Source: Candidatus Magasanikiibacteriota bacterium (GTDB lineage Bacteria; Patescibacteriota; Patescibacteriia; Magasanikbacterales; UBA922). Taken from it: 52,442 nt of DNA. The stretch spans positions 1-52,442 of the forward strand of contig CAILTG010000094.1 in assembly GCA_903837125.1 (NCBI GenBank), given 5' to 3'. The position numbers were made by a program, and so were the translations under genes. Under the pieces are notes generated by a model. The model saw only the letters and a program-made list of their open reading frames with translations. It made no database searches and was not told where the DNA came from. This document shows, in pieces, positions 1 through 52,442 of this stretch (position 1 is its first letter; the number at the start of each line of letters is the position of its first letter).

Positions 1-7
1 AATAATA

Positions 8-340
8 TTATTCACTTTTTAAAATATTATATCTAACTTCCAACACTTTTCCTGGAGTATCATCCAAACTAATAATAAACTTACGGCTATCATCTTTTTC
101 TCTCCTAAATCTTACCATTGTGAACCTCAAAACTTTCAAAAACTTTCTAAGATGTTTCCCAGCATCCAACGAGCTAGAAAAATTAATATCAACATTCATA
201 ATATTACCGACAATTTCTATTTTAAGATTACCACTCCTATCTTTAGTAGCACAATCAATAAATTTTTGACAATCTTCACCTACCATCATTCTCTCCTTAG
301 CCTGCACAACTGACAATCTTTCAAATGCGTCAACATTCAT
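8..340 (-). CDS. hypothetical protein
   Basis: 110-aa ATG ORF with protein-like composition; no recognisable motif. Confidence 0.55.
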   Translation of the reverse strand: MNVDAFERLSVVQAKERMMVGEDCQKFIDCATKDRSGNLKIEIVGNIMNVDINFSSSLDAGKHLRKFLKVLRFTMVRFRREKDDSRKFIISLDDTPGKVLEVRYNILKSE

Positions 341-523
341 ATTTTTTAAAATTAAACTGGTCCACTTTTTGATGGATTAAGACAATTTTACCACACAATT
401 CATAAATTTGTCCATAAAAAAACCATCCCGATTTTATCAGGATGGCTGTAATAATTGAGTTCGCGCGCCTGGTTGGCTGATCAGACGCGCGTCCCCTTCT
501 CCAGAGCTTCCTGATGGTGGGAT

Positions 524-853
524 TCACACCCCGCATCCTGAAAAGCTCTTGGAGCCCTTGATTCCAATAACCTTGAAGCTCCGCAGGACGCCCACGTCCG
601 GAACCGATTCCGGAAACGTGAAGATCCGCTCGGCTTCAATGCACACCTCAACCCGATACACCTCTGCGTCCGGGAATCCGTACTCCCGGAACCGAACGAT
701 CCAACGGCGTGCGCCGCGAACCCGCTCGAGTTCCAGGACCTTGTAGTCCGCCCCAAGTGTGGTTGTCAGGGTGATATCCTGAACCCCCCCAAAGAGAACC
801 ACCCCGGTCCAAGCCTGAATGGCAGAAACTGGCCAACTTCTTCTTGATATCAC
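524..853 (-). CDS. GC-rich orphan protein
   Basis: ORF track 524..859; AAGGGGG Shine-Dalgarno (860-866) favours the GTG at 853; sigma70-like promoter upstream; GC visibly above flanks. Confidence 0.55.
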   Translation of the reverse strand: MISRRSWPVSAIQAWTGVVLFGGVQDITLTTTLGADYKVLELERVRGARRWIVRFREYGFPDAEVYRVEVCIEAERIFTFPESVPDVGVLRSFKVIGIKGSKSFSGCGV

Positions 854-888
854 GTGCACCCCCTTGTAATTTTAGCCAACACCCCAAA

Positions 889-917
889 ACCATACTAGTT
901 TTTTAGTAAAATGTCAA
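889..917 (-). promoter_or_regulatory. sigma70-type promoter of the GC-rich ORF
   Basis: TTGACA (917-912) - 17 bp - TATGGT (894-889) on the minus strand. Confidence 0.55.
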
Positions 918-952
918 CATTATTAATAAAACATGTTATAATACTACAAACT

Positions 953-1750
953 ATGGAACAATACTTTATTCAACTAGCTAAGGCCGTAGGCGTACAAATT
1001 TTTGGTTTGTTTGGTCTATTTTTTATTTTTGGTTTTGTCTTATCAAAACTACAAGAATGGACGCAAAGAAATTATGCTCGTTCAGTAGGTTGGAAAGGAA
1101 TTCTATGGACTGCCTGGTTTGGCACACCCTTTCACGAATACGGCCATGCTTTTTTTGCCAAACTTTTTCGCCACAAAATTGACTCCATGGCTTTATTTAA
1201 ACCCAATCCTGAAACCGGTGAACTCGGATTTGTAAATCACTCTTATAATCCCAAAAGTTTTTATCAAAGCATTGGTAATTTTTTTATTGGCGCGGCACCC
1301 ATGATTTTTGGCTCACTAATTTTAGTATTTTTTTTATATTTATTGGTTCCCAACAGCAGTGACATTTTTGGTTCACTCGCTAATAATCAAGAAAATTTTT
1401 TGGGTATTTTAAAAGGAGCTGGTAACGCGCTCCTTAAACTTTTTACTTTAGAAAATATTAAGACCTGGTATTTTTGGATTTTTCTTTATATGTCTTTTTG
1501 CGTGGCCTCACATATTGCCCCCAGCAAGGCGGATCGTAAAGGTTTATGGAAAGGCTTAATTCTAATTATTATTTCTCTAGTTTTTATTAACATTCTTACC
1601 TTATTAATTAAGTGGGATATCACTCAGTACATTCTCACTTTTTCAGAGTGGCTTAGTATTTTAGTAGCCATTTTTGCCTATGCTACCATTATTTCTTTGC
1701 TGCATTTTATTGCTTCTTATTTTATACTCCGACCGTTTAGAAAGTATTAA
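953..1750 (+). CDS. integral membrane protein with HExxH, M50-like metalloprotease
   Basis: multiple hydrophobic segments, PFHEYGH motif; ATG at 953 lies just after TGtTATAAT. Confidence 0.7.
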   Translation: MEQYFIQLAKAVGVQIFGLFGLFFIFGFVLSKLQEWTQRNYARSVGWKGILWTAWFGTPFHEYGHAFFAKLFRHKIDSMALFKPNPETGELGFVNHSYNPKSFYQSIGNFFIGAAPMIFGSLILVFFLYLLVPNSSDIFGSLANNQENFLGILKGAGNALLKLFTLENIKTWYFWIFLYMSFCVASHIAPSKADRKGLWKGLILIIISLVFINILTLLIKWDITQYILTFSEWLSILVAIFAYATIISLLHFIASYFILRPFRKY

Positions 1751-1788
1751 AAATCGGTCATTAGCCAAATTTTTTTAAGTTTTATCCA

Positions 1789-2328
1789 TCAGCTTAGATT
1801 CAACTCTTCTCTTAAAAAAGCAAAAATTTTCTGATACTCTTCAAACCGAGGATAAAAATTCTCTGGATTATTTTTAATCATTTTTTCTAATTCCAAATAA
1901 TGAACCCATTTGGCATTCTGTACTTCTTCTGTTTGTAAATTAAAATTAGAAAAATCAGCACGGGCAAAATAAATATCGTCATATTCATTACTAAAGGTAC
2001 CATCAGAAAAAGCCTCCTCCATTTTTAGGGTGAATAACAAACGAAAAGCAGCCGGGGCTAAATTTATTCCCAGCTCCTCTGCGGTTTCTCTCACAATCGT
2101 ACTTAAAGAATCCTCGCCTGCCAATACATGACCGGCGGCCGAATTATCCCACAAATTAGGATGTTCATGTTTATTAGCAGAGCGTTGTTGAGTTAATAAT
2201 TCATTTTGCGAATTTAAAATCCAAACATGTGCACCCCGATGCCATTCACTGTTCTGATGAACAACTGTACGCGTTTTTACAATACCTGTAAGTTTTCCTT
2301 CCTTATCTAAAACATCTATATAATCCAT
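1789..2328 (-). CDS. NUDIX hydrolase, IPP-isomerase-like subfamily
   Basis: HRGAHVWI, QQRS, AAGHVLAGE...RETAEELG Nudix box. Confidence 0.85.
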   Translation of the reverse strand: MDYIDVLDKEGKLTGIVKTRTVVHQNSEWHRGAHVWILNSQNELLTQQRSANKHEHPNLWDNSAAGHVLAGEDSLSTIVRETAEELGINLAPAAFRLLFTLKMEEAFSDGTFSNEYDDIYFARADFSNFNLQTEEVQNAKWVHYLELEKMIKNNPENFYPRFEEYQKIFAFLREELNLS

Positions 2329-2332
2329 ATAA

Positions 2333-2779
2333 TTAATTTTTGTATATCACTTCCTCTAAATAATTTTTCATTACTTTTTCGCTAGGAAAAAATAATGGTT
2401 TTGGTAAATTATCAATTGCAAACCACTCCCAACGAGTAATTTCATCCGGCTCCATTACTTTTGGTTCACCTACAAAATCTTCACAAAGAAAACCTAGAGT
2501 GATAAAGTGAGCATCACTCACCATATCATTGGCCACACTAATAAGTTTTATTTTATTTTTAGCTATTTCCAAACCCGTTTCTTCTAAAGTTTCACGATAA
2601 CAACATTCTTCAAAACTCTCATGAAAACGCATTTTGCCACCAGGCATACTCCAAGTACCCTCACCGTGCAATTCAGAATCTGCCTTTTCTGGATCAACAT
2701 TCCGCTGACCTAAAAGAATTTTTCCATCTTTTAAGATCATCACCCCAAACCCCACGCCAATATTATTATTTTCTAGCAT
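2333..2779 (-). CDS. NUDIX hydrolase (MutT/NUDT15-like)
   Basis: WSMPGG...ES...RETLEETG; EPDE..RWEWF..DNLP. Confidence 0.9.
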   Translation of the reverse strand: MLENNNIGVGFGVMILKDGKILLGQRNVDPEKADSELHGEGTWSMPGGKMRFHESFEECCYRETLEETGLEIAKNKIKLISVANDMVSDAHFITLGFLCEDFVGEPKVMEPDEITRWEWFAIDNLPKPLFFPSEKVMKNYLEEVIYKN

Positions 2780-2803
2780 ATTATTGATATAAAAAATAAA
2801 TTT

Positions 2804-4048
2804 TTAAAATTTTAGGTTAGACCCGGCCACATAACCAGTTGCCCAAGCCACCTGCAAATTGTAACCACCAGTTGGACCATCTAAATCTAAAACTTCACCA
2901 ACAAAATATAAATTACTAATTTTTTTAGAACGCATAGTTTGGGGATCAATCTCTCTCAATGACACTCCACCACTCGTCACCATGGCCATTTCATAACCCG
3001 AATTTCCAGCTACCGTAATTTCTAAACTATTCAACAATTTACCTAACTGCAATCGTTCTTCACGAGTAACATCATGCAGTGGCTTATCACCATTAATTTT
3101 TAAAATCCCCACCAAACATTCTGCCATTCTTTTGGGAATAAATTCAGTTAAATAATTTTTTAAAAACTTATGGCTATAATCACTAAACTCCATTTGTAAA
3201 TTTTTGTCTAATTGTTCAGGAGATATTCCTGGAAAAAAATTAATTCTTAATTTAACTTCACCATTTTTTTCTGCTCTAATCACACTCTTGCTAATATTTA
3301 TTACCAGTGGTCCACTAACACCAAAATGGGTAAACAACAAATCACCAGTTTTATTAATAATTTTTTTATTATTTTGATAAACAGCCACTCCGACATTTTC
3401 TAAAACCATTCCTGGTAAACTTTTTACCCAAGCTTCCTTAATTTTTAATGGTACCAGAGCGGGTTTAAGAGGCACCACTTCCAGACCAGCTTTTTTTGCC
3501 CAAACCAAACCATCACCGGTAGAACCAGTAAAAGTATAAGACAAACCACCAGTGGCAACAATAAGATTTTTAGTAGAAATTTTTGTGCCATCAGTCAAAA
3601 CAACTTCTTTAACAAGAGAATTTTTTACTGAAATATTCTTAACTATTGACTCATATTTTATTTCCACACTATTTTCCTCTAAATATTTTTTTAAAGCATC
3701 CAACACTTCTTTGGACGAATTAGAAACTGGAAACACTCTACCATCATTTTCTATTTCTAATTTTACACCCAATTCCTCAAAAAAATCCATTATTTGTTTC
3801 GGACCAAATTTATGCAAAGCAGAAAACAAAAAAGCACCATTTTCCCCATAGGCAGACACCAGTTTATGTAAGTCAAATTCGGCCTGAGTAATATTACACC
3901 GACCATTACCGGAAATTAATAATTTTTTACCTAATATTTTATTTTTTTCCAATAACAAAACTTTGGCAGCACGAGTAGCCGCCATGCCTGCCGAAATCAT
4001 CCCCGACGGTCCCCCGCCAATAACCACAAGGTCAAATACATTTTTCAT
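2804..4048 (-). CDS. HI0933/YhiN-family flavoprotein (NAD(P)/FAD oxidoreductase)
   Basis: GGGPSG, GKKLLISGNGRCNIT, ATGG.SY..TGSTGDG, LFTHFGVSGP, GEVLDLDGPTGGYNLQ. Confidence 0.92.
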   Translation of the reverse strand: MKNVFDLVVIGGGPSGMISAGMAATRAAKVLLLEKNKILGKKLLISGNGRCNITQAEFDLHKLVSAYGENGAFLFSALHKFGPKQIMDFFEELGVKLEIENDGRVFPVSNSSKEVLDALKKYLEENSVEIKYESIVKNISVKNSLVKEVVLTDGTKISTKNLIVATGGLSYTFTGSTGDGLVWAKKAGLEVVPLKPALVPLKIKEAWVKSLPGMVLENVGVAVYQNNKKIINKTGDLLFTHFGVSGPLVINISKSVIRAEKNGEVKLRINFFPGISPEQLDKNLQMEFSDYSHKFLKNYLTEFIPKRMAECLVGILKINGDKPLHDVTREERLQLGKLLNSLEITVAGNSGYEMAMVTSGGVSLREIDPQTMRSKKISNLYFVGEVLDLDGPTGGYNLQVAWATGYVAGSNLKF

Positions 4049-4076
4049 AAAGCTATAATATCACTTTATCTTAAAA

Positions 4077-4322
4077 TCACCGAAAAATCAATGCTATTTT
4101 TTGTAACCTTGTTAACCTCTTAATTTCGGCCTCTTTTTTTCGTACTTTCGCCAAAGTTTTAAATTTTTTAAAATATACTAATTTTACCGGCCTACGCCCA
4201 CGTGTATATTTCGCGCCTGCCTTTGTATTGTTGTGCTCATGAATTCTCTTCTGCAAATCACAAGTAGAGCCTGCATAAAGACTCCCATCTGAACACTCTA
4301 AAATATAAACAACAAATGGCAT
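4077..4322 (-). CDS. GIY-YIG nuclease family protein (YhbQ/UPF0213-like)
   Basis: VYILECSDGSLYAGST...R..EHN...GAKYTRGRRPVKLVY. Confidence 0.88.
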   Translation of the reverse strand: MPFVVYILECSDGSLYAGSTCDLQKRIHEHNNTKAGAKYTRGRRPVKLVYFKKFKTLAKVRKKEAEIKRLTRLQKIALIFR

Positions 4323-4344
4323 TTAATTATATTCAATATAAACC

Positions 4345-4373
4345 AAAACCCTGAACAAATTTGGTTCAGGGTT
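4345..4373 (-). terminator. intrinsic terminator hairpin
   Basis: AACCCTGAAC-aaatttg-GTTCAGGGTT 10-bp stem, T-run on the minus strand, just after the small ORF stop. Confidence 0.7.
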
Positions 4374-4379
4374 GTTACA

Positions 4380-4445
4380 TTACTTCTTTTTATTCTTTTT
4401 TGGTTTTTTAACATCTTTTCTTTGTGCGTTGTTTCCTTTGGCCAT
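4380..4445 (-). CDS. 21-aa Lys-rich small protein MAKGNNAQRKDVKKPKKNKKK
   Basis: manual translation ATG(4445)..TAA(4380); own terminator; below ORF-track cutoff. Confidence 0.65.
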   Translation of the reverse strand: MAKGNNAQRKDVKKPKKNKKK

Positions 4446-4520
4446 ACAAATTAAGATTAAAAAATTAAACTACTGCTATTATACCACATAATGACTATCA
4501 CCGTAAGGGATTATTATATA

Positions 4521-4549
4521 TTGACTACCGTCCGCCTTTTTGATATAGT
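4521..4549 (+). promoter_or_regulatory. promoter of tRNA-Ser
   Basis: TTGACT - 17 bp - TATAGT, 10 nt upstream of the tRNA. Confidence 0.65.
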
Positions 4550-4559
4550 TATGCGCGAT

Positions 4560-4647
4560 GGAAGGTTCGCATAGCGGTCTAGTGCGCACGCTTGGAAAGC
4601 GTGTATGCCGAAAGGCATCGAGGGTTCAAATCCCTCACCTTCCGCCA
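4560..4647 (+). tRNA. tRNA-Ser(GGA)
   Basis: acceptor stem GGAAGGT/ACCTTCC, anticodon arm CACGC-TTGGAAA-GCGTG, long variable arm ATGCC-GAAA-GGCAT, T-loop GTTCAAATC, encoded CCA. Confidence 0.97.
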
Positions 4648-4680
4648 AAACAAAATCACGTTTAAACGTGATTTTGTTTT
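4647..4680. terminator. bidirectional terminator (perfect 34-bp palindrome)
   Basis: AAAACAAAATCACGTTTAAACGTGATTTTGTTTT between the convergent tRNA and LOG genes. Confidence 0.7.
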
Positions 4681-4687
4681 ATTAATT

Positions 4688-6097
4688 TTATTCTCCACCC
4701 TCATCTTTATCTCTACTTTTCAACATTTCCAGCAAATCTTCCCTTTTTTGATGAAATGTTTTAATCGCATCCAATAAATGATCTTCACTATCCACAATTT
4801 GATAAAATTCATCATCTTCATCATTAACAGTCCCTAGTTTATGCACCATTACTTCTTTAATAAAAGCCAACAATGGTTCCCAATACTTATGATTATAAAG
4901 CAACACCGGCATGGGTTCCATTTTTTTAGTTTGAATCAAAACCAGCACCTCAAATAATTGATGCAAAGTGCCAAAACCGCCAGGCAAAAATACAAAGGCA
5001 GTGGCCGGCGAGGTAATAATTAACTTACGAATGTAGGGAAATTGGAAACCGATGGCCTTGGTTAAATAAGCATTTTTTCGCTCTTTATAACCATATTTAA
5101 TATTAATGCCAATTGATTGTCCGCCGATTTCAAAAGCGCCACGCGACACTGCCTCCATAGTACCAGGACCGCCACCCGACACAACTGAAAAACCTTCTTT
5201 AGCCAAACGTTGTCCCACACGATAAGCTACTTGATAATATTCACTTTCAGTAGTAATATTTTTTGTACCTAAAACATTAACACTATTTTTAATACCGGTT
5301 AAAAACTCAAAACCATCAACCATTTCAGCCATAATGCGAAAAATCTTCCAATCCAATTTTTGCCCGTTCTGAAAATGGTGTGGCGACAACTCGGATTCCA
5401 CTTCTCGATCTTTAGTATTTTTAATAAATTGATATGCTTCTTCGGCGGTTTCCACCAAATGCCAGCTATCAATCACACTAGGCAAGACTGACCCAATCGG
5501 CACTGCTTTTTGGCGTAAAAAATCTATAAGCGGCTGCCAAAATTCTTTACCAACCAGTACAATCGGCACCCGCTGCATTTTATTCATATCCATTAAGTCC
5601 ACAATTTCAAAAAATTCATCCATGGTTCCGTAACCACCAGGAAAAAATACAAAAGCATTGGCTGGTGAAGTAAGCATTACTTTACGCGTAAAAAAATAAT
5701 AAAAACCAGTAGACTTTTTTACATATTGGTTAACTCTTTGTTCAAATGGCAGTTGGATATTGATGCCAATTGATTCTCCACCTCCATCATAAGCGCCATG
5801 ATTTCCCGCCTCCATAATACCCGGACCCCCGCCGGTAATTACCGTAAAATCATTTTCTGCCAAAAGTTTTCCCAAATCATAAGCAACCAAGCTATACTTA
5901 TTATCATGATGCAGTCGGGCTGAACCCAAAATAGTTACTTCATTCTTAAATTGGGATAAAAACTGATAACCTTCTACAAACTCAGACATAATGCGAAAAA
6001 TTCGCCAGGTATCACGATAATCACCCTCATTATTTATACTATAACTAAAATCTTTATCTTTTTGCTGAATTGCTTTTTTTATTTCTTCTTCACGCAT
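4688..6097 (-). CDS. tandem two-domain LOG-family (TIGR00730-like) protein
   Basis: two repeats each with W.IFRIM.E.V.G, GGGPG.MEA, RK and PGG.GT motifs. Confidence 0.9.
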   Translation of the reverse strand: MREEEIKKAIQQKDKDFSYSINNEGDYRDTWRIFRIMSEFVEGYQFLSQFKNEVTILGSARLHHDNKYSLVAYDLGKLLAENDFTVITGGGPGIMEAGNHGAYDGGGESIGINIQLPFEQRVNQYVKKSTGFYYFFTRKVMLTSPANAFVFFPGGYGTMDEFFEIVDLMDMNKMQRVPIVLVGKEFWQPLIDFLRQKAVPIGSVLPSVIDSWHLVETAEEAYQFIKNTKDREVESELSPHHFQNGQKLDWKIFRIMAEMVDGFEFLTGIKNSVNVLGTKNITTESEYYQVAYRVGQRLAKEGFSVVSGGGPGTMEAVSRGAFEIGGQSIGINIKYGYKERKNAYLTKAIGFQFPYIRKLIITSPATAFVFLPGGFGTLHQLFEVLVLIQTKKMEPMPVLLYNHKYWEPLLAFIKEVMVHKLGTVNDEDDEFYQIVDSEDHLLDAIKTFHQKREDLLEMLKSRDKDEGGE

Positions 6098-6126
6098 AAA
6101 ATAATTTTAAATTTTTTGACACAAAA

Positions 6127-6546
6127 TTAATTAATTTCTCTTCTAGACAAACCTCTTTCTATAACCGTTTCAATGTCATCCCCGGCAGCTTCATTAATAT
6201 CTACAGGTACAGCTTCATCCGAAAGAGTTGAACCACGTTCCCTAGATTGATCACTTTTAAATATTCTGGCAAATACCGCCTGTAAATCTAATGCTTCACT
6301 TACCTTAGTTCCTTCCTTTTCTTCTCTGATTATATCTTCTACAATCAAACCAACCATATCTTTAATATATCTTAACAAAGTTGCATTACCCATCTTAGCG
6401 ACTGCCTCTTCTCCCAAATTTTCCCAAACTTCCTCAGTGGCCTGATCAATAATAATTGTCGCCGTTTCTTCAGCTGCCCCTAGTTCTTCCCTTACTTTAT
6501 CTTTAAGCACTTTTATTTCTTGTGCAAAATCAATCTTGTCTGTCAT
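6127..6546 (-). CDS. acidic hypothetical protein
   Basis: 139-aa ORF 3 nt downstream of gatA. Confidence 0.6.
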   Translation of the reverse strand: MTDKIDFAQEIKVLKDKVREELGAAEETATIIIDQATEEVWENLGEEAVAKMGNATLLRYIKDMVGLIVEDIIREEKEGTKVSEALDLQAVFARIFKSDQSRERGSTLSDEAVPVDINEAAGDDIETVIERGLSRREIN

Positions 6547-6549
6547 AGT

Positions 6550-7971
6550 TTATGATATTAAATTAGCTAATTTAAAAATCTTTTCTTCTCCCAACCTCGG
6601 CCCAATAATCTGTAACCCCACAGGCAACCCAGCTTTGGTATTTCCAGTGGGAACAGAAATAGCCGGAATTCCTGCCACTGCGGCTGGCGCCACAAAAATA
6701 TCTGCTAAATACATGGCCAAAACATCATCTTTTTTCTCTCCTAATTTAAAGGCTGGAAAAGGTGAAGTTGGGGTAACCAACAGATCAACTTCTGAAAACA
6801 CTCTCTCAAAATCTTGAATAATTAAAGTACGAACTTTTTGAGCTTTACGATAATAAGCATCATAATAACCAGCCGACAAAGCGTAAGTACCAATCATTAT
6901 GCGCCTTTTTACTTCATCCGGAAAACCTGCTCTACGAGATTTGGTATAAACATCATACAAATTTTTTGCTTCTTCTCTTACACCATATCTAATACCATCC
7001 ATTCTGCCCAAATTAGAACTATCTTCACATGGAACAATAATATAATAAACCGGAATTGCATATTTAGTCATTGGCAAACTTACTTCAACAATTTCCAATC
7101 CCTGTTTTTCCATTTCACCAATCTTAGTCTTAATCTTAGTCTTCACTTCTTCATCCATCCCCTCTGTCTCAAAATATTCCTTCGGTACGCCAATTCGCAA
7201 CTTTTTACTTTCTACTTTTAACTTTTTACTATATTTTGGAACTCCAACATCCACTGTTGTTGCATCAAGCGAATCTTTTCCCGCAATAATTTCTTCCACA
7301 ATTGCTGCATCTTCAACTGTCTTTGTCATTGGGCCAACAGTATCTAAAGATGAAGCCATAGGCATAATGCCATAACGAGAATTGCGGCCATAACTAGGAC
7401 GGAGACCCACAATACCGCAAAATGAAGCAGGTTGACGAATTGACCCACCAGTATCTTCACCTATACCAAAAATACACATATGGTCTGCCACCGCGGCCGC
7501 TGTACCACCACTTGAGCCACCAGCCACACGCGTTAAATCATGTGGATTTTTTACCGGCCCATACATGGAATTTTCATTTGAAGCACCGTGGCCAAAAGTA
7601 TCACAATTATTTTTACCAAGTAAAACCGCACCCTGTTCACGAATTTTTTTAATTACTGTGGCATCAAAACTTGGTGTATAATTATCTAAAATTTTAGCAG
7701 ACGCGGTAGAACGACGGTCAGCTGTACAAATAGCGTCTTTAACGCAAAAAGGAATACCAGTAAGTGTTTGTTGTTTTTTACTAGCAATTAATTCGTCCGC
7801 TTTTTTTGCTTCTTGAATCGCCTCTCCTTCAAAAACCGAAATAAACGCATTCAATTCTGGATTACGTTCTTTAATTCTGTCCAAACAAGATTGGGTAAGT
7901 TCAACAGAAGAAAATTCTTTTTTCTTTAAGCCGTCGTGAGCTTTTTTGATTGTAAGTTGATTTAAGTTCAT
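6550..7971 (-). CDS. gatA: Asp/Glu-tRNA amidotransferase subunit A
   Basis: amidase signature GGSSGG, DTGGSIRQPA, EVKRRIMIGTYALSAGYYDAYY. Confidence 0.97.
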   Translation of the reverse strand: MNLNQLTIKKAHDGLKKKEFSSVELTQSCLDRIKERNPELNAFISVFEGEAIQEAKKADELIASKKQQTLTGIPFCVKDAICTADRRSTASAKILDNYTPSFDATVIKKIREQGAVLLGKNNCDTFGHGASNENSMYGPVKNPHDLTRVAGGSSGGTAAAVADHMCIFGIGEDTGGSIRQPASFCGIVGLRPSYGRNSRYGIMPMASSLDTVGPMTKTVEDAAIVEEIIAGKDSLDATTVDVGVPKYSKKLKVESKKLRIGVPKEYFETEGMDEEVKTKIKTKIGEMEKQGLEIVEVSLPMTKYAIPVYYIIVPCEDSSNLGRMDGIRYGVREEAKNLYDVYTKSRRAGFPDEVKRRIMIGTYALSAGYYDAYYRKAQKVRTLIIQDFERVFSEVDLLVTPTSPFPAFKLGEKKDDVLAMYLADIFVAPAAVAGIPAISVPTGNTKAGLPVGLQIIGPRLGEEKIFKLANLIS

Positions 7972-7980
7972 ATTGGTTGG

Positions 7981-8104
7981 TAATCCCGAGCCACAGCGAG
8001 AGATCCCTTCTCAATGCTTAATAAAATGCATTAAAAAAAATTATTCCATAGAGCAAACAAATTCTCTCAAAAAGGGATCTCTCACCCTGCGGGGTTCGAG
8101 ATTA
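7981..8104. repeat. palindromic REP/MITE-like element between gatC and gatA
   Basis: TAATCCCGAG..TTCGAGATTA outer arms and perfect GAGAGATCCCTT (7998-8009)/AAGGGATCTCTC (8072-8083) inner arms. Confidence 0.65.
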
Positions 8105-8404
8105 ATTGACGTCGTCAAATACTGCTTTTACTTTTAACAACTTTCCCATTTTCTCTGGAAAACTATTAATTAATTTTTGCTTGATTTCTTCACCACTATT
8201 AATTGCTTTGTCTTCTCGCACTACATCTTCCAACCCAGTTACCTGGCAAGTTTCTGGCACACCATCAGTATTAACTTCTTTTAACATGCCAATATAATCA
8301 AAAACAACCGAGAGTTGTTTGGCATACAGCTCTTTTTCATTATCACTTAACTCTAAACGAGCCAAAGTGGCTATTTGTTCAACTTCATACACAGTTAATT
8401 TCAT
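8102..8404 (-). CDS. gatC: Asp/Glu-tRNA amidotransferase subunit C
   Basis: IATLARLEL, VNTDGVPET, REDK; upstream of gatA; start at MKLT. Confidence 0.93.
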   Translation of the reverse strand: MKLTVYEVEQIATLARLELSDNEKELYAKQLSVVFDYIGMLKEVNTDGVPETCQVTGLEDVVREDKAINSGEEIKQKLINSFPEKMGKLLKVKAVFDDVN

Positions 8405-8443
8405 ACCCGTATATTTTAGCAAATTTTAAATCAAATGGAAATA

Positions 8444-8474
8444 TAAAACCACCCTATTTTTTAGGGCGGTTTAT
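8444..8474. terminator. intrinsic terminator
   Basis: TAAAACCACCCTA-tttt-TAGGGCGGTTTTA after the SIMPL gene. Confidence 0.65.
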
Positions 8475-8493
8475 TATATTAGTTATTTACTAC

Positions 8494-9228
8494 TTATTCT
8501 AAAGCAAAAGTCACTGAAACTGTGGCTGAAACTTCTTTTTCTTTAGTGCTCAAATCATAAGCGCCATAATCACTTACGTCAACTGAATTTGGGGGCAATA
8601 TCTGCACCACACCGGTTTTGGCCGAAATTGGTCTACCAACTTTTGAACCAGTGCCTTTGGCAATGGCCTCGGCGCGTGATTGTGCATCTTTAGTGGCCTC
8701 GGCAAATAATTCAGGGCGTAAATCATTAATCTTGGTATAATAATATTCGGTGGTTTGATAATCCGGCACAATCCCCAAATTTAACAAATCTTTGGTTTGA
8801 CCAGACAACTTATCCATCTTGATTAAATCAGTATTTTGTACCTTAACACTTTGCACCACATTATAGCCAATAATATTCTGGCTTTGACCATAACCTGGTA
8901 TTTGTTCATAAATAGAATTTATTTGTACTGGCAAAAAAGTAAGGTCTTGGTCTGTCATTCCTAAACTTTTAATATACTGAATCAATTTGGTTTTACCAGT
9001 TTCGGACTGGGCTAAAACATCTTTCAAATTGCTTATACCAGCTCTTAAAGTAAAAGAAGCACTCCACTTTTCTAAATCAGCTGTCACATTTTTCTTTACT
9101 GAACCGGTTACAGTTAAACCTGATGCCTGACTTCTGGCACCCATTTCATAACCATGAATCCAAAGACCTAAAATTGTGGCCACACACAACATTCCAACTG
9201 ATAACAATATTATTTTTTTGTAGTCCAT
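8494..9228 (-). CDS. SIMPL (DUF541) domain protein
   Basis: N-terminal TM helix, LTVTGS...AD, EATKDAQSRAEAIA, GVVQI, VSVTF. Confidence 0.85.
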   Translation of the reverse strand: MDYKKIILLSVGMLCVATILGLWIHGYEMGARSQASGLTVTGSVKKNVTADLEKWSASFTLRAGISNLKDVLAQSETGKTKLIQYIKSLGMTDQDLTFLPVQINSIYEQIPGYGQSQNIIGYNVVQSVKVQNTDLIKMDKLSGQTKDLLNLGIVPDYQTTEYYYTKINDLRPELFAEATKDAQSRAEAIAKGTGSKVGRPISAKTGVVQILPPNSVDVSDYGAYDLSTKEKEVSATVSVTFALE

Positions 9229-9244
9229 AAATTTATTATTTAAA

Positions 9245-11293
9245 TTAATTATTTAACAATTTAAAAAATTCTTTCTCATCTAAAATCTTAACCCCTAATT
9301 CCTGCGCTTTATTATATTTACTACCTGGATTCTCCCCCACTATTACATAACTGGTATTTTTAGAAACAGACGAAGACATTTTACCACCTAATTCCCTAAT
9401 CTTTTCTTCAACCTCTTCTCTACTCATACTTTCTAATGTACCGGTAATCACAAATGTTTGTCCATTAAATCTTAATTCTTGATTCTTAATTCTTGATTCT
9501 TTAATCTTAACACCATTACTAACCAAATCATTTACCAACTTTACACTCTCTTTGTCATGAAACCAGTTAAAAATTGACTCGGCAACACGTGGACCGATAT
9601 CATTTACATTTTGCAATTCTTCTAAACTTGCTTCTTGAATTTTTTCTAACTTAACAAATTGTTGTGCCATTCGAATTGCCGTTTCTTCGCCCACATGTCT
9701 AATTCCCAAACCATAAATAAATCTATTCAACGGTTGAACTTTGGCTTTACTAATGGCTTCAATTAAATTATCGGCTGATTTTTCGGCAAATCTTTCCAAG
9801 GGTTCTAAATCACCTTTGGTGAGAGTAAAAATATCTGCTGGATTTTTTATTATTCCTTCATTCATTAATTGCTCTACAATTTTTTCTCCCAAACCATCTA
9901 TATCAAACGCGTCTTTGGAAACAAAATGACGAATATTTTCTAATTGTTTAGCAAAACATTTATTATTTGTACACACCAGTGCCACGCCTTGTCCTTTTTT
10001 ATCTCCCGTTTCATATCTTTTTATTTCCGACCCACAAATTGGACATCTTGTTGGCTCTTTAACTGTCTTTTCTTTTCCAGTTCTTAACTTATCCAACACT
10101 CTAATTACTTTCGGAATAATATCCCCAGCTTTTTCAACAATCACATAATCACCTATTCTCACTCCTAAACGCTTAATTTCATCAAAATTATGCAGTGTGG
10201 CGTGAGTTACAGTTGATCCAGCCAATTTTACTGGCTCCATTAAAGCCACTGGGGTTAAAGCACCTGTTCTACCCACTTGTACATAAATATCTTTTATTCT
10301 AGTTTTGCCTTGTTCAGCAGCAAATTTATAAGCAATTGCCCAACGTGGTGCTTTACCGGTAAAGCCCAATGCGTCTTGATATTTTTTTTGATTAACTTTT
10401 ATGACAATTCCATCAATCCAAAATTCAAATTTTTCCCGCATTTTTTCCACTTGTTTATAAAATGCAAAAATCTCACCAAGTGTTTTGCACACTTTCCAAT
10501 GTTTATCTGTCAAAAAACCGAGTTTTTCAAGAGTCTCTAATTCATCTTGCTGCGTATCGGTTTGTATCTTGTATCTTGTGTCTTGTGTCTTGACGAACGA
10601 AATATCATAAGCTGTTAAAGAAAGTTTTCGTTCACGTACAACCGCCGGATCCAATTGCCTAATTGTTCCTGCTGCAGCATTCCGTGGATTGGCAAATTCC
10701 GGTTCATTATTTTTCTTTCTTTCTAAATTTAATTTTGCCAACATTTTTGACCCCAGCCACACTTCACCCTCAGCGACCATAGTCACTGACTCACGAAGAC
10801 GCAACGGCACCGAATGAATAGTTTTAATATTATTAGTGACATTTTCACCGACTTTACCATCTCCTCGTGTGGCAGCAATTTTAAGTAAGCCATTTTCATA
10901 AGTTAATACCATGTGCAAGCCATCTATTTTTAATTCACAACAATAATCCAAATCTTTCGGCCGATGACCAATTTGTTTCTCTAGATAATTCATTATTCTT
11001 TCTTCCCAGTCTACCATTTCTTCCTCTACAAATGCGTCATTAAAAGACCATTGTGGCACCGAGTGCACAATTTTTTCAAATTTTTCCAATGGCTTACCAG
11101 CCACTCGTTGAGTCGGCGAATCTGGAGTAATTAATTCTGGATGTTGTTCTTCAATTTTTCTAAGCTCATTCATCAAGCCATCATACATTGTATCAGTAAT
11201 TTCTGGATCATTCAAAACATGATAGCGATAACGCAAGTCATCTATTTGTTCTCGCAGACGTTCAATTTTTTCTAATAAACCTTTTTCAACCAT
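9245..11293 (-). CDS. ligA: NAD-dependent DNA ligase
   Basis: ELKIDG, TRGDG..GE, FANPRNAAAG, Zn finger, HhH, BRCT. Confidence 0.98.
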   Translation of the reverse strand: MVEKGLLEKIERLREQIDDLRYRYHVLNDPEITDTMYDGLMNELRKIEEQHPELITPDSPTQRVAGKPLEKFEKIVHSVPQWSFNDAFVEEEMVDWEERIMNYLEKQIGHRPKDLDYCCELKIDGLHMVLTYENGLLKIAATRGDGKVGENVTNNIKTIHSVPLRLRESVTMVAEGEVWLGSKMLAKLNLERKKNNEPEFANPRNAAAGTIRQLDPAVVRERKLSLTAYDISFVKTQDTRYKIQTDTQQDELETLEKLGFLTDKHWKVCKTLGEIFAFYKQVEKMREKFEFWIDGIVIKVNQKKYQDALGFTGKAPRWAIAYKFAAEQGKTRIKDIYVQVGRTGALTPVALMEPVKLAGSTVTHATLHNFDEIKRLGVRIGDYVIVEKAGDIIPKVIRVLDKLRTGKEKTVKEPTRCPICGSEIKRYETGDKKGQGVALVCTNNKCFAKQLENIRHFVSKDAFDIDGLGEKIVEQLMNEGIIKNPADIFTLTKGDLEPLERFAEKSADNLIEAISKAKVQPLNRFIYGLGIRHVGEETAIRMAQQFVKLEKIQEASLEELQNVNDIGPRVAESIFNWFHDKESVKLVNDLVSNGVKIKESRIKNQELRFNGQTFVITGTLESMSREEVEEKIRELGGKMSSSVSKNTSYVIVGENPGSKYNKAQELGVKILDEKEFFKLLNN

Positions 11294-11300
11294 AATTAAG

Positions 11301-12074
11301 CTAATTTAACAACCCCAAGTACCAACCCACAATTTGGTCTCCCCAAAACATGACAATAAATGTAGCTACAGTTAAATAAGTACCAAAAGGCGTTTCACTT
11401 TCTAAATTTTTTTTCTTTAAAACAACCTGTGTTAAACTAATAACTGCTCCCAACACATAAGCCAAAATTAAGCCCACAATAATATTGGGCCAGCTTAAAA
11501 TAACACCCATAAGTAATCCCAAACGAATATCACCTCCACCAATCCATTTGCCGTTGGATATAAAAAACTGCACAAAAAAGAAGCCAGCGCCAATGGCTGC
11601 CCCTATTATCATACTTTGCCAAGTTTGCCAATTCTCTGCCACCGATGCTAGATAAACAATTATCGTCAAAGGTAAAACCGCCATGTCTAATATTTCTTTA
11701 TATTTTAAATCATAAATAAAAATAAAAACCAAAAAGAAAACAATTCCCAAATCACGCAACATTTCTAAAGTAACAAAAGTATTTTCACCTTTCCTTAAAT
11801 AAGCTACCAATAAAAACAAAATACCCATTGCAAGTTCAACTGCTGGATATTGCCAAGAAATTTTTTCCTGACAATGACGACACTTTCTTTTTAACAAAAA
11901 ACAGCTAATTAAGGGAATATTATCATACCACAAAATTTGTTTACGACACCTCGGACACATAGAACGCCCGGAAACTATACTTAAATTTTCTCGTGTTCGC
12001 CAAATCCAAGCATTTAAAAAACTGCCAACCATTAAACCAAAAACAAAAACTAAAAAATAGTAAAAATAACTCAT
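11301..12074 (-). CDS. pilD: prepilin peptidase (A24)
   Basis: GSFLN, RSMCPRC, YDNIP, KCRHC, GGGDIRL, PFGTYL. Confidence 0.92.
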   Translation of the reverse strand: MSYFYYFLVFVFGLMVGSFLNAWIWRTRENLSIVSGRSMCPRCRKQILWYDNIPLISCFLLKRKCRHCQEKISWQYPAVELAMGILFLLVAYLRKGENTFVTLEMLRDLGIVFFLVFIFIYDLKYKEILDMAVLPLTIIVYLASVAENWQTWQSMIIGAAIGAGFFFVQFFISNGKWIGGGDIRLGLLMGVILSWPNIIVGLILAYVLGAVISLTQVVLKKKNLESETPFGTYLTVATFIVMFWGDQIVGWYLGLLN

Positions 12075-12164
12075 AACTTACGGATTACGAATAATCCGGA
12101 TTTACTGATGCCAAAGCAATTGGCGAATCCGTAAATCAGGATTATCAGGATATCTGTAAGTTAT
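12073..12164. repeat. long imperfect inverted repeat built of ~9-nt units, upstream of pilD
   Basis: ATAACTTACGGAT..TAATCCGGATTTACTGAT / ATCCGTAAATCAGGATTA..ATCTGTAAGTTAT. Confidence 0.7.
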
Positions 12165-12192
12165 CGTACCATAAAAAACGAGCAACAGCAAG

Positions 12193-12224
12193 AAAAAACA
12201 CCCCGATTTTACAAGGTGTTTCTT
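12193..12224 (-). terminator. intrinsic terminator after the pilin gene
   Basis: AAACACC...GGTGTTT stem with T-tract on the minus strand. Confidence 0.55.
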
Positions 12225-12247
12225 CATTTCTAGACTAGAAATGGTGT

Positions 12248-12685
12248 TTATTTACTTATTCCTGACGGAGTGGCAATAATTGGACCAGCGGCCAAATTAT
12301 TTACAGTACTCTCCAATGTTGCTGAAATACCGTAAGTAGTACCATTTGCTGATAAATACTGATAAGTACTGCTAACATTTGGATCACTTGGAATCTGTGC
12401 CATATAAGGATTGGTACAGCCACCTAATGCCTTAAAGCCACCACTATCCAAACAACCCATACTACCAGTGCCTAAAGTTGTACTTGCAGCTTTAATTGGA
12501 TAAGCGTTATTATCTGTAAAGTACAATTCCAAAGAGGTTTGAATTTGTCTAAGATCTGACATACGTTTAGCATCTCTAGCTTTTGTTCTAGCTGTACTTA
12601 AAGCTACTACTGCTAACGTAGACAGTAAACCAATAATGGCAATTACCACCAAAAGTTCAATAAGGGTAAAACCTTTTTTGTTCAT
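12248..12685 (-). CDS. type IV pilin / GspG-like pseudopilin
   Basis: KKG|FTLIELLVVIAIIG cleavage motif, ARDAKR.SD, LELY...YP, P.DP; strong SD AAAGGGGGTGA. Confidence 0.92.
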   Translation of the reverse strand: MNKKGFTLIELLVVIAIIGLLSTLAVVALSTARTKARDAKRMSDLRQIQTSLELYFTDNNAYPIKAASTTLGTGSMGCLDSGGFKALGGCTNPYMAQIPSDPNVSSTYQYLSANGTTYGISATLESTVNNLAAGPIIATPSGISK

Positions 12686-12717
12686 GTTCTCACCCCCTTT
12701 CGTATGATTGTTTTCAT

Positions 12718-13104
12718 TTAATTAATGTTAAGTACTTTTCTTACTTTGGCCACTGTTTCTGATGGTTTAAAATGAGCTTTAATCAAATAATCAGCTGCCC
12801 CCATTTCCAAACCCTTTTCCACATCATCTTTTTGCCCCAAATTAGTGAGCAAGATTACTGGCACATTTTTTAATTCTGCATCCTGCTTTAAATTATGCAA
12901 AACCGTATAGCCATCCATTTTGGGAAGCAAAATATCCAGCAAAATTATGTCTGGCTTTTTCTTTTTGGCATCTTTCAGACCTTCTTCGCCATTTTCCGAC
13001 ACACTGACCTTAAAACCTTCCATTTCAAATTTGGTTTTATAAATATTAGCCAAAAATGCGTCGTCTTCTACCAATAGTATATTTACCTGTTTTTTATCTT
13101 CCAT
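12718..13104 (-). CDS. single-domain response regulator receiver
   Basis: ILLVEDD, DIILLD..LP.MDG, ILLTN, GA.DYLIK. Confidence 0.92.
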   Translation of the reverse strand: MEDKKQVNILLVEDDAFLANIYKTKFEMEGFKVSVSENGEEGLKDAKKKKPDIILLDILLPKMDGYTVLHNLKQDAELKNVPVILLTNLGQKDDVEKGLEMGAADYLIKAHFKPSETVAKVRKVLNIN

Positions 13105-13192
13105 ACTTTTACAAAACTTTTACAAATTAACTCCTCCTTATAATTTTAGCAAAAAAACGTCTAATTGTTAAGGGCAACTGTGGATATGACTT

Positions 13193-14332
13193 TTAAATGA
13201 TGTTACGCATAGCCAAACCAATGGCCACCGATAACCGCGGGCCAACTCCATCCAAAAGTTTTTTCAGCCCCTCTTGATAAACTGTTCTGGCCCAAGGATC
13301 GCCCACAAAAACTTTAACATTAAACTTACTACGAATATAATCGGCAATAAATGGCAAAACCGCTGAACCACCAGTAAGGATAATTTTTTCCGGCCGTTTA
13401 TTTTCATTGCCAGTTTGATGTAAAAATAATTCAAAACCATAACCAATTTCTTTTTCTATTGGATCTACAGCCGACATAAATAAATCCAAACCCACACCTT
13501 GAGGCAGATTGGAATAATCTTTTTTAATCTGTTCCACTTCATTACTATTAACACCCAGCACTTGTTTCAAAATTTTATCAAAAGAATTACCACCCACATT
13601 AATACTTCTGTGGGTTAAAGGTAAACCCTGGTCTACAATAAAAAAATTAGTTCTTTCTGCGCCAATATCTACAACCATTATGGTAGCCGTATCATGCCCC
13701 ACCAAAGAACGCTCTAAAGCAAAAGCCTCAGTTTCTAATTCCTGAAGCTGTAAACCAGCTTTTTGAAAAATGGCTGTATAAAAAGCCACTAATTCTCTAG
13801 GTGCAGCAGTAACCAAAATACGCAAATATTTCTTTTTTTTGTCTGGATCTGGTTCAGGAATCACCTGATGCACCACCTGCATTTCTTCTATTGGCCTAGG
13901 CAACATTTTACGTACTTCAGCACGAACAATATGATCAATTTCTTTCTCTTCCACTTTAGGCAAATTAAGGACCGCATGAAAAACATAAGAAACCGGTAAA
14001 CTGGCAGTTGTTTTAGTAGTAGTAATTCTGGCCTTTTTAGCCAAGGTTTTCAGAAGCTTGGCATATTTTTCTACCCGCGGATCATTTAAATCTGTTAAAA
14101 AATCATTTTTTTTATTCTTATTTTTTTGGGAATCTAAACCATTATCTTCTTGCACTAATTCTTCCACATTTTTTTCTTTCATTTCTGGTAAATGAATGTC
14201 CAGTGGTTCATCAACCATGCCATAGGTCCACAATTGCGGCCGGCCCTTAGTTTTACGTAACTCAACAAGTTTAATGCCGTTGGCACCAATGTCTACACCC
14301 AAATAAGATTCATGATGGGAAAAAACAGACAT
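13193..14332 (-). CDS. pilM: type IV pilus assembly protein PilM
   Basis: LGVDIG...IKLVEL, VDIGAERT, IILTGGSA, AIGLAMR. Confidence 0.9.
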   Translation of the reverse strand: MSVFSHHESYLGVDIGANGIKLVELRKTKGRPQLWTYGMVDEPLDIHLPEMKEKNVEELVQEDNGLDSQKNKNKKNDFLTDLNDPRVEKYAKLLKTLAKKARITTTKTTASLPVSYVFHAVLNLPKVEEKEIDHIVRAEVRKMLPRPIEEMQVVHQVIPEPDPDKKKKYLRILVTAAPRELVAFYTAIFQKAGLQLQELETEAFALERSLVGHDTATIMVVDIGAERTNFFIVDQGLPLTHRSINVGGNSFDKILKQVLGVNSNEVEQIKKDYSNLPQGVGLDLFMSAVDPIEKEIGYGFELFLHQTGNENKRPEKIILTGGSAVLPFIADYIRSKFNVKVFVGDPWARTVYQEGLKKLLDGVGPRLSVAIGLAMRNII

Positions 14333-14403
14333 AACGAAGTTGAAAATTTATAACTAGATTACATTATACCACGTTCTCCAGTCTATTACTAACATATCCA
14401 CAA

Positions 14404-14488
14404 CTTCACCTGACCATCTAGCCACTTGACCGCATAATTGTTCAAATAATTAGGCGGTAAGGTGGTCAAGTGGTAAGGTGATAGAGTG
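14404..14488. repeat. imperfect inverted repeat of 8-nt units between pilM and cysS
   Basis: CACCTGAC CATCTAGC CACTTGAC CGC ... GCG GTAAGGTG GTCAAGTG GTAAGGTG. Confidence 0.6.
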
Positions 14489-14494
14489 TTCTTT

Positions 14495-14524
14495 TTGACT
14501 CCAGCCCCTAAATTAGGGTATAAT
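14495..14524 (+). promoter_or_regulatory. cysS promoter
   Basis: TTGACT - 18 bp - TATAAT, 9 nt before ATG 14534. Confidence 0.55.
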
Positions 14525-14533
14525 GCTCCCATT

Positions 14534-15919
14534 ATGCAATTAAATCTCTTCAGCACTCTCACTCACAAAAAAGAGCCCTTTTACCCCCTTCGTGGCAAGT
14601 CTGTAGGTCTTTATACTTGTGGCCCCACGGTTTACAACTATGCTCACATTGGCAACCTGCGCACCTATGTTTTTGAAGATATCTTAAAACGTGTTTTAGA
14701 ATACAATAAATACAAAGTAAAGCAGGTCATGAACATTACTGACGTTGGCCATCTCACTTCCGACGCCGACCAGGGTGAAGATAAATTGGAAAAAGGCGCA
14801 GCCCGCGAACACAAAACTGTTTGGGAAATCGCTGAATTTTATACTAAAAAATTTCAGGAAAATTTAAAAGATTTAAATATAGAAAGTCCGAATATTTGGT
14901 GCAAAGCCACTGACCATATTCCAGAACAAATTAAATTAGTACAAACTTTAATTGATAAAGGCTATACTTATAAAACTTCAGACGGAATTTATTTTGATAC
15001 CACAAAAATTTCTGACTATGGCAAGCTGGCCAATTTAAAAAACCAAGAACTTAAGGCTGGTGCCAGAATTGACATGGGCGAAAAGAAAAATCCCCATGAT
15101 TTTGCGCTATGGAAATTCTCCCCTACTGGCTCAAAACGCCAAATGGAATGGAACGCTTTTGGTAAAAAAGGCTTTCCTGGCTGGCACCTTGAATGCTCAG
15201 CCATGAGTATGAAATATTTAGGCGAACAATTTGATATTCACTGTGGGGGAATTGATCATGTGTCAATCCACCATACGAATGAAATTGCGCAGTCTGAAGC
15301 TGCTACTGGAAAAAAGCCTTGGGTTAAATATTGGTTGCATGGTGAATTTTTGGTTATGAACCAAAGTAAAATGGCTAAATCAACTGGCAACTTTGTAACT
15401 TTAGAAACTTTAAAAGAAAAAAAAATCGATCCCCTAGCCTACCGGTATTTATTATTGCAGACACATTATCGCAAGCAATTGACGTTTAGCTGGGAAGCGT
15501 TGGAAGCGGCACAAACAGGGTTGGAGCATTTATACGGAGAAGTCTTTAAAGTCAAAAGTCAAAAGTCCATAATGTTTAAAAGCCACGAGGTTGAAAATAA
15601 ATTTCAAGAAGCGATAAATGATGACCTAGATATGCCAAAGGCACTAGCGGTTGTTTGGGAGGCCATAAAAAATAATCAAATTGATTATAAAACGCTATTA
15701 AAATTTGATGAAGTGCTGGGGTTAAATTTGAAAAAGATCAAAAGATTGAAAGATCAAAAGATTGAAATGCCAGACGAGGTAAAAAAACTTTTGGATTTGC
15801 GTCAACAAGCCCGCGAACAAAAAAACTGGACTGAAGCTGACCGTTTACGCGAAGAAATTAAAAAATTAGGATTTACTGTAGAAGACGCCAAGGATGGACA
15901 AAAAATTTCTAAGTTATAA
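14534..15919 (+). CDS. cysS: cysteine--tRNA ligase
   Basis: [38 protein letters not shown]-like C-terminus. Confidence 0.98.
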
Positions 15920-15921
15920 AA

Positions 15922-17370
15922 TTACCCAAACTTCACATCATCTTGCGCAATTACATGACCTGAATCAGTTAATAAATCATTTTTACCCGGAACACGGTTT
16001 GTCTGAACTTTTTTTCCAGTTTTATCAAGTTCTTTAGCAAGGAGTGACGCCACACTTTCCGTTGGCAAGCCTGCTGGCGGTTCGCCACGTTTACCAACTG
16101 CTTTCTGAACCAAAGGAGTTTTAACGTGGGACATGGGAAAATGCCAAATACTGGCCAATTCTTCAATATTTAAAACAAAAGAATTGCCCCCGGTTTTCAT
16201 TTTTCGCTTTTTATAGGCCCTAATTAACAAATTTTTTCGATAACTACGCCTGGCTTGTTTAAAAAAGAAAGCGGCCACAGTTTTGTAAACCGGTATAATA
16301 GAATTAGAATTAGGAATATTAAACTGAGTCACTGCACCTATTAAAGCATTCACCCCATGCTCTGGCTTAAACATTTCTTTTCTGGCTGCGTATACTCCGC
16401 GCATTTTAGTCTTAAAACCAATTTTTTGAATTTTAGTTTCCATTCCCTCTAACAACTTTCCTTGCCCTGGAGACAATACTTTTTTTTCTTCTTTTTCTTC
16501 ATGTTCCTCGTACTCACTAGCCATACGACCAAAAACTTGATCACCAATAAATTCTATAGCTTTTAAACCATAGGTTGGTATATTATCTAAAACACCAGCC
16601 ACTCCACCACCATGTGCATGGCTGGATTTTCCTTCAGTAATTTCTTCCATTTTTTTAATCACTTGTTCTTTCCAGGAATTAGAAATTGGCTCTACCAAAA
16701 TTTGAAACCACATTTGTTCTCCGGCACCTAAACGTGAAAAACTTTCCAAAAAAGTACCCATAGGATCCTTTAAAACAGTGTCCTTAGAAATTTTATGCTC
16801 AAATTCAGTGTAGGAACGAAGTGGCTGGCCGAAATGCTCGGCTAAACCAAAATCCGCTGCCCAAACGTCATAATATTCATTGGGATAATGACTGGGAACC
16901 AAATCTACATAATCCTCTACTTCAGTAATCTCGGCATCAGAATATTGTGCATAAACTGCTGCTTCCACCAAATCACGAAATCTTTCTTCAGTTCTAATTA
17001 AAAACTGAATATAACCCTCAATACTAATAATTTCAAAACTAAACCAGCGCTGTTTAAATCCTAAAATAAAACGTTCTTCCAAATCTGGATTATTAAAAGC
17101 ACCAGCTAAATGATTGAATAACTGTTCTACAGCCTTTGGGGTTTGCACATTCATAGGTGGCACATCCACTGCCAAAAGTACCCACTTCCATTGACTAACA
17201 TATAATTTTTGCTTGTATTCCAAAAACATATGAATAACTGTATAAAGTAACAGCCAATCCAAAACAACCCAACCTAAAATAGCCATCAATTGAATTTCAA
17301 TACTGGTAATATCTTGTGACCAAAAACCACTAAAGGCTCCTGTATTAATTGTAAATAAGCCAAAATCCAT
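15922..17370 (-). CDS. conserved membrane-anchored protein of unknown function (CPR-type)
   Basis: N-terminal TM, FSFEI, AQY.DAEI.EVEDY, EELASIWHFP motifs; start at MDFG (17370). Confidence 0.75.
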   Translation of the reverse strand: MDFGLFTINTGAFSGFWSQDITSIEIQLMAILGWVVLDWLLLYTVIHMFLEYKQKLYVSQWKWVLLAVDVPPMNVQTPKAVEQLFNHLAGAFNNPDLEERFILGFKQRWFSFEIISIEGYIQFLIRTEERFRDLVEAAVYAQYSDAEITEVEDYVDLVPSHYPNEYYDVWAADFGLAEHFGQPLRSYTEFEHKISKDTVLKDPMGTFLESFSRLGAGEQMWFQILVEPISNSWKEQVIKKMEEITEGKSSHAHGGGVAGVLDNIPTYGLKAIEFIGDQVFGRMASEYEEHEEKEEKKVLSPGQGKLLEGMETKIQKIGFKTKMRGVYAARKEMFKPEHGVNALIGAVTQFNIPNSNSIIPVYKTVAAFFFKQARRSYRKNLLIRAYKKRKMKTGGNSFVLNIEELASIWHFPMSHVKTPLVQKAVGKRGEPPAGLPTESVASLLAKELDKTGKKVQTNRVPGKNDLLTDSGHVIAQDDVKFG

Positions 17371-17887
17371 AACAGGATACAAAATACACGTAAAAATATA
17401 CAAAATTTTAAATTGACTCTATTTTTTGTTCTAAATAATCAATCGTACTCCATAGCATTTTTGCAATTTCATCTAACATTTCTAAACCTTGTTTAAATTC
17501 ATCTTCTACAATCCATTTTTGTGTGAAAGAAAAATACAAAATATATTTACACTCTTGAGTAGAACCATGCGAGGTTTCATAAAAATTTAACTTTACTTTT
17601 TCTTTCCTTCTAGCAAAACCCTCCACATAATTCAACATGATGGACACAGACGCCCGCTTTAATTGCGATATTAATCCATAAATTTCATCCTTTGGTAATT
17701 TATTAGCTATTTTATAACTAAAAACAACATAGGCATGAATTTTTCTTTTTAATAAATCATGAAACTTTTCCACATTTAACTATTATTTTTTATATATTCA
17801 TCACGTTTGTTTTGTATATTTTTACGTGTATTTTGTCTCCTTGTCACGTTTGTTTTGTATATTTTTACGTGTATTTTGTATCTTGTT
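17371..17887. mobile_element. putative cassette: four-helix-bundle gene between 35-bp terminal inverted repeats
   Basis: 17371-17405 vs 17853-17887 inverted, 34/35 identical; right arm tandemly duplicated (17801-17843 / 17844-17887). Confidence 0.6.
17408..17773 (-). CDS. four helix bundle protein (23S rRNA IVP / bAvd-like family)
   Basis: LPKDEIYGLISQLKRASVSI..N..EG..R, F...S.GS..E. Confidence 0.92.
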   Translation of the reverse strand: MEKFHDLLKRKIHAYVVFSYKIANKLPKDEIYGLISQLKRASVSIMLNYVEGFARRKEKVKLNFYETSHGSTQECKYILYFSFTQKWIVEDEFKQGLEMLDEIAKMLWSTIDYLEQKIESI

Positions 17888-18057
17888 TAGTGGCTGCCGC
17901 TACCCAGCAATTTGTGAATTGCCACATAAATAACAATTACTCCCAAACCAGTCCACCACCAGCCGTGAGCACTAGAAACATAACCAGAAAAATAAGCCAA
18001 GAGTACTATTAAAGATCCACAAAATGCCACCATATGGCGAATAAAATTTTCAGTCAT
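17887..18057 (-). CDS. small two-TM membrane protein
   Basis: MTENF... 56 aa with two hydrophobic helices. Confidence 0.6.
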   Translation of the reverse strand: MTENFIRHMVAFCGSLIVLLAYFSGYVSSAHGWWWTGLGVIVIYVAIHKLLGSGSH

Positions 18058-18129
18058 AAATTCAAGAGTTAAAAAGCTTATAATTATGTCTAGTATACCA
18101 CAAATAAAAAAGCCAACCAAATGGCTGAC

Positions 18130-18198
18130 TTTATCCCGATTTTGCTTCGAGCAAAATCGAAGATCCTCTATTTCAATCGAAATTGAAATCGGGATAAA
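18130..18198. repeat. branched palindromic (REP-like) element directly after the secF stop
   Basis: TTTATCCCGA/TCGGGATAAA closing stem with two inner hairpins (CGATTTTGC-ttcga-GCAAAATCG; ATTTCAAT-cgaa-ATTGAAAT). Confidence 0.65.
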
Positions 18199-19113
18199 CT
18201 ACTCGTCGCTATGTCTATTATTCCAATTATGCCACACCACAAGTAACGGACTGGCAATAAAAATTGAAGAATAAGCTCCCAAAAAGATGCCAATGAGCAA
18301 TGCCAGAGAAAAATAATGAATACTGGCTCCTCCAAAAACAAACAAAGCCGCCAATACAATCAAGACGTTTAAAGTGGTGTTGATAGAGCGCATAAAAGTT
18401 TGATTCACTGCCACATTTACTGTTTCAGCAAAATCATCAGAACCATGGCGAACAAGATTTTCGCGAATGCGGTCAAAAATAACAATTGTATCATTAACCG
18501 AATAACCTAAAATAGTTAAAATGGCCACCACAAAAGGTATGTCTACTTCCACCCCGGCAAAATGACCTAAAAATGAAAACACACCAGTAGTAATTACTGT
18601 ATCATGAAAAACCGCCAGAATAGCCGTGACACCATATTTCCAAGAAGCTATTGGCTTACTGACTCTACGAAAAGAATAAGCAATAAAAATAATAATACCA
18701 ATCATCACGGCAATAGCTGCATACAAAGCACGAATGCGCAATTGTGAACTAATGGCCGGACCAATGGTTTGAAACTGAATTTCCAAAACTTTATTATCAT
18801 TAATTTCAAAATTTTGACGTAATTTATTTAACATGACCTGATGTTCTTCTTCATTCAAAAAACGCGTTTTGATGGTCATGTTTTTTTCTCCACTGGGTTG
18901 CACCACCATTTCTCCAAAATTTAAAGTTTTTAAAGCAGCTTGTACTTGGCTTACCTGCGGCCGATTATTAGAAAAAGTTGCTTCCAGCATTGAACCGCCT
19001 TTAAAATCTATTCCTGCATTTAAACCAAAAACTATTAGAAAAAAAACACTGGTCACAAATAGCATGCCGGAAATAGTTAAATTTAATTTTCTATAACCAA
19101 TAATATTTACCAT
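18199..19113 (-). CDS. secF: protein translocase subunit SecF
   Basis: GIDFKGG, IGPAIS, FHD, GYSVNDTIVIFDRIREN, YSSIFIASP. Confidence 0.96.
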   Translation of the reverse strand: MVNIIGYRKLNLTISGMLFVTSVFFLIVFGLNAGIDFKGGSMLEATFSNNRPQVSQVQAALKTLNFGEMVVQPSGEKNMTIKTRFLNEEEHQVMLNKLRQNFEINDNKVLEIQFQTIGPAISSQLRIRALYAAIAVMIGIIIFIAYSFRRVSKPIASWKYGVTAILAVFHDTVITTGVFSFLGHFAGVEVDIPFVVAILTILGYSVNDTIVIFDRIRENLVRHGSDDFAETVNVAVNQTFMRSINTTLNVLIVLAALFVFGGASIHYFSLALLIGIFLGAYSSIFIASPLLVVWHNWNNRHSDE

Positions 19114-19134
19114 ATAATTTTCAATTTGGAAATT

Positions 19135-21195
19135 TTATTTCTTAACTTCTTCTGTCTTTGGCTGTGTATAACCCAAAAATAATTTATTACCAAACTCTGG
19201 AAACCAAGGCACAATAAATCTGACCATTACCCGAGTAACAGTAATGGCAGTAAACATGGAAACCAAAATACCTACAGCCAAGGTCAGAGCAAAACCCTGT
19301 ACAAAACTAGAACCAAACCAAATCAACATTACACAGGTGATTAAAGTAGAAACATTACTGTCACGAATAGATGGCCAAGCTCGTAAAAATCCTTCTTCTG
19401 CTGCTGCTTTCAAGCTTTTACCCCAACGTAATTCTTCTTTTAAACGTTCAAAAATAAGCACATTGGCATCTATGGCAATACCAATAGACATAATAAAACC
19501 AGCAATACCAGATAAAGTTAGAGTAACACCAATAAATTTTGTAACTGCCAAGGATAGAGCTACATAAACTGTTAAAGCAATAACTGCCAAAAATCCTGGT
19601 AAACGATAAAAGAAAATCATGAAAAGCATAACAATTATTGTACCAATAATTGCTGCTCCCAAACTTTTAGCCAAAGATTCCGAACCTAAAGTAGCGCCAA
19701 CATTTTGTTGAGAAATTAATTCTACTGGCACAGGCAAGGCACCGGCATTAAGGCGCTGAGCCAAAAGTTTTGCTTCATTTAAATTAAAACCACCGGTAAT
19801 TACTGCTTGACCATTGCGAATTGGTTCATTGACTCTGGGCGCGCTAATTACTGTACCATCCAAAAATATGGCCACAGGTTTACCAGCATTACGGGTCGTA
19901 ATGTCAGAAAAAAGTTGAGTACCCTCGGTATTAAATTGCATAGAAACTTGCACAGCTCCAGTTTGCTGATCTGTTACCACCTCAGATCTCTGTAATTGTT
20001 TTCCGGAAAGACCTGTATCTTTCCAAGGACTTTGTGGTGGTAAAATATCAGTTTCAGTTTCAGTTTTAATTAAAATTCTCCATAATTCATAAGTCTGAGT
20101 TGGTTGTTCTGCTTTTTTATAAATTATATGATAGCCAAATTGTGTTTCTACCGGACCAATTATTTCTCCTACTTTGGCCTTACTTAGAGCATCGGAAAAT
20201 TCTTTTACCATCATTTGTGGCATAAAAGTTCCTAAATCTCCACCATTATTTTTGTTGCTTAAATCATCAGAATTGGCTTTGGCTAAATCTGCAAAATTAT
20301 TAGCATTGGCTTGATTGTAAAGATCTTGTGCTTTTTTAAAAGCCTGATCACGAGTTAGAGTGGCTTGATCACAACCTTTGGATCCTAAATAACAAATTAA
20401 AATATGGGAAGCAGTAATTTCATTCTCACCAGGTTTTTCTGCTCCACGCTTTAAAATATTGTAACCCTCGGTGGAACTTACTAAAGTTTTACTAATCTCA
20501 CCAACTTTACTGGAAGTAGCCCAGTTGTAAAATTCGGGGTAGGCGGAATATTTACCAACATAATTTAAATAACCATTATTATTTTTACTCTGAGTATCAT
20601 CTGAATATTCTTTTACCAAAGCCGAAAAATCCTGCCCAGCGCTGGCTTTTTGTAAAACTTCCTGAGCTTTTTTCTTAGCATTAACATTATATAAATCCAG
20701 TTGTTTTTTCTCTTCAAGAGTTAAGCTTCTGGGCGGAATATTATTTTGCTCTTTAAATTCCAAAATTGGAGTTTCACCAATCATTTTTATAGCAGTATTA
20801 ATATCAGTTACTCCTGGCAAATCCACAATAATACGATAATCACTACCCACTTTGGTAGTTTGGATAATTGGTTCCGAAACTCCTAAACCATTAATTCGGC
20901 GTTCAATAATATCGCGCACGCCTTCTACAGAAACTGTTTGATCCGACATCTTAATTTTACTCACATCAGCGCGATATACCAATTCCGCACCACCCTGCAA
21001 ATCCAAACCTAAATTAAAATTCTTTTCTGGAATTCTAGGTAAACCCAAACTAGTAGTGTTATTTACTTTATCAACAACTTTATTAAAATATTTTGGCACA
21101 TCAAAAGAAATGGCCAGAAGCAATAAAACAAAAATCCCCACTATTCCCCAGCGGAGTTTTGACCTAGTATTGTATTTGGTTCTTTTAACTTGCAT
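19135..21195 (-). CDS. secD: protein translocase subunit SecD with inserted parvulin-type PPIase domains
   Basis: LGLDLQGG, RINGLGVSEP, AIFLDG, GALPVP, DANVLIFERLKEE; insert with ASHILI, GGDLG, ETQFGYHII. Confidence 0.95.
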   Translation of the reverse strand: MQVKRTKYNTRSKLRWGIVGIFVLLLLAISFDVPKYFNKVVDKVNNTTSLGLPRIPEKNFNLGLDLQGGAELVYRADVSKIKMSDQTVSVEGVRDIIERRINGLGVSEPIIQTTKVGSDYRIIVDLPGVTDINTAIKMIGETPILEFKEQNNIPPRSLTLEEKKQLDLYNVNAKKKAQEVLQKASAGQDFSALVKEYSDDTQSKNNNGYLNYVGKYSAYPEFYNWATSSKVGEISKTLVSSTEGYNILKRGAEKPGENEITASHILICYLGSKGCDQATLTRDQAFKKAQDLYNQANANNFADLAKANSDDLSNKNNGGDLGTFMPQMMVKEFSDALSKAKVGEIIGPVETQFGYHIIYKKAEQPTQTYELWRILIKTETETDILPPQSPWKDTGLSGKQLQRSEVVTDQQTGAVQVSMQFNTEGTQLFSDITTRNAGKPVAIFLDGTVISAPRVNEPIRNGQAVITGGFNLNEAKLLAQRLNAGALPVPVELISQQNVGATLGSESLAKSLGAAIIGTIIVMLFMIFFYRLPGFLAVIALTVYVALSLAVTKFIGVTLTLSGIAGFIMSIGIAIDANVLIFERLKEELRWGKSLKAAAEEGFLRAWPSIRDSNVSTLITCVMLIWFGSSFVQGFALTLAVGILVSMFTAITVTRVMVRFIVPWFPEFGNKLFLGYTQPKTEEVKK

Positions 21196-21307
21196 AGATA
21201 AGTTGCGAGGTCTATTTTACAATAACCCTTAAAAAAGGTCAAGGGGATAAAACAAAAGCCCTGCGATTTATTACAGGGCCTGAAAACTGCCAAAATTTTT
21301 GGCTTTT

Positions 21308-24300
21308 TTATCTAGGTGATTCGGATTTAGACTCAACCGGTATAACTTTTATACCAATATCCTTATCAAAACCAATAACAGCTGGCACTGGTTTCCCGTC
21401 TCCAATTTTCATTAATAACTGACCACGGTCATCTTTGGAGTAAGTATTATGCTCATCTGCCACAAAATATTCTTTGCCCTGAATTTCAACTTTTATGCCA
21501 TGACTGCCATTAACCACAATACCAACACCTACTACGGGTTGCACAACCAATTGTCCCTCCGGAGACAAAGTTTTATAAAATTGATCTAACAAAGCACTGG
21601 AAGTTTTAGGAACTACCGGTGGTTTAAAATTTATCAATTTCTGCCTTATATCTTCCACAAGACCAGCTGCTTTATCCCCACTAACTTTCACACCATTCAA
21701 ACGACCATTTAACTCATTTTGTGCCGCAACCGAAACAGGATTAACTTCTGGAGTTGGAACAACTTCTCCCGCTTTCGTTGCTTCTGATATTTTAACAGCT
21801 TTGGCACTTATACTCTTTGTTTCTTTTACTTTTGGTTCGGTACTATCACCTTTTTTAGCAACAACAGCATCTGTCGCCCCCTCAGTACTTTTTGATTCAG
21901 TTCCAGTCCCAACAGTTGCTATTTTGGCAGGAGTTGGTATTTCTGTACGCCCAGTTCCACCGCCACTTTTTGTGGGGGGCACAACAGTCTCTGTTCCCGG
22001 AACCCTTATTCCTATACCACCGCCACCAATATGTCTTTCTCCACCACCAACTCCACCACCGCTTCCGCCACCACCACCTCCATGTCCCATACCTGTTGGG
22101 GCGTGTGCTAAAGCCTCAAGAGCAGCGGCAGCAGCCTTACCTGCACCTTTAAAAGTCATTTTATGAGGAAAAGCTGGTGGTAATTTAGAAAAATCAGTAG
22201 AAAAAGCTTTGTTTACATCTCCGCCAGGAGGCGAAGTGTAGTAGCCAATTAAGGCATGGGTACTATTATCATAAACAGCCACCACTGCTCCGGTGGTGCC
22301 ATCTGGCATTTCAAATCCAATTTTGGCTGTCAATATATCTGAACCACCTGGTTGACCAATACCACGACCCAAAATTGGTTTAGAAACAGACAATATTTTT
22401 CCCTCAGGATTAACTTTTGCTTCTGTTGCTGCTTCATGAACTGGCACGTGAACTCGGTGCGCTGATCCGTGTTCAATTATTGGTTGACCTTTTTCATCTA
22501 AACCAAGATAATGAGCATTTTCACCTTTAGCATAAAGATCATGCCCACCACCTACTAAACCTTTATTAAACAAATCTGTATCAACTTGCGCTTTAAGACT
22601 TTCATACAATCCATGAACCATAGCTGAAACTTCTTTGGTTGGCTTCCCCCCTCTAGTGGCATGAATTACTGTTTTCAAATAATTTTCAGCAAAACTTTTA
22701 AAATCTCTAGGCTTGCTTAAATGCAAACTCTGTTCAGCCAAACCATGAATTTTTAATTCATTTTGTAAAAAATGAGCCGCTCCAGCAGTATCGCCTTCCC
22801 TGAGCAAGGCTTCAAAAGTTACCATTTCCCGTTGCGCTCCAGCGTGAGTAATAGTACTTACTTGACCTTTCAAAATATCTGCATGAATATCTGAACCACC
22901 ACCTCTAACTTCTGAAGCATGATAAATCTCCTCAAGATCTGAAATCTCAAGTTTAGGATAGGTTTTTAATAAAGTAGCAAAATAATCAGAACCTTTATTA
23001 CTTAAACCAGCTGGAATATCATTTGCCCTATCATCAACTGCTACTTCCGGAACAGCGGCTTCAGCTTCTACACCAGCGCTACCACCTCCAGACGGTTGAT
23101 GAATAACATTTGAAGCTTCTGATTCACTTATAGTTGAAACTGGCACAGTTGACTCTACATCAACACCACCATTATCAACATTAGGCGCTTCCACATTATG
23201 ACCAGTCGCAGAATCGTCTGCTTCTACGGAAACAACATTACCAGCAGTTGGTTCAACAGCTTGATCTGAAACCGCTTCTACTGCATTATTACCACCAGCA
23301 ACAGGAGTACTTGCTTCAACAGTATGAGCTTCAACATTTGGAGTATTACCTCTAGTTGACACAACAGCCTGAACTGTTGACTGTTCAACTGCGATTGTAC
23401 CATCAGCAGTAAACCGTACAACGTGACCTGTGGCTGCCCCAGCCGCTTTGAAACCAGTTTCTGCTGTTTGTGGAGCGCCGCCACCATGAAATTTATCCCA
23501 AATTTTACCTATTGATGCAGTTGGATGAGAATAAAACCCAATCATCCGTTCACAATTATCTACAAAATTCTTTCCCAAAGAAGCCAGAATTTGATCCCAA
23601 TTTTTATCAGTAAAATTATCAGTTATTTTACCAACCATCTCATGCATTCCTTCATATCCGCCGGCCGCCACACCAAAAATACCAACTGATCGCATAATTG
23701 CTCCCACATTTTGCATTACCGACATACCTACCTCTAGTTTACTTTTTTTCCAGCGATCTTTTAATTTTACTTCTTTATCCTTTGACCAAAGACCAAAACT
23801 AGCTGTTTCCATGAAAGCATTATATGTTATATCCTTAAGATAATGCATGTTCGCTTCTTTTTGTGTAGCACCCTCCAGTTTTTTTTGTTTCTTTTCTGCG
23901 TTAGCTTTACGTGCCCGTTCTGCAATTGCTCCCAAACCATAAATTGCACCTCTTAAAGCGATTGCTCCAGTACCAACCAAAGCCAAACTGGCAGCATCTT
24001 TGAAAATACTCATGCCTGAAACTTTTTTCACTAAATAAGCTTCTACTGCTTCATTTATTTTGGCATCACGTTCTGTTCTACCCACAGTTGTTTCTTTTCT
24101 ATATTGATCAATAATTTCATCAATTCGCTTTAACAATTTTTCTTTCATTTCCGGCACCAAATACTCAGCTGAATTTATTTTATCTTTTAGCAGATCAATT
24201 CTAGTATCAGCATAAATTTCCGTATGCTTTACATCCGGACCGGCATTCCAAGCAACTTTTTGAGCTTCAATAAATTCTTTTAGAGCTGCTTTTATTTGTT

Positions 24301-26542
24301 CTATTTCTTTTCCACCCTGAACATTGGCATAAATATCACCTTTACCAACTGTATATAACAACGCGTCACCAACAATTTTAACGCCAAACATCTGGCCAAC
24401 CGTTTTATTGGCGAAGTCTACAGTACCCAAAGGACCCAAAGAAACCGCTGCTTCCCCTGCTCTTTTAAGTAAACCCTTCTTTTCCTCAGACTTAGGTGAT
24501 GGAGTGCCAGTATTCAATTCTTTGACATTCTTTTTAAATTCATCAACAAAAAAACCTTCAAAACATGCATCTAATCCGGCAAATTGCGGTTTTCCACCCG
24601 TTAAACTGTGCAGATGAATTCGTATTCTTTCCAAATCCTCCTGACCATTTGTTCTTGTCGTATAAGTGGCCAAAGCTTTTTCACCAAACACTTTCCAAAA
24701 ATTTATAAATTGTTTTCTACTTGATTCATATTTCTTTCCAACTCCAAATAATTTACCAAGCTTCCCCGGTTGTTTCTGTTCATTAAAATATGAATAAGCC
24801 TTTACCATTATATCTAACGACCCAAACAAACTTTCATCAAAAAATTGCCTTTTTTCGGCTTCATCACTTGGTTTATAAGCCCGAGCGAAAACATTGGAAA
24901 AAGACAATTCTTCCCTAGAAAAACGCGCGTCTGTGTCTTTATTTTCTGATGTATTTTTTGATTCATCTGTGCTTTCTGATTCATCTGCTTCTTCCGTTTT
25001 ACCAGACATTATTTTTAAGGCCTCACCACAAGAGTCAATTACATTACCGCCTCTGATAGGAATAGTGATGCGCCATCCACTTTCATCACTCATATCTACT
25101 CTCACTTCCCCTTCCAAAACAAAAACCAACTTCTTGGTTATTAATGGATCAATAGTAGGATATTTAATCAATTCTTGAAAATCCGCAGAGCAAGTCTCAA
25201 TTACATCCAAGTCTGCCGTAGTACAATCACCTTCAAACATAAGAGAAAAAAGATAATCAGGATTTTCTCTAACCAATTTATTAAATCTTGCCTTTTTAGT
25301 CACCAAATCAATGGCTTCTATACAAGAACTTTCAAGCCCGCCACCATTCATAGGCAAATTTATCTCTGTACCGCCTGGTTTTTCATGTATAAAAACTGAC
25401 GCTCCTGCCGGTACAAAAACCAAAGTATTTTTTACGCCTGGTTGAATCTCGGTGTCTATTAATAATTTCAACTTTTCAGAATTGCTTTCCACTGCATCCA
25501 AATCTTCTTTAAGATAACTGTCCAATTTAGCAGGTAGAAAAGTATACTTAGGATTTTCTCTAACTAATTTATTAATTATGGCTAATTTGGGAATCCTTTC
25601 TGCTTCTTTATTGTCCAATTTTTTTTCTACCACGTCCTTTTTATCTAGAGGTTTACCATCTTTATTATAAAAACTCCAAAGTTTTACCTGCCAGTCATCA
25701 TCCTCCAAATTAATTCTAACATCATTTTGTTTTGGGACAAATGTTGAACCCTGCAAAAAAAATTCTCCACCAAGACTATAAGTAGCGACAATTTCTGCCA
25801 ATTTCAAAATCCTAGCCTGTATTTTAGCCACTTCATTATCGGTTTTTGCTTTAAAAGCATAATCATGACACATTTTTATTTTTCCAGAATCAGGTAAAAA
25901 TCCTTCCACTCTTTTTCTAATGCAATATTTTTCTGCTAAATCTTCAAACTTTCTTTCCCATCCAGTTTCCTCAATATTTAACTGAATTTTTCCTTGATCA
26001 ATTTTACTTTCTATTTGCTCACCCGCGATACCCACCTTCACTGGAAAACTAAATTTTTTTATTAAACGCTTAAGCTGATCAACCCGTAATTTTAATTCAC
26101 CAAGTGATAAAGAAAAACCAACATCTTTGGCATATTCAAAAACAGACAAACTAATATCTTCTCCAACACAATTTTTTAATTGATCCTGCAATTCTTTCTT
26201 TTCCTCTTCTGTTGTTGCTGCTTTTGTCTCATTTTTTTCTCCTCCAGTTGTTTCTTTTCCAAGCTGTTCGGCTAACTCATGCAATTCATTCATTAATTCA
26301 GCCATTTCTTCCAATTCTTTATACACACGTCCAGCTTCACCAGGACTAACTTCACCAAATTGGTCTACAAGTTTTTGTACCATATCTTCCAAACTTTTAA
26401 TTTTATTCTCATGACTTGCAAGTTTACCCCTAACTTTTTCCAAAACAGGACTAAGTTGGTTATACCACTCTCTTAATTTAAAATTTTTCTCAACGTCTGG
26501 GTTATGGCTACGGTCAACAATGTATTTCTTGAATTCTGACAT
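21308..26542 (-). CDS. 1,744-aa orphan protein (coiled coil, internal repeats, hydrophobic helices, Gly/Ala-rich tail)
   Basis: uninterrupted 5.2-kb ORF; no recognisable catalytic motif. Confidence 0.85.
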   Translation of the reverse strand: MSEFKKYIVDRSHNPDVEKNFKLREWYNQLSPVLEKVRGKLASHENKIKSLEDMVQKLVDQFGEVSPGEAGRVYKELEEMAELMNELHELAEQLGKETTGGEKNETKAATTEEEKKELQDQLKNCVGEDISLSVFEYAKDVGFSLSLGELKLRVDQLKRLIKKFSFPVKVGIAGEQIESKIDQGKIQLNIEETGWERKFEDLAEKYCIRKRVEGFLPDSGKIKMCHDYAFKAKTDNEVAKIQARILKLAEIVATYSLGGEFFLQGSTFVPKQNDVRINLEDDDWQVKLWSFYNKDGKPLDKKDVVEKKLDNKEAERIPKLAIINKLVRENPKYTFLPAKLDSYLKEDLDAVESNSEKLKLLIDTEIQPGVKNTLVFVPAGASVFIHEKPGGTEINLPMNGGGLESSCIEAIDLVTKKARFNKLVRENPDYLFSLMFEGDCTTADLDVIETCSADFQELIKYPTIDPLITKKLVFVLEGEVRVDMSDESGWRITIPIRGGNVIDSCGEALKIMSGKTEEADESESTDESKNTSENKDTDARFSREELSFSNVFARAYKPSDEAEKRQFFDESLFGSLDIMVKAYSYFNEQKQPGKLGKLFGVGKKYESSRKQFINFWKVFGEKALATYTTRTNGQEDLERIRIHLHSLTGGKPQFAGLDACFEGFFVDEFKKNVKELNTGTPSPKSEEKKGLLKRAGEAAVSLGPLGTVDFANKTVGQMFGVKIVGDALLYTVGKGDIYANVQGGKEIEQIKAALKEFIEAQKVAWNAGPDVKHTEIYADTRIDLLKDKINSAEYLVPEMKEKLLKRIDEIIDQYRKETTVGRTERDAKINEAVEAYLVKKVSGMSIFKDAASLALVGTGAIALRGAIYGLGAIAERARKANAEKKQKKLEGATQKEANMHYLKDITYNAFMETASFGLWSKDKEVKLKDRWKKSKLEVGMSVMQNVGAIMRSVGIFGVAAGGYEGMHEMVGKITDNFTDKNWDQILASLGKNFVDNCERMIGFYSHPTASIGKIWDKFHGGGAPQTAETGFKAAGAATGHVVRFTADGTIAVEQSTVQAVVSTRGNTPNVEAHTVEASTPVAGGNNAVEAVSDQAVEPTAGNVVSVEADDSATGHNVEAPNVDNGGVDVESTVPVSTISESEASNVIHQPSGGGSAGVEAEAAVPEVAVDDRANDIPAGLSNKGSDYFATLLKTYPKLEISDLEEIYHASEVRGGGSDIHADILKGQVSTITHAGAQREMVTFEALLREGDTAGAAHFLQNELKIHGLAEQSLHLSKPRDFKSFAENYLKTVIHATRGGKPTKEVSAMVHGLYESLKAQVDTDLFNKGLVGGGHDLYAKGENAHYLGLDEKGQPIIEHGSAHRVHVPVHEAATEAKVNPEGKILSVSKPILGRGIGQPGGSDILTAKIGFEMPDGTTGAVVAVYDNSTHALIGYYTSPPGGDVNKAFSTDFSKLPPAFPHKMTFKGAGKAAAAALEALAHAPTGMGHGGGGGGSGGGVGGGERHIGGGGIGIRVPGTETVVPPTKSGGGTGRTEIPTPAKIATVGTGTESKSTEGATDAVVAKKGDSTEPKVKETKSISAKAVKISEATKAGEVVPTPEVNPVSVAAQNELNGRLNGVKVSGDKAAGLVEDIRQKLINFKPPVVPKTSSALLDQFYKTLSPEGQLVVQPVVGVGIVVNGSHGIKVEIQGKEYFVADEHNTYSKDDRGQLLMKIGDGKPVPAVIGFDKDIGIKVIPVESKSESPR

Positions 26543-26543
26543 A

Positions 26544-26738
26544 TTATTTTTTGGTTATTTTTCGTAAAACAGCTTTAATTTTTTGCTTATCTTCCAAACC
26601 AGTCAACTGGACTTGCAGTTTATTTTCAATTTTTTCCAATTTTTCCAAACGCTTGTCAATTTTATTCAGTAAAACCAAAATACGTTGCTTTTTAGCCTCT
26701 TCTGCCACAGCTTGATTATTGGTTTTAGATTTATTCAT
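26544..26738 (-). CDS. small basic coiled-coil protein
   Basis: 64 aa, stop 1 nt before the giant gene start. Confidence 0.65.
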   Translation of the reverse strand: MNKSKTNNQAVAEEAKKQRILVLLNKIDKRLEKLEKIENKLQVQLTGLEDKQKIKAVLRKITKK

Positions 26739-26749
26739 AATGATTTTTG

Positions 26750-27073
26750 TTATTTTAATTGTGCGGCAATCTCATCTAAAGCTTTGTCCATTTTAGCTTG
26801 GGCTGTTTTAATTTGAGTATTATAGTCAGCTTTAATTTGCATTAGTTCAGCAATAAAATCCCGATCCAAATCACTGGTTTTTTCTCTTAAATAAGCATCT
26901 TCAAAAACATTATGCAAATGCTGTAATTGTTCATAACTTAAACTGGGCAAAACCGCCACAAAACCTTGCTTTTCATCATCAGTTAAATTGAGGGACATGA
27001 TAAACAGCCCCAACTTACGACCCAAAAGTATGGCCTCTTCTTCGGTGGCTTGATTATTGTTAGTCTTAGCCAT
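26750..27073 (-). CDS. small helical hypothetical protein
   Basis: 107 aa, first gene of an apparent three-gene operon. Confidence 0.7.
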   Translation of the reverse strand: MAKTNNNQATEEEAILLGRKLGLFIMSLNLTDDEKQGFVAVLPSLSYEQLQHLHNVFEDAYLREKTSDLDRDFIAELMQIKADYNTQIKTAQAKMDKALDEIAAQLK

Positions 27074-27166
27074 AAAAATTTAAATTTATTAATTTAAATA
27101 TCTGATAATTTATTGGCTATATTATAATACAGCTAGCCAAAAAATACAATTTAATTATTGTAGAAC

Positions 27167-27197
27167 AAAAAAACCGCCCTGATTACCAAACGGTTTC
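27167..27197 (-). terminator. intrinsic terminator after the displaced secA tail
   Basis: AAACCG...CGGTTT stem with T7 tract on the minus strand. Confidence 0.6.
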
Positions 27198-27218
27198 TTT
27201 ATTTTTATTGATTATTAT

Positions 27219-27252
27219 TCAGGCCCCATGACATTTCTTAAAGTATTAGTTT
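27219..27252 (-). repeat. distal attachment site (attR-like) carrying a secA 3' tail, KKCHGA-TGA
   Basis: minus strand AAACTAATACTT-TAAGAAATGTCATGG-GGCCTGA; 14/15 to the secA core, 25/27 to the 31458-31484 site. Confidence 0.85.
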
Positions 27253-29113
27253 ATTCAGCCGAACCAGCAACAAATTGACTATTGTACAATGACGCATAAA
27301 AACCGTTTTTAACCAGCAAATCTCTATGATTTCCTTGTTCAACGATATTGCCGTCATTCATTACTAAAATTAAATCAGCGTTGCGAATAGTTGAAAGACG
27401 ATGAGCAATGACAAAACTGGTTTTGCCTTTCATCAGATTATCCATGGCTTTCTGGATCAAAAGTTCAGTCCGTGTATCAACCGAACTTGTTGCCTCGTCC
27501 AAAATCAACATTGAGGTTTTGATCAGCATCGCTCTCGCTATAGTCAATAATTGTTTCTCGCCTTGGGAAATATTATCTGCCTCTTCGTTTAATTTTAAAT
27601 CATAACCCTGAGGTAAGGAATGTATGAAATGATCGGCATGAGCAGCTCTGGCAGCAACGAACACCTCTTCATCAGTGGCATCTGGTTTGCCATAAGCAAT
27701 ATTTTCACGGATTGTACCATTAAACAGCCAAGTATCCTGCAAAACCATACCAAACGATTTTCGAACATCTGAACGTTTCAGGTCGCGAATGTCAACGCCA
27801 TCAATTTTAATCGCACCCTGGTTCACATCATAAAATCTCATTAATAAATTCACTATTGTCGTTTTACCCGCACCGGTCGGGCCGACAATGGCAATTCTTT
27901 GACCCGGTTTAATGCTAGCATTAAAATTTTTAATAATAACCTTGCTTTTGTCATAACCAAAAACCACATTAGCAAAATCTACTCTGCCTTTTATAACTTC
28001 CGACACTGCAGTTTTATCATTTTCAACACTTTCTTCTTTCTCACCTAAAAATTCAAAGACTCGCTCAGCTGCAGCGGCTGTTGATTGCATCACATTGGCA
28101 ATATTAGCTGATTGGATGATAGGTTGATTAAATTGATTAACATACTGAATAAAGGCCTGAATATCACCAATTCGTATTTTACCATTAATCGCCAGCCAGC
28201 CACCAAACACTGATACTCCCACAAAACCCAAATTACCAACAAAAGTCATAATTGGCATCATCAACCCAGACAAAAACTGCGATTTCCAAGCACTGCCAAA
28301 AAGTTTGGTATTTATTTTTTGAAATTTTTGTACTGACCTCGCTTCACCATTAAACACTCTCATCACATTATGACCAGCATACATTTCTTCAATATGACCA
28401 TTAAGTTCGCCAAGAGAGTCTTGTTGTTCTTTAAAATAGTGTTGTGATTTCTTAACAATCAGAGTAATTAAAACAAAACTAAGCGGAACCAGAATTAATG
28501 AAACTATCGTCATCTGCCAAGAGATAGAAAACATCATGGCTAAAATTCCAATAATCATGGTAACCGAGGTGACAATTTGCGTTAAACTTTGATTTAGAGT
28601 TTGGCTCACAGTATCAACATCATTGGTCACCCGCGATAAAACCTCGCCAAAAGTTCTCTTATCAAAATACGCTAAAGGCAAACGATTAATTTTTTCAGAA
28701 ATATCGCGACGAAATTGATAGGTAATTTTTTGTGTAACACCAGTCATAATCCAGCCCTGAATATAACTAAAAATGGCACTTAAAATGTAAAGAGCCAAGA
28801 GTTCAATAGCAAAATATTCTAACTTACCAAAATCTACATGTGTTTTTATTATTACTAGATCGCTCACAATCTGGTTGGTCATATTGCCAAGAATCTTCGG
28901 ACTGACTATGGCAAAAATCGTACTGGCAATGGCAAAAATAAAAACAAAAATTATTGATACCCAAAATGGTTTAGTATATGAAACTAGTTTTTTCATGGTA
29001 GCGGAAAAATTCTTTGGCTTTTCTACCAGTCCCATTCCCACTCTACCCGGCCCCATTGGCAACGGTGATTTGGGTGGGGTTTTGCTCGATTGTAATTTAG
29101 GATTTTCACTCAT
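27251..29113 (-). CDS. ABC exporter fused permease/ATPase (TM288-like, consensus half)
   Basis: TMD + GPTGAGKT, ISQGEKQ, LILDEATSSVD, IAHRL; start at MSENP. Confidence 0.93.
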   Translation of the reverse strand: MSENPKLQSSKTPPKSPLPMGPGRVGMGLVEKPKNFSATMKKLVSYTKPFWVSIIFVFIFAIASTIFAIVSPKILGNMTNQIVSDLVIIKTHVDFGKLEYFAIELLALYILSAIFSYIQGWIMTGVTQKITYQFRRDISEKINRLPLAYFDKRTFGEVLSRVTNDVDTVSQTLNQSLTQIVTSVTMIIGILAMMFSISWQMTIVSLILVPLSFVLITLIVKKSQHYFKEQQDSLGELNGHIEEMYAGHNVMRVFNGEARSVQKFQKINTKLFGSAWKSQFLSGLMMPIMTFVGNLGFVGVSVFGGWLAINGKIRIGDIQAFIQYVNQFNQPIIQSANIANVMQSTAAAAERVFEFLGEKEESVENDKTAVSEVIKGRVDFANVVFGYDKSKVIIKNFNASIKPGQRIAIVGPTGAGKTTIVNLLMRFYDVNQGAIKIDGVDIRDLKRSDVRKSFGMVLQDTWLFNGTIRENIAYGKPDATDEEVFVAARAAHADHFIHSLPQGYDLKLNEEADNISQGEKQLLTIARAMLIKTSMLILDEATSSVDTRTELLIQKAMDNLMKGKTSFVIAHRLSTIRNADLILVMNDGNIVEQGNHRDLLVKNGFYASLYNSQFVAGSAE

Positions 29114-29114
29114 A

Positions 29115-30899
29115 TTAAACCTCTTTTTTATCAATTTTAGATCTATCTTGATCAATATTAATTTGATAATCTTTTAATTCATTCGGAGAAAGTTGTGAAT
29201 AAGCAATCTCGCGGTAGACATCACAGCTTTTTAACAACATCTCATGAGTTCCCTCGCCCACAATTTTGCCATCATCTAGCACAATTATTTTGTCTGCCGA
29301 TAAAATAGTGGAAATTCTTTGTGCCACAATCAACACAGTTTTATCTTTCGTTTCAGATTTTAAAGCTCCTCGAAGCGTCGCATCCGTTTTAAAATCAAGG
29401 GCCGAAAAACTGTCATCAAAAATATAAACTTCCGGTTTCCTGATAATCGCCCGCGCAATTGAAAGTCGTTGTTTTTGACCACCAGAAATGTTGGCTCCGC
29501 CCTCAGCAATTGGCGCATAAAATTTTCCTGGAAGATTATTGATAAATTCTTCGGCTTGTGAAATTTTAGAAAAATATTTTACCTCATTATCGGTCGCCTG
29601 GGGCGCACCGTATTTAACATTTGATTCTACTGTCCCGGAAAATAACACGCTTTTTTGAGGCACATAACCAATCTTCTCATAAAGATCTTCAAGCTGATAC
29701 TCACGCACATCAATACCATCCAATAAAATTTTTCCCGTAGTAACATCATAAAACCGCGGGATTAAATTTATCAGAGTCGATTTGCCGGAACCGGTTGAAC
29801 CAATAAACGCCGTTGTTTCGCCAGAATTCGCTTTGAAAGAAATATTTTCTAGCACAGACGTATCTGCGCCAGGATAACAAAAAGTAACATTTTTAAATTC
29901 AACTACCCCACCGTGGATATTTTTAGTAAAAATTGGTTTTTCAGGATCCTTAATAAGCGGGTCGGTTTCAATTACTTCAATGACTCGTTCAGCGGAAACC
30001 GAGGCGCGTGGCACTAAAATAAAAACCATTGAAATCATTAAAAACGCCATAATTACTTGCATTGCATATTGCATAAAGGCAATCATGTTGCCGATTTCCA
30101 AATTACCCGAGCTAATTAAATGTGCTCCCAGCCAAACAATTAATACCGATGTTAAATTCAAAATCAACATCATTACTGGTTGCATCACCACCATCAGTCT
30201 GTTTACAAAAAGATTCGCTCCCGTTAAATCAACATTGGCTTTTTCAAATTTTGCCTGTTCAAGTTTTTCGTTATTAAAAGCACGAATAACGCGCAGGCCA
30301 GTCAAATTTTCTCGCGTGACCAGATTTAATCGATCAACTAATTTTTGTAATAATTTAAATTTTGGTAAAGCTACTGCAAACATTACAAAAATCACTCCGA
30401 GCAATACCGCAACAGCGAGAGCAATAACCCACGAAAGTGAGGGTGCTAAATTGTAAGCCTTAAAAATTGCCCAAAGTCCCATTATGGGAGCCTGCAAAAC
30501 CATTCTTAAGAGCAGCACCATAACTGTTTGAATTTGTTGGATGTCATTGGTTGAACGAGTGATTAGTGAGGCAGTTGAAAATTTGTTGAATTCCACCAGC
30601 GAAAAACTTTCCACGCGAGAAAAAACTTGATTTCTAATGTCGCGACTAAAACCGGTAGCAATCTTGGAAGCTAAATAACCGACGCCGATGGTACAGACGG
30701 CACCGCCCAGAGCAATGAGGAGCATCCACAACCCATTATAAAAAATGAAACTATTATTTGACTGAACAATTCCCTCGTTAATAATTTTGGCCATATAATC
30801 CGGCAATTGAAGAGTTGCTGCCACGGTGCCAAAAACCAAAGCAATCAGTAAGATCATTTGTAAAGTGTATGGTTTTAAATATTTTATAAGCTTAAACAT
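29115..30899 (-). CDS. ABC exporter fused permease/ATPase (TM287-like, degenerate half)
   Basis: TMD + GSTGSGKS, ISGGQKQR, degenerate FDDSFSALD and VAQR. Confidence 0.93.
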   Translation of the reverse strand: MFKLIKYLKPYTLQMILLIALVFGTVAATLQLPDYMAKIINEGIVQSNNSFIFYNGLWMLLIALGGAVCTIGVGYLASKIATGFSRDIRNQVFSRVESFSLVEFNKFSTASLITRSTNDIQQIQTVMVLLLRMVLQAPIMGLWAIFKAYNLAPSLSWVIALAVAVLLGVIFVMFAVALPKFKLLQKLVDRLNLVTRENLTGLRVIRAFNNEKLEQAKFEKANVDLTGANLFVNRLMVVMQPVMMLILNLTSVLIVWLGAHLISSGNLEIGNMIAFMQYAMQVIMAFLMISMVFILVPRASVSAERVIEVIETDPLIKDPEKPIFTKNIHGGVVEFKNVTFCYPGADTSVLENISFKANSGETTAFIGSTGSGKSTLINLIPRFYDVTTGKILLDGIDVREYQLEDLYEKIGYVPQKSVLFSGTVESNVKYGAPQATDNEVKYFSKISQAEEFINNLPGKFYAPIAEGGANISGGQKQRLSIARAIIRKPEVYIFDDSFSALDFKTDATLRGALKSETKDKTVLIVAQRISTILSADKIIVLDDGKIVGEGTHEMLLKSCDVYREIAYSQLSPNELKDYQINIDQDRSKIDKKEV

Positions 30900-30904
30900 A
30901 ATTG

Positions 30905-31342
30905 TTATTTAACACACCCTCTAAAATCGGACATTTTTTTAATCAAACGGATTAAATCTTTCGTGTCTTTTTCTCCCAAAAAATTTACCAACATTTGGGT
31001 TTTTTTGGTAAATTCATTTTTTAATTTTAACACTTGTACCTGCCCTTTTTTTGTTAGTTCAATTAAAGTAACTCTGCGATCATTTTTGTCGGATAAACGA
31101 TTAAGCAAACCCTGTTTTTCCATGGCATTTATTTGGTGAGTTACAGCCGCCAAAGTAACACATGTCTTCTCAGCTATTTCGGACATAGTAACCGGCTGAC
31201 CGCTTTTTAATTCATAAATCAAAAACAAGATGTGTTTCTCGGCACCCTTTAATTTTGTGTGATTGTGCTGCAAGGCCATAGTTCGTTTAAACTGGCTCAT
31301 CACATTTTGTAGCTCAAAAACTATTTTTTTAGCTGTTTGCAT
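30905..31342 (-). CDS. MarR family transcriptional regulator
   Basis: wHTH, MSEIAE...AAVT..IN.ME..GL..R...DRRVTLIELT.KG. Confidence 0.92.
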   Translation of the reverse strand: MQTAKKIVFELQNVMSQFKRTMALQHNHTKLKGAEKHILFLIYELKSGQPVTMSEIAEKTCVTLAAVTHQINAMEKQGLLNRLSDKNDRRVTLIELTKKGQVQVLKLKNEFTKKTQMLVNFLGEKDTKDLIRLIKKMSDFRGCVK

Positions 31343-31362
31343 ATTATTTACTTAATAAATAG

Positions 31363-31403
31363 TTTACTAAGTAAAGTATATAACAAGTAAAATAATTTGT
31401 CAA
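31363..31403 (-). promoter_or_regulatory. marR promoter with palindromic operator
   Basis: TTGACA - 17 bp - TATACT; TTTACT-A-AGTAAA palindrome (31363-31375) overlapping the -10/+1 region. Confidence 0.7.
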
Positions 31404-31417
31404 TACACTAAAAAATT

Positions 31418-31445
31418 AAAAAAGAGCCCTGGTAGGACTCTTTTT
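31418..31445. terminator. intrinsic terminator after the internal secA tail
   Basis: AAAAAAGAGCCCT-ggt-AGGACTCTTTTT. Confidence 0.75.
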
Positions 31446-31447
31446 GC

Positions 31448-31484
31448 CTAAACATTACCATGACACTTCTTAAAGTGTTAGTTT
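31448..31484 (-). repeat. internal attachment site carrying an alternative secA tail, KKCHGNV-TAG
   Basis: minus strand AAACTAACACTT-TAAGAAGTGTCATGG-TAATGTTTAG; 15/15 to the secA core; ACACT-N6-AGTGT dyad. Confidence 0.87.
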
Positions 31485-31502
31485 AATATATAAGCAGACT
31501 TG

Positions 31503-32744
31503 CTATTTAACAATAATATTGTTCACAAAATTTCCAACCAATAATTTAATTTTCTCAATATTTTCCTTATCCATTACCATATAGCTATATTTTTGTCCGT
31601 CAAAGGTGGTAATTTTAAAATTTAATTTGTTCAAAATTATTTCCTTAATATTATCATAAGCAATTTCATAGGCAACCGGTACTGAGCTTAAAAATTGAGG
31701 TAAACCACTATTTAATAATTCCATACCCTTTTTTTCAATTTCTTTTCGATTAAAGAAAAAATTGGTTGGACTATAGGCCACGCCATCCACAACATTTGAT
31801 CCGCCGGTCACTGGCACCTCAACCATTAATAATCTTTTTGATGTTATAATTAGCGAATTTTCCGATTTAGTAGTTTTGCCGACACCTAAAACCGACCAGG
31901 TTTGAGTTTTTAAATTCATGATTCCAAAAATAGTACCTAACACGCTTTCATCATTATAACTCTTTAATTCCGGCTTAGGTTGGTTAGAAGTTGCAATGCC
32001 AGTCGCCGACAAATCAACAGCAGAAATTCGTTTTATCTCCTTGATACTCAAGACCAGTATAATAAGGGCAAATCCACCAAAAATAGATAAGACTGCAACA
32101 GCCATTGACCAAGCCCCAAGATGAATACTAAATAAGATAAAAGCTAATAAAAATATAAAAAACCAAGGAAAAAAATTTATCATCTCTAACTTTTTTTGGA
32201 TAATGGCGGCTTGCTGATTAATCTCCGCTAAATTTTTATTCTCATCTAGATTCTGGAACAATCTATATCTTATATACTTTAAACACAAATTAATCAGGTT
32301 ATAAAAAACAAACAAATAGATAAACCAATTTATCGAAAAAATGAAATTAAATGATTTAATTAAATTGCTATAAAAAAATAAAATTAGGGTGGCGGTAATA
32401 AAATGAGCTGCCAACCCAATTCCCGCCTGCATTAAATCATAATACTCTCGGACCAAAATAAATCTCTTAATACTGGCATTGGCTAATTGGCTGAGCGTTT
32501 TTATTTTCACATATTTTACAACACCAAATGACAGCTGTAAAACTATTTCCAGACCAAAAATAAATCCAACAATTAGTAGTGGGATGCCAAAGTATTTTTG
32601 GATTAGATAACCAAGAATAATTAAAAACAGCAGATTCTTAAAAACATTAGCCAGTTTAAAAGTTTCAACTGTATATTCTGTTTTGACGGCAAAAGTAGTT
32701 AAGTTTGAGTCCTTATTAAAGGGATTAGGAAAAAAATTAGACAT
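31503..32744 (-). CDS. multi-TM membrane protein with soluble C-terminal domain, unknown function
   Basis: about six hydrophobic segments then a beta-rich soluble domain (LIITSKRLLMV...EIAYDNIKEI). Confidence 0.8.
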   Translation of the reverse strand: MSNFFPNPFNKDSNLTTFAVKTEYTVETFKLANVFKNLLFLIILGYLIQKYFGIPLLIVGFIFGLEIVLQLSFGVVKYVKIKTLSQLANASIKRFILVREYYDLMQAGIGLAAHFITATLILFFYSNLIKSFNFIFSINWFIYLFVFYNLINLCLKYIRYRLFQNLDENKNLAEINQQAAIIQKKLEMINFFPWFFIFLLAFILFSIHLGAWSMAVAVLSIFGGFALIILVLSIKEIKRISAVDLSATGIATSNQPKPELKSYNDESVLGTIFGIMNLKTQTWSVLGVGKTTKSENSLIITSKRLLMVEVPVTGGSNVVDGVAYSPTNFFFNRKEIEKKGMELLNSGLPQFLSSVPVAYEIAYDNIKEIILNKLNFKITTFDGQKYSYMVMDKENIEKIKLLVGNFVNNIIVK

Positions 32745-32806
32745 AATGCGAAGTCAAATATTCTTTACTTATTATTTTCCATTAAATCTACATCTCACAA
32801 AAAATC

Positions 32807-35716
32807 TTACGCTCCATGACACTTCTTATACTTCTTCCCGCTCCCGCACGGACATAAATCATTTCGTCCAACTTTATGTCCGGAATCATCACGCGGTTTC
32901 CCTTCAAACTGTCCAACTTCTACTGCAGATTTTTCCGCACCTTTTAAAACTAATTTATCATTGGCCATAATGGTTGGCGCCAATTGCAAACCTACGCCCA
33001 CTTTATAAAAAGAATATACCACTTCTTTTTGAATACCGGCCAAAAGTTCATTGAACATTTTATAAGTTTCTTTTTTATATTCTACCAACGGATCACGCTG
33101 ACCATAACCACGTAAACCAATACCTGTGCGCAAATAATCTACGGCCACCAAATGATCTACCCACAGGGCATCTATAGAACGAAGTAAAATTCCTTTTTCA
33201 ATAGCTCGCACCATGAATTTTCCTTCAGCTGGATTTTGGCTAGCAGAAATAATTTGATTTTCTACTTTATCATATTCACGTTCAGCTTTTTCTAATAAAT
33301 ATTTAACTAAAGCATCACGCACAGTTACATCATCCAATTTACTATTGCCGTTTCTGGTAAAATGTAAAATTTCCTCGCGCTCGGTTTGTGAAAGCGGAAA
33401 AATTGTTCTAATGGTTTCAAAAATTTCTTGCAAATTCCATTCAGTTTTTGATTCAGTATTAGTGTGAAAAGATACTACCATTTCCAATTCCTGTTCAATC
33501 ATTTCCAAAATCATTTCTTTTAAAGAACTAAATTTCTTACTCCAATCATTCGGCCTCTCTTCTGGCACATCTCTTTCCAAATCCTCAATACTCAAATTAT
33601 CACCAACCTTAGTATTTACGTTATCATTTTTTTCTATAGTCTGTGGTCCATAGTCTATAGTCTGTTTTTTCTCCGCCAAATCCAAAATTTGTCTTCTTTT
33701 TCCATAAATTACCTCACGATGACGATTCAATACATCATCATATTCTAATAAATGCTTTCTAGTATCAAAATGAAAACCTTCCACTTTTTTCTGCGCGCCT
33801 TCCAACATTTTAGTTATCATGCGCTGTTCAATTGGCATATCTTCAGGCACATTCAATCTAGTCATTAATGATTTTATTCTGTCACCCGCAAAAATACGCA
33901 TTAAATCATCTTCGCAAGAAACAAAAAATTGAGTTTCACCAGGATCCCCCTGACGCGCCGCTCGACCACGCAACTGGTTATCAATACGTCGCGCTTCATG
34001 ACGTTCAGTACCCAAAACAAACAAACCACCAGCTTGTTTTACCATTTCTGCTTCAGTTTCAATAATAGGATTACCGCCCAATTTAATATCCACACCACGA
34101 CCGGCCATGTTGGTGGCCAAAGTAATTGCTCCTGGCCGTCCAGCTTGAGCAATAATTTCTGCTTCACGTTCATGATTCTTAGCATTCAAAATTTCGTGTT
34201 TAATACCTTCACGTACCAAATACTCACTCAATTCCTCATTTTTTTCTACTGAAATAGTACCAATCAACATTGGCTGTTTTTTTACTTGGCATTCCTTAAT
34301 TTTTTCTCCAATGGCCTTAAACTTACCCCGCTCATTTTTATAAATCCGATCTGGATGGTCAAATCTACAATCTTGCCGATTAGTAGGAATGGTTACTACT
34401 TCTAAATGATAAATTTTCCAAAACTCTTCTATTTCAGTAAAAGCTGTACCAGTCATACCAGATAATTTTCCATACATGCGAAATAAATTCTGGAAAGTAA
34501 TTGTGGCCAAAGTTTGACTTTCCTTTTGTATTTCTACTCCTTCTTTGGCTTCTATAGCCTGATGCAAACCTTCGGAATAACGACGACCAGGCATTTTACG
34601 TCCGGTAAATTCATCAATAATCAACACTTCATTATTTTCTACCATGTAATCCTTATCACGCTTAAATAGCACTTCTGCTTTTAGAGCCTGCTCCACATGA
34701 TGCACCAAACGCACACCACCTTCTACATAAAGATTTTCAATGCCCAGCCATTTTTCAAATTTAGCAATACCTTCTTCGGTTAAACTGGTCGTACGCATTT
34801 TTTCATCCAAATTATAATCTCCTTGCCCCGCAGGATCTTTGGCATCTTTTTCTTTTAACTGACGAATTAGTTTCGCAAATTGATAATATTGTTCATTAGC
34901 ATCTTCTGCGGGAGCGGAAATTATTAGTGGAGTTCTGGCTTCATCAATTAAAATTGAATCTACTTCATCCACAATTGCAAAATTCATTTCATTCCCCGGA
35001 CGCATTACCATTTCATTAATAGTCTGCACCATGTTATCGCGCAAATAATCAAAACCATATTCATTATTGGTGCCATAAGTAATATCAGCACGGTAAGCTT
35101 CTTGACGAGAGCAGGGACGAATAAAATCTTCGTCAATCTTAAAACTCTCCTGTTCACTTTCAATTTTTAATTCATTACTATCTGTTAGCTGTTGACTGCC
35201 ATCTAATTTTCTGGCCGTGGCATCATAAATATATGAAACCCGCATATTCTGAATAATACCAACACTCATTCCTAAATAATCATAAATTTTTGCCATCCAA
35301 ATAGCATCACGTTTAGCCAAATAATCATTCACAGTAACCAAATGTACACCTTTGCCTTCCAGAGCATTTAAATAAATTGGTAAAGTGGCCACCAAAGTTT
35401 TTCCTTCACCAGTGCGCATTTCCGAAATTCCCCCGCGATGCAAGACTACACCACCAACCATTTGGACATCAAAATGACGCATACCGGTGGTGCGTTTAGA
35501 GGCTTCACGAACTGTAGCGAAAGCTTCTGGTAATAAATCATCCAAAGTTTCACCTTTAGCCAAGCGATTTTTAAAATCCTGAGTTTTATTTTTTAATTCT
35601 TCATCAGTCAATTTTTGCCAGGCTGGCTCCAAAGAATTAATTTTAAGAACAATTGGTTGAATTTCCCGAATAGTTTTTTTATTGGTATCACCAAATAATT
35701 TAGTTAGAAAAGACAT
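32807..35716 (-). CDS. secA: preprotein translocase ATPase SecA
   Basis: EMRTGEGKT, VTVNDYLA, DEVDSILIDEARTPLIIS, ATNMAGRG, C-terminal SEC-C GRNDLCPCGSGKKYKKCH. Confidence 0.99.
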   Translation of the reverse strand: MSFLTKLFGDTNKKTIREIQPIVLKINSLEPAWQKLTDEELKNKTQDFKNRLAKGETLDDLLPEAFATVREASKRTTGMRHFDVQMVGGVVLHRGGISEMRTGEGKTLVATLPIYLNALEGKGVHLVTVNDYLAKRDAIWMAKIYDYLGMSVGIIQNMRVSYIYDATARKLDGSQQLTDSNELKIESEQESFKIDEDFIRPCSRQEAYRADITYGTNNEYGFDYLRDNMVQTINEMVMRPGNEMNFAIVDEVDSILIDEARTPLIISAPAEDANEQYYQFAKLIRQLKEKDAKDPAGQGDYNLDEKMRTTSLTEEGIAKFEKWLGIENLYVEGGVRLVHHVEQALKAEVLFKRDKDYMVENNEVLIIDEFTGRKMPGRRYSEGLHQAIEAKEGVEIQKESQTLATITFQNLFRMYGKLSGMTGTAFTEIEEFWKIYHLEVVTIPTNRQDCRFDHPDRIYKNERGKFKAIGEKIKECQVKKQPMLIGTISVEKNEELSEYLVREGIKHEILNAKNHEREAEIIAQAGRPGAITLATNMAGRGVDIKLGGNPIIETEAEMVKQAGGLFVLGTERHEARRIDNQLRGRAARQGDPGETQFFVSCEDDLMRIFAGDRIKSLMTRLNVPEDMPIEQRMITKMLEGAQKKVEGFHFDTRKHLLEYDDVLNRHREVIYGKRRQILDLAEKKQTIDYGPQTIEKNDNVNTKVGDNLSIEDLERDVPEERPNDWSKKFSSLKEMILEMIEQELEMVVSFHTNTESKTEWNLQEIFETIRTIFPLSQTEREEILHFTRNGNSKLDDVTVRDALVKYLLEKAEREYDKVENQIISASQNPAEGKFMVRAIEKGILLRSIDALWVDHLVAVDYLRTGIGLRGYGQRDPLVEYKKETYKMFNELLAGIQKEVVYSFYKVGVGLQLAPTIMANDKLVLKGAEKSAVEVGQFEGKPRDDSGHKVGRNDLCPCGSGKKYKKCHGA
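32814..32828 (-). repeat. proximal attachment core inside the secA SEC-C codons
   Basis: TAAGAAGTGTCATGG, repeated at 31458 and 27226. Confidence 0.85.
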
Positions 35717-35815
35717 AAATTAGTAATTTTAAATTTGAAATTTAAGGTTTTATTGCTGAATAATTGTACCACCCTTTTTGCCTTCTGTCCATCCCCCAAA
35801 AGGTACCAATATAAT

Positions 35816-35836
35816 AAACCCACCTTCCGGCGGGTT
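35816..35836 (-). terminator. probable terminator after hpf
   Basis: AACCCACC-ttcc-GGCGGGTT hairpin. Confidence 0.5.
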
Positions 35837-35869
35837 CATCACTAATTACTAGTTACCAGTTACTGATAT

Positions 35870-36214
35870 TTATACCTGGTATTCTTTCTCACTTCGCAAG
35901 ACTTTCTTATCTTTTCTTCTCATTTTTTCTTTCATTTTTTCCAATTCCACTTTTAAATGATCCTTTACTTTATCAATTGCCTTGTATAAATCCTCTGACT
36001 CTTTAACCACCCGTATAACTTTTCCAGGAACTGACAAATTTACCTCAGCATAATAAACTTTACCTTTTAAATGATGATGTGACTGCATACCTACATCAAT
36101 ATCTGCTGACTGAATATTATCAAAAAATTTAACCAAGCCACCAATTTTTTCTTCAGCATAATCTTTTATAGCATCAGTTAAGGTGATACCGGTTCCTTTG
36201 ATGTTTGTATTCAT
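35870..36214 (-). CDS. hpf: ribosome hibernation promoting factor (HPF/RaiA)
   Basis: LTDAIKDYAEEKI, AEVNLSVPG, EDLYKAID; adjacent to secA. Confidence 0.9.
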   Translation of the reverse strand: MNTNIKGTGITLTDAIKDYAEEKIGGLVKFFDNIQSADIDVGMQSHHHLKGKVYYAEVNLSVPGKVIRVVKESEDLYKAIDKVKDHLKVELEKMKEKMRRKDKKVLRSEKEYQV

Positions 36215-36223
36215 AATTTACAA

Positions 36224-37168
36224 TTAAAAATTTAAAATTTCTACTTCTGGTTCAATTTCTACTCCAAATTTATTATATATCTTATTTTTTAATTCTTCAA
36301 CAATTGTCAAGATATCTTGTTGTGTTGCCTTACCAGTATTAACTATAAAATTACCATGCTCATTAGCTATTTTTGCTCCGCCAACAGCATAACCCTTCAT
36401 ATTTACCTGCTCTACCAACCAACCAATTGGCACTTTCTTTCTTTCCACAAATAACGGAGGTAATTCCTCTACATTTCCAGACCATTTTTGGATGTCAATA
36501 TTTTTAAAGAAACTTCCTGCATTCGGCTCTGTAGGATAACGGCCACTACGTTGCTTTAAATAACCTTGCATGGCCGTTAAAATTTCCTGCTTATCTCCAG
36601 GTACCAATTTAAAATGAGCCTGCAAGATTACTCCCCCACTGCTCTTAAATACGCTTTCCCGATAACTAAAGTTGCATTCTTCTTTTTTTAACTCTGTCAC
36701 TTCACCATCTTTCCATAATTCAATTTTTTCTATAACGTTCGCAGTTTCTTTACCCATAGCTCCAGCATTACCGCGCACAGCTCCACCTACTGTACCAGGA
36801 ATTCCTACCGCCCATTCCAGACCACTTAAACCATTTTTTAAAGCTTCAACTACTACTAAACTCAATAAAACTCCAGTGTCAACCACGATTGTATTGTTAG
36901 TTCTTAGTTCTAAGTTCTTAGTTCTTAGTTTAATAACAACACCACGAAATCCTTCGTCATTAAATAACATATTACTTCCTCCTCCTAAAACATAATACTC
37001 AACACCCTCGCCACTTAAAAAATTTAATAAATCAACCAACTCATCTGTTTTAGAAATTTCTACAAAAAAATCCGCTGGCCCGCCAATTTTAAAAGTGGTG
37101 TGTTTGGCAAGCGGTTCGTTGAGACGAACATGACCAAATTGTTTTAATTGTTGATAAATTTCTTGCAT
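36224..37168 (-). CDS. murB: UDP-N-acetylmuramate dehydrogenase
   Basis: HTTFKIGGPA, LGGGSN, GIPGTVGGAVRGNAGA, FSYRES, AGSFFKN, HGNFIVN, EPEV. Confidence 0.97.
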   Translation of the reverse strand: MQEIYQQLKQFGHVRLNEPLAKHTTFKIGGPADFFVEISKTDELVDLLNFLSGEGVEYYVLGGGSNMLFNDEGFRGVVIKLRTKNLELRTNNTIVVDTGVLLSLVVVEALKNGLSGLEWAVGIPGTVGGAVRGNAGAMGKETANVIEKIELWKDGEVTELKKEECNFSYRESVFKSSGGVILQAHFKLVPGDKQEILTAMQGYLKQRSGRYPTEPNAGSFFKNIDIQKWSGNVEELPPLFVERKKVPIGWLVEQVNMKGYAVGGAKIANEHGNFIVNTGKATQQDILTIVEELKNKIYNKFGVEIEPEVEILNF

Positions 37169-37225
37169 AAATTCTTAATGAAAGATATTGCCAAATTCTA
37201 TTTTTTCGCCTATAATTACCCAGCT

Positions 37226-38497
37226 ATGTCAAAACTGTTTATTCAACCCATCTTTTATGTCACCCGCGACCTAGAACGCGCCTTGGGACTCAACCTGGAT
37301 ACCGAAGGTTATTTTATTATCTCAAATTTCACTCCTTTTGCCAAGGGTATTACTCAAAACCGAAAAAATGTTTTACTGATTAAGAATAAAGAAATGATGG
37401 ACACCTGGGAATTACTCCAAAATACGGAAGTAAAAAAATTCATCAACAAACAAAAACAATCAAACATTCTTGTTTTCAAAAATACCATCCAAATCCAAAA
37501 AACCTGTGCCGAAAATGGCTGGCAGCTACTAAATCCACCAGCCAAAATTTCTAATGAAGTAGAAGAAAAAATCTCACAAATTACCTGGCTTGGACCATTA
37601 AAAAAATATTTGCCAAAATATTCTGTATTAAAATGCAACCAAGTAAAATTTTCCAATAAACCATTTATACTTCAATTCAACCGCTCCCACACTGGCAGTG
37701 GCACAATTTTAATTGAATCAAAAAATCAACTTGAAGAAATTCAACAAAAATTTCCTGAACGTGAAGTAAGAATTGCTGAGTATATTGTTGGTCCGTTATT
37801 TACCAATAACAATATTGTTACTAAAAATAAAATTTTACTCGGCAATATTTCTTATCAAATCACTGGCCTTAAACCTTTTACCGATCTTCCCTTTTCCACT
37901 ATTGGCAATGATTGGACTTTACCATCTAAAATTTTAACCAAAAAACAATTTTTGCAATACAAAAAAATCGCTGCTGATGTTGGCTTAAGACTTAAAAAAG
38001 CTGGTTGGAAAGGTTTGTTTGGCATTGATATGGTAATGAGAGAGAAACCCGCCTTCGCTAAAGCTTCGTCGGGCAAAGCCGGAAAATTATATTTATTAGA
38101 AATTAACTGCCGACAACCTGCGAGTACGACTTACGAATCACAACTACAGAATGGTATACAAAATACAAAAGATACGAAATTACGAAATAATGAATTGACT
38201 ATCTTTGAGGCACACTTAATGGCTTTACAAAATTTTGATTTAAAAAACTACAAATTAATTGAAATAAAAAATGGTGCACAAGTGATTCAACGAAACATAG
38301 AACATAAAACATGTAACCTGAAACAACTATTAAAAAAATTAAAAAAAGAAAAATTTAATGTAATACCATACAATAATACTGAGCCAAACTCTGACTTATT
38401 AAGAATCCAAAGTAAAACAGGAATAATGAATAATCATAACGAATTTAATGAAACTGGAAATCGTATTGTAAAAATTACAAATTCACCTAATTTCTAA
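37226..38497 (+). CDS. ATP-grasp domain protein
   Basis: EEKISQ, HTGSGT, GLFGIDMV, LLEINCR; TTGCCA-17-TATAAT 9 nt before ATG 37226. Confidence 0.8.
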   Translation: MSKLFIQPIFYVTRDLERALGLNLDTEGYFIISNFTPFAKGITQNRKNVLLIKNKEMMDTWELLQNTEVKKFINKQKQSNILVFKNTIQIQKTCAENGWQLLNPPAKISNEVEEKISQITWLGPLKKYLPKYSVLKCNQVKFSNKPFILQFNRSHTGSGTILIESKNQLEEIQQKFPEREVRIAEYIVGPLFTNNNIVTKNKILLGNISYQITGLKPFTDLPFSTIGNDWTLPSKILTKKQFLQYKKIAADVGLRLKKAGWKGLFGIDMVMREKPAFAKASSGKAGKLYLLEINCRQPASTTYESQLQNGIQNTKDTKLRNNELTIFEAHLMALQNFDLKNYKLIEIKNGAQVIQRNIEHKTCNLKQLLKKLKKEKFNVIPYNNTEPNSDLLRIQSKTGIMNNHNEFNETGNRIVKITNSPNF

Positions 38498-38582
38498 TTC
38501 ACCTAATAAAATTATCAATTTTCAAATTAAACATTTGATATTTGGCATTTTATTAGAAATTAGAAATTAGAAATTAGAAATT
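38488..38582. repeat. heptamer array (AAATTAG)n abutting the next start codon, with inverted partner
   Basis: TTAGAAATTAGAAATTAGAAATTAGAAATT-ATG; CTAATTTCTAATT at 38488. Confidence 0.75.
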
Positions 38583-39335
38583 ATGAAACAGTCTTTATCA
38601 CAGTCTGCTCTACAAACAATTCAAAACTACCTTCAACTCCCATTCTCAGGGCATAATATAAATTGTCCTTATTTTAATAATCGCCGAGTAAGATTACGAG
38701 GAGGTTTACGAGCTTTAATTGGTAAAGGTTCCCCAAAAAATATTGTGGAGGAAATTACTATTATTTCTTTACGAGAAAAAATTGATTTAAATAAATTAAC
38801 TGATCAAGAACTAAAAAAGTTTTTAATAAATAATAAAATTGGTATTGATTGTTCTGGTTTGGTTTACCATATTCTAGACGCAGAAATGAAAGCCCAAAAC
38901 AAAGGCAGTTTACATAAAATTTTAAAACGTCCTTGGTTTAAAAATCCAATTAGAAAATTATTAGTAAAACTTAGGCCAATAGAAAATACTGGCGTGGGCA
39001 CTTTTAATCATCCAGTAAATAGTGAGGAAATAAATTTAAAAGATGTACAACCAGGCGACATGATTATTATCATGGGCGCTGGAACAAAACAAGATTACAA
39101 CCACATTCTTCTTGTACACGAAGTGGAGTCTGTCATTGTAACCCCTCCTATTATTCATTACACCCACTCATTCCAATACCCAACCGATGGTCAATACAAC
39201 CACGGTGTACGACAAGAATCAATTACCATTACTGATTTAAACAAATCTCTTCTTGAACAAAACTGGTCTGAACCACAGATAAAAGATTATGCGAAGACGG
39301 CAAAAGAAATTAAAATAAAAAGATTGAAAAATTAA
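38583..39335 (+). CDS. NlpC/P60-superfamily-like cysteine hydrolase
   Basis: GIDCSGLV, QPGDMI, NHILLV, YTHS arrangement. Confidence 0.65.
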   Translation: MKQSLSQSALQTIQNYLQLPFSGHNINCPYFNNRRVRLRGGLRALIGKGSPKNIVEEITIISLREKIDLNKLTDQELKKFLINNKIGIDCSGLVYHILDAEMKAQNKGSLHKILKRPWFKNPIRKLLVKLRPIENTGVGTFNHPVNSEEINLKDVQPGDMIIIMGAGTKQDYNHILLVHEVESVIVTPPIIHYTHSFQYPTDGQYNHGVRQESITITDLNKSLLEQNWSEPQIKDYAKTAKEIKIKRLKN

Positions 39336-39342
39336 AAAAATA

Positions 39343-40176
39343 TCATTCAAACGGATTAATTTTATTAAAGTCAGGAATTAAATTCTCCTGACTTTTTTCA
39401 CCCTGCACCCAGCCATTAACAAAACCTAACTCTTGCAAATATTCATAAACTTGCTTAAATTCTTCTTCACTCACTACACGTATTAATTCTGAAAAATTTT
39501 TAGCATTGTGTAGTGGAAAATATTGATTCATTAAACTAACGTGAATACTCAAACCAATCTCTGCCAATTTTTGCAACACTCCAAAACTATTGGCCAAATT
39601 ATTTGGCAAAACCATATGGCGTACAATAACACCCTTCCTTGCCACACCACTCTCAATTTTTAATGTCTCCCGACGCGAATCGGGATCCCGCTGTGGCGGG
39701 ACAACTTGCCCCAGCATTTCTTTAATCGCTTCTGTAGCAACTTCAACATAATTTTTTATCCCAGAATATTTTAAAGCCAAATCATTATTACTATACTTAA
39801 AATCCGGCAAATAAATATCAACTAGTCCTGCCATTTCTTTTAAAATCTCCACCTTTTCATAACCATTAGAATTCCAAACAATAGGAATTGTTAATCCCCT
39901 ACTTTTTGCATTGATCAAAGCTTGTTTAATTTGTTTATACCAAATGGTCGGAGTTACTAAATCAATATTTACTGCTCCAGCATTTTGTAACTCCAACATT
40001 ATTTCTACTAATTCTTCTATACTATAAAATTTTCCTAAATTTTCTTGAGAAATTTGCCAATTTTGACAAAACACACAACGCAAATTACAGCCAGTAAAAA
40101 AAATACCACCAGCCGGAATCAATGGCGGTTCTTCCCCAAAATGTTTTCCCTGCCAAGCAATTTTTATATTATTCAT
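39343..40176 (-). CDS. radical SAM protein, PflX-like
   Basis: HFGEEP, CNLRCVFCQN, LVTPT, VDIYLPDFKY, VRHMVLP, MNQYFP. Confidence 0.88.
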   Translation of the reverse strand: MNNIKIAWQGKHFGEEPPLIPAGGIFFTGCNLRCVFCQNWQISQENLGKFYSIEELVEIMLELQNAGAVNIDLVTPTIWYKQIKQALINAKSRGLTIPIVWNSNGYEKVEILKEMAGLVDIYLPDFKYSNNDLALKYSGIKNYVEVATEAIKEMLGQVVPPQRDPDSRRETLKIESGVARKGVIVRHMVLPNNLANSFGVLQKLAEIGLSIHVSLMNQYFPLHNAKNFSELIRVVSEEEFKQVYEYLQELGFVNGWVQGEKSQENLIPDFNKINPFE

Positions 40177-40313
40177 TCCACTAAATACTATAATATTTAG
40201 TATTCACTGGAATTGAGGTGGACATAACGCACACCTCGAACTTTTCAGCGGACCTCCAATTCCGCTGCCCCTCAATTCCCTTCCCCTCCTAAGGGAAGAA
40301 TGAACTACGTTGC

Positions 40314-41537
40314 CTACGAAGTAAACCACCACTTCTCAAGCACTTCTTTAGCCTTTCGGCCTTTTCCCTCATACGCCAGAAGAGTGGCCTGAAAAACTGC
40401 GATCGCAATTCTCCTTGCAACGTTGATCAGATCGTACGGAGTCTGAACAGCGCCTCTACCAGCCTTCTTTTCTTGTCGCCGGTATGCAATCGCGGCTTTA
40501 GCCACAGCCATGATCTTTTTGACCACCTCGATCGGGTACTCCCCAACCGTGGTTTCTTCAGAAGTCATGACAAAATCTGCGCCATCCAGCACCGCGTTGA
40601 AGGCATCAGACGCTTCCGCTCGGGTGGGTTTCGGACAACCCACCATTGAACTCATGACCTGGGTTGCGTAGATGATCGGGACACCCAGGCGATTGCAGAT
40701 ACGAATCATTCTCTTGACCATTGCTGGGGTATCTTCATCCGAAGTTTCCACGGCCAGGTCGCCTCGAGCGGCCATGACCATGTCCGACAACTTGGCGATC
40801 GCCAAGAAGTTCTTCGTTGCTCCAGCTCTGGTTTCAATCTTCGGAATGATTCTTACACCCTTGAGCCCCAGCTGATCCAAGAACAGCCGAAGCTCAATCA
40901 TGTCGTCCGCGCTCTGCACGAACGAAATGGCGATGTAATCACCATCCCGCAAAAGCCCGCACTCCTTGATCTCACGGATATCCCGCCTGTCCCCATCGGT
41001 CAAAGACGTAAGCGGAAGAATCCGGCCTGGAAAAGAAACCCCCTTTCTTCTCTTCAGACTACCCTTGCAGGTAGCTTCGAGCAAAAAGACGGAATCTTCC
41101 TTGATGACCTCGACGACGAAGAACTCAATCTTTCCATCGTCCATTGAAACCTTGTTTCCCTTGCCGAGCCCCCTCAGCACTTCAGGGGGACTAACCTCAA
41201 GCAAAGGCAATTCCCCTGGCTCGCACTCCTTCATCTTGGTGCAAAGCACTACCCGACTACCCTGAACGAGTTCCAGTACGGCGTCGAGTCCGCCTGGAAC
41301 GTTGCCAATGCGGATTTTCGGTCCGCAAAGGTCGAAAAGGATGTAAATTCTCCTCCTCAACTTCACTTCGAGAAACCTGATATTCCGAACGTGCTTTTCG
41401 TACCCCCCCGCCCTGTCGTGCGAAAAGTTGAGTCGTGCAATGGTCATCCCTGCCAAAACCATTGCTTCCATGACGACCAGATCCAAGGACGAAGGTCCAA
41501 GAGTACAAACCACCCCCTTGAAGCGTCCTCTCTTCAT
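40314..41537 (-). CDS. pyk: pyruvate kinase, divergent, GC-rich, lacking the C-terminal domain
   Basis: CTLGP, ARLNFSH, DL.GPKIR, KIET, ARGDL, ATQ, PTRAE.SD..NAVLDG; GGAGG SD before ATG 41537. Confidence 0.9.
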   Translation of the reverse strand: MKRGRFKGVVCTLGPSSLDLVVMEAMVLAGMTIARLNFSHDRAGGYEKHVRNIRFLEVKLRRRIYILFDLCGPKIRIGNVPGGLDAVLELVQGSRVVLCTKMKECEPGELPLLEVSPPEVLRGLGKGNKVSMDDGKIEFFVVEVIKEDSVFLLEATCKGSLKRRKGVSFPGRILPLTSLTDGDRRDIREIKECGLLRDGDYIAISFVQSADDMIELRLFLDQLGLKGVRIIPKIETRAGATKNFLAIAKLSDMVMAARGDLAVETSDEDTPAMVKRMIRICNRLGVPIIYATQVMSSMVGCPKPTRAEASDAFNAVLDGADFVMTSEETTVGEYPIEVVKKIMAVAKAAIAYRRQEKKAGRGAVQTPYDLINVARRIAIAVFQATLLAYEGKGRKAKEVLEKWWFTS

Positions 41538-41624
41538 TTCTTTATCCTCCACTTTCGTCCCAAAGACACTTCCACCAAGAACACCTGTCCTCGGCAAGCC
41601 GCTTTTCAACCAGGTTTGACAACC

Positions 41625-41675
41625 TAGTGTTCAGCAATTGAATTTTGAATCTCAAAAAACAATTGCTGAACACTA
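41625..41675. repeat. perfect 16-bp inverted repeat in the pyk leader
   Basis: TAGTGTTCAGCAATTG ... CAATTGCTGAACACTA. Confidence 0.75.
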
Positions 41676-41726
41676 TTTTTATTTATTTATTTTTTAAAGA
41701 ACGAATTTATAAAATATATCGAAGAA

Positions 41727-41755
41727 AACATAGCATATTTTTTATCCAACGTCAA
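41727..41755 (-). promoter_or_regulatory. pyk promoter
   Basis: TTGACG - 17 bp - (TGc)TATGTT. Confidence 0.5.
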
Positions 41756-41817
41756 TAATTTTCTAATTTTAAAAAACTTGATTTTTTGTTTCTTTGTTGA
41801 TAAACTACGTTCAACTT

Positions 41818-42939
41818 ATGAATGTTTCCTTAGGTACCATAAACGAACTAAAAACCGCCATTGGCTTCGGCCTATTTTCTTGTATTTTAGCTTTTTTATG
41901 GTCACCGGCCTTAACCAAATTTTTATATAAATTCAAACTTACCAGAAGAGCAGAATACGATGCCACTTTAAACATAAGTACCAAAACTGGCACACCAATT
42001 ATGGGTGGACTCTTGGTAATTGTCACAGTAGCACTGGTGACCATGCTTTTTAATTGGGAAAGAAAATATACTTGGGTACCAATTGGAGTAATGCTCTTAG
42101 CTGCGCTTTTAGGTGGTATTGATGATGTACTCCACATTTATGGACACGAAAGAAGAAATAGAAAATTAAAACAAATTTTAACACTTATCCGCGTACATGC
42201 CAATTGGAAACAACGACTCTGGCTTATAATTACCTTACCCTGGTCAACTTTTAAACGCTTAGCACTAACGCTTGGATCTCACCCAGGCAAAGGCGTGCAT
42301 GTTCATGAAAAACTATTACTACAATTTGCTGCTGGTGCCATTACGGCCTATTGGATTTATTTTAAACTAGGCGCCAACTGGCAACAAATTAACATACCTT
42401 TTGATGGTTATGTAAATATTGGCTGGTGGATTGTTCCTTTAATAATTTTCTTTGTTATGTTCACTGCCAATGCCGTAAATGTGGCTGATGGCATGGACGG
42501 ACTAGCTGGCGGTTCGCTTCTGCTCACTTTTTCCACACTCACTATTTTAAGTTGGCTTAATGGTTACCAAGAAATTACTTTATTAAATGCCACAGTAGTT
42601 GGCGCTTTAATTGCCTACACTTATTACAATATTAAACCAGCCCGTTTTCAAATGGGCGATGTTGGTTCTTTAGGACTAGGCGCTCTTTTGGCTATCAACA
42701 CCATTGTTATAAGTAAAATGCTTTTACTCCCCTTTTTGGGATTTATTTTTTATGTGGAGCTTACAACTGTAATTATTCAAATCATTGGCCGATATATTTT
42801 AGGCAGAAGAATTTTTAAAATGGCACCCCTACATCATCATTTTGAATTACACGGCTGGAGTGAAGAAAAAACTGTTATGCGTTTTTGGATAATACATGCA
42901 GCGGTGGTGTTGTTGGGGTTGTGGATAGCTTTGTACTAA
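41818..42939 (+). CDS. mraY: phospho-N-acetylmuramoyl-pentapeptide transferase
   Basis: KTGTPIMGG, GGIDD, NAVNVADGMDGL, MGDVGS, FKMAPLHHHFE. Confidence 0.92.
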   Translation: MNVSLGTINELKTAIGFGLFSCILAFLWSPALTKFLYKFKLTRRAEYDATLNISTKTGTPIMGGLLVIVTVALVTMLFNWERKYTWVPIGVMLLAALLGGIDDVLHIYGHERRNRKLKQILTLIRVHANWKQRLWLIITLPWSTFKRLALTLGSHPGKGVHVHEKLLLQFAAGAITAYWIYFKLGANWQQINIPFDGYVNIGWWIVPLIIFFVMFTANAVNVADGMDGLAGGSLLLTFSTLTILSWLNGYQEITLLNATVVGALIAYTYYNIKPARFQMGDVGSLGLGALLAINTIVISKMLLLPFLGFIFYVELTTVIIQIIGRYILGRRIFKMAPLHHHFELHGWSEEKTVMRFWIIHAAVVLLGLWIALY

Positions 42940-42942
42940 AAA

Positions 42943-43007
42943 TATCATTTATCATGTATCATCTATTTTGATTAAAAAAAATAAATGATAAATGATAAAT
43001 GATAAAC
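42943..43007. repeat. inverted heptamer arrays (TATCATY / ATAAATG) filling the mraY intergenic spacer
   Basis: TATCATTTATCATGTATCATCTA ... ATAAATGATAAATGATAAATGATAAAC-ATG. Confidence 0.7.
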
Positions 43008-43670
43008 ATGAATAATTATCTCACTTGGGCTGAGAAAACTATTTCCGACTTTTCTGCTGAAAACATAAACTCTCTCTACAATGAGGGCTTTTTGTTTACT
43101 CGTGAACACTTAGGTTCAATGTATCAAACGCGTAGTTTACGAATTGATTTAAAAAAATTTAAACTAACGAGTGAAAACAAACGCATTTTAAAAAAGACAG
43201 ACAGCTTACAGCTTGTAACTTGCAATTTACCCTACTCCAATTATAGTTGGGAGATTGGCAAACTTGGTAAAGATTTTTACGAAACAAAATTTGGTTTAAA
43301 AACCTTTAGTGCAAATAAAATAAAAGAACTATTAACAACAAAATATAATTTTAATAAATTGTTTGTTTACGAAATTGGAAATTCGCCAATTGGCTACTGT
43401 ATTTGTCATGAAAACAATGAACTTCTCCATTATTGTTATCCATTTTATCATCTATCATCTATCATCTATCAATACAATCCTGATACCGGCCTGGGCATGA
43501 TGCTCCGCGCTATTATTTACGCCCAAGAGCAGGGAAAAAAATATATTTACTTAGGTTCTGCAAAAGATGAAGCGGCTAAATATAAATTGCAATTTGCAGG
43601 GTTGGAATGGTTTGATGGAAAAGAGTGGAAAACTGATTTAGAAGAATTAAAAAATATTTTGAAATTATGA
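43008..43670 (+). CDS. ATE1/Bpt-like (GNAT-fold) aminoacyl-tRNA transferase homolog
   Basis: GF..TR, RSLRIDL..F..TSENKRILKK, Y.YPFY, LG..M..AI..A...GKKYIYLG, YK..F...E...W. Confidence 0.65.
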   Translation: MNNYLTWAEKTISDFSAENINSLYNEGFLFTREHLGSMYQTRSLRIDLKKFKLTSENKRILKKTDSLQLVTCNLPYSNYSWEIGKLGKDFYETKFGLKTFSANKIKELLTTKYNFNKLFVYEIGNSPIGYCICHENNELLHYCYPFYHLSSIIYQYNPDTGLGMMLRAIIYAQEQGKKYIYLGSAKDEAAKYKLQFAGLEWFDGKEWKTDLEELKNILKL

Positions 43671-45043
43671 AGCATATCCATTTTATTGGCATCTGCGGAG
43701 TCGCCATGTCGGCACTCGCTATCGCTTTTAAAAAGGCTGGTTTTGAAGTAACCGGAAGTGATGTAGGTTTTTTTCCACCGGTTTCTACTAATTTAGAAAA
43801 ACATAAAATTAATTTTTATCCTGGTTGGCATCCGGAGAATATAGGAAAACCTGATTTAGTAATTGTTGGCAATGTTGCCAGTTCAACAAATCCTGAATGG
43901 CTTTATATACAAAAAAATAAACTAAATTTTAAATCTTACCCAGAAGCAATTGCCGAATATTTTGTAAAAGAAAATTCTATTGTTTGTGCTGGCACTTATG
44001 GCAAGACCACCAGTTCATCCTTGCTTACCTGGATTTTAAAACAAAATAATTTTGATCCGACCCATATGTTTGGTGGAATTAGTTTAAATGACCTTCCTGC
44101 CGCCGAAATTACCAATTCTAAATACTCAATTTTGGAAGGTGATGAGTACAAAAGTGCACGCTGGGACAATGGCCCAAAATTCGCTCACTATTCCCCTACT
44201 CATTTGCTTTTAACTTCAGTGGTTTGGGACCACGCCGATGTTTATCCAACAGAAAAATCGTATATTGATGTTTTTGCTAATTTACTAAAAAATATTTCAA
44301 CAAACGGCTTAGTAGTTTTATCAGCCAAAGTTATTCATGATCAACCACAGCTAGCAGACTTACCTACTTGTAAAATTATTACTTATGGCAAAACTCCAAA
44401 CAATGACTATCAATACTTTGACGTTCAAACCAATAAAGAAGGCATTAATTTTAAAATAAAACATCAATCATTAATTTTCAATCTGCAATCTGCAAATCTC
44501 GGCGACTACATGGCCGACAATATGACCGGTTGTTTTGCTCTGGCACACCAACTAGGAATTGAACCAAACAATATTATAAAAGCCATCACTAGTTACAAAA
44601 ATATAAAACGTCGACTGGAAAAAAAATATGAGGATAGCATAACAGTATTTGATGATATTGCTCATTCACCAAAAAAGGCCGAAGCAGTACTGTCTAGCTT
44701 AAAAAATATTTATTCAGGAAAAATTATTGTAATTTTTGAACCAAACGGTGGTAATCGTCAAATAGAATCTATTCCGGGATATGATAATGCTTTTATTAGT
44801 GCCAATGCAGTCATTATTCCCCGTCTGACAACCATTAAACAAGATCCAAACAAACCAGAAGCAATGGACGGACAAAAACTGGCAGAGGTTATCAGCAAAA
44901 CACATAATAATGTAAAATATATTGATGATGACAATAAATTGATAAACTATTTAGCCAACATTACTCAGACTGGTGATGTAGTTATCTTTTGCGGCAGCCA
45001 TGGATTTAGAGGAATGATAGACCAATTAATTAAACAGTTATGA
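43667..45043 (+). CDS. Mur ligase, Mpl/MurC-like
   Basis: HFIGICGVAM, GSD, GTYGKTT, EGDEY, WDHADVY, KRRLE, DDIAHSP, FEP, HGF.G. Confidence 0.88.
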   Translation: MKHIHFIGICGVAMSALAIAFKKAGFEVTGSDVGFFPPVSTNLEKHKINFYPGWHPENIGKPDLVIVGNVASSTNPEWLYIQKNKLNFKSYPEAIAEYFVKENSIVCAGTYGKTTSSSLLTWILKQNNFDPTHMFGGISLNDLPAAEITNSKYSILEGDEYKSARWDNGPKFAHYSPTHLLLTSVVWDHADVYPTEKSYIDVFANLLKNISTNGLVVLSAKVIHDQPQLADLPTCKIITYGKTPNNDYQYFDVQTNKEGINFKIKHQSLIFNLQSANLGDYMADNMTGCFALAHQLGIEPNNIIKAITSYKNIKRRLEKKYEDSITVFDDIAHSPKKAEAVLSSLKNIYSGKIIVIFEPNGGNRQIESIPGYDNAFISANAVIIPRLTTIKQDPNKPEAMDGQKLAEVISKTHNNVKYIDDDNKLINYLANITQTGDVVIFCGSHGFRGMIDQLIKQL

Positions 45044-45606
45044 AAATTCCTAAACAAGCCAAACAAGTTTTTAAAGGAGTTATATTTGATATTTACCAGT
45101 GGGAACAAAAAATGTATGATGAATCATCCGTTATTTTTGAACGTGCCAAAAGACCATATACTGTACAAGTAATAGCCACCGCAGAAAATAAAATTATTCT
45201 AGGAGATGAAAAACAACCATACAAAAAAAGAGAAACAAACATTTTAGGCGGTCGCTTAGAAAAAAATGAATCTCCTCTTTTCTGCGCCAAAAGAGAATTG
45301 TTAGAAGAAGGCGGTTATGTTTCCAAAAACTGGTCGCTGCTAAAAGTATATGATGACGTGCCAAAACTTGATTGGAAAGTTTATTTTTTTGTAGCCACGA
45401 ACTGCCAAAAAGTTGCCAAACAAAATTTGGATCCCGGAGAAAAAATTAAAATTATTACCGTTTCTTTTGAACTGTTTATTCAAATGATTGAAGACAAAAA
45501 AATCTTCACTGGCCAACTTGGTTTTGATATTTTAAAAATGAAACTAGACGGCAATTTAAGTCAATTCAAGAAAAAATTATTTAAAAAAACACCAATCAAA
45601 ATGTGA
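45040..45606 (+). CDS. NUDIX hydrolase (NudF-like)
   Basis: GGRLEKNESP..CAKRELLEEGG, LDPGEKI. Confidence 0.85.
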   Translation: MKIPKQAKQVFKGVIFDIYQWEQKMYDESSVIFERAKRPYTVQVIATAENKIILGDEKQPYKKRETNILGGRLEKNESPLFCAKRELLEEGGYVSKNWSLLKVYDDVPKLDWKVYFFVATNCQKVAKQNLDPGEKIKIITVSFELFIQMIEDKKIFTGQLGFDILKMKLDGNLSQFKKKLFKKTPIKM

Positions 45607-45637
45607 TTAGTGTCTATTCGTGATAAAAATTAGTGGT

Positions 45638-45802
45638 TTATTTACCTTCATCCACCACTTCTGCCTCCACCTTATCCCCACTAATCGAGGAAACTAACAA
45701 AGAAATACCGCAAATATCACATTCAATTACCTGGTCTTTAGCCAAATTTGGATAAATAGCTAAATTCACCTTATTTTTACATTCTGGACAAACTAATTGC
45801 AT
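45638..45802 (-). CDS. small Zn-ribbon protein, LysW-like
   Basis: CPEC...IECDICG..L.V, acidic tail VEAEVVDEGK; start MQLVC. Confidence 0.75.
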   Translation of the reverse strand: MQLVCPECKNKVNLAIYPNLAKDQVIECDICGISLLVSSISGDKVEAEVVDEGK

Positions 45803-45870
45803 AGGGTTAAGATTAAGATTAAGACTGTATAATCTTAACATAATTACAAATTTATTCAAGCCTAAATATT

Positions 45871-45937
45871 AACATACAATATACATAGATTAAAATACAA
45901 ATTTTGTATATTATTCCATGTATCTTGTCCCTTGTTT
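45871..45937. repeat. gene-less copy of the four-helix-bundle inverted repeats
   Basis: TTTTGTATATTATTCCATGTATCTTGTCCCTTGT resembles 17810-17844; partner arm at 45871-45901. Confidence 0.65.
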
Positions 45938-46861
45938 ATGAAGACTCCCCAACAATCTTATCCCGAACTTGCAAAAACCTTAGGTATACCGGAAATTTAT
46001 TTAAAACGCGAGGATCAACATAAATACGGCTCACACAAAGGGCGCTCTCTTCCTTTAATGATTAAACGTTATACCAAACCCCTTAAGATTAAAGATAAAA
46101 ACGGAGATTCTGCCCCCACCAATCCTATTTATAAAAATTTTGTTATTTCTTCTTCTGGCAACGCTGCTTTGGCAGCAATTTTAGCCGTACAAGCACACAA
46201 CACCAATAATCCTGAAAAAATTAAACTAAAAGTTTTGGTTGGCCTTAATATAAATCCCCAAAAATTAAAAATACTAATATCAGAAATTAATGATCCACAA
46301 GTAACTCTGAAACAGGTTGATAACCCCAAGCAAGAAGCTTTTTTGGAAGACAAAAATGGCGAAACTAAATTTTTACGCCAATCAACCGATGATTTAGCTT
46401 TGGAAGGATATTTTGAATTAGCTGAAGAACTTTCTAAAATCCCTAACTTACAAGCGGTATTTATTCCTACTTCAAGCGGCACCACTGCTCAAGCTTTAGG
46501 TGAAGCATTTGTAAAATTAAATTGCCAAGCGCAAATTCATATTATACAAACTACTGCTTGCCACCCTATGGTGGAAGATACAAAACACAAGATACAAAAT
46601 ACAAACACGAGTGCGGCCGACGCCATTGTTGACCAAGTTGCTCATCGTAAAGAAAAAATTTTAGAAATTATTAAAAATAGCCGTGGCGCTGGCTGGATTG
46701 TGACTGACGAAGAAATAAACAATGCTATTGAATTAGTGGAAGATAATTGTAAAATAAAAATTTCTCCTAACAGTGCTTTATCTGTAGCAGGATTAAAAAA
46801 AGCAATTGTTAATGGTTTTAAATTTTCTGGTCCAGCAATTTGTTTGATAACTGGGCGATAA
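45938..46861 (+). CDS. PLP-dependent fold-type II enzyme (threonine synthase/cysteine synthase-like)
   Basis: YLKRED...GSHKGR, SSGNAALA, PTSSGTT, ITGR. Confidence 0.85.
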   Translation: MKTPQQSYPELAKTLGIPEIYLKREDQHKYGSHKGRSLPLMIKRYTKPLKIKDKNGDSAPTNPIYKNFVISSSGNAALAAILAVQAHNTNNPEKIKLKVLVGLNINPQKLKILISEINDPQVTLKQVDNPKQEAFLEDKNGETKFLRQSTDDLALEGYFELAEELSKIPNLQAVFIPTSSGTTAQALGEAFVKLNCQAQIHIIQTTACHPMVEDTKHKIQNTNTSAADAIVDQVAHRKEKILEIIKNSRGAGWIVTDEEINNAIELVEDNCKIKISPNSALSVAGLKKAIVNGFKFSGPAICLITGR

Positions 46862-46891
46862 TAAAAAATAGAAAAAGACAGTAAAAAACAA

Positions 46892-47590
46892 CTATTTAAT
46901 AGGACAAACTCTGGCAATTGTAACAATATTTGCACCGAGTTGCACAGCTGTTTTTTTACCTCTTCTAGAATAATAATTTTCCAAAACTTCAAAACCAATA
47001 CTTTTTAACTTTTCTTCAATTTCTCTTAATCCAAAACCATAATAATACCTCTCCCCCATTTTTTCTCCCTTGGGACTAAACCAAGGCACAATAAATCCCG
47101 CACTTTCAATTTTCTGCCATTTTCCTTTAGCAATTACTTTTTGCGCACTCTCTGAATTTAAATTCCAATTGGTCATTAACAAATAACCACCTGGTTTTAA
47201 AACACGTTTTATTTCTTTCAAAGCTTTATCCCTGTCTTCTTCCTTATTTAAATGATGTAAAGTGGCAATACAAAAAACTAAATCAAAATTCTTATCTGGT
47301 AAAGGTAGACTGGTCATCTCGGCCACCAGATAATTATTTTTAGGAAAATCTTTTTTTGCCATATTTAGCTGCTCCTCACTTTGATCCAACCCCAAGTACT
47401 CAACCTCTTGAAAATCGGCCAATAACTGATATAATCTGCCCGTACCACAACCAATATCCAAAACACTCAGCTTATTGTGCAAGTAAGGTTTAAAAGAAAT
47501 CAGGTCATCCCAAAGATATTGGCGGGTAGCGTAAAATAACTTAGCAATACGATTATAAGTGTTTTTATTTAAATCATTATAATTTATCAT
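46892..47590 (-). CDS. class I SAM methyltransferase, Trm9/ALKBH8-like
   Basis: YNRIA..F.ATR..LW, VLDIGCGTGR, IATLHHL, RVLKPGG, VPW, RYYY. Confidence 0.85.
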   Translation of the reverse strand: MINYNDLNKNTYNRIAKLFYATRQYLWDDLISFKPYLHNKLSVLDIGCGTGRLYQLLADFQEVEYLGLDQSEEQLNMAKKDFPKNNYLVAEMTSLPLPDKNFDLVFCIATLHHLNKEEDRDKALKEIKRVLKPGGYLLMTNWNLNSESAQKVIAKGKWQKIESAGFIVPWFSPKGEKMGERYYYGFGLREIEEKLKSIGFEVLENYYSRRGKKTAVQLGANIVTIARVCPIK

Positions 47591-47645
47591 ATTATTATTT
47601 ATTATCTATCATCAAAAAAAGATAAATAATAGATAATAAACGGAT

Positions 47646-49313
47646 ATGGATAATCTAAAGCAAATAATTTTTTACATTTATAATCATCAGCCTCAAACCA
47701 AGGTTGAATTTGATAATTTCCGCCGTGAAATTTGCAGTAAATTAAAAATGGCTCAACCTCCTAATCGTGACCTTCTTTTAGCCTACCAGAAATTATTAAA
47801 AAAGAAAAGACTTGAACAAAACAAACAATTTGAATATTTTTTAAAAAAAGCACAAATTCGCACTCTTTCTGGCATTGCGGTCATTACTTCATTAACCAAA
47901 CCTTACCCCTGCCCTGGCAACTGTGTGTACTGCCCCACCGAGGCCCGCATGCCAAAAAGCTACTTGGCCAGTGAACCAGCCGCTGCCCGCGCCCTGGGCC
48001 TAAAATTTGACCCCTATGAACAAATGCGCCGACGAATTCTGATGCTAGAACAAAACGGCCACCTCACCGAAAAAATTGAATATATTATTAAAGGTGGAAC
48101 TTGGAACGCCTACCCACTTAAGTATCAATACTGGTTTATTTTACGTTCATTTCAGGCAGCCAATGAGACAAAAAAAACAAAAGATAAAAAAAATCTTACG
48201 AGCTTACGATCTTTTGATCTTTCAAGTAATATTAAAGATCTGCAAAAACGATTAGAACTTGAACAAAGAAAAAATGAATCATCCCGCCACCGTATAATTG
48301 GCCTCACTCTGGAAACCCGTCCTGATGCCGTCACTCCAGAAACAATCTATCACATGCGACAAATGGGTTGTACTAGACTTGAACTTGGACTGCAAGCTCC
48401 GGATGATAAAATTTTAAAATTAGTTAATCGTGGCCATACTGTACAACAATTTAAAGATGCCTTATTTTTGCTCCGTCAAGCTGGTTTTAAAGTGGATTTG
48501 CACTTCATGCCGGATTTACCCGGCACGACTCCTAAACATGACGTAGAAATGTATAAAAAACTTTTTTCTGATCCTGGACTAAAACCTGATATGGTTAAAA
48601 TTTACCCCTGCACAGTAATAAAATCAGCTGATCTTTATAACTGGCATAAAACAGGCAAATACAAGCCATACCCCGTTGAAAAACTCTTTGAAGTATTAAT
48701 ACAAATGAAACTGGCCACCCCGCGCTATTGCCGTATCTCGCGCCTAATTCGCGACATTCCAGCCAATGAAATATCCGGCGGAAACATTATTACAAATTTA
48801 CGTGAAGAATTAAAAAAAGAAATGAATAAACGAGGATTAAAATGCCAATGTTTAAGGTGTCGCGAGGTTGGTCACCAAAACACCCCAGCACTTCAACACC
48901 TTAGCACCTTAGCACCTAAACTATTTGTTGATAAATATGAGACAACAGGTGGAACAGAATACTTTTTAAGTTTTGAAGACAGTAAACGCCAAGTGGTTTT
49001 TGCTTTTTTAAGGTTGAGATTACCAGACCAAAAATACTTGATTAATTTGGTGGATTTGGGCAACTTAAAAAACTTGGCTTTTATCCGCGAACTTCACACC
49101 TATGGACAATTAGTCAGCGTTGGTAAAAACGAAAAAACCGCCAGTCAACATAAAGGGCTGGGTAAAAAATTAATGGCAGAGGCGGAAAAAATTACAAAAA
49201 AAAATCACTATACAAAATTGGCAGTAATTTCAGGTGTGGGTGTAAGAGGTTATTATCGCAAGTTAGGATATAAAAAACAAAAAACGTACATGATAAAAAA
49301 AATCTCCCTCTAG
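47646..49313 (+). CDS. elp3: Elp3 tRNA U34 carboxymethyltransferase (radical SAM + KAT)
   Basis: RTLSG.AV, CPGNCVYCP, KSY, GGTW, ETRPD, ELG.Q, R.IRDIP, RCREV, RELH.YG, QHKGLG, ISGVGVRGYY. Confidence 0.93.
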   Translation: MDNLKQIIFYIYNHQPQTKVEFDNFRREICSKLKMAQPPNRDLLLAYQKLLKKKRLEQNKQFEYFLKKAQIRTLSGIAVITSLTKPYPCPGNCVYCPTEARMPKSYLASEPAAARALGLKFDPYEQMRRRILMLEQNGHLTEKIEYIIKGGTWNAYPLKYQYWFILRSFQAANETKKTKDKKNLTSLRSFDLSSNIKDLQKRLELEQRKNESSRHRIIGLTLETRPDAVTPETIYHMRQMGCTRLELGLQAPDDKILKLVNRGHTVQQFKDALFLLRQAGFKVDLHFMPDLPGTTPKHDVEMYKKLFSDPGLKPDMVKIYPCTVIKSADLYNWHKTGKYKPYPVEKLFEVLIQMKLATPRYCRISRLIRDIPANEISGGNIITNLREELKKEMNKRGLKCQCLRCREVGHQNTPALQHLSTLAPKLFVDKYETTGGTEYFLSFEDSKRQVVFAFLRLRLPDQKYLINLVDLGNLKNLAFIRELHTYGQLVSVGKNEKTASQHKGLGKKLMAEAEKITKKNHYTKLAVISGVGVRGYYRKLGYKKQKTYMIKKISL

Positions 49314-49326
49314 GGAGATTTTTTTT
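49295..49326. terminator. bidirectional terminator
   Basis: AAAAAAAATCTCCCT-ct-AGGGAGATTTTTTTT between convergent genes. Confidence 0.8.
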
Positions 49327-49328
49327 AT

Positions 49329-49682
49329 TTAGTTAGCTTTTTTAAACCGCACAGAAAAAACCGGTTCATAAGTATTATCATATTCATCTTTTACTTCCAC
49401 ACTTTCCCCTTTCATTAATTTAGTCATGGTAATATCCGACAATAATACCATATCTGATTCCAAATCTATTTTCATGTCATCTAATTTAGTAAATTCACTG
49501 GCAAAATCCGCTTTTATTGATTGTTCTATTTGTTTTTTTCGCTCACGTAAAGTTTTCATTTTCTCAATAAGCTCCACATATTCTTGAGAAGCCACTAAAG
49601 CATCTCTATACGCCGCCTTCAAATCTTTCCGCTCTTTTTTAATTTTTTGAGTCCGCACAAATATCTCTTGAATGTCTTGCAT
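49329..49682 (-). CDS. coiled-coil hypothetical protein
   Basis: 117 aa, heptad-rich, C-terminal YEPVFSVRFKK. Confidence 0.75.
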   Translation of the reverse strand: MQDIQEIFVRTQKIKKERKDLKAAYRDALVASQEYVELIEKMKTLRERKKQIEQSIKADFASEFTKLDDMKIDLESDMVLLSDITMTKLMKGESVEVKDEYDNTYEPVFSVRFKKAN

Positions 49683-49712
49683 AAATAATTTTAAGAATTA
49701 AGTGACAATATT

Positions 49713-50612
49713 TTACCATTTAATATTCAAAACTACAATACCCACTACCATAAACATCAAAGCCACTAATTTTAAAATTAAATTTTTTAGATCAAATTTT
49801 TCTTTTAAGATTCTAGGAAAAAATATTGTAAAAAATATAGCAATAGAAAAAACAAAAAATGTTTGAAAACCTTCCATGGCAAATACTAAAGATGCCTGCT
49901 GCAAAGCTAGCGCCAGTTGATTCATTAAAACTCCCCCTAGAACAGCAACTACCAAAACCAAAAGAGTCAGACAAAATTTATAATCCAACGAACAGATTAC
50001 CTGTTTCATGTCTGAACGCCATTTTTTATAAAAAACCAAAATCAACAAAGAGGGCAAAAAATTAAAAAATATATTGCCTACAAAAACCGTAAAAAATGGA
50101 AGATGTTGAAGCAAATAACGCATGATCACCCCATAACCAGAGAAAAAAATACAAGTAATTAGCATTAGCCAAAAGGCTTTTGAAAATTTGAATTTCCCTT
50201 CCCCCAAATGAATACTAGCCAAAACAGTACCGGTAATTAAAATGGCCAAAGCCAAGAGCTCCTGCCAAGAAACCTTGTCGCCAACAAAATATCCTAAAAA
50301 TAAACTGATCACAGGAATTAAACCCCAAAGAATATTTACTCGGGTAACTTCTTCAATTTGCATGGCTTTAATATATGGAAAACCGCCAAAAAAATAAAAA
50401 AGACCTCCTGCACCCAAGAGTAAGATCAGCGGCCATGAAGGAATAACAAAATGAGCAAACGGAATCGCTAAAAAAACCACACCTTCTAGCAAAGTAAATA
50501 AAATTAAAAAAATATAAGGATTTTTTACCCTTTTATCCACTGCATACTTGGTTATCACATTCTCAATTGCCCAAAAAAAATGTGAACCAATTGCCAAAAA
50601 AATCCACGTCAT
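49713..50612 (-). CDS. EamA/DMT family transporter
   Basis: about ten TM helices, two-repeat structure, LKEK C-terminal motif. Confidence 0.8.
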   Translation of the reverse strand: MTWIFLAIGSHFFWAIENVITKYAVDKRVKNPYIFLILFTLLEGVVFLAIPFAHFVIPSWPLILLLGAGGLFYFFGGFPYIKAMQIEEVTRVNILWGLIPVISLFLGYFVGDKVSWQELLALAILITGTVLASIHLGEGKFKFSKAFWLMLITCIFFSGYGVIMRYLLQHLPFFTVFVGNIFFNFLPSLLILVFYKKWRSDMKQVICSLDYKFCLTLLVLVVAVLGGVLMNQLALALQQASLVFAMEGFQTFFVFSIAIFFTIFFPRILKEKFDLKNLILKLVALMFMVVGIVVLNIKW

Positions 50613-50615
50613 ACA

Positions 50616-50695
50616 GCATTGATTTAAACAGATTTAAACTGATTGTGTAATATATACATCAATTTAAATCTATATAAATCAGTTTAAATCGATGC
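50616..50695. repeat. inverted arrays of 10-nt units filling the thiE-eamA spacer
   Basis: GCATTGATTTAAACAGATTTAAACTGAT ... ATCAATTTAAATCTATATAAATCAGTTTAAATCGATGC. Confidence 0.7.
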
Positions 50696-51690
50696 TAAAA
50701 AAATTCTCTCGCCGCTCTAACCACTGCGACATTCTTTGCTCCCACTGCTTTTAACTCTGCAAAATTATTTTTATTTATTCCCCCAATCGCCAGCCATGGT
50801 TCTTGAACTATTTCTGCCACTTGTTTTACTATTTCTAAACCCACTGCCAATTTTCCCTCTTTGGTAGGAGTAGCAAAAACTGGGCCAATGCTCAAATAAT
50901 CCCAACCTTCTTTTTCTGATTTTATAATTTGTTCAATTGAATTATTGGAACGACCAATAATTTTTAGACTTCCCAATCGCAAACGAGCTTCACTTATTAA
51001 ACCATCAGCTTGACCACAATGCACCCCTGCAACTGATAATTTACTAGCAATTTCCAAATCATCATTTAAAATGAACAAAATTTTGTCCTTAATCTTGTTC
51101 TTAATCTCAAACTGATTAATATACTCACACAAATATTTCGCTTTTTTATAAACCTCGGCCCGACTACTTTCCTTATCTCTAAGCTGTACAATCTTGGCGC
51201 CATGCTGAATCAACCAAACAATTTCATTCACACTTTCGGATATTGGATAAATTACTCCCTCTTCAAAATATTTATTCAACCAAAAATGCGAAGTCTGCAT
51301 TAAAATTTTTAATTCTAACTCATAAATCTTATAACGATAATTTTCTAACTGATAAGCTATCTTCTGACTATAAATTTTACTTAACTCTTCAAGTACACGT
51401 AACGATTCTGATACACGACGACAATTGGCGCGAACTAGAGACCAAATTGATTGTCTAGCATACTCTTCGGGCACAACTTGAGCTTGACCAATTTCCTTTT
51501 CAGTTCTAGAAAATACCAAATGCGCTGGAGATAACTGCTTTTCAATTTTGTCCAAACCGTGCCTTATTACCTTCAATTCTTCAAAAAAAGTCCGTTTCTG
51601 CAACCCAAAACGGCAGATGTCTTCCACCACTCTAATTCCCTCTTTTGCCCTAACAATATTAGCATCTATCAATGCAAAATCTCTATTCAT
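50695..51690 (-). CDS. thiE: thiamine-phosphate synthase with N-terminal ThiD2-type domain
   Basis: IDAN..RAKEG.RVVED, N..R..ESLRVLEE; VQLRDK, FILNDD, GVHCGQ.D, GPVFATPTK, AIGGI. Confidence 0.88.
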   Translation of the reverse strand: MNRDFALIDANIVRAKEGIRVVEDICRFGLQKRTFFEELKVIRHGLDKIEKQLSPAHLVFSRTEKEIGQAQVVPEEYARQSIWSLVRANCRRVSESLRVLEELSKIYSQKIAYQLENYRYKIYELELKILMQTSHFWLNKYFEEGVIYPISESVNEIVWLIQHGAKIVQLRDKESSRAEVYKKAKYLCEYINQFEIKNKIKDKILFILNDDLEIASKLSVAGVHCGQADGLISEARLRLGSLKIIGRSNNSIEQIIKSEKEGWDYLSIGPVFATPTKEGKLAVGLEIVKQVAEIVQEPWLAIGGINKNNFAELKAVGAKNVAVVRAAREFF

Positions 51691-51743
51691 AAAAATTGCC
51701 TAAACATCCCTATTATGTTATCATATTTTTATATTTTGTCCAT

Positions 51744-52127
51744 ATGGAAACCATTATTGCCTCTGGGCCAGTCATTATAGAAAACGGAAAAGTTTTACTG
51801 GATAAAGAACAAAAAGACTACGGTATAACTCCTTGGTTTTTTCCTGGTGGTCGATTGAATAGCCCTAACGAAAATATAGAAAATGCTTGTCGACGAGAAG
51901 TAAAAGAAGAATTAGGAATAGACATAAAAATTATTAAACAATTAAAAACACTGGAAAAAATAATGCCAGACAACAAAAAAAGTATTTTACATCATTTTCT
52001 AGCCGAAAGAATCGGTGAAATTACTATGGGCGATGATGTAATAGAATATGGTTGGTTTGATATCAATAATTTGCCGCCTGATTGTTCTTTCAACGTCTAC
52101 GAAATTATCAGAAGCCTAAAAATATGA
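51744..52127 (+). CDS. NUDIX hydrolase
   Basis: FPGG.....E.....RREVKEELG. Confidence 0.85.
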   Translation: METIIASGPVIIENGKVLLDKEQKDYGITPWFFPGGRLNSPNENIENACRREVKEELGIDIKIIKQLKTLEKIMPDNKKSILHHFLAERIGEITMGDDVIEYGWFDINNLPPDCSFNVYEIIRSLKI

Positions 52128-52438
52128 AATTTTATTTATATCTTTTTTGTGTAGCGATACTTGATTTGATTGGTATGCTCTCGGCAAAATATTTTAGCCT
52201 AAAAAATAATTACTCTTACATTATTATTGCTGTTTTGTGCTTTGCAGCTGCCGCAGTATTTATTTCCTTATTATTAAGATATCAAACTACACCGATAATA
52301 AATATGCTCTGGGTGTCTGTCTCCACAGTTTTAGTAACAATTTTCAGTTATTTCCTATTTAAAGAAACTTTAAGTATAATACAAGTAACGGGCATGTTTA
52401 TTGCTTTAATTGGTGTAATAATGCTTGAATGGAAATAA
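52124..52438 (+). CDS. SMR/DMT small membrane transporter
   Basis: 104 aa, four TM helices, FKETLS..Q..G...IGV; ATGA overlap with the NUDIX gene. Confidence 0.8.
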   Translation: MKFYLYLFCVAILDLIGMLSAKYFSLKNNYSYIIIAVLCFAAAAVFISLLLRYQTTPIINMLWVSVSTVLVTIFSYFLFKETLSIIQVTGMFIALIGVIMLEWK

Positions 52439-52442
52439 ACAG

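What the first reader, a model, noticed from the sequence alone, without database searches (positions are those of the whole stretch)
27219..32828. Tandem array of integrase-less gene cassettes at the secA 3' end, each supplying a replacement SecA C-terminus
Seen: the 15-bp core TAAGAAGTGTCATGG in the last secA codons (32814-32828) recurs at 31458-31472 (15/15) and 27226-27240 (14/15). In secA frame the copies read KKCHGA-TAA, KKCHGNV-TAG and KKCHGA-TGA, and the two downstream tails are each followed by a terminator. Both downstream copies share a 12-bp arm absent from secA (AAACTAAYACTT), which in the internal copy forms an ACACT-N6-AGTGT dyad. The units are 1,356 and 4,232 bp, cargo stop codons lie within 0-18 bp of the arm, and neither unit encodes a recombinase. 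Established: tyrosine-recombinase islands restore the 3' end of target genes and can accrete in tandem. Inference: minimal integron-like cassettes mobilised in trans that use SEC-C-coding DNA as attB, with 27219-27240 as the original secA end. I do not know of a described system with this target.
Basis: partly seen in the sequence, partly recalled or inferred. Interest (0 to 1): 0.9.

Follow-up and report, generated by a model that had tools for sequence, protein, structure and literature searches.

The report
Integrase-less gene units at secA's end
Two small blocks of foreign genes sit one after the other at the very end of the essential secA gene of a tiny uncultured bacterium, each bounded by a copy of secA's last codons; the same spot is the landing site of a group of phages in related bacteria, so this is an ordinary kind of mobile-DNA scar at a target not reported before.

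Summary
The 15-bp end of secA (32814-32828, minus strand) recurs at 31458-31472 (15/15) and 27226-27240 (14/15). These are the only three such sites in the 1.35-Mb assembly. The two downstream copies share a 28-bp arm+core.

The units carry a 413-aa membrane protein and a MarR plus two-ABC-exporter operon. That operon has 65-86% identical relatives in other Patescibacteria but at most about 37% within its own family. Relatives place secD/secF after secA in 17 of 19 loci; here 11.6 kb intervenes.

The exact arm+core was found nowhere else: 0 of 106 family genomes, one unrelated hit in the species-genome collection, and 0 viral contigs. No empty site or circle could be tested because read depth was 2-6.

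I did find a clade of small phage tyrosine integrases. In 13 of 17 informative loci a mimic of the secA end lies 0.3-1 kb downstream. Three proviruses are fused to a genuine secA end. Other Patescibacteria show integrase-less insertions with displaced secA-end remnants.

Best reading: two integrase-less units added one after another by site-specific recombination at a secA-3' attB. They resemble CIME or pseudo-SCC elements, not integron cassettes. Whether they still move is unknown.

The parts
32807..35716 (-). secA (969 aa), ending CPCGSGKKYKKCHGA-TAA
   Evidence: ORF list. Pfam hits to SecA_DEAD, P-loop_SecA, SecA_SW, SecA_PP_bind and SEC-C. 61-79% identical to SecA of 29 relatives.
32814..32828 (-). 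Core copy 1 (attL-like), inside the last secA codons. The 7 nt after it (32807-32813, codon remainder, Ala, TAA) would be supplied by unit 1.
31503..32744 (-). Unit 1 cargo: a 413-aa multi-pass membrane protein of unknown family. No terminator lies between secA and it.
   Evidence: No Pfam, NCBIfam or PHROG hit. Six homologues in 5.8 billion proteins, the best 75% identical. Atlas scores at most 0.80. Translation.
31458..31485 (-). Arm+core copy 2 (28 bp). It is the junction of unit 1 and unit 2 and contains the ACACTT-N4-AAGTGT dyad.
31419..31457 (-). Tail 2 (reads G-N-V-TAG in the secA frame) plus a strong intrinsic terminator (31419-31445): the left end of unit 2
   Evidence: Terminator scan. 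Fold z -3.2.
31375..31403 (-). Promoter-like site (TTGACA-17-TATACT, 11/12) in front of the MarR gene
   Evidence: This is a consensus match only.
30905..31342 (-). Unit 2 cargo: MarR-family regulator (145 aa)
   Evidence: Pfam MarR, E 1e-12.
29115..30899 (-). Unit 2 cargo: ABC exporter half-transporter (594 aa)
   Evidence: ABC_membrane plus ABC_tran. MsbA-like and SmdA-like hits, below the equivalog cut-offs.
27251..29155 (-). Unit 2 cargo: second ABC exporter half-transporter (634-aa ORF; the database form is 620 aa). Its TAA overlaps the arm.
   Evidence: 68-86% identical homologues in other Patescibacteria. Best full-length match in its own family is 28-37%.
27226..27253 (-). Arm+core copy 3 (28 bp, attR-like)
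27167..27225 (-). Tail 3 (G-A-TGA; stop at 27219-27221), the candidate original secA end, followed by a weak terminator-like hairpin (27167-27200)
   Evidence: The terminator scan did not call it.
21308..27073 (-). Block C: 107-aa, 64-aa and 1,744-aa ORFs without a family. The block is also absent from relatives' secA-secD spacers and is not flanked by repeats.
   Evidence: No tblastn hit in 19 relatives' loci. No boundary repeat.
18199..21195 (-). secD (19135-21195, with PPIase domains) and secF (18199-19113): the genes that follow secA in relatives
   Evidence: Present downstream of secA in 17 of 19 relatives' loci.

Best explanation
The locus is an array built by successive additions. Two integrase-less DNA units (1,356 and 4,232 bp) were inserted one after the other by conservative site-specific recombination, most likely by a tyrosine recombinase. 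The attachment site is the last codons of secA, which encode the SEC-C zinc-finger end (...KKCHG).

Each incoming circle carried a site made of arm + core + tail. Crossing over in the 15-bp core left the unit's tail fused to secA, giving a new G-x-stop. It pushed the arm+core and the previous tail downstream.

If each unit entered at the secA-proximal core, unit 2 (MarR plus two ABC exporters, with its own terminator and promoter) came first. Unit 1 (the membrane protein, probably read through from secA) came later. The reverse order, with the second unit entering the displaced site, is not excluded.

Today the units are what the ICE/IME literature calls CIME-like: att sites are kept and no recombinase is present. 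They could move only with a recombinase supplied by another element.

Shown: the repeats, the arm, the broken synteny, the foreign cargo, and the existence of integrases that use this secA site elsewhere.

Inferred: the recombination itself, the order of events, the identity of the recombinase, and any present-day mobility.
For: 1. Three core copies and two 28-bp arm+core copies occur only at this locus in the genome.

2. The arm is not secA-derived, so the downstream copies are not simple duplications of secA.

3. secD+secF follow secA in 17 of 19 relatives' loci, with gaps of about 55 nt to 4.8 kb. The gap here is 11.6 kb.

4. The unit-2 ABC gene:
- The best full-length match within the family of 107 genomes is 28-37% identical.
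- Other Patescibacteria have homologues at 68-86%.
- 21 of 400 other sampled phylum genomes have a match at E 1e-150 or better, a patchy spread.

5. The same site is a real attachment site elsewhere.
- A scan of IMG/VR for SEC-C-coding DNA gave 35 loci.
- In six of them a roughly 300-aa (298-435 aa) tyrosine integrase (Pfam PF00589) is followed 0.30-0.73 kb downstream, on the same strand, by a degenerate SEC-C mimic, a stop and a terminator. In five of the six an AAA_24/Sak4-type gene follows; the sixth, L198, ends about 100 nt after the mimic.
- In L172 terminase and ParB-methylase genes lie on the other side, so the site sits inside a phage genome.
- The six integrases are one clade, 46-82% identical to each other.
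- Searching that clade back gave 21 loci. Of the 17 with at least 500 nt downstream, 13 have a KKCHG/KKCCG-coding core 0.3-1.0 kb after the integrase. None lies on the other strand or upstream.
- Three proviruses (L189, L190, L205) begin inside a full SEC-C motif in an ORF that runs off their edge, and carry the clade integrase at their other end.

6. Other integrase-less units at the same site:
- L189 is secA|core|phage. In L060 a phage 78-97% identical over the aligned segments lies behind secA|core|two small ORFs|core, and the homology starts exactly at the core.
- L066 has one ORF whose TAA abuts a remnant reading KKYKKCYGA-stop.
- G160 and G366 have a NUDIX gene between a truncated SecA end and a remnant. 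G412 and G310 have a variant SecA tail with a canonical remnant 50-75 nt downstream.

7. The shortest exact repeat (15 bp) is below assembler k-mer sizes, and two Logan contigs bridge the secA/unit-1 junction.
Against: - No recombinase of the phage clade is in G000. Its three Xer-like recombinases are only 20-26% identical to the clade. None is found in 107 family genomes at E 1e-40 or better.
- G000's arms and tails are not significantly similar to the phage att arms or tails beyond the core. They lack the C-x-C-G mimic seen upstream of the phage cores.
- The arm+core is found nowhere else, so there is no second instance of this particular element type.
- None of 21 close homologues of the ABC operon has such a site downstream.
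- No empty site, alternative cargo or circle junction was seen. The only runs holding the sequence are 2-6x contig sets, and no same-genus genome was available.
- GC content of the units (0.30-0.39) is not distinct from the genome's 0.35.
- Block C is also an insertion relative to the family but has no repeats, so not everything in this spacer arrived this way, or its repeats have decayed.
Confidence: 0.65

Rival explanations
1. An active, integron-like cassette system. The units would be minimal cassettes whose arm+core works like an attC. A dedicated recombinase encoded elsewhere would capture them repeatedly at the secA end, and they would still excise as 1,356-, 4,232- and 5,588-bp circles.
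For: - The topology matches an integron array: co-oriented cargo, stop codons 0-18 nt from the site, N+1 cores for N units, and the secA-proximal pair of copies identical 15/15.
- Single- or two-gene units with the cargo stop abutting the remnant also occur in L066, L060 and G160.
- G000 has three tyrosine recombinases. One of them scores 228.5 bits on the integron-integrase subfamily model, below its 265-bit cut-off.
Against: - No IntI-type gene lies next to the array.
- No folded attC-like structure is present: z -1.1 and +0.8 for the two sites, and the dyad is not kept in copy 3.
- The arm+core occurs in 0 of 106 family genomes, gave one unrelated locus in the species-genome collection, and occurs in 0 viral contigs.
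- The recombinase that scores on the integron-integrase subfamily model (C23) is of the roughly 280-aa kind; open frames of about that size with a PF00589 match are frequent among the 61 family genomes searched, which suggests a housekeeping gene.
- Unit 2 carries its own regulator, promoter and terminator.
Confidence: 0.12
2. Xer-dependent elements, like IMEX elements or the pdif modules of Acinetobacter plasmids. The 28-bp arm+core would be a dif-like 11-6-11 site used by the host's own Xer-type recombinases, so no element-borne integrase is needed.
For: - The conserved stretch is exactly 28 bp.
- Copy 2 parses as two 11-bp imperfect inverted arms (7/11 symmetric) around 6 bp. This is my own reading.
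- G000 encodes three Xer/XerA-like recombinases.
Against: - Copy 3's arms are only 4/11 symmetric (reading).
- No other 28-mer within 6 mismatches exists in the assembly, so the site resembles no candidate chromosomal dif. This is limited by a 101-contig MAG.
- The secA copy has no left arm.
- Elsewhere the site is demonstrably linked to a dedicated phage integrase clade, not to Xer.
Confidence: 0.08
3. Decayed prophage or island ends with no cassette logic. One or two full integrative elements of the secA-targeting kind integrated, then lost the integrase and all backbone genes by deletion. The present cargo was acquired secondarily inside the remnants.
For: - Integrase-bearing phages at this site exist.
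- The review passage read (PMC5704250) describes exactly this route to CIMEs.
- Unit 2 starts with a replacement tail plus terminator, as the phage attP right sides do.
Against: - No phage or conjugation gene remnant is present: there are no PHROG hits for the two proteins tested, and ORFs fill the units.
- Deletions would have had to end exactly at the cargo stop codons in both units.
- The arms differ from those of the known phage clade.

This rival differs from the best explanation only in how the units lost or never had an integrase.
Confidence: 0.1
4. No site-specific recombination. The repeats would arise from illegitimate or short-homology recombination on the conserved, A-rich SEC-C codons, from chance, or from an assembly artefact.
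For: - SEC-C codons are conserved between organisms and internally repetitive (AAG AAG TAT AAG AAG).
- One chance-like exact 15-mer lies 4.4 kb downstream of secA in G003, inside an unrelated small ORF.
Against: - 0 of 100 shuffles give 3 copies.
- The shared 13-bp arm is not secA sequence.
- The repeats (15-28 bp) are shorter than assembly k-mers, and independent contigs bridge one junction.
- The same architecture recurs next to a specific integrase clade.
Confidence: 0.05

Closest known systems
CIMEs (cis-mobilizable elements) and ICE/IME accretion arrays at the 3' ends of genes in streptococci. Based on the passage of PMC5704250 read.
   Same: [quoted passage not shown]
- Tandem arrays form by integration of a new element into an att site of a resident one.
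- The target gene's end is restored.
   Different: - The target here is secA's SEC-C codons, not a tRNA gene, fda and the like.
- The host is a Patescibacterium.
- The units are tiny (1.4 and 4.2 kb) and show no decayed backbone genes.
- No integrase-bearing partner is in the array or the assembly.
- Mobility is untested.
SCC / pseudo-SCC composite islands at the 3' end of rlmH (orfX) in staphylococci. Seen only as search listings and abstracts; the details are recalled.
   Same: - Several elements lie in tandem at the 3' end of a conserved housekeeping gene, separated by short direct repeats of the target's end.
- Some members lack recombinase genes and depend on recombinases supplied in trans.
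   Different: - SCC uses large serine recombinases (Ccr).
- The elements are tens of kb long.
- The repeat sequence and the target gene are unrelated to those here.
Temperate phages of the integrase clade found here (IMG/VR loci L172, L193, L188, L202, L185, L198; proviruses L189, L190, L205)
   Same: - They use the same core, AARAARTGYCAYGG, in the last secA codons.
- They supply a replacement G-x-stop tail plus a terminator.
- They leave a displaced arm+core downstream.
   Different: - They carry a 298-435-aa tyrosine integrase and phage genes. G000's units carry neither.
- Their left arms mimic more of the SEC-C motif (C-x-C-G...KK). G000's arm does not.
Mobile integron cassette arrays
   Same: - Co-oriented compact units, each ending in a recombination site close to the cargo stop codon.
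- Insertion next to a fixed primary site.
- The recombinase is not inside the cassettes.
   Different: - There is no IntI or attI.
- The site is a 28-bp double-strand-type sequence with no attC-like fold.
- The primary site is inside an essential gene.
- There are only two units, and the site type is not seen elsewhere.
Integrase-less small islands flanked by direct repeats, such as the microcin H47 island of E. coli (PMC3191183; abstract seen in the listing)
   Same: [quoted passage not shown]
   Different: - My recollection, not taken from the abstract, is that this island lacks its own integrase and depends on recombination functions supplied in trans.
- It has a different host, target and repeats, and excision was shown experimentally there.

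Membership tests
CIME-like / integrase-less element in an accretion array | [quoted passage not shown] | tested here: met
   Three cores, two with a shared arm. The secA frame is closed after each core.
CIME-like / integrase-less element in an accretion array | No integration or transfer genes inside the element | tested here: met
   Four ORFs fill the units and none hits a recombinase, relaxase or phage family. No PF00589 or PF00239 match on the contig.
CIME-like / integrase-less element in an accretion array | Integrase-bearing elements with the same site specificity exist | tested here: met
   A phage integrase clade lies next to SEC-C-coding cores in 13 of 17 informative loci, and proviruses are fused to secA ends. 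This holds in other organisms only; none was found in G000 or its family.
CIME-like / integrase-less element in an accretion array | Derived from a decayed ICE, IME or prophage; can be excised or mobilised by a partner | not testable with these tools
   No backbone remnants are present. The reads were 2-6x contigs, with no joints at the cores.
Mobile integron | IntI integrase gene with attI next to the array | tested here: not met
   No tyrosine recombinase on the 52-kb contig. The three in the genome are Xer/XerA-like and lie on other contigs.
Mobile integron | attC sites: imperfect palindromes that fold as single strands, a structure shared by all cassettes | tested here: not met
   A 6-bp hairpin occurs in copy 2 only, and the folds are no better than shuffles.
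Mobile integron | The same site type recurs with different cargo in other arrays | tested here: not met
   0 of 106 family genomes, 1 unrelated locus in the species-genome collection, and 0 viral contigs.
Xer-dependent IMEX / pdif module | A 28-bp dif-like site (11-6-11) resembling the host dif | tested here: inconclusive
   The 28-bp length fits and copy 2 is 7/11 symmetric, but copy 3 is 4/11 (reading). No other similar 28-mer (up to 6 mismatches) is in the assembly. The host dif site is unknown.
Xer-dependent IMEX / pdif module | Host XerC/D-type recombinases present | tested here: met
   Three Xer/XerA-like genes.
Prophage of the secA-targeting integrase clade | Clade integrase and phage genes between the att sites | tested here: not met
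   The best G000 matches are 20-26% identical Xer-like genes on other contigs. The cargo has no PHROG hits.
Prophage of the secA-targeting integrase clade | Core AARAARTGYCAYGG at the end of secA, with a replacement tail | tested here: met
   Searches compared.
Prophage of the secA-targeting integrase clade | Left arm that mimics the C-x-C-G...KK part of SEC-C | tested here: not met
   G000's arms score within the null against the phage arms. No YGYGG motif lies upstream.

The most novel reading that the evidence does not exclude
The end of secA may be a general, still active gene-capture site in Patescibacteria. Minimal integrase-less cassettes of one to three genes, each with a recombination site of about 28 bp abutting the cargo stop codon, would be inserted and exchanged at the SEC-C codons. 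The recombinases would be supplied in trans by temperate phages of the clade found here, or by host Xer-like enzymes. This would work as an integron-like system whose primary site is inside an essential gene. G000 (two units), L060, L066 and G160/G366 would be snapshots of it.
Probability: 0.2. Interest if true: 0.8.

Novelty: new member of a known kind. Interest (0 to 1): 0.58.

Why it matters
It adds secA's zinc-finger codons to the list of conserved gene ends used as attachment sites.

It also reveals a coherent clade of small phage integrases with a secA-mimicking attP. The clade has no match among 50,697 deposited phage genomes.

Three practical consequences follow:
- The attP mimic gives a direct host-linking signal for phages of ultra-small uncultured bacteria.
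- A simple integrase plus a conserved roughly 15-30-bp attB in an essential, universally present gene is a candidate genetic tool for Patescibacteria, which lack such tools.
- The secA-secD spacer is a place to look for recently acquired genes in these reduced genomes. Here the acquired genes are a MarR-regulated ABC exporter.

Some insertions (G160/G366) leave SecA without the last zinc ligand. This bears on whether the SEC-C finger is dispensable in these organisms.

Tried and rejected
1. Arm+core elsewhere.
- Family genomes, up to 3 mismatches: 0 of 106.
- GTDB species-genome collection, exact 22-mer pattern: one unrelated gammaproteobacterial contig.
- IMG/VR, 21-mer pattern: 0.

2. Empty sites or other cargo in close kin.
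- No other genome of the genus is held.
- The metagenome scan with the SecA C-terminal 320 aa returned only relatives at 44% identity or less, found through the GKKYKKCH word.

3. Reads. Four lake-water runs are kept only as Logan contigs at depth 2-6. No joints appear at the cores, and the loose ends at 32807/32839 belong to other organisms' SEC-C codons. This says nothing for or against circles or empty sites.

4. A second core in relatives.
- The G003 copy lies inside a small membrane ORF after secF.
- The second 14-mer in genus g64 lies inside an unrelated ORF about 5.9 kb upstream of the secA end, so it is not a displaced secA remnant.
- The G000 C97 hit is inside a transporter gene in another frame.
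- All three are rejected as chance.

5. Unit-2 operon as a travelling cassette. 21 homologous loci have no core or SEC-C remnant downstream; the four 12-mers that match the arm with up to 2 mismatches lack a core.

6. G000 arms and tails against phage att arms and tails: scores within the shuffle null.

7. attC-like folding: not supported.

8. Cargo function of the 413-aa protein: no Pfam, NCBIfam or PHROG hit, and Atlas scores at most 0.80.

9. G005 has no secD within 8.4 kb of secA. That region holds pyrimidine and arginine biosynthesis genes, not an island.

10. L111 and L126 carry a 77-aa ORF with a full SEC-C motif between secA and prfB. I left this as a possible stand-alone gene or displaced SecA tail.

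11. Fetching more of the L060 contig was not possible.

Supplementary files of papers were not consulted.

13. Literature. Four searches for secA as an integration target found nothing relevant. This covers only the held library.

Full report
**What is there.** secA lies on the minus strand at 32807-35716 (969 aa, all SecA domains including SEC-C). Its last codons hold the 15-mer TAAGAAGTGTCATGG at 32814-32828. The same 15-mer recurs at 31458-31472 (15/15) and 27226-27240 (14/15). Chance expectation is 0.09 matches, and 0 of 100 shuffles reach three. In the whole 1.35-Mb, 101-contig, 35% GC assembly, these are the only sites within two mismatches. The window is one whole contig of that assembly.

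The two downstream copies share 28 bp (26/28 identical). This comprises a 13-bp arm that is not secA sequence, followed by the core. In the secA frame the three copies read KKCHGA-TAA, KKCHGNV-TAG and KKCHGA-TGA.

- Unit 1 (1,356 bp) holds one ORF, a 413-aa multi-pass membrane protein with no family.
- Unit 2 (4,232 bp) starts with the GNV-stop tail, a strong terminator and an 11/12 promoter-like site. It then holds a MarR regulator and two ABC half-transporters.
- The cargo stop codons lie 18 nt before the arm (unit 1) and overlap it by 2 nt (unit 2).
- The dyad ACACTT-N4-AAGTGT exists only in the internal copy, and neither site folds better than shuffled sequence.
- The hairpin after copy 3 is weak.

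**Is it an artefact?** The exact repeats are 15 bp, below assembler word sizes. Two independent run-level contigs cover the secA/unit-1 junction without a difference (X1 32770-32986 and X4 32777-33036). No listed piece bridges the other two junctions. The four runs that hold the sequence are from lake-water metagenomes of one study, at depth 2-6. They may include the source sample.

**Context in relatives.** The organism belongs to a family of 0.6-1.4-Mb genomes. Source names attached to close homologues of the cargo place that gene in Patescibacteria.

- In 17 of 19 relatives' loci, secA is followed on the same strand by secD and secF. The other two are a 1.2-kb stub and G005. The gap is about 55 nt to 4.8 kb and holds different small genes in different genera.
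- In the window, secD (19135-21195) starts 11.6 kb after the secA stop.
- No gene in this 11.6-kb stretch (unit 1, unit 2, and a third block with 107-, 64- and 1,744-aa ORFs) has a tblastn match in those 19 loci.
- The second ABC gene has matches in 82 of 107 family genomes at E 1e-30 or better, but the full-length ones are 28-37% identical, which is paralogue level.
- By contrast, it has 68-86% identical homologues in metagenomes, some named Falkowbacteria, Berkelbacteria or Patescibacteria. It also has matches at E 1e-150 or better in 21 of 400 other sampled phylum genomes, in scattered families.
- Unit 2 is therefore a horizontal acquisition. GC content does not set the units apart.

- Same arm+core elsewhere: 0 of 106 family genomes at up to 3 mismatches, one unrelated contig in the species-genome collection, and 0 in IMG/VR.
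- The operon's homologues in 21 other genomes carry no such site.
- Empty sites and circles could not be tested.
- A recombinase next to the site: none on the contig.
- The genome has three Xer/XerA-like tyrosine recombinases (C92, C23, C68) and one serine recombinase (C43) elsewhere. Family genomes carry 1-4 such tyrosine recombinases.

**What changed my reading: the site is a real attachment site in other genomes.** Among 88 secA loci with a recognisable end (19 relatives plus 80 metagenome loci, minus 11 without a recognisable end), 3 have a second SEC-C-coding stretch downstream on the same strand. None has one on the opposite strand or upstream. A local-alignment screen added L066.

A scan of IMG/VR for SEC-C-coding DNA gave 35 loci. 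I examined 12 of them in detail.
- In six (L172, L193, L188, L202, L185, L198), a 298-435-aa tyrosine integrase (PF00589, E 1e-19 to 1e-26) is followed 0.30-0.73 kb downstream, co-oriented, by a degenerate SEC-C mimic such as YCGCGKKFKKCHGS-stop, and then a terminator. In five of the six an AAA_24/Sak4-type gene follows; L198 ends about 100 nt after the mimic.
- In L172 the other side holds a ParB-methyltransferase and a large terminase. The site is therefore an attP inside a phage genome.
- The six integrases are 46-82% identical to each other.
- They have no match in 50,697 deposited phage genomes at E 1e-20.
- Searching the clade back gave 21 loci. Of the 17 with at least 500 nt downstream, 13 have a KKCHG/KKCCG-coding core 0.3-1.0 kb after the integrase, again with none on the other strand or upstream. 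The four others had under 200 nt available.
- In some of these the SEC-C likeness begins only at [YW]KKC, directly after a stop codon (L223, L226, L227). That is as short as in G000.
- Three proviruses (L189, L190, L205) start inside a full GRNDPC.CGSGKKYKKCHG motif in an ORF that runs off their edge, and carry the clade integrase at their opposite end. This is the classical attL...int-attR layout.

**Integrase-less units at the same site elsewhere.**
- L189 reads secA|core|phage. L060 carries a phage 78-97% identical over the aligned segments, but behind secA|core|132-aa ORF|97-aa ORF|core. The homology starts exactly at the core.
- L204 is the same sequence as L060 and is not independent.
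- L060's SecA is 55-62% identical to SecA of sampled Patescibacteria. This is consistent with that phylum, but I ran no outgroup control.
- L066 has a single ORF whose TAA abuts a remnant reading KKYKKCYGA-stop.
- In the 401-genome phylum sample, only G000 has two or more exact 17-mers near each other on one strand.
- However, the hits in G160/G366, G412 and G310 are displaced remnants, not the secA ORF end. In G160, SecA ends KKYKKC-GLLNTVEHQSNMVKK-stop (losing the His ligand), then comes a NUDIX gene, then a remnant SGKKYKKCHGK. In G412 and G310, SecA ends with a variant tail, and a canonical remnant follows 50-75 nt later.
- I compared positions only for the genomes listed in both. 'At least four of 400' is therefore a lower bound.
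- The 97-aa ORF of L060 has a 41% identical homologue (E 6e-27) between secA and secD in G012, a member of G000's family, there without repeats. It may be a travelling cargo or an old neighbour of secA; I cannot tell which.

**Mechanism.** The simplest account is conservative site-specific recombination in the core. A circle carrying arm-core-tail recombines with the secA end. This gives secA-core-tail(unit)...arm-core-previous tail. Two rounds give the observed three cores, two arms and three tails.

The small phage integrases found here have only a SAM-like N-terminal domain and the catalytic domain. This fits short, simple sites (inference).

G000's own arm and tails are not significantly like those of that clade. 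No clade member is in G000 or in 107 family genomes. The enzyme that made this array is therefore unidentified. It could be a different integrase with the same target, or a host Xer-like enzyme. The latter is suggested by the 28-bp length and an 11-6-11 parse of copy 2, but copy 3 is poorly symmetric and nothing else in the assembly resembles the site.

The integron comparison fails on IntI, attC folding and recurrence of the site. The description that fits is a CIME-like array: elements that kept their att sites but have no integration genes, stacked by integration into an att site at the end of a target gene (passage of PMC5704250). The same idea applies to pseudo-SCC elements at rlmH (listing and abstracts only; the details are recalled).

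**Novelty and limits.** The class of phenomenon is known. I could not find the following in print in four searches of the held library:
- secA's SEC-C codons as a target;
- the phage integrase clade tied to it;
- small integrase-less units at this site in Patescibacteria.

Noticed in passing
window 19135-21195 (-): The SecD ORF (686 aa) carries PpiC-type PPIase (rotamase) domains at about residues 245-360, within its periplasmic part. The same long form (52-65% identical over about 670 aa) is found in relatives.
   Followed up: partly
window 21308-26542 (-): A 1,744-aa ORF with no Pfam or NCBIfam family is preceded by two small coiled-coil-like ORFs (107 and 64 aa). This block also interrupts the secA-secD neighbourhood but has no flanking repeats.
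   Followed up: partly
L213/L214 (G160:C8:7200-10500; G366:C3:2440-5800): In two species of one genus, SecA ends KKYKKC-GLLNTVEHQSNMVKK-stop, so it lacks the final His-Gly of the zinc finger. A NUDIX gene follows, and then a displaced remnant SGKKYKKCHGK.
   Followed up: partly
L215 (G412:C3:32500-35500), L216 (G310:C6:6800-10000): In two unrelated families, SecA ends with a variant zinc-finger tail (CGAT.PDG..MKYKHCHGK). A canonical remnant, DGSGKKYKKCHG[AK]-stop, lies only 50-75 nt downstream.
   Followed up: partly
L111 5746-5979, L126 (about 1 kb after secA): A 77-aa ORF with a complete SEC-C motif ([21 protein letters not shown]) lies between secA and prfB in two high-GC metagenome contigs. 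It could be a displaced SecA tail or a stand-alone small SEC-C protein.
   Followed up: no
L196, L197 (IMG/VR): In L196 a 402-aa integrase with an arm-binding domain (a different type) lies next to a 72-75-aa ORF that ends in a full SEC-C motif at the contig edge. L197 has the same kind of ORF at its edge, but no integrase was examined there. This is possibly a second, unrelated integrase family using a SEC-C-coding site.
   Followed up: no
G000 contig C68:4488-11776: The third tyrosine recombinase (297 aa) lies close to a 644-aa ATPase-like ORF and a 764-aa ORF that look like defence genes, judged by their N-terminal sequences only. This is possibly a small island.
   Followed up: no
L046 (G005:C6:1-8450): In this relative (81% complete), secA is followed by pyrimidine and arginine biosynthesis genes instead of secD. 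This is unusual for such reduced genomes and may be a rearrangement or a binning error.
   Followed up: no
L066 11319-12383: A Fic-domain-like protein (with the HPFxDGNGR motif) lies directly after the displaced secA remnant.
   Followed up: no
window 17408-17773 (-): A 23S rRNA intervening-sequence protein family gene (PF05635) lies about 425 nt downstream of secF (18199-19113).
   Followed up: no
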